This document shows, piece by piece, positions 1-36,998 of a stretch of 36,998 nt of DNA. Position 1 is the stretch's first letter. Each line of letters begins with the position of its first letter. The notes beneath the pieces are model-generated. The model had not been told where the DNA came from. It saw only the letters and a program-made list of their open reading frames with translations, and did no database searches. The DNA is taken from positions 1 through 36,998 of the forward strand of contig DF237698.1 of assembly GCA_000708835.1 (NCBI GenBank), written 5' to 3'. A program made the translations under genes and the position numbers. The stretch is from Klebsormidium nitens (taxonomy: Eukaryota; Plantae; Klebsormidiophyceae).

Positions 1-501
1 TATTGCATCAAATCCAAGATGCACATTGGAACATTGCATACATATCTAATATTCTCATGCATTATGCAGATTTAATGTCAGGGCCCCGGCGGGGGTTGGT
101 CATGAGGTCATCGGCAGGCTGGCAGGCCGCCGCAGCTGTGAGGGCCCAGCTGTCACAGCTGCACTGTGCACGGAAGACGTTCTGCAGCTAGCTAGCTGTG
201 TCACAGGCTAGCTAAAGCCTAAGAGTCGAGTAGGACTTAGGTAGTCAGAACTTGGAAGATAATACATCAGGCCGGCTCGTGACTTGATCTGCTGGCAAAT
301 TCCGAGTACAAAAGTCGCTCAATTTCATAACTTCCTCCACCAGTTGCCTCCACCAACCGCTTTCACCAACTTGAAGTTGCCTTCCAGCTCCATTAATCGC
401 AGCTTGCTTGAGCTCCCCTTCCTCCGCTGAAAGGCCCTTTGACCCGCCTTTGGAGTCCCCCAATCCCCAATCTCTACAGAGTCAGCTCAGCAAACTGCAC
501 A

Positions 502-3500
502 ATGGCCAGAACAAAGGTGACGCAGCAGGACCTTGAGAAGGTACGCAAAATGCTACACAAGACAACTCACATATTCCTGTCTGTCGAAAGCATATTTACC
601 TCTTGCACTGACTATATTGCATCGCAGGAAGAGTCGAAGCTACGGTGTGTCTTTTGCCGCTCACCTGCTGACAATTCTATCCAATATTCTTGCTCCACTT
701 CTGTGTTAAAAGCTACAGTCTAAATTGTCTAACTCTGAGAGCTGCCACTTCAACTCTGTTCTTCAGAAAATCGACATGAAAGGGTCTCCTCTCCTTCATG
801 AGTCTCAAGCACCGTTCGCCTGCAGAACCCTCCTTTGCAAGCGTGGACCGGCAATTTGTGCCAGATCAGGCCGATAATCAGGCAACATACTTCGCTCTGC
901 ACTCCCCTAGAATGTTTCTGTTCAACGTCGTTTGATAGAACTGCACCTGATCCAGAGCCTGTCTAACACTTGGCTCATCTTCTTCTGCAACAGGTGATGA
1001 ACGTGGACGACTGGCTGACTACAACAGATAGGGTTCGCAAGAGCAAGAACCTCCAAGACGCATGGGCGCACGGCGACACCGATTGTGCCTTCCGGATTAA
1101 CAACATCACGGGAATCCAGAGGTCGCGCAACGCCAATGACTGGAACTACTGGGGTGACATGTCTCAGGTGACTTGTTTGTGCAGCATTTAGATATTCCAT
1201 TCCTTGCACTTGAGCGTTCAGGGGGGCGCATCAGAAAGCTCCTGTATTGTTTGCTTTCTCAAGTTGCGCAAAACTTGAGTCATGGTGCATGTGTGAGACT
1301 CCCACCTTCCGCCGCAAGCCAAAACATCTCATTCCTAGCATTTGTTAAAAGAGGAATACACATGAATAAGTACAGATACCAGAAGAGAGCAGTGGCGCTA
1401 CATAACAGCCTTCTGAGTTTGGTTCCTTCCCTGTCTCGATTCAAGGCTTTCCTTAAGATCTGAAACCGGTAAGATGCTTCAAATCGAGGAGGTTTCAACA
1501 AGTGGCCTTTGCATTCATGAACGCGCTTCACAGTCTTTGAACACGCGCATCAAAGAGGCTGGCTGTCAAAAAAGTGGTAATTACCAGAATTTGTTTACCA
1601 GATCATGTAAAAGTGCGGCCGTGTGTGCATTAAAAAACTTCTCATTTGCCCTGCAGATACAAGACGACAAGGGTGATGACTTTGGGACGTACCTCAACTT
1701 CAAGTTGGAGAAAAAAAGAGTTGAGATCATTTTCGATCAGATGCCCCAGGTCACTGCTGAGCGCAGCAAGGTAACACATCGACACGTGTAGAATGTCTCA
1801 TTTCAGCTTGTGTTCAAGATCACACTTATAAACCCGACGACAAATTTACATACTGCGCAGCCAGAGTACTCACCCTACTGATCGTCACCAACCTCTGTCG
1901 TTCACGTTTTTCATGACTGAAGGCTTGATTTACGCAGCCTGACGGGCCTTGCACTCCAATACCTAGTAACCAGACCAGTCTTTGAGAAGCCAACGTCTTC
2001 ATAAAGCATACGATATGCATCACCTCAAACAAAGGGATGGAACATCCAGTTCGTATGCATTTTCGCAGAATTGAAGGCCCTCATGCCCATGCTGAGAACA
2101 GCACGAGCATTCTTATCAAGCACTTGTGTAATTACAAATCCATGCTTTTTCAGGCCCGCACTTTCCAGATACAGAGGGCGACCGCTGAAATGAAGTAGTA
2201 ATTGTCCACCCTAAGTCACATGTGTTGCTTTTCCAACCAGGATCATTCATTCCAGATGGTAACCGGTCTGCTGGCTCAGATGGTGTCATCTCAGACGCTG
2301 GGCACATCAAACCTCTTGCAATATTCTGTGCAGGTTTATAACAACACGAGTATTGGTTCCTCAGACATCAATTACGAGTACACGGAGACGGAGTCCACTA
2401 CGGTGAGGAAGGACGTTGAAATTTCCAACCGCGTGTCCATGACAATGGAAGCTGGAGTTGAGGTCGGCGGCTTCAGCGTCAAGATCAGCTCAACCTCAGA
2501 GCAGACTAAGGTGAGTGGCAGCTCAGCCCTGAGATTCAAATATACATCCGGGGTGGGCCATTGAAGGTCTCATAACAAGTAGGCGGCTCGTGCTTTCTTT
2601 GGGGGCCCTGCCATAAGCCATTGTGATCAATTCCTGTTATTCAGTTCTTGCACCTAAAAAGCACCGGAGGGCAACTATTTGGACCCTCTTCTTTGAGTCG
2701 TTTTTGATGTCGACCTTTGGTCTCAGACTGGGCCATCATTTGGTGAAAAAGTACACGTACGCACAGTGGTGCAGAAACTTGTATCGTGCAACCGCTGCGT
2801 CAACACGTCAGTGCACAAATCTACAGAATTGCAACTCAATTGACCACTCGTCGAGAGATTGCTTCGGTGACTCTTGAAGGTGGTCAAGAAACGCTGTACG
2901 TCACATATCGAACAGTCAAAGCATTCCACGTACTGAGTTGCAATTACTTTTGTTACAGGCGACCGTGGATAGTACGACCAGAACCGTCGAGAAGTCGGAC
3001 AAGGTTTGGGGCACCGTTGCTGCCGGGAAGTATTTGGAGGTGCACACCGTCAAGTCGGTTGGAGAGAAGCGATACCGTGTCAAGTGAGCTTGACTGATCC
3101 ATTGTTCCAGGAGCTCCGCTCAAGATGCTCGGCCGCATCATCCGGTTTCTTCTTTTCTGCTTTATTTTCGCTTCACTCTAGTTGGTGAGGGTTGCATGCT
3201 TTTGCCGCCTCTTTGTTTATCCCCCCGGGCCTTGAAAATGGCCTTCCGTCCGGCATATTGCCGGCAGTCTCCTTAAGTATAGTAAACAGCTTGATGCAGA
3301 TAGTGCTCGGGAGCAGGATTCAGTTCGACACAAACCTTAATCTAGCTGCGTGGCTTTTACGTTGGGCGCAGACCCCTGCATTTAGAACCTGTGCCCATTG
3401 AAAGATCCTTAAAAAACAAGATCCTTAAAAATCCTGAATTTGGATTACGCTCAGAGCTCACACAGCCGGAGAAGCGCCGTAGGGACGTCTGCCTGCTTTC

Positions 3501-3812
3501 GGACTTCTGATCAGTGAGCTTGCGAATCTAGACGTGGGGCCTGTGCTAGCCTTGGGGTGAAATCTCTTGTTTGCCGATTCTTGCAGGATTCCCGTTGTCA
3601 TGGAAGGGTGGGTCGGTCTCTGCTCGGCCAATGACCAAGGTACCTTTGTTCCATACCCTCTGTACGACTTTGTGGATGAGAAGAGGCTTACGCGCTGGAT
3701 CACGTTCGACATGTTTGTGGAATCTACAAGCTATATGGTGAAGACCTACACCGAGCCGACGAACCTAAGCGTCAGCGAGGAGGCAGTCAAGAAGGAGTTC
3801 CTCAGTGCCTAG
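502..3812 (+). CDS. Aerolysin-like beta-pore-forming protein, ETX/MTX2-type; 6 exons, 310 aa
   Basis: Exons 502-540, 994-1167, 1657-1770, 2256-2510, 2959-3083 and 3587-3812 join in frame through GT-AG introns. The protein contains a Ser/Thr-rich beta region flanking an alternating amphipathic hairpin (NNTSIGSSDINYEYTETESTTVRKDVEISNRVSMTMEAGVEVGGFSVKISSTSEQTKATVDSTTRTVEKSDKVWGTV...RVKIPVVMEG), the ETX/MTX2 pattern. Family call is by pattern recall. An alternative exon-4 acceptor at 2240 is also in frame. Confidence 0.8.
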
Positions 3813-5007
3813 TGTTGGCAAAGGCTGGGCTTAACGTCGAACCTTGACTTTGTAGACGAGGTAAAGTCATTGATTGGAAGGTACTGATCTTGTGTTAGAC
3901 TTCAGGGTAGGCCCGCTGACCGTTTCACTGACAATTAGGAGCTGAGTTTGTACCACCCTTGGTCAGTGATGGCGCATTCGTGACGACGAACATTCACTAG
4001 GTCGAGAACTCTCGATAGAGTGAGACGCTTCGTAAATAGAAGACAAGACATACATAGTGGCTAATCCATTCAAAACCATTAGACATTCCTACTTAGATTT
4101 GATTGAACTTTACTAAGTCGGCATGCGCGCCATGGACTGGACATACTCAGCATGACTCATGTCGATTGATAGCGTGTAAGAAGAGGAGTTTGATGAGGCA
4201 AGTACTCATTCTTCCATTCTCGGATGCATCTCACTTTTCTGGCTAATACCAAAGTATATTCGTTGCTAACTTCAGTGAGCTTCGCATGCATGACACATGC
4301 ACGCAAGGGATCGCATAAGCACATTGGATGCAAACGGCTTTTCTAGTTCTAGCCAAAAAGAAATGATCGAGGACGGACATGGCATACTTGGAGCTTGCAT
4401 GCAAGCCAACGCTTTCTGTTTTTTGGTGAGTGCCGCACCTATTCTACTCCATCTCAGAACTTAGATCTTTCTTGCGCAGTCGATCAATTGTCGATCGGTC
4501 GATCAAGTGTGGCATATAGTAGGCGTATGATCGACGGCGACATACTGGCCGGACCTAAGCAGAGAGCCGCTATAGTATAGGGAGCAACAATCATGCGGTT
4601 CCAGAAATTGTAAGCACGTTGCATACTGTTCAAATGATTTTCCGACGGTTAAGCTAGTCCATCGCAGTAAGTGAAGCATTCATCATGGCATATGAAGCCT
4701 TATTGAAGCACGGCCACCTGGCATATCATGTTGTCCCATCGAGCACGTATGGACATGAGATCTGGTTGAAAGTATCTGGAGAGGCGTTCCATTGAATGTT
4801 CAGGGATGGCCTCATCACACGGGACAGAAAGCTGTCAACCCCGGAGCTGGGCAGCTGCCACACACAGCGATCCCAAATTGAGGCCTTGGCTTCTTTTACA
4901 AGGATTATCGTCCACTTGTCCACAGTACCCTCAATCTTCAAGACAATACGACTTCCGCATAGGAGTGCTAGGCAGTCCCTACTACTCAAACGCCTCAACC
5001 GCGTCAA

Positions 5008-8000
5008 TCAGCTTCTATCTGCGTTGCAGACCGAGCACATCTTTCTCCCCGGGCTGTTCTCCAGAGTGCACCTCTCACAGCTCCATCTGCCTGAAGCTTC
5101 CCCTTCCGAAACAGTGCCCATGACGTCATCTGCGGCCTTGTCCGGAAGTTGCCGAGCTTCGGAAGATCCATCGCCGTCCGCAGAACCGGAGCCGTCCGCA
5201 TCTTTCATGTCCGTATCTTGGACGCCCTCGCCGGCGGAGTAGTCTGACGTGGCGCCCCCCCATAGGCCCGTGCCCCGAAATCCGTTCTCCATCTTGCCCG
5301 CCTCCTCCGCAGGTTCGAAACACTCTGAGAAGGGCGGATGCGTCAGAATGATGTAACTTCGTCGTTTTCATTTCCTATTGTGAATGCGAACTCGACACAA
5401 ACCGATCAAAGCCTCGTGTCTCGACGACCACCTTTGAAATAGGTCAAAGTGACAAAGTGGAATAAGGTCGTTTGCTTCGGGGAGGGAGGCTCTAAAGTAC
5501 GACCAATGTAAACAAAAAGGCGTCACTTTTGCAGTGTCCGTGAATCAGATGACGGTTTCTAAGATATGAAACATATATTGCTCGCTTGGCCAAAGTATGC
5601 TCCCCCGCACGCCGGTCCTGCCAAGCTTATGTAGAAGACAATTACATTAGAACCAAAACCAGTACAAAGCCTGATCAATAATACCCCAAATGACTCTACT
5701 TCAATGGATCCTGGTATGATGTGGCAGTTTAAAAAAAAAATGTGGTTCTCACACTTGCTAACTGCTTACTCTCCCCAACCTAACTGGCAAAACATTCCCT
5801 TCTCGGAAACGTCCTTCCCAGAGACACATCTCCCCGACATAGTGCCGAAGACTGACTGGCACGAAAGAGCTATTCGTCCAGCTCGAATAGCAGGATGGTT
5901 ATCGATGAAGTATGGGCAAAGTAGCTGGCAAGGACATTCCATACGCAGGTCAAACAAGGACACGTCGCTTCTTAGATGGTCTTGGGCACCCTGGATCTGA
6001 GGCCATGTCACAAACCGCAGTCAGGCACAGTACAGAGAAGGTGGAACAATGTGGCTTCTTCACAACCTTTGCCTGGGACATGAGAGCCCCAGAGCCTGAC
6101 GTCATCATTGCCACGTGCCAGCTTACAAGCAGGGCAATGTCAGCACGTGTTGTTAAAATACAGGCGTGTGGAAAGGCAGGACTCAATTTAATTTGGAGGA
6201 TCTAGAAAACAGCTCGATCGTTTGAAAACCGTGCCCTGCAAGCTGGACGAGGGAAACACCGAGACTCGCGCACCTACGAAAGTCGAACGTATCGGATAGA
6301 AGCACAAGCGTCTGTTTACGCCGTAAGCTTCCATGTTGCCACCTTTCTCGATCTAGACCCTTGCAGAAGTGCGTCTTCATACCGGGACAAATCGTCAATG
6401 GTTTCATCTCAATTCTGAACCGAACCATATGTGTTAAGCCCAACGTTGCCAACAATCATCAAGAGCTAATTTCTGGTTGAAAAGGAGAGATAGACCTGGC
6501 GACAAACTCACCAACGATATCCCGGTTGTCATGCTCGCCCGTGTTGATGAGCCAGAGGCGGGAGTTAGCAACGATCCCGTAATCCGCCAAGATCTTATCA
6601 TCCTCGTCCAGCTCACTTTTCAGGAAACCTAGCCGCTGGTTCTGGGAGTCAACCTGCGAACATCAAAAAAAAAGACTCAGCTACTAATAAGTATGTTCCA
6701 AATAAGCCCTCAAGATCAGCATCGGCATCCTCAGCGGATCTTGGAACATAACAAAATTCGTCCAACAAGGATAACGAGGCATCGGATTTAGAGTGTACTG
6801 CCCATGGACGTCAATTGCATGGCTCGACTGTATGCACGCTAGATCCGAAGTTTCATAGCCAGACAAATTTTCGTGAACCCGGCACCAAAGCTGAGGCCAC
6901 ACTGGCACTTCCACAGAAATCCAAGTTGGAATCGGAGACTTCTGGGTTAAATATCCCAAGTATTAGTGTCTACCTTGGAAATGTCGTGCAGCGGACTTAG
7001 GTTTTAAGTTCGCAAGAACGCTCCTTCCTTCAACAAATGCAAAGATACAGAATCGCACCTCCATCCTCTCCCATATGGTCATCTTGAGGTCCTTCACCGT
7101 CGTGTCTGCATTCACTTTGACGGTCATCCTCCCCCCTCTGACGGCGGAAACCTTCCGCACGCGCCGAGACCGCCGCTCGCCCTCGCCGCCTGCGCCGGTG
7201 ACGTGAGCAGGGGGGTCGGGACCGGGGAACAGTTCGACGATGATCTCCTGTTGTCGGTACGAGAGGCGCTCTGCGAGTTCCTGGTCCAGGCGCTCCTTGT
7301 AGCAGGCCTCGCACACCTGCGGACGGAAACGGAACGGAACCGGAATGAGGACGGAGTGAGGATGAGTGACGTGAACAGGGGGGTCGGGCCTGGGAACAGT
7401 TCGACAATGATCTCCTGTTGTCGGTACGAGAGGCGCTCTGCGAGTTCCTGGTCGAGGCGCTCCTTGTAGCAGGCCTCGCAAACCTGCGGAAACGGAACGG
7501 AACGGAAACGGAATGAAACCGGACGGGAGCGGAGCAAAGGAGAGGACGGTAGAGGGATTTGACAATGATTTCCTAATGCCAGTACGAGAGGCGCTCCACA
7601 ATTCCTGGTCGAGGCGCTCCTTGTAGCAGGCCTCGCACACATGCGAACGAAACGGAACGGAAACGGAATGAGACCGGAATGTCAACGGACAGAAATAGAC
7701 GATGGACTAAAGAGGATTGGTACGAGCGGCGCTCCACGAGTTCCTGGTCGAGGCGCTCCTTGTAGCAGGCCTCGCACACCTGCGGACTGAACGGAACGAG
7801 AACGAGATGAGACCGGAACAGGAGCGGAGAAGGAAACGAATGGAGAGCGGAGGGGAAATAATTAGAATCCAGTTGCCAGTAAGAAGGCGCTGCGCGAGTT
7901 CTTCGTCCAGGCGCTTCTTGTACCAGGCCTCGCGGACGGATGGAACAGAACGGCATCAAAGGGAGGACGGAATAAAGACGAAGGCCGAAAGAAGGAAAAG

Positions 8001-11000
8001 GGCTTCGGAAAGCACTATTCACGGTAGCAGGCCTCAGGCAACTGCGGGCGGACCGGAATGGAATGTGGACAGACGAAGAAGCGCCTTCTGCGATTTAGAG
8101 GCCAGGCCCTGTACTTGGTCACGTCTGGTGCGTTGACGCGAAGGAGCCTTTCTGTCTTCTATAGAGTCCCGTTCCGTCCCGTCGAGTTTTGGAGCGTCTT
8201 TTGACAAATCTCTCTCCAAAGCAGGTGCTGCTACTTCCCAAACGGCGGACGGGTCCCAAAGTTTGTTCTAGAGCTGCCTTAAGGACAGCAGAAAGAAGAG
8301 AGAGGTGCGAGAGTCTGGACGGGTGCGGCAAATTCCTCAGAAGCGAACCGGGTCACAAGGTTCCTTGCAGAGCCGCCTTACGGGCAGCAAAACGAATTCG
8401 AGGAATGTACTCTTTCTTGACGGAGAAATACCGACGCCCTTATCAGAAGTCACATCTTAGGCGAAGACTTGCAGATTGGCGTGCATTCTCACCTCTGGTA
8501 CCGTCTTCAACCGGGGCACACAAGCCGGCTTGGCAGCCTCTTTCGTATCTGATTCTTTCGGCACTTCCGACTTTGGTTCAGGAGGCCCCACAACCGCAGT
8601 GATCTCCCTGGAGGAGTGCCACCGTTGCTGGAGCTGTCGCCAGTCGTTCTCTGACACCACGGTCAGAGCGGAGTCCTGCGGAAGGTGACGAGCAGTAAGC
8701 GGTGTTAAAAGGAAGGAGCTCCGTCGGTTGACACACATTTTCGGTAAAAAGGTGTCGCAGAAGCGCGCTTGGCCGCTTGGTAGATTGAAAGAAGGGTGCA
8801 GCCCTAGGCGTCAAAAGGCATGGAGCGGTGTCAGGAAAGACAAAATGGTAAAACTCGCCTTCTCCTGCTTGCAGTGCATGATTCGGATCGACACGCTTTG
8901 TTTCTGTTGAAATGTACGTCGATACTTCGAAACTGGGCCCTCGCAACTTCCAGTTTACAGAACCCAAACCTCCGGTCATCCGTGTCTGTACTTTTCGATT
9001 TGCCCACTAAACCTTACTTCGCCTCGGCGGGACTGAGGAAAACAAGACGCTAGGCACACAAACGAGCAGCTTAACAATGACACCATGCGCTCGCAACGAT
9101 GCGAAGTAGCAAAATTGCTGGCGAGTGTAACCACCTTAAAAACGGGAGACAACGAGGCAAGCAACTTCCGAAGCTTCCCACCAACGAAAATGCACTTGAA
9201 TATGTAATCTCGAAACCTGCACTGGCTGTGGCGGGCTTCTAATGCTGAAACCCTCGGAACCAAAACTCGAAAACCCAAGAAGCAAACAGATCTTGCCTCA
9301 CCTTTTGTTCCTGAACCAGGTCGTTCTTCCGCTGCACCAGCTCCGGCGGGCGCACCGCCAATTCCCCGTGCTTGCAGAACACCGCCGCCAGTGCTTCGTC
9401 CAAAGGGGGCGGCTCTCCAATCACGTCCAGAGTTTTGCCGGTCGCCCCCAAGTAGTCGCGCCAGCTGTCCAGCCATTTGGAGGGCACCAGGAACGCATTC
9501 ACACTCTCGGTGAGGGGCAACGGCCGCCCGGCGAAGAGGGCTTCGAGCGCCGCTTTCTCTGCAAGCTTGCCGCTCCTGCAAAGGCAGATTGATTGCCAAT
9601 ATTACAAGACATATATCCAAATCAGTTGCATCATCTGTTTGACAAACGAAGTCGCTCCCACTGTGCTGATGGATCAGGGTGTTTGCTGAGACCAGCTGCC
9701 AATAATGTATTCGGCCCTTCTGTGAGAAGACGCACCAACCAGATTCGGTCAGGTCTTTGGTTATTCTCGTGAGCCTGTTCAACATGTGTAGAGTTGCAAC
9801 ATCATACGTCTACTTCCGATCAATCTGCCAGCTGCAGTGGATAATGTATGGTAAGTTAGTGAGTTCGCTGCTCACGATTAGTCCATTGTATTAGTCCATT
9901 GTAGTGGCCACTGAAACTGGCAAGTTACTTGAATAAATCTCTAAGTCAAAAGCGTCGAAAGATATTGCAGCGTCCTCACTTGAGCCCTTCCCGGTTGGAC
10001 ATTTCTTCGCCCAGTTCCACGCTACACGTGGCACACTCCAGCGTGTTCACCGTCATCTCCCAGTGCCCCGGGTCGTTCGTGCCGGCCACTTCTTCCGCCA
10101 CCTCCTGAACGTAGTCCCAAAATTCCCCCGACACTAATTGCCGCTTGGCTCCTGGCGCAAACTCCGGCTTCAGCATCTCGTGCTTGCACCGCAGCGCAGC
10201 GGTAGGGCCCTTGTCGGCGTCTGAGGGGGCGTCAACCAATCGCCGCCGTTGCCATTGCGCCAGCCTGAAGGAGGGGGATGCGAATGCAATCATGCTTGAG
10301 ATGTGAGTGCAGGCGCGCGATGTGAAGCGAAGAAGGCAGTTATAGCCTACTTATATACCCTTCAGGTTTTGCAACTTGACTTTCAATTCAATCTAATTTG
10401 AGCAATAGGAGCGCAGATACGCTCAATGAGCGACGACAAGGTCAACCTTTTAAGAATTATAAGCGGAATCCCAAAGAAGGACAAACCAAGGGACTGCAAA
10501 GCGATCCAGCTTCTCAAACAGAGGAAATCAAAGTCATTGTCGAAGCCGGTCACACAAAATGAGGACCCCAGCACGTCCTTCCATCTGCTGCCAGGAAGGA
10601 ACGGCGTCTAATCAAAATGACCTTGCCCAACCAACTGCGTTGTCAAGTGACTAGGGTGGGACGACCGTCAACGACCAAAAGGCGTCGGATAAACGCCTAC
10701 CCAATTCCTTACTTACCACTGCTTGGACACGTAGTGCGTCCCCGGGGCCCCGAGCGCCAGCTCCTGCTCCAGCCGTTCCCGCATCAGCGTCCGTCGCGTC
10801 CGGAAACTGTCCGCCGACTGCGCCGCGCTCGCGTCCTGCCGTATACACTCGACGCAGCACTCCTCGCCGGTCAGCTCCGGTCCGCCCCCGTACCGCTCGT
10901 CCAGTTCCGCCCAGGTCACTTTGTTGATCCGTTTCATGAGCGGAACGCTCCGGGGCGGAACGCCCTCGTGCTCGCACAGCAGCGGCGTGTTGTCGATCGG

Positions 11001-14000
11001 CCCGGGGGGGTCCTTATTGTCGGCCCAGGACCGGAGCCATTCCGTGCTGATCCACCGGAAGTCGTATTCTTTCGGGTCCGCCGCGGCTTCCGCCAAGATC
11101 TCCCGTACCTCGCGCCGACGCTGATTCACCTCCGCTTCGATCCGTTCCCGTTCCGACTTGTATGCCTCGATTGCCGCGTCAAACGCCACGTTGTCGTTTT
11201 CCACTTCCCGCACCAACGCCTCCGGAGCTTCGATCGTCTCAACCTCGTCCAAAAGTTCCGAACCGTGGACCCCGTTCTGCGATTTCCCGCCATTCCCCGC
11301 TTCCCCTACCCCGTTCGTATGGACGCCCTCTCTCGACCCTTGCGCTGGCGAATCCAATGAAATCGCCTTTTCCGCGCTCGTCCCGGCAACCTCGTCTTTC
11401 GCAGCCTTCCCCGTCCTCGCGCGCTTCGGCACCTTCTCGCGGCCCTCGCCCTCGCTCTTGCGCTTGGTTTCCTTCCCCGCCGCATCCGCTCGAATTCTCT
11501 CCTCCTCTAGTTTCTTCGCGTCCGCCTCCGCTTTCCGCCGCCGCCGCTCCTCCTGCCTCTGCATGATTGCCACCTGGCGTGCGTCCCTCCGCCGATACAT
11601 CAGCATGTACGAATCCGCTGACGTCAGCAGGTTCGGATCCAGCACCTCCGCTGCAGCTACACCCTCCGCCTTCGACGGCCCGACACTCTCCTCCCCCTTC
11701 GCATCCTTCTCGTTCTCCCCACCTCCCTCTTTCTCTTCCGGTTTTTGGCCGTTCTCTTTCGCCTCTTTCGCCGCTTTCGCGCTCGCATTTGCTGCAGCTT
11801 CTCCCAGCGGGTGCGCCCCGAGTGACGTCACCAGTTCGTCATCGAACTGCCACCAGTCCCCGGTGCGCTCGTCCTTGACGTGCGCAATGTAGTGGCCGCT
11901 CGTGGCCATTGCGCCCTTGTGAACTAGGATGGCGGCTAGATCGTAGAGCCCCTCGCTGCTTCCGTCAGCGACCCACTCTGGTTCTGAGGAGGAAGGGGCC
12001 TGAGGCTCCGGAGTAAGCCGAGAGTGGAGGTCAATCGAGATCGGGAAGCTGAAGCGCGAGGTGACCTTCTTCTTTGTGGCGGTCTGCAAGAGAGAAGAAA
12101 CTTCTTGAGTCAACCTTCCAACAAATTTGATATCATTTAACTTTTTTCGGAAGCAGTGCCCGATGCTTAAAAATCCTCAGGATCACCTTCCTTAGTAGCG
12201 GAAAATTCAGGTCAGGCATCGTCCACAACAGGCTCGCTTACCAATTTGATGCTATGGTTTGCCTCACTGAAGTTCACATACAGATTGGAGAGGTCCTCAG
12301 GCGTGGCTGACTTCTCGTCGACTTTCTACCAGGTACGTCCAAGCTTTCCGAACCGATGAGCGAAGGGCAATACTTGCCTTCGACGCATAGAGTACAAGAC
12401 CAAGAGCGGCATCCGTCCATCAGAAGGTGCAAGCAAAGCTCTCCTATCTCGACGCCGCGGGATCAACGTCTCGGCACTTCAACACTCGACCTGAGGCTTC
12501 GTACCTTGTTGTTGAACACAAAGCGCTTGAGCTGAAAGTTGAGCAGCGGGGGCAGCGACCGAAGCTTCACGCTCCGTGTAGCGTCCACGCGCGCGTTGCA
12601 GCGCTCGCACATGTACTGGTTGTCGCCCTCGAGAAGCTCCTCCCCTAGATAGTCGTCTAGGCTGGTCGCTAAACCCTCAAATCCTTTTACGTTAACCTCG
12701 AGTTCATAGAAGTCGACCAGGTTCTTGGACGAATCGGACTCGTTGCCGCAGACCGAACACCTGAGATGGACAAAAGGAATTTGCATGCTTGGGGCCGTAT
12801 GGTTGACCGGAATGACTGTTCTCCTTCTCTCTCTCTTTCTTTCTCTCCCCCTTCCTCTGTCACTCTCTGTTTGACATGTTGAGAAGAAGCGAATGACCGT
12901 GGCAATGATGTTTACGTACGAGTAGAAAAAGACGAACGATGACGCAATGGCAGCATCTTCCAACATTCTGGAGACGAAGGATGGAAACGAACACAAGAAT
13001 AAGCAAAGACAAAACGGAAGAAACCCACGCACCTGGTGACGTACGAGAAGGTCCCCCGAAAAAGTCCTTGGACAAGGTTTCGGACGTCCGGCTGCGCAGA
13101 CTGCTCCAGCAGCTTCTCTAGCAGCGTCAGCAGCAGCTTCATAAACTCCTGGCCGTCCTGTTGCACGCCGTTGTCCAACTGGAGCGTCTTCGCAAACACC
13201 GCCGGATCGACAGGGTCCTCGTTCGATAGTTGCAGCTTCACGAACAGCCGGCAGAGCTGCCTTAGAACCGGGTTGCCCTCCAGCAGCTGCTCCTCGGTGC
13301 AAAACAACCCCTTTCTAAAGTCGGCGTTCATGTACAGGCACTGCAGGATCGCGTTCACGTAGCACGTCGCGCCAAGGTTGGTTAACCCGATCGGGTCATC
13401 GTGGGAGACCCGTTTTCGGAACGTGGGGTCTTCGCCCAGAGCGGAGACGGCTTCGGGGGTCTTGCACCAGAGCCCCTGCTTACGCACGCCGTTTGGGGGG
13501 GGTATCAGAGCACAGAGGCAGTTGGGGGAGTCTTTCGAATTGACACGGTCGCCCTGGCATACTGGTCGGTCCCAGTGGTACAGCTTGCCCTTCTCTGCAA
13601 AGCTCAGCTCCTTAGACGCAGCCACTTTCCTGCCGGAATGAGGTCAGCGCAGTGTCAGCAGTGCCAGCTGAAGGGAGGTATGCTCGGCAAGGGCATTGCT
13701 TGTGGACGATGGAGGCATAAGATGAAGAAAGTCTCGGAAGTGGATGTTCTCACAGCTTTTCGGTCTCGTCTAGATGAATGTGCCCCACCCTCAACAGAGA
13801 GAAAGTACCGAGCTCCCACAAAGGTCAAAACCATCATACATCCACTTATGCATTTTTGTCTAGAAAAGCAGGACGAGCTTTCGAGTGACAGGCACCCTTT
13901 GTCTACAGAGGCGTAATTGAGATTGTCACATGCAACTCAATGATTGAAAGACAGCACAGGCCCCGTTGAACTCTATCCACAATTGACACAATTGGACATA

Positions 14001-14197
14001 CCTGCTTTTCTTTGGAGCTCTAATCCTGCGAAAGGAAGACAAACCAAATGCTGTTTCTGAAAGATTCATGCGCAAAAGAAAAGTGGAACCACAACAAGAC
14101 AATTGAAACAACCGGGGTACTTTGGCACCTACCTGAGGACATCTTGCCTTGCCTCCCCAGCATCTTTCACTTTCTTCGTCTTAGCTCGAGTCCCCAT
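5008..14197 (-). CDS. UBP26: Ubiquitin carboxyl-terminal hydrolase 26 (USP48 orthologue); 10 exons, 1247 aa
   Basis: Exons (minus) 14197-14133, 13629-13033, 12760-12505, 12083-10717, 10264-9980, 9575-9302, 8675-8493, 7316-7059, 6653-6512 and 5324-5008 total 3744 nt with consistent phases. Cys box [25 protein letters not shown], His box [14 protein letters not shown] and WWQFDD are present, followed by DUSP-like segments and a C-terminal ubiquitin-like region ([18 protein letters not shown]...LADYGI). Closely follows plant UBP26 as recalled. Confidence 0.96.
7200..8062 (-). repeat. Tandem array of about 6 degenerate copies of the UBP26 intron-7 acceptor plus the 5' part of exon 8
   Basis: The motif (TTCCG)n-CAG|GTGTGCGAGGCCTGCTACAAGGAGCGCCT.GACCAGGAACTC recurs with exon-like starts at 7316 (functional), 7483, 7640, 7779, about 7933 and 8041. 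Unit lengths are about 167, 157, 139, 154 and 108 nt. Confidence 0.92.
8250..8396. repeat. Degenerate direct repeat, 99-nt period
   Basis: 8250-8297 versus 8349-8396 match at 37/48 positions without gaps (cgggtc.caa.gtt..tt..agagc.gcctta.gg.cagca.aa.gaa). Confidence 0.6.
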
Positions 14198-15150
14198 CTT
14201 TTCAGCAAGCGCGAACCACCTTCAGCTTTCAGTGACAACGCGCCCGAGGCGTCACATCGCAGCCAGACTCCTCGTGCTTAAAACGAGCCTCAGGTTGGGG
14301 CTTCCTGGCCGAAGGATGTGACCAACTCAAAGTCAGCTTGACATCAACTGTGCCTAGTGCCGCTTACATCAATTGAACAGGCTTCGCCTAGCTGTATCAA
14401 CAATTTGCGAAGGTTTGCTGCACAATCTTTCAGAGCCTTCAGCCAGACCCTTTGTAGAAGCTTCTTCAAGGTGCCAAGGAGTGTTTGGCGGCCTGCATCA
14501 CGAGCTTCCCCTCCTTCTTCAGCTCCTTTCTGACTCGATCTGGTCAGCTTGAACTCCTTCGAAAATAACTTTCTCTTTTTTCTGCGAATTTAAGGTAGTG
14601 CTTGGGTATCTTTGACGTACGACACTCGAGACTACCATTGTTGAATAGAATGGTATTCCAATAAAGTGGTAGTGTCAAGGGTTTGCCTTCCGGACCCTTT
14701 CTTACTCCGGGGTTAGAAGGATGGTACACTGCTGTAATGGTCACAGTCAAATTTTCGACCACTGGTGAAGGCGATCAGAAAGAAAGGAAGTTGAAGGAGG
14801 CGTTGGTGCGTTGGTGGGGCGCAATCAATCGTTCGTCCATTTGAGAGTATTCTGCAACAGTTCCCCGTTCTCTGACGAGGGCAAACGAGAGGGGCAGACA
14901 TTGTGGAATTGCTTGCTGTATCACTCGCTTCTGTTGCTGTCGCTTGTAGGTTGTGACGTGGCCGGAGCGAGTTGGAGATCTCTGTGCAATCGAAGGGCAC
15001 CACAGAGCAAAACTCAAGCCGCTGTCTTGACTTCGATTGTGAACCTCGATGGTGAGGTCTTGAGGAGGATCTGAGTGACGGATCTTGAAGCAAACAGAAG
15101 CTGCAAAGAAGCCGAATCAAATCCGAGAACACAGAGGCCAGTGCAGCAGC

Positions 15151-16566
15151 ATGGGGTTCTTCATCACCACCGTCATATTTCTGCTTGCGGGGTTCGTCGG
15201 CATCGGCCTCTTCCGGGTTCTTTACAACAAGGGCCCGGAGACAAATCTGTAAGTCAGCTTCATCTAATGGCACACGCAATTTCTAGAGGCAATTCAGATG
15301 CTTAAGTTCCATTCAAGGTGAAAGATGTGTTCTGAAACGATTTTCAGCTGCTCAACCATAGCGCCTGGACCTACGTTAGACAGAGCATCATTCAACCAGT
15401 TTCGTGGTAATATTGGCCTTGTCCTCGGAAGGTGAAAAGGAACTGCGCATACCGCCAGTCAAGCCAGGCCTAGTCTGCCAGTTTCACAGCTTCACATGCC
15501 TCTTGACTTTCTCTACTGCCTCGATTGCTGCCCTGAAGCAATGGCGAATTTACAGCCCTGCGAAGCGGATGGACACATTTTGGTAATCGAGAGTCATGCA
15601 ATAGATTAATGACAAGATTCTGAGCTTGAGTCCTTTGCGAATATGCTTGTCTGAAGTTGAAGGTGTCTTGAGGCATTCATATGTGAGCCGATTTGCCCAA
15701 GCTCAGGATCGGGCTCGGAAGATGCATCCTGTGGTTGACGTTAGTCTGGGCAAGGTCAATCTAGAGGCTGAAGGGCGAAACCATGTGTCGCTGCTCTGCC
15801 AACATGTGTGTGCTTAGAGCCAGGTGATACTTTGTGTGTCCTGTAAAAGACTGCAAGGCTGAACTGAGTGACGTGTCTGAGCTCGCCCACTTATCAGTGT
15901 CCATCGCCTGCCTGTCAACTCTTGAATGAATTATGCTTTGACTATCATTATTGGGGAGGGAACAGTGTCAATTGAAACGGATTTTCTCAGCGGGCACCAA
16001 GATGTCTTCGGTCACTGTGATGCATTCATTACTCAGTATTTTTAAAAGGCTTCAAATTAATTGGAGATCAAAGTAGGGTGTTGTGTTGATGTCCTCGTTC
16101 ATCGTTGTGGACTTTTTGCGTCGCAGGTTACACTACACCTGGGTGATCACTGCTACAATCTGTTGCTGGCTCACGTAAGTTCCGACCAGATGTTTCAGAA
16201 TGGGGAGGTGCAACTAATTGCTCAATTACATGACTGGGAAATCTGCTGATCAGAAGTTCCATGCAATCTTCATGAGATTGCTAGTTTGTCATATTTGACC
16301 ACAGGAAAGTTGTCTAAAAGCAAGCAGACTTATTCCAGAACCGCGCAGAGAAAGTCTAGCATCTGTGTATTTGATGCCTATGTTCTGTTGGTGAGCCAGC
16401 CCTTCTACAGGAATTTCGTGTGTTTCTGCGCAAGCCGCCTCCAGGATTGATCTCCCTTTCAGCATCTGCCAACTGATAGGTCCTTCCTCGGTGCAGGTGG
16501 GCTATCGTTTACATGGCGCAGATGCACCCTTTAGTTGTCCCTATACTTAAAGCAGAGGGAGAATGA
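15151..16566 (+). CDS. VHA-e: V-type proton ATPase subunit e; 3 exons, 71 aa
   Basis: Exons 15151-15248, 16127-16174 and 16497-16566 give MGFFITTVIFLLAGFVGIGLFRVLYNKGPETNLLHYTWVITATICCWLTWAIVYMAQMHPLVVPILKAEGE, with the subunit-e signature CCWxxWAIVYxAQMxPL. Not present in the ORF track because the exons are short. Confidence 0.96.
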
Positions 16567-17444
16567 GAACGTAAAGGAACAATCGTTTGAGTTGACAGCT
16601 CTTTGTACATCTAAAGCGAAGTAAATATGCAAGCAACGTCTTCCCATAGAATCTATGGAAGAGGCCTTTGAGCAGGTTTTATACAGGACATCTGCAAGAC
16701 AAAGTATTCATCCTTTAGCGATGGACGAAGCTGGCACAAGTTATCATAGCATCGCTCGTTGTTTCCTTCATGATCTGCAGTGTAACTGATCCTTGACCCT
16801 GCGGCAGGTTTCAAATGAACTGACTATATAACTGTGCATCTGATTGCAATGATATCCTTTGCCGAGGTGTATGCAGGCTCACAATGATCGTTGTTGCTGT
16901 GCTAGATATGATAGCTCACATGCCGCAGTGCTAGCTATATAGAGCAATGCTGGCAGTCACGTGCTGTAAAAATGTAGGTACTGAAACTTTGCAGCTAATC
17001 ATTCAGTGCCACAGTAATATGAATCTGGCTTGTATGTACGTCACTGAACACGAACTTGTGATTATGGTGCATGGCTGCCGGCAACATTGCATTGCCGTTT
17101 CGCGATGAGCTGCACATGATCGGTCCTGCATGGGCGCGGCCGCCCGTGCAGCGCGCCTGCCGCATTGAAGTACGTAACCTCAAATAAGCGATGATTCTTG
17201 AAGCGAGGCGGCTTATGGGTTTGCAGCATGCAGTGAGTGATTGGGACATTGTACATACAAGCACAACTGCAGACAGCCACCTAATCAGAAGTGCAAGACT
17301 CATGTGCATCGCGAGGCAGAACGATGGCTCATGCATCTTGCCGTGTCCGGAACATGCAGCAGGCTCATTTCGTTTTGGGAAGCTGATGCATGAGACCTCA
17401 CAATTGTCAAAGCGGACAGGCAGGCTATGGACGCAGTTTTCCCA

Positions 17445-20400
17445 TCAAAACCGGTGCTGCTTCTGAGTTTGAAGATCTGAAACAACCCGTGTTTCAAGGA
17501 CTCTATAGCGGAATGTGACGTACTCTACCCATGACAGGAGATACCTGCACGACCAATCAGAGGCATCAGGCGAGGCATCCGTACCGCTCGTGAAACATAC
17601 AAGCAGCCTGTTACAGCGGAACATCGGAATCATCCTCAATCGCCCTGTTCGGCAGCAAATTTTGTAGGATAGTGATGCTGCAGAGGTTTCCCTTTACAGC
17701 GGTGTTGAGTGATAACAGAGTCTCCGACTAGACTCCAATACAAGCCAGAAGGGACATCCCGCTGTCACGAGGTTAACGTCGCCAGAAGGTAATGAGCAAG
17801 GGGTGGAATCTGGCTCGAGCTTTGGGATAGGAACGTTCGTGTTATCCGCTGCATTCGTCAGGTTCAGCTATTTGGCGGGAGGCATCCAGGGTCGTGGCTT
17901 TGAAACGAGTTTATGGCAGTGCTCTAGGAGCCGGTTTTAAGCCGTGTTGTCTTCTTTCCCGATCGGCCGGCTACTCTCGATCGGGCAAACTTTAGAGCAA
18001 CGATTTTTGGAATCGCTCGTAATAAGTTTCAGTCAGATCGTGATCCGAACAGGTGCAAAGAGTCAGGGTCGTCACTCAACTCTAACGACTGAGTCCTTCG
18101 ACGAAATCCAGACCAAAAGGTCGTCACAAGATCCGTACACGAGACGTCAAACAGAAACCGGAAAAAGACGGGTGGCGGTAAAGGAATGGATGGCGAAAAC
18201 AATAGCGTAAAAGGACGGTGGCTCACAACAATAGGATCCAGACCGCCAGGAACTGGATCCAGGCATACTTGAGGACCTCCATTAAGCCCGGGATATAAGC
18301 CACCGACTCAAACGGCGGTATCCGTATCCGTTCGAAGATCGTGAAGTCGGTCCCATACCCGGCCTGCCAGACGGCATACGAGCTGACGAATTCCGTTGTC
18401 TCTGCGGATAAGATATGCGAAGGTAAGTGGACAGATGCATCAAACAGGGAACCTTCGAGCGGCGAAGACGACGATTTTGAAACAAGTCTTGAATGTACGA
18501 TTTGCTCACGGGCTCGACGCTCATGCCGTTGAAACCTAGGCCTTTTTTTGTTCCTGAAAACAGGAGCACAAGAAACGAGTCACTCTCACGGATGATCCTT
18601 CTTCCGACAAAAAAACGGGTGAGCCTTTAGCCGAGCAGAGAGACCGTCAATCTTTGTCAACAGCATGATTGCCAGGCCTGTATACAGAACAAAATGGCTA
18701 GAGCTCGTTTGTTAGGTTGGCAATTTTGGCCAGCAGATTGGACATCCTGAAAGTGCACTCATGACATGAGTCCTCAGAATGAGATGACGCTCACCATTGC
18801 GATCTAGATAGTCGCGCAGTATGGACTGCATTTGCACGCTTCGGCTGCAGAGTCGAAATTGACGGGATCAGAAATCCTGACTTGATCGATTCCGTTGGAT
18901 AAAACTTGTGAGCAGATCCCTGGAACTTGTTCTCTTCCAGAGTGGGAGCCGCTCGCTTTCGACCGTCAGTTCTGGTGATTGAAACTCCGTACAATGGGAC
19001 CTCATTGACTCTCTCCTCACATTTTCAGGGGGTTCAGGCGAACCTTCTGAACGTGTGGAATGCCAACGACGGCTGTACATCTATCGACATGATGCATCCA
19101 CCTTCCTCCACGCTCGCGCGTCGCTTTGCTCTAAAACTTTGTCAGATGTTCATTAGTGTTTCGGGAAATAGCCAACCACGTTACCACTCCAAGCAGCTCG
19201 AGCCAAACCTGCTTCGCAACTGGCGTCATCATCGTGCTCCTTTCGAAGGCTCGTCTCGTTCCTCGAGGCAAGAACCCCGCAATGTTTATGCTCTGCCCCG
19301 ACAGGCTCCTGAGAGCCAATTGCGCGTTTCAATATCTTCTGTGTGCTTTTTTGCAATCGACAACCGCTGTCTTGGTCGAAAGGACTCTTTCGAGTTTTGG
19401 CAGTCGGGGCACAAGGACCGGTAGGCTCACCTGTCCAAGCTCTGCCCTGACGGCCCCCCGGGAGCTAACGCCGGGACGTCGTACAGCACCCGGTTGTTGT
19501 CGAAGCTAAGCGGCCGCCTCTGGCGCAGCCGCAGTTCGCCGTCGACGTGTAACTCTGAGCCAGGGAGGGGCGACGCATGGTGGATGTAGGCTAGGCTCTG
19601 CATCTGCATGCGTATCCGCCCCTGCACGGAGTGGGAAATAAGTAAACGTTGGTGTCGGTGTTGTTGGTGTGTGCCTTTAGGCGCTTGCAGAAAGGAGTAA
19701 AGCCTATAACATCTGACACCAGTCGTCCAGCAGCTCCAATCGGGCAGGGAGTGGAGGGTCAAACCCCCTTTATCTAGCGCACCTCCCACTCCCTTATCAC
19801 ATCATGCTGGGCAAAGGCCATACGGTCGGCGATGGCCTTTTTTTCAAACTTTCAAATTCTGCGATTCTGTTGAACGGCTTTACCTGTATCTGGTACCGGA
19901 ACTGCAGCAGCAGCTTGACGCTGTGCACCGGCCCCGCGCCGCTGACACGCGCGCTGACGTCGATCACGTCTGCATTCCCGTCGTGGTCCGAGTCGGTCTC
20001 GGTCGCGCGCACTTCGACCGCGGCCAGCTTGTTCGCTAGAGCGCTGTTTAGCGTGGGGAACGTGCTCCAAAAAATTTCTTGACCGGGACCCTTTCCCTGA
20101 ATGGAACGGGAAAATATCTTTGAAAGACTAAGGAGTGGGGGATATACACGAAACTCAGTTGCACGCAACTCGAGTAAGTAGCGCAAGCGGTGTTCACGGC
20201 AGGGAAGATCGTTGTTGAATGTTCCTGGCCAGGAATAATTGCCTCTAATGTGATTTGGGACGTATCTGCTTTCCAACAACATTTCTGCAAAGAAAGATCG
20301 GACTACTATGTAATCAAATTACTACACACAAATACGGGGGTGCTGCCAACTCAACAACGTCGAAGGCGTGTCACTCCTGTGCACTCAAAGACTTGGAAAC

Positions 20401-21448
20401 GGTCAAAATGAATGTATCTTGCCTTCAAAGACACTGGGGTCTTACCTCAAGCAGTAGAAGGGCGTCATGGGTGAAACGAACGGCAGGTTGCGCAGTGAAA
20501 GTGGACTCCTTCAGCCAGAAACCTAGAAAGCAGAGATCGGAAATTTGGAACAATCTTGGCTGAAATGCTTCAAATACTGCGATAAGAAGGCGACTGCACT
20601 CATCGAAGGACTTGCTCTTGCAGTCGCAGGAATCCGTTATTCAAAAGCCAGAGGTAACAGGAACAAGTTCAGCGCTTGTAGTACTTCACGTGCTTTATCT
20701 AAGTAGCAAATTCCTCATCACAGCCACCAAGAAACCTAAGAAATCTGGCCTGCGAAACTGCGAAGCTCATAGAAATCCATGACCGATTGGGGTCTTCAGA
20801 TTTCGCAGGCTTTGTTCTTTTCTGAGAGTTGATATGTAGTAACTCCTATCAAGAGCAAAGCCTCAATCCCCTTTTAAGATTGAGGGGAATGTCGGTGGGA
20901 GAACATTAAGGCATGCCTCTCATGCAGTCCCCTTGTTTGCCTCTTGTCAGCCGATCAATTGTCATAGGATGTGATTTTGCCAGCGGCTCTGTATGGGGGC
21001 CTGTCAAGAGCGTTGGACTGTAGATATCAATGTGTGGCCCAGCTGCTACCCTGATAGTGGATAGAGCATGGATTGATGGCCCAGATAAGCAGCTTGTTTG
21101 TATCGTGCGGATGCCTAGATTTTCTTCTCGTGAATTCCTTTCCCTTGATGTGAAAAGTGGTCGCGAGGATGTCAAAGGACTCTGCACTTCAACCTGAGCT
21201 CAAGTCTCAAAGTGCACAACACGGAAGGGCCATCAAGAGTCCAGCAGCCCCAGACTTCAGACTGTGGCTCCATGTCTTGGAATTACTCAGAATGATCGGG
21301 AGCCAGCGAGCTCACCTTGTGAGGAATGCACAAAGATGAACGTCAGCACCAGGATGGCCACATGGCTGGCCAGCCTGAAGCAGAACGCTGCAGACCATCG
21401 ACTCGCATAGTGGCGCCGCTGCAAGGCCTCTCCGTAAACTTGGACCAT
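17445..21448 (-). CDS. TMEM231: Transmembrane protein 231 (ciliary transition-zone MKS module); 7 exons, 312 aa
   Basis: Exons (minus) 21448-21316, 20522-20446, 20096-19884, 19621-19431, 18844-18795, 18401-18227 and 17544-17445 are phase-consistent. Motifs GFWLKESTFTAQPAVRF, FWSTFPTLN, MQSLAYIHHASPLPGSELHVDGELRLRQRRPL and YIPGLMEVLKYAWIQFLAV parallel TMEM231 as recalled. Confidence 0.93.
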
Positions 21449-22365
21449 GGTCAGCTTCTTGGGACTCAAAATATCTTCCTACTTTCCTGAGCTGCGAGAA
21501 GCAGCATACATGTGAGCATATTGAGTTTCAGATACGGTACGCTTACAAGCTGGTTGTACTGCCCGTTTAATGGTGGTACTGCCCGTATGTAGCTAGATTG
21601 GGTATCTTTGATCAAACATCCAGGTGTAGCTCAAAGAAGCCTCCCAGGCATGAAATTCACCCTGAACAACTCAAAACTTCAAAGCGGGAGCATTTGCAAT
21701 GCACTTGAGCCGGCTTTGTGCACCTTGCTAAGGCTTTCGATTGAGAAGGATCTGACAGTGAAGGATGCTCTGCTCCTTCGAGTCCTTGTCCGTTTTCATT
21801 CGCTCACTGAAGGAGAAGGAGGAGGAAGCCCCAGTTCACAGAGCACCACTTCGATTTTAGGGTTTGGCTCCGGTGTGAACCCTAGAATGGCCAGCAGAGC
21901 AAGGACTGTGTGAAAATTCATCTTGCTCCGCCAATTCTGTGCAGACCCGTCCCTCTGAAGATCGAACGGTTTTACAAAGTTCTGACCGCGCCAAAATCGC
22001 ATTTACACCAGGCCTCCAGCGCCGGCGCTTCGGTTGGAAGCAGCATGCATGCTGAACTGGGAAAACTCGCGATTGTGAAATTCAAAAGTTAATATACTGT
22101 ACATATATTGTGGACGAGCAGCTTGGGACTCGGAGAAGGTTCAAGGGATAGCACTGGATTCAAGAATCTCTGCAAAAGCGCAAGCTCCTTGAACGGCGAC
22201 AGAAATCCTCACCAATGATCATAATTTCTTCCTGAGAAAGCTTCTGAAACGAGCACTGTTGCGTCCTGCATTACAAAATCTTGGTTTGTTTGCAGGCAGC
22301 TGACTCTGACCCTTTGAAGGTGGTTTATGTACGATTGTGCATTTGAATGATTATCAGCGTTGCTG

Positions 22366-23563
22366 ATGTTTCAAAAAGTAGCTCTCTTGAAGTGGGCTCG
22401 CCAAACCCAGACAGCCCTGCGGGGTTCGCAGCAGCAGATTCAGGGCCTCGTACATACCACCACTTACATCAAAACCCCAAGGGAGACTTCCTTATTCAAG
22501 ATTCAAGGCATTCCAGCTACCGTTGATCAACAACACTCCAAGCTTACAACCAGGAAAGGAGACTCATTTGAGGCGCCGGTCGCTATCGGCAACCCTCCCC
22601 GCTTTGAACATGAAAAGCCAGGGGAACTTCTTCAACCTTCTGACCCCTCCCAATTGGTGCACAGGCCGGGTTTGGTAGCTCTTATGTCAAAGGACGTAAC
22701 TGCAAAGTTAGGGAAGCCTTTCCTTGGCTGCAAAGCTAACAGACTCCACTCAAACGCCCAGATCTGTGCATTGCAGAACAACTTCCCTCACAACAGCGAC
22801 TATGTCATTCAGACTGCTGTTTTGCCCAAGTACCATAGCGTAGCATTTTTTCATCGGTGGCTCCACACAGTGTCAAACGCATCAGTGGAAGGCCAAACGG
22901 ACCCCTGGCCCGTTGAGATCAAGGTACAGAAGAAAGGCAAGGTGAGACATTGATCTTTCAAAAGGACCACCATTATGGGCTGCCTGGAGGTGGTAAGTAG
23001 GACCCAAAGAGATTGTCAGCTGCTGTCAAACTGCCAAAACTGTTAGGCTGGGACAACTCGCAGGAGATTTGCAGGAGGACGTTAATCCCTGAGTTTATAG
23101 TTGCAGGAGCTCTTTGAGTTCGCCTTGCCTACGGGTGTTCAACTCTCGTTGCAGATTGCATTGCCAGCAGAGCGTGAAGCAACATGGTTTCTTTTCCTGC
23201 GGACTCAAGTCACGCTGACTCTCAAGATCACAATTGCAGGTTCTGGAAGTTGCCTTTGCAGACGAGCAGCGCTTCACATTTCCAGCAGAGCTTCTTCGAG
23301 TTGAAAGCCCTTCCGCCGACAATCGTCGCAAGGACCAAACTGGCGCAACGAGGTTGGTATCTGGAAGGAAGCATGTAAGCATTCTTGGAGTGGAGCCTGT
23401 GGGAAACTACGCTCTTCGTGTAAAGTTTGATGACCTACACGAGAATGGAATATATACGTGGAGATATCTCTACGACCTGGGAAAGAATAAGTACTCGCGT
23501 AGTAAGGCATACATCAAGCACTTGCGAGAGAGAGGGCTGTCTCGAGAACCTAAGCGGCGGTAG
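22366..23563 (+). CDS. DUF971 / gamma-butyrobetaine hydroxylase-like N-terminal domain protein with long N-terminal extension; 2 exons, about 299 aa
   Basis: Exons 22366-22941 and 23240-23563 (phase 0). The C-terminal domain reads PVEIKVQKKGKVLEVAFADEQRFTFPAELLRVESPSA...SGRKHVSILGVEPVGNYALRVKFDDLHENGIYTWRYLYDLG, a DUF971 pattern. The start codon is less certain than the domain. Confidence 0.82.
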
Positions 23564-25695
23564 AGATGCCCGAATATTGTGCCCCGCCTGGAAATGCTTC
23601 CTGGCCGGCATCATTCTGCACCTCGATTTGCGGGGCTTCTTTTCCCTTAATTGGGGGCCCATCGCCTCATTATGGGAAGCAAACTAACGCTCACTAACAA
23701 CTGTTGCATCAATCCCAACTTGCAATTTCGATCAACAGATATCACATGGCTTTGAACGGATTGCATATGATGGATATGTAGAAGGCTTCTGCTAGCCGGC
23801 CGCGTGGTGGCCCTGGAGCTCAAGCTTACAACACCATCATCCGCCTATAAAGCTAACTAAATATATAACGTACATGATCGCTCTATGTGGCTCAGGGCGT
23901 TTATAAACCGTAAGTTACCATCGTTGTAGATCATGGCATGAGAACTATGCCATGGGCCTTCGATCTATATACTCTTCATGCATAGCATATTATTGATCGT
24001 GTTCGTCGTTGTTCCGACATGGTAGCTGCCATCCTCAATTCATGCGCAGGCCCGCGCGCCACGCGCTGTATAGCTAGCTCATGCAGATCAATATAGGTAC
24101 ATGTACGCATCATCAAACTCTGCCATGCAGCTCAGTCGCCGCCGCCCGCCGGCACTCATATTTACGTATGCTTAGTAGGCGGCACCTGCGCCGGGCCGGC
24201 CGGGATGGCAATATATGCACCAGCGCCGCCAAACATGGTTGACAATGCCTATATGAATCCCAACTATAAGGAATATTCATATAGCTAGCTAACTTGAAGG
24301 ACGATATATTGCATCGACGTCGGATCAGTGTCGTTTCATGGCTGCGCAGCTGAGCATGCAATCAATAATGCTACATGCAACATGGCTAAAACTTATAGCA
24401 AACGTCGAGACCTTCGAATTATTCAAGAGCTTTGATCGTCAAGCACAACGTGCAGCACTTCTGATCTATCTTCGATCAGCGTCAGTGGAACTGACAAGCC
24501 GGGCGCGCATGCGGCCCTTGCCTGGCTGAGAAACATGCGGCCAGAGCCACTTTTCGGAACGAACGACGCGCTCGCGGACCAATGTTTCAACTCAAGTCTT
24601 CCTGACAACCGTATAACAAGGATGGATGCATGATCGAACACTTGTCAAAGTCAGTCGTCGGATCTTGGCGACTGGACTGCAAATGTCCATCTCCAGAGTC
24701 TCCTATTAGTTCTTCCAAGAAGCCCCGGAAGATGTCAATGCCTCCTACCACTGCTTCCCTTGAAGGCTCTATTTCAGGTATCATATGATCTTAGCTATCC
24801 AACTCGAGCAACTGTGTGCCGCTGCAATAGCACAGTTGGCGTTTCCGGTTTCAAACAAGGTAGAACAGCCTCAGTCCCGTGAGAGCTGCTGGGCCACTAA
24901 GATTGCCACATTCTCTCTCTACTAAGACGGGCCTTGATTGTCCAACAAAGCAGGCTCGATCAACCTAGGGAGTCGTCCATCTAAGGCGATCACCACCTCT
25001 GATGTAACCACACATTAACCTGATGCCGTGTTAAGGGGCTGCGGTCTCGCATGGATCATCGTAGCCCTGATGAACTTGATTCCGGTACTCTGCACAATAT
25101 GGGAACATTGGTATGAATCGAAACAAGAGGACATTGTTTTCGAAAGCACAAGGCATTGCCGTTATTGTGTGATGCACTTGACACACCAGACCGGTGCGAG
25201 AGCGCATTGTTATCACACAGATATCACAATCGACCTTGATTTCTTGTCCGAGACCATTCAGCAAAGCTGTATATGTAGATGATTTTCACCCTGTCGCAGT
25301 GGTGGTGCACTGACGGGAGTACTTTTCAGTCACTTGAAATTTGCAGCCTTTGCATTGGACATGAACCTTGACATTTAGTTCTTCCGTCCATGGTTTTCAG
25401 ATCACAGCAGAACCGTCGTTTAAACCTAAGAACAATCAGAAAAAGATTCTGCAAGATCCCTCCTGCCACAACGTATGAATCTTGATTCTTCAGCTTCCTC
25501 ATCGGCCTTGAATAATAACCTTGCTGAAGATATGACAGGACCGCTTTGATTGCAGAAAATGTATCGGCTCAGGGAGCTGCCCAAACAGACAAGCAACGCA
25601 ACCCCCCAGATTTTGACTGCGCACTCTAACTCCTGCAAAACTATCGCTGTTGGCTGCTCAGCGCCTTCTTGACCAATGGAGCTTCTTCCACACCT

Positions 25696-26293
25696 TCAGG
25701 CTTCAAAACTAGGAGCATACGGAGGAGCTGGCTTGAGCTCCGAACCCAGATTGTCAAGCACTGACTCCCCTGTCCCCTCCACGGTTCGTTTATCTAAGAC
25801 TTGCACAAACGCGGCTTTCAGCTTAGAGTCAGAATGAACAGAGCGCTGAAGAGGCGGTCCAGACCAAGGTAGTAGGTTCGAACTCTTCATGAGGTCCTCG
25901 CCTGGACAGTAGGTGCACACCAGACATTCTGTTGAGCAGTTGTGACAATCAGCGCCTTCTCCAAATGTACAAACAAGGTAAGCTCCGCCGAAAGGGGGAA
26001 AACTCACGGTCTAGAGTCATGGTTCCGTTGCTCGCTCCTTGGCTGCTATGCCCTCCCGGTCCTATCTTCGAATTGGAGTCAAAAAGGTGCCACAACAAGA
26101 TTATGAGCATGACTGGGATGAGGAGAATCAAGAGGAGCATAGACCTCTTTCTCTCAATATCTTTCCTGTACGCTTGCTTAAGAGCTGACTGCAGCTCTAC
26201 CAAGTCCTCCGGTTCTGGGTCAAGTAGACCCTGGTCGTCCCTCAGCCCCAGCTCAACCTCTCCATTCTCGTCCCGACTCCTGTCCCCTGCCAT
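25696..26293 (-). CDS. Hypothetical single-pass membrane protein; 2 exons, about 172 aa
   Basis: Exon 26293-26008 (acidic N-terminus, then RKDIERKR, then hydrophobic SMLLLILLIPVMLIILLWHLF). A 79-nt GT-AG intron (26007-25929) is followed by in-frame exon 25928-25696 (QCLVCTYCPGEDLMK...). No homology recognised and the 3' end may extend further. Confidence 0.55.
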
Positions 26294-26973
26294 TGACCTC
26301 CACTGGAACCTTCAGGTCCTCCTCACGCCTTGCAAGCGAACCTCCAGAATGTGTATATCTTTGATTGCAGCTGGAGAGTCGCCACTTGCATCAAAGTGCA
26401 GCTTCAGCAATGCAGGAGCGGATTGCTTGTAGCAGGAGAGAGGGGCAGATGATGAAAAGGCTGGCCGAGCCAGGGCCCCTGCACAAGCCGGGCTGATTAT
26501 CAGTATGATGTATCTAGGATTACAAGGCTTATATCCAGGTTTTACGCAGCATACGCAACCACGTCCCAATAATGTTTTGGCGTGTTTTGTTTAGAACTCG
26601 GCTACCGCTGCACTGATCTCCTTCAATTCAACTAGCTTAATTCCTACCTAGGTCGCTCGTAATCAAGAATTTGTGGATATATTTGGATGAACCAAGCCAT
26701 AAGCGATAGGCATCTCCGAAACCCCATTGAATTGAACACTTTGACCCAGTACCTGTTCTGCACTTCTCATGCAGTCCAGTTTGTGTCTTGAAACCTTCAC
26801 CTTCAAAAGTTCTTGTCAATGTAACCGAGGAAAGCTGTCGCGACAAGATAGTCGATAGTCTAATAGTAATAGGAGGAAAGGAAGCTGTTCTGAGTTCATC
26901 ATCAGGAAAAGCGCGGAGGCTTCTGCAGTGGTGCTGCAGAGTCTCCAAGGAGGGGAAGCACTTGGCGTGGATC

Positions 26974-29900
26974 ATGATCTATACGACCTTGGACACATTC
27001 TACTTGAGCGATGAGCAGCTTGCGGACTCCCCCTCTAGAAAGGACGGGATTGACGAGAAGACAGAAACAGCGCTAAGGCTGTATGGCTGTGAATTGATCC
27101 AAGAAGGATGCATCCTGTTGCGGCTGCCGCAGGCGGTGGCGGCTACCGGTCAGGTCGTCCTGCACAGGTTCTACTGCAAGAAGTCGCTTGCCAAGTTCAA
27201 TGTCAAGGTAAGTCTGTTCTTTACTTGGGGTTTGTCCAAAAACAGCAGTTGGCACGCACAACTTTTCCCTGAGGCTTTATCTCCACCTGACTGTGTCGGG
27301 TCGCTTTGCAAGGTTGTTGTACTTTCCAACTCCCATTTTACCACCTTAAAAGCATATGATCACCCTAATGACTGTTGAAACACCATTTTCTCCGGCATTC
27401 GATTGCGTCTGATCGAAAGTTACCATGCCGCTTTTACCACGTCATACTCTTGGTATGTGGTTTACTCTACCACCACGGAAGGCGATCACCACCGAGTTTC
27501 TCCCTACTTTCCTAGCTTGTCCATTCTGCTATGCCAGCAGTAATAGGTATAAGAGGATTTGTCAGGAAGTCTGTGGTTCCTCTCGACCACTGTCTTGCAT
27601 GCTTCCGACATCCAAGTTCCTTATTGTTCGGGAGATTGTTGTTAGACAGAAACTGCTGCAACATCATTGTTCGTAGCTTTGCAAAGGAAGATGTGCTATA
27701 AGTAAGGGATAGTATCTGACCCCGGGAATCTGCTTCGTGCAGCGCGTGGCGGCCAGCTGCGTTTGGTTGGCGGCCAAGCTGGAGGAGGCGCTCTCCCCCA
27801 GGAGGACCAAGGACTTCCTCAACGTCTTCCACAGGATAGAGCAGCGCAGGGAGGGGCGCCTGCCAGAGCACCTGGATTACTATAGCAAGGTAAGAACGGT
27901 CCCGATTACGACGGTTTGTCTGTCTCTGTTTTGGTTCCGCTAGAAGTGTGTCTGGGTGAGCCGCCATGCCTGTGTCCGGAAGCACTTTGTATTAGATTCG
28001 TAATTGACTTTGTACCGGTTTGCATGAACATGCGGCCGCGCTTTTGGTTGGTGTCTCGCCGAGCGGAGAGACTCCTCGATAACATGAAACCTCGAATTTG
28101 AACAGGAGTTGTGTTTCTCGTGAAAATGCTGTCAAAAGGTTCGCCATGAGGGTGCACCGGTGTGCATCGTGTTTGCAGCCTTTGGAGACAGTCGACGAAT
28201 TATTCAAGAAAGGAATTTTATTGTCTGATTTAATCTCTCTCATCACCACGCCCCTTGCTCTGCTTCTTGCACATTCTGAATGAACCAACTTCGCAGTGGC
28301 ACTTCCCCAAACCTGCTCATAGCCCCTCGCCTCACTCGTTGCAGAAGTACGACGAGGTGAAGATGGACCTGATCCGCACAGAGCGCCACATTCTGAAGGA
28401 GATGGGCTTCATCTGCCACGTGGAGCACCCCCACAAGTTCATCCTGCTCTACCTGCAGAACCTGGACGCGTCCCGAGAGCTCATGCAGGAGGCGTGGAGC
28501 CTTGCCAACGACAGGTGAGAAGTCCGTAGTCAGGCAAATAGGGTGATGGAAGTTCTTTGGTTAAAGGTTCCTGGACGTTTCTAGAAGTTGGAATTGGGAA
28601 AACGCTGCAGGACGTGAAGCATGATTGACGACATGTAAAGGATGTGTACGTATGCGTCTGTGATGTCGGGTTCTCGATCGTTTGGGGTTTCACATTCTGA
28701 TTCTGTGAATGGGTCCCGATCGCATGCAGGAGGTTTGGAGGAACCTTCTTGCACGATTCAGCAAGTGGAAGAGAGGCTCTCAGAAAGCCTTCCATTTGAG
28801 CCTTGATGGCGTTTAAATATCTGTGATTTCAGATCAGCAGCCTTCTTTCTGAGAGACGTGTTGGACCAAATCTCGTATACAGGAGACAGCAGCACTTTCT
28901 CGCCCCACTCGCACGTGTCATCCTGAAGTTGGTGTCCTCTCATCGGGACGGTCCTCTGATCTTGCCCGCTTTCAGCCACCTTTCCACTAGATGGCGCGTA
29001 ATGTTGTCGGCGTCTCCTTCCACTACGACACTCCTCCAACTTTTCTGCGACTTTTTGCATTGTTCTTCCAGCGGACGCCCCCTCCATTTCGTGCAGCCTC
29101 CGGACGACCCTGTGCGTCCGCTTCAAGTCCGAGACCGTTGCGTGCGGCGTGATCTACGCGGCCGCGCGCCGCCTGCGGGTCCCGCTCCCCGAGAACCCCC
29201 CCTGGCTCGAGGCGTTTGCCGTCAAGCAGCAGAACGTCGACAAAGTCGTGCGCGCGTTGGCGCACCTGTTCCGGCAGCCGAAGCCGCAGTACATCGAAGT
29301 CGGGAAGGAGAACCGGTCGTTTGTGCTGAGCAGCAGGGCTTGGAGTCCACCCCCGGCTATTCAGGTGCGTTGTTTTTGGCTCCGGCCATAAGCTTTGGGG
29401 AAACCCTTGGAGACCTGCTCGCAAAACGCCGAGCGTGCCATCTGAAAGGGGATGATGCACCTTAAAACCGGTCGCGTCGGCCGAAAAGTGTTTGGATAAG
29501 TGGTCGAGTCCGAAAGAAGACTCTGAAAGTCTTCGTTCGATCGAGTGTGTTAGTAGGGCCCTATCCTCAAGAGTTGAGCAGACTTTGCATTTTCTTTGGT
29601 CCCTGGAATGTGTGTCTCTCCTTAACCCAATATACCTGACGAATCTGGATGTCAACGGAACGTCGTCTTGACCAGAAAACAGAGTTTTAGAAATGGTTTG
29701 CAACTTTACGCCGCAAGACGGGCATCGCGTTTCGATAGCACCTCTTGTCTGAAGGGTCCTGTTTGCGGGTCATCTCATCAACAGGCAAAGCGTGTCTTGA
29801 TTGCTTATTCTGGTCACAACCCGTGTTTCCGCATGCCTTGTGCAGCTTGGAAGCGGATTAACAAAACTCGCAGCGTCCACGACGAAAAATGAAACGCTTT

Positions 29901-30953
29901 TGGAGGTAATTCTTAGCATCGAAGCCGCTTAGGTCGAGAGCGCAGCATTTAACAAAGAATCGTTTCTCTTTCAGGAACTGCGCGAGACCCTCAAGCCGGC
30001 GTCCGGCTCCGAAGGCTCCATGGCCGGCGCCGCCATCCTCCCCCCCCCTCCCGCCGACCCCCCGGGTCCCAGCAGCAGCTCCCGAGACGAAGCGCCCACC
30101 AGCGAGCGCCCCCCCGAAACGGTTCCGGGGGGCGACGCCACACAGGAAAAGGAGAAGCGGAGCCGAAGCCCTGAGGAGCGGTCAAAGCGCCCGGTAGAAG
30201 GCCCCGGGCGAGACCGAGATAGGAGCAGAGACAGGGAGCGGCCCGGGGATGTAGACCGGGGCCTAGCGAGGGTGAGGGAAAGCGATCGGGACAGGGACCG
30301 GTCGCGAGAAGGGGGCCGGGATAGTAGAGATTCGCGCGATCGGGGGAGTCGGGACCTGGCGGATCGGCTCGGGGAGAGGGAGAGGCGGCCGGACAAGCAC
30401 CGGCCACCTTCGGGCAGGGGTGAGACGTCGCTTTGGAGCTGATTCTTCAATGTGCTTAGGGTCGATCGGCCGCTCCTTCTGTTAAATTTTCTGGTCCTCT
30501 TGCAATCTAATTTTGTTTGCTCACTGCTTTGCCGGGGGATGGATTGTATCCGGCTGCTTCACGGCAAGGCGCTACTGCAGGTCAGGTGCAAAACTGCTCA
30601 CTCCTTTGAGAAAGGTCTCAACGAAATTCACAAGAAGGCCGTCGCAAGAGCCCACTTCAATCAATACTCCGTACAGCGGCGGGAAGGCTGCCCTTGATAG
30701 CGCAATGGAGCTCTCAGTCCTCTTCTTTTGCCTCATTTTCAAATCCGCATCGGTTTGGAAAAGTCAGCACACTGCATGGACAATTGTCTCATTTTGCCGA
30801 TCCGCGGGTTCGCAGAGTAGTGCATTTAAACCCTTCTTATACGCAAGCCTTGCTCGTCTTGCAGATCGGGACGGACGGCCCTTGTACATGCCTCGCGAGA
30901 AGGACAAGGGGCACCGGCATCATCCTTACGAGCGGCCGGGGTACAAGCGTTAA
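26974..30953 (+). CDS. CYCL1: Cyclin L1 with Arg/Asp/Ser-rich C-terminus; 6 exons, 450 aa
   Basis: Exons 26974-27207, 27743-27889, 28345-28514, 29097-29364, 29975-30419 and 30865-30953 total 1353 nt in frame. Segments MIYTTLDTFYLSDEQLADSPSRKDG, LPQAVAATGQVVLHRFYCKKS, RTERHILKEMGFICHVEHPHKF and VPLPENPPW match plant cyclin L1 as recalled. Confidence 0.96.
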
Positions 30954-31214
30954 AGGAAATTTCTTGCGCATGCATCAAATCTATGTCGTGATCGAGGCTT
31001 GGGAGGAGGGACAGGCGGGGCTGTCTCTGGTCTTTTTGCAAAGCTTGCTCTAGAGTCTGGCATTCGTGCTGGGATCGATCCCAAAATGTTGACAAAATGG
31101 ACGTCCAGAGTATGTCATGATTTGACGCAAAAGATGGAATGAGGAGCTCGGCATGATGCGGCCCCTTGTCATAACGAGCTACCATAATCTGTCACGCGTA
31201 TAGGAACACACACG

Positions 31215-32121
31215 ATGGATGTTACAGCCCTGTTGTCTGGAACAAAGAGGTCAGACAGTACCGTAACTCAATACAAAAGCATTTTGAACCGTCTGCACAC
31301 ATGGTGACAGACTCGGACGATGGTGAATTTTCTGATCTTGAATGGTTGCGGGACGTGGATGCCGTCATGGCCGCTATTGCGCATTATAAGCCGTCTTCCA
31401 AAAATTGTATCTCGTACCGATCGTCGTCTTACTCAAAGCAACCAAAGAAGGAGAGCTGCTCATCCATTACACAGAAGAGATGGACAAATGTCTAATTTAA
31501 GAGATCACGGACAACGAAAACCTGGCGCAATCCAAGACCGACCGCGAACTCAAGAACTGGATCGCCTTCGCCGATGTCGCAGATAAGATCAAAAAGCTCC
31601 AACGCTGCATCAAGAACAAGATTGTTCACAAGAAAGTCGAGGAAATTATATCTCGAGGATAGAAAGGTCATCACACACCACCTCATACTGAGCCTTTATT
31701 TTCGGATCAACCGCCTCAGGAACGATTTCGGAGACGTAAAGATCATACCTCACGGCCGCGAACAGACAGAAACAGAACAGAAGATGAACGTGCTCGTCGA
31801 GAAACCCTCCGGCTGCTACACTCTCCGACTCTCCCTCTGAGACGCTACAAAACACACCACGCTTACGGTGACCAGTCACATACTAATTTTGCCAAATCCT
31901 TGAACAAAGTCGTTTCCGACAGCCTTCGGCTCTTTCCCAGAGCGTGTCTGCTATCCAATCCTAAAAATGGTGACATACCCATGACCCCCGCATACCTGTC
32001 GCAGACTTCGTCCCAGATATTTGCAAAAGAGAACAAGCGGGTGGGATCGTGGATGCTCCGAAAGATCTTCTTGAGCGAAATCTATTGTCCAGAGATGCTC
32101 ACCACTCATACTCACCAGTAA
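31215..32121 (+). pseudogene. Disrupted tyrosine recombinase/integrase of Polinton-like virus / virophage / large DNA virus type
   Basis: Intronless relic reconstructed across about 4 frameshifts and an in-frame TAA (31498-31500): MDVTALLSGTKRSDSTVTQYKSILNRLH / EFSDLEWLRDVDAVMAAIAHYKPSS / YLVPIVVLLKATKEGELLIHYTEEMDK..*EITDNENLAQSKTDRELKNWIAFADV / HLILSLYFRINRLRNDFGDVKII / LRRYKTHHAYGDQ...PMTPAYLSQTSSQIFAKENKRVGSWMLRKIFLSEIY. The C-terminal catalytic His/Tyr segment is missing. Family call is by motif recall. Confidence 0.78.
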
Positions 32122-32949
32122 TGAAATCAACAATGCAGGTGGGTCTGGCTCCGTGCCGCAAGAAGCTAGCGAGCTGCTCCGCCCGGTCGCGCGCGCTGGC
32201 GACTGCAGCGAGCTGCGGGGCCCACTGGCTGGACTGGCGCTGGCCCACCCCGGAATATGCTATGTTTGCAGCCCGCTGCCGCACTGCCGCCCATCGCTTA
32301 GCGCTGCTTGCTCACGCGCCTTTAGCTGCACATTGCTGCAGAAGTCTGCCACCCTGGCGCATGCTCAAAAATGCAATAGCTCAGGCTGGCAAGAAGAGCG
32401 TCATGTCCCACTGCCAGCTTTTTGTATCACACCTTCTCGTCTCTCAGTTGGCTGCATCGTTCAACTTGTCTTACGTAACAATTCATGATGCTTTCATGTC
32501 ACATTGATGCCAATGGACTAAGTAGAGGTCTGCATGCACCTGTGTAAGGCCTACAGTTGCTGCATCAGCGCCAAAAAGCTCACAACATCCTCCAGCCTGA
32601 AATTGGTGACCGCACTTTGAGCCTCCACCTAGAGCGGCCCGCGCGATTGAGAGGTCGGTAGGTCTCAGAGCTCACTGGGTAGTCCAGGACGCCCTCGCGG
32701 GAGTTCGCAGTGCAGACTTGCACACTCTGTCTAGGGTAGGAGGATCCTTAGTAGAGACCGAGATCGAGGCTCGACTTGTATATTTTCGGACTGTTCAATG
32801 GCTTTGCCGACCCATTTATACCGGGCTCGTGTGTGCGTATCTATGTTATAAGGAGGCTTCAGCATGTGCATTTCTCTCATGCCCTCGTAGCTAGTACTGA
32901 TGTCCTCTGCTCTTTACAAGCAGTACCTACTTAGATTGTCAAGCAGCGC

Positions 32950-32982
32950 CGGAACGTGGGCGGAACGTGGCCGGAACGTGGG
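32950..32982 (+). repeat. 3 x 11-bp tandem repeat CGGAACGTGG(G/C)
   Basis: Read directly: cggaacgtggg cggaacgtggc cggaacgtggg, followed by the inverted core cgttccg. Confidence 0.85.
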
Positions 32983-33380
32983 CGTTCCGTGTCCCGGAAC
33001 GCCGGACGCTGAATGCGTACCGGCTGCCGTCGGTCACAATCCGTCAGTAAACTGACCGCCGATGGCACACCTTGGCATAGAATCGACGGTTCAAATGTAC
33101 TATGCTCGTGACTCGAACCTCGGTGCTCGGTTGAAACTTGATGACTCCGCCGTACTACTCTTTGCAAACCCAGCGACTCTTGACTCCCCAGGCAACGGGT
33201 AAATTACAAGTCACTGTAAGAATTTGAAGACCTGCGCCGCAAAGCGCCGGGGTCGCCGGGTCGTACTTTGACATTGGATTTGAGCAAACAGAATTGAAGC
33301 CCCGACTTCGATGTAGTCCGTAAAATTGAAATCACTGTGAAATCTGCATGCGCCGGTCTGCGGGATGCCCAAAAAGAAGG

Positions 33381-33450
33381 AAACTCTGCGGGATTCGAAC
33401 CCGCAACTTTAGGTTTTCGACACTCCACGCTACCGCTACGCTACGCTCAG
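33381..33450 (-). ncRNA. tRNA-derived pseudo-element (Pol III A/B boxes; tRNA pseudogene or SINE head)
   Basis: Minus strand reads ctgagcgTAGCGTAGCGGTAGCGtggagtgtcgaaaacctaaagttGCGGG-TTCGAAT-CCCGCagagttt. The T-arm is perfect (B box GGTTCGAATCC) and the D-arm is A-box-like, but the acceptor and anticodon stems do not pair. Confidence 0.7.
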
Positions 33451-33536
33451 ATCCCCCGGGCACAACTCTGTCCACGGAAATTCAAGCCAAAGGGGTTTTA
33501 TAGGGGCACGCCCACTGGTGCAAGAAGGACAATCTA

Positions 33537-34201
33537 CACTATTATATTAGTGTCTCCGGTCGATCTGTCAGAGTAAATACTCTCACAGGGCGTCAATCTG
33601 TGCAGGCATTGGTTAATGGTCTGACATGTGTCAGAGTGATCTGTTTGCTTGGAGTGCGGGACTCCGGTCCTTTGACCGGGCACCGACATGGTACCGAGCT
33701 ACTTCCCGGGGACCTCTCAGTTTCCCGGTGACACTGCACAATGCACAGTCACTGCCTTTTCAGTCACAGTCACAGTCACAGTCACAGTCACAGTCTAGGT
33801 ACCTCTTACAGTGTCCGGTGTCAAGACTGAAGACCCACAGTATGAGTCACAATTGGTTTCTGGCAGGTAAAAAAGCGCCACACTCAGTACGGTCACAATT
33901 AAGGTTTAATCCTGTCTCTGTCTTAGTCTCAGTCACAGTTAGAGTCTCAACCACAGTCACAGTGTCAATCATAAAACAAAGTTACAGTCACAGTCACCCG
34001 ATAACCGTATTAGGTAGCTTAAAAAGATTGACACAGAAAGATTTGGCGGTCGTCCAGCTACCGGCCGGCGATAGCAACTGCCCGGTGACCGCTGTGCAGA
34101 TGTGGTACCTACCGGCCAGCTTCATAGATTTGTTCATTTATGGTCGCGGCACGGGAGGGTGTTAACACAGAAGAATTCCCGGAGACACTAATAGAATAGT
34201 G
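33537..34201. mobile_element. 665-bp non-autonomous DNA transposon (MITE) with CACTA termini and TA flanks
   Basis: Left end CACTATTATATTAGTGTCTCCGG (33537-33559) and right end CCGGAGACACTAATAGAATAGTG (34179-34201) form a 23-bp inverted repeat with 1 mismatch. TA is present on both sides (33535-36, 34202-03). No transposase ORF is present. Confidence 0.82.
33761..33795 (+). repeat. (CAGTCA)n microsatellite inside the MITE
   Basis: About 5.8 perfect CAGTCA units, with further scattered CAGTCA/CAGTCT units to about 33997. Confidence 0.9.
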
Positions 34202-34422
34202 TACTTTGTCCTACTTGCCCCACTGGTTGCTGGAGGGCTTCTTCTGCATGGAAGTCCCTCGGAAGTCCTGCCTCCTTTCCCGGAAACCCCGCGCACTGTG
34301 CGCGTAGCATGTGCCCCGACAATATTGGGCCCGAGTTTCGCGAATTAATGCTTCCGTTCCACGTGGCGCGAGTGCCAGGCGCTATCTGTGGGTCTCTCGT
34401 CACTGGTGGAGAATGGTTCTCT

Positions 34423-34442
34423 TTGTTTGTTTGTTTGTTTGT
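34423..34442 (+). repeat. (TTTG)n microsatellite
   Basis: tttgtttgtttgtttgtttg-type run read directly. Confidence 0.8.
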
Positions 34443-34730
34443 CTGCCTCCATGCTCTGCCGTCTGCAGCTTTAATATGTTATAGGTAGCAGTCAGTACAG
34501 CAAGCTGCAAAACCTTGAGCTCCAAGGAGCTTCTTGTGGAGGACGTTGGTCTCTTCGTATATCATTTCTGTAGATTGTTGTCGCTCGAAGTGTTCCTGAT
34601 TTACTAATTGGCGTTGTCTTCTTTGCTGTCAGTGGTGTTAGGGCCATTTGTTTGAAGTTTGTCAAGGCTTAGAGCGCTGTGCTTGTGTACAAACTCCTTT
34701 CAAGATTACCATCACACAGCAGCAGGCTAA

Positions 34731-36851
34731 ATGTCGAAACAAGCGGGAGAACTCAAAAGCCGAAGGGATGGCTATTGGGAGGGGCTGCTCCGCTGGTTCC
34801 TCACCCTCTGCCTGTTCCTCTTTGCGACATGTCTCTTTCTCTGCTTCCTGCTGATATTCACTGACGCCACCCATGGCTACCAGGCGCTGGTTTACGCACC
34901 GTCGGCATATGCTGGGGGTGCGATTCTGCATTGTGCTGCTGAACTTAGCAGCCGCAGGGGTGGGAATTGCCATCGCATCGGCTGCGGCTCTGCTGGCGAC
35001 GCAGGTGCGGAGCTATCTGCTGACTGTCCGGTGGCCTGAAGACCAGTGTCCGGTCGGCTCTGCAAAAGCCTAGCTTTGGCATGAGCAGCCTCAGCGCTGT
35101 CCGTGCTGGGCGCCTCGATGTGCCAGGGACCTTCCTGCTGGGGCTTTTACTATTGCTGAGCCTGGCTGTGGCCCAGGTTGTAGCCATTGTGGCAATTGGT
35201 ATCACCACAACTACCGAGCGGCACATTGAGGGGCACGTTGGCATAGAAGCCTTTGGCGCCTGCTCAACCCAGCTGACAGCGGAAACGATGCACGGAAATA
35301 CAGTATCTCTGGGCCCAACGGACACAGACGAACTGGTGTCTAGTGTTGCCGAATATGCCCTTCGGAGCCCCAAAGTACTGCTTGTTGGCGGAGACTCCAT
35401 TGCAAAGCTGTACAATAATGGGCAGACCAACTCATCAGGCAGGGAGGAAATAATCTGTCAACGCCCGGGCTATCTTTCCCTGAATCATGTACGTGCTGAA
35501 GCTCTGGAAGGGATTGCTTGCAGCACTGTAAGTGGTTGCTAAATGAAGTCTATACTCATTGCTTGCTTACATAAAGCAGTAAAGCATTGTTGCTTGCTTG
35601 GATCAAGCATACCAAACACACTGTCAAGCTTGGAAAGAGTGGACCTCTCAAAGCTTTCCTTGCAAGAACTTAGAGGTTGGACTGCATTCTGAGACTAAAC
35701 ATCTGATAGAAAGTGATTGCTCACGAGATAAGAACCTAAGAGCTGAAGAGCTAAGGGAGATAATCAGCCGAGACCTAACCTTCTGTCCCTCTCCTCTCAT
35801 GCAGACCGGTGGACCAGCGCAGCTGCCGATGAGAGGGATTCGTGGAAACCGGAGCTTGATTGTAGAAACGACAGCCTCACTTTACACGACATTTGCAAAC
35901 TGTACTCTTGGATCCGGGCGCTACGAAACCTTGGCACCTAGCACCCCGTGGTCAAGTCTGGGGCCCCCTATGAGTGAGACAAACGAAATCTCGCATTTCT
36001 GGTTCTGGTATGGCCTGGTGAAAGGTCCTCAGGGTGGGCAGGTGCTAGAGCTTCTCGGCATGGATTGCTCTTCGTACTTCTACTTAGCCGAGAAGAAGCG
36101 TCCCAAGCATGCCAACTGCTCCGTCATGTACTCATGCAACACGACGGTTTCCCTAACCAAAGAGCCCCTGAGTATCTCGCTCTTGGAGGGGGAGCAGCGG
36201 CAGTACACCCGAAACCTGTTGCCATCAGCACCGAATGGGACTGTGCTGACTGACCTTCACGGGGCGCTAGGGTCGTTTGACAATCTTCTGACCAATGTGT
36301 CCAAGTGGTCTAAGCAATATTATCTTCCGGGGATGGGGAACGCGGTCATCAAAACGATGCTGTTCCCGGGGCGGCCGTACTCCCTTGCGATCCAGGAGCC
36401 AGAAGGGCTGCTCGCAGCAATGTGGGCAGTCCAGGGCATTGCCAGTCGTTGGCAAGAGTGCAAAGTAGAGTGGGGTGAGCTGCCGGCGGGGGAAGACTTC
36501 TTGGTCCTGCATGTGATCCCTGGAGTTATGGGGCCCATTGCTGCGGCATTTGGCGTCGTTGCAGCGCTGCTCCTTATCGCGTCCTTACTTCTCGAGCTGA
36601 CCTCCAAGGTCAACCTCCCCTCCCATCCAGAGCTAGCTGTCCTGGCCCAGAGTTCGGAGCAGTGCCGGGTGTACATGCTGGGCTTCAGCAACGCACGCGA
36701 TAAGGACTGGGATAGGTGGACGAAGGAGCATGTGCTGCACGTGCATAACGAGGAGTCGGCCACGGGAGCGCCCCAATTGGCGCTGGCAATCGAAGGTACC
36801 CGTACCCGTGATACTTGGGTCTCTCACGGGCCGAAGGACTTGTACGGTTGA
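34731..36851 (+). CDS. Uncharacterised multi-pass membrane glycoprotein-like gene (3 N-terminal TM, large Cys/N-glycan-rich loop, C-terminal TM); 5' end frameshifted or split by ultra-short introns
   Basis: Exon ...35081-35527 splices (GT-AG, phase 0) to 35805-36851. Sequons NSS, NRS, NCT, NCS, NTT, NGT and NVS are present, with C-terminal TM VMGPIAAAFGVVAALLLIASLLLEL. Upstream hydrophobic segments lie in two other frames (from 34731 and about 34918). Confidence 0.7.
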
Positions 36852-36998
36852 GTACACATAAGCTTAGGGGTTGAGGCCTTCAAGAAATATCGTGTGATGC
36901 GAGAGCAAAGTGTGGGGTACTACACACCCCATACTCGTGTAGGGGGGTGTTGTTGATGTACCATTGCGTTGAGTGAACATAGGAACGTTGCATGTAAC

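Follow-up and report, generated by a model that had tools for sequence, protein, structure and literature searches.

Tyrosine recombinases of the OLV11-like type occur in Polinton-like viruses (PLVs), in virophages of the Organic Lake group, in PgVV and in Aureococcus anophagefferens virus (AaV), and the mechanism by which PLVs integrate is presented in the same report as predicted rather than demonstrated (PMC4642659). In PgVV-like PLVs, the tyrosine recombinase is described as the most widespread of the information-processing genes (10.1101/2022.07.28.501842). PLVs of the PgVV group are also found as endogenous elements of green algae, at low copy number and with a recombinase as a usual integrase, and the tables of that survey include seven capsid loci of the group in Klebsormidium nitens (cluster PC_0089/86; PMC10120064, Tables S1, S4 and S5). 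Phycodnaviridae-like inserts have been reported from K. flaccidum/nitens as well (PMC5294986). Since endogenous PLVs of K. nitens are already catalogued, a viral fossil in this alga is by itself unsurprising. Crypton and DIRS transposons, too, are mobile elements of eukaryotes that depend on a tyrosine recombinase and whose copies persist in decayed form. Tandem intron-poor tyrosine-recombinase genes are moreover known from Amoebidium, whose genome holds giant-virus and adintovirus inserts; this likeness is one of description, and the Amoebidium clusters differ in reaching up to 50 kb and in being flanked by Plavaka transposases (PMC11244446).

The locus presented here lies in a window of 36,998 nucleotides of K. 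nitens (contig DF237698.1 of assembly GCA_000708835.1), by which we mean the whole stretch of DNA that was analyzed. It holds the remnant of an intronless recombinase gene whose intact relatives share with the OLV11-like enzymes a length of about 300-330 aa, the fold, weak or absent Pfam matches and kinship with proteins on virophage, PLV-like and giant-virus contigs (PMC4642659), but differ from them in forming a clade of their own, which shares only about 30% identity with each of the viral members sampled and carries a WxxR motif, and in the present copy being dead. What is new here is this separate clade, with intact members and an inactive partner, and the ending of host RNAs inside the fossil.

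The recombinase remnant and its decay

The remnant occupies positions 31215-32085 of the plus strand and corresponds to residues 1-285 of intact, intronless proteins of 314-316 aa, at 75-76% identity. In a frameshift-aware alignment, the 315-aa protein P0001 is identical to it at 212 of 281 positions (75.4%), with a score of 995 as against 32-46 for ten shuffles of P0001. The original prediction, made from the letters of the window, had chained five ORF pieces into one intronless protein; the pieces are where it put them and fall into this single alignment, and the motifs that it quoted (e.g. LEWLRDVDAV and QSKTDRELKNW) and the Arg codons at 31718 and 32059 are all correct. The same holds for the lesions, claimed near 31300, 31400, 31645 and 31835 together with a TAA at 31498: the alignment has -1 frameshifts at ~31299 and ~31400, a +1 frameshift at ~31648, a -1 frameshift with a few extra codons at ~31823-31835 and the TAA stop at 31498-31500, that is, four frameshifts and a stop between 31299 and 31835, and there is one extra codon at 31885. 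The right end had been set at 32121, which has to be moved inward, as homology stops at 32085 and the final 11 codons of the frame past this point are unrelated to the recombinase. The sequence does break off, as foreseen, before the catalytic end: the last 30 residues are missing, including the catalytic His and Tyr, and the 32 C-terminal residues of P0001, with the His303/Tyr312 stretch, have no match anywhere else in the window. Equivalents of R167 (31718), K208 and R277 (32059) are retained, H303 and Y312 are lost, and an open frame with the catalytic His and Tyr, as in an active recombinase, is lacking. With four frameshifts, a stop codon and neither His nor Tyr, this copy cannot cut DNA.

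These lesions are present in the DNA itself. A contig of DNA run X1 spans 30306-32722 and is identical to the window at every letter, and contigs of DNA runs X2 and X3 carry the same lesions, the three runs representing one sample that is possibly the window's own source. Transcript contigs of other samples carry the lesions near 31400, 31498 and 31835, and a transcript contig of run X12 also covers the one at 31648, while the lesion near 31299 is covered by the DNA sample only. Of 102 sites that are invariant among the other members, 6 are substituted in the remnant, compared with 0-3 in nine intact members left out in turn (the divergent member P0017 gives 57 of 159 in the same test), and its end branch in the tree measures 0.20 versus 0.05-0.08 for the others; substitutions at invariant sites and a long end branch point to decay without selection. 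A signature of methylation and deamination was not seen in the remnant, where the CpG observed/expected ratio is 1.11, and a sigma-70 scan, which is inapplicable here, found nothing.

Fold, close clade and viral relatives

The intact gene encodes a protein of Cre/Xer-like fold with R-K-R-H-Y catalytic residues. The AlphaFold model of P0001 (pLDDT 93.5) has the two-domain tyrosine-recombinase fold of the Cre/Xer type, with XerA, XerH and Cre as its top PDB matches, and all 35 PDB matches listed belong to the tyrosine-recombinase superfamily (XerA, XerH, Cre and variants, integrases and a protelomerase). These PDB matches come from bacteria, archaea and phages, with identities of 9-15%; viral proteins match the model far better than they do. 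Among the viral structures, the best named matches are proteins of AaV, Pyramimonas orientalis virus (PoV), Tetraselmis virus 1 (TetV1) and Heterosigma akashiwo virus (HaV01) (E 1.6e-11 to 1e-9), with the AaV protein first at 1.6e-11 (the top match is unnamed); Hokovirus and Qinghai Lake virophage proteins are matched as well. Of the 13 close relatives that were aligned, 11 retain the full set R167, K208, R277, H303 and Y312, and the first catalytic His position of the close clade is occupied by W, which gives WxxR, or by S. Pfam and PHROGs scans of the recombinase pieces of the window, like Pfam scans of the six closest relatives, gave matches at chance level only. At E 0.001 the family comprises 9452 clusters and is thus a large one. 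Its three best Atlas clusters consist to 94-100% of viral members, most commonly of the phylum Preplasmiviricota. A viral-type recombinase, as originally predicted, is therefore what the fold and the named or placed relatives on giant-virus, virophage and small PLV-like contigs support. The check proposed along with that prediction, which looked for a missing profile match or for best matches among cellular, DIRS or Crypton enzymes, was run, and it left the viral type standing.

The close relatives belong to Klebsormidium where they are named. With the last ORF piece (31840-32118) as query, six proteins were retrieved that measure 295-316 aa and are 64-84% identical to it, and the named members of the clade are K. 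nitens KFL_008240010 and KFL_009170060. In an IQ-TREE analysis of 44 sequences (12 of the clade, 7 giant-virus, 11 of 53 virophage, 7 small-virus and 7 unplaced), the remnant, with X at its breaks, groups with P0001, P0002 and P0013 at a support of 100/99, and the close relatives form a separate, long-branched clade on one side of a branch supported at 100/98. Ten of the 11 sampled virophage recombinases fall on a branch of their own (100/100) with the Klebsormidium clade outside it; among virophage, PLV-like and giant-virus sequences, the tree settles no sister group for the clade. Intact relatives had been expected to survive elsewhere in the genome, and they do: intact genes exist, and DNA run X2, which holds the locus of the remnant, also contains a paralog contig of 3261 nt with 17 differences over 31967-32078, which continues beyond the break into the missing C-terminus, where its frame reads the same as KFL_008240010 does over the C-terminal stretch. 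This contig is the only paralog found in X2 at a level of at least 80%, so the recombinase presumably has few copies in the genome. Other members of the clade are damaged as well (P0006, P0008, P0011, P0015 and P0016). No locus of the close clade, and with it no capsid, ATPase or polymerase gene tied to the clade, was found in viral contigs (including IMG/VR), metagenome contigs or prokaryote genomes, and one viral-contig scan returned two virophage loci that are 24% identical. Neither did a full-text literature search covering few subscription journals return, in the texts it reached, a description of the clade or of the KFL genes and proteins.

Relatives with a viral gene context are about 30% identical to the close clade. 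We fetched 101 such loci, of which 80 are the best 80 of 297 from one virophage-type query, a sampling that favors the virophage subfamily. An ORF of the virophage-capsid cluster, both tested members of which are virophage major capsid proteins, is present in 56 of the 101. Seven are giant-virus-like by name or, in a scan of 131 ORFs, by genes for capsid, TFIIB or topoisomerase II. Several others are small contigs that encode a Walker-A ATPase and a primase. This distribution fits membership of the OLV11-like family, a putative and indirect placement made through the virophage, PLV-like and AaV relatives; the family might thereby gain a separate clade from a charophyte alga, a near relation of the land plants. 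Compared with the window, 311 ORFs taken from the first 20 viral loci matched it at the recombinase only, and with these queries neither capsid genes, A32-like ATPase or polymerase, nor NCLDV genes, were found in the window. A PLV-type terminal inverted repeat was not found at the remnant either. In these respects the locus differs from the endogenous PgVV-group PLVs of green algae. The 20-locus query set holds no PgVV-group capsid, so that a diverged capsid remnant in the window could be missed.

The virophage contig L020 encodes, at 8799-11450, an 884-aa protein with a distant recombinase domain, and its stretch 1363-17557 also holds genes for YqaJ and for two capsid proteins, the minor one of 1287 aa and the major one of 882 aa. 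The small viral contigs L015-L018 share three consecutive genes of 450-630 aa without Pfam match, a primase and a Walker-A ATPase; we take them to resemble the Trimcap group.

The carrier of the gene and its inactive paralogs

The remnant had been attributed to an integrated dsDNA virus or to a recombinase-only mobile element. The viral type of the gene is borne out by its fold and relatives, and as carrier a PLV, a virophage, a giant virus or a capsid-less element each come into question. We think it probable that the source was a small integrating DNA virus, above all a PLV of the PgVV group, and that the remnant is a dead fragment of it; the seven published capsid loci of this group in K. 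nitens make a PLV the likeliest carrier. The intact enzyme would have integrated and excised the viral genome, and about 1 kb (31111-32086, comprising ~100 nt upstream and most of the gene) may have been inserted, or have stayed behind, downstream of cyclin L, with a copy of one 8-bp sequence on either side; the fragment would afterwards have decayed without selection. The two copies form a direct repeat, at 31103-31110 (14/16 columns with gaps), a possible left edge of the insert, and at 32087-32094, which begins a single base beyond the point where homology stops. A direct repeat as long, noticed here post hoc, is matched by 1.5% of random window positions (1.0% with gaps). The repeat suggests that 31111-32086 arrived, or was left, as a single piece. 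Sequencing depth over 32087-32630 equals that of the flanks.

The close clade has a further peculiarity. The K. nitens gene model KFL_009170060 consists of an intact recombinase fused to a second, diverged copy, and such diverged copies form a family of their own (proteins of 243-286 aa and two fragments), which nests inside the close clade in the IQ-TREE analysis. They have lost K208, R277, H303 and Y312, and mostly R167 as well. Five of the seven inactive paralogs have a longest contig equal in size to that of an active-type recombinase (116760, 3018, 2325, 3534 and 7952 nt), and the contig of 2325 nt leaves little room beyond the pair. From these sizes, an active recombinase and its inactive duplicate appear to be linked in the subclade of P0003, which contains all such pairs and is the sister of the window's subclade. 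The window's own subclade shows no such match (0 of 8 contig sizes), and the window holds no second recombinase copy. A profile that detects all seven inactive proteins found no second recombinase in any of the 99 viral loci with this recombinase, which sets the sister subclade apart from the sampled viruses. The inactive protein may act as a helper or regulator; its structure model (pLDDT 39, from an alignment of 7 sequences) is uninformative. A full-text search that left most subscription journals aside returned no report of inactive recombinase paralogs associated with Polinton-like elements. It is a tentative possibility that the remnant belongs to an undescribed Klebsormidium element family in which an active viral-type recombinase adjoins a conserved, inactive duplicate that, by binding DNA or the active enzyme, governs how fast or in which direction integration and excision proceed, perhaps in an element that has lost its capsid and moves as a transposon. 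The intact members of the clade are open to assay, and the inactive duplicate of the sister subclade would be a natural regulator to test. As a separate observation, the inactive set comprises P0234-P0240 and the C-terminal half of P0232; these are conserved, and none lies in the window.

Could the remnant itself derive from a capsid-less Klebsormidium DNA transposon with a virus-derived recombinase and, in some lineages, an inactive copy as helper or regulator? The separate, long-branched position of the close clade, the equal-sized contigs and the fused gene model, and the lack of such pairs in the 99 viral loci and of close relatives in IMG/VR would agree with this. We nevertheless regard it as somewhat unlikely, because copies per genome are few, the linkage is drawn from equal contig sizes alone, the window's subclade has no matching partner and no ends of such an element are known. 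Moreover, lineage-specific duplicated genes are also carried by small viruses.

Still less probable is an origin from a giant virus (Nucleocytoviricota) that became endogenous, which we consider unlikely. The best named structural matches are giant-virus proteins, the giant-virus-type relatives adjoin NCLDV capsid, TFIIB, topoisomerase II and YqaJ genes, and NCLDV inserts are reported from the host genus (PMC5294986). However, the seven sampled giant-virus recombinases form a branch (99/98) that excludes the Klebsormidium clade, the Atlas neighbors belong mostly to Preplasmiviricota, and a search of the window with the ORFs of the 20 viral loci detected none of the genes of giant viruses.

Host transcripts and repeats around the remnant

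The gene upstream is cyclin L (best PDB match Cyclin-L1, E 1.8e-17). Its stop codon ends at 30953 and leaves 261 nt up to the ATG of the recombinase, in good agreement with the ~260 nt first estimated. The last exon and 3' UTR extend over 30864-31293 (+), as transcript contigs end at 31174, 31176, 31250, 31268 and 31293; three of the five runs have cyclin L contigs that enter the remnant. One of them has a loose oligo-A end at 31268; an A-rich genomic stretch follows there, so internal priming is possible. From the other side, an antisense RNA enters the remnant. A splice joint from 31604 to 32116 (32103 in X12), with the CT..AC ends of a minus-strand GT-AG intron, was found in all five transcript-type runs (X5, X9, X12, X14 and X15) and in none of the three DNA runs; the five represent four coded studies and one run without a study, and their transcript nature was judged from splice joints and tails. 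On the minus strand, the upstream exon covers at least 32116-32730, as far as the contigs reach; the intron (31605-32115, its donor at either 32115 or 32102) takes in that half of the remnant which corresponds to the catalytic domain, and the last exon (31321-31604) lies inside it. In X12 a contig ends at 31321 in a loose T run, which is a non-templated poly(A) tail; the genome has no T run there, and this contig, for itself only, thus fixes the antisense strand and the 3' end. Host transcription thus enters the remnant from either side, and the antisense RNA, which is spliced and polyadenylated, has its 3' end there. The two RNAs converge, with no overlap in any contig. The locus thereby offers a view of a viral fossil absorbed into the transcript ends of its host. 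A coding role of the antisense RNA was considered and rejected, the longest ATG frame in the spliced RNA being 42 codons.

One might suppose that the remnant has been co-opted, with the antisense RNA and the 3' end of cyclin L converging to regulate cyclin L or to silence related viral copies, as the splice joint recurring in every transcript-type run, the poly(A) site at 31321 and the entry of cyclin L contigs would allow. We hold this to be quite improbable, since the observed 3' ends stay apart (31293 at most versus 31315 at least) and the antisense RNA lacks a long frame. Cryptic splice and poly(A) signals are frequently used in repeat-driven RNAs, and the RNA ends in the remnant would be an opportunistic use of this kind. 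Co-option concerns present function and is compatible with a viral origin. Finally, that the recombinase is of a cellular, DIRS or Crypton type, or that errors of assembly have broken an intact gene, is extremely improbable and largely refuted by the viral neighbors and the repeated lesions: weak Phage_integrase matches in 12 of 75 family members (best E 1.8e-4) and the low-identity PDB matches stand against the lack of relatives in prokaryote genomes and the phage collection, the lack of any Pfam family of Crypton type among those listed (25 of 49) or for the six closest proteins, the lack of Pfam matches to reverse transcriptase-RNase H or Crypton-type domains in the pieces, flanking frames and closest relatives, neighbors in sequence and structure that are viral, and lesions seen in three DNA runs (of one sample) and in transcript runs.

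The antisense promoter likely lies in a high-copy repeat at 32630-32850 (-), where a TATAAA box (32820-32815) is a candidate element. This repeat is unrelated to the recombinase. The remnant had also been thought to head a 3-kb repeat cluster, which the sequence does not support: the repeats cover ~1.7 kb (32630-~34330), begin ~540 nt past the break and have no relation to the recombinase. Other copies of the repeat at 32630-32850 extend past 32630 with a minus-strand sequence starting with TGG, which we take to be like a primer-binding site after an LTR. At 33219-33516 (-), a second repeat, with a related contig in run X9, has a tRNA-like head (33388-33443; Rfam tRNA E 0.12, below threshold) and is possibly a tRNA-derived SINE. 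A non-coding element of 699 bp at 33520-34218, likewise unrelated to the recombinase, has terminal inverted repeats (36/41 matching), an exact 9-bp target-site duplication (33511-34227 overall) and internal CACAGT repeats, with many related contigs in the DNA runs; its anatomy is presumably that of a non-autonomous Mutator-like element.

Elsewhere in the window, 35024-36851 (+) holds two frames, one of 172 and one of 422 codons, which contain hydrophobic stretches, lack Pfam matches and likely form one unannotated membrane-protein gene. A multi-exon ubiquitin carboxyl-terminal hydrolase gene (UCH match) lies at 6963-13643 (-), and its exon-sized repeats of ~140-170 nt at 7211-8063 look like a tandemly duplicated short exon. 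Host genes at 23219-23563 (+) and 19797-20318 (-) match GBBH-like_N and TM231, respectively; the latter is a ciliary transition-zone protein family, and a TMEM231-like gene would be notable if the host has no known flagellate stage.
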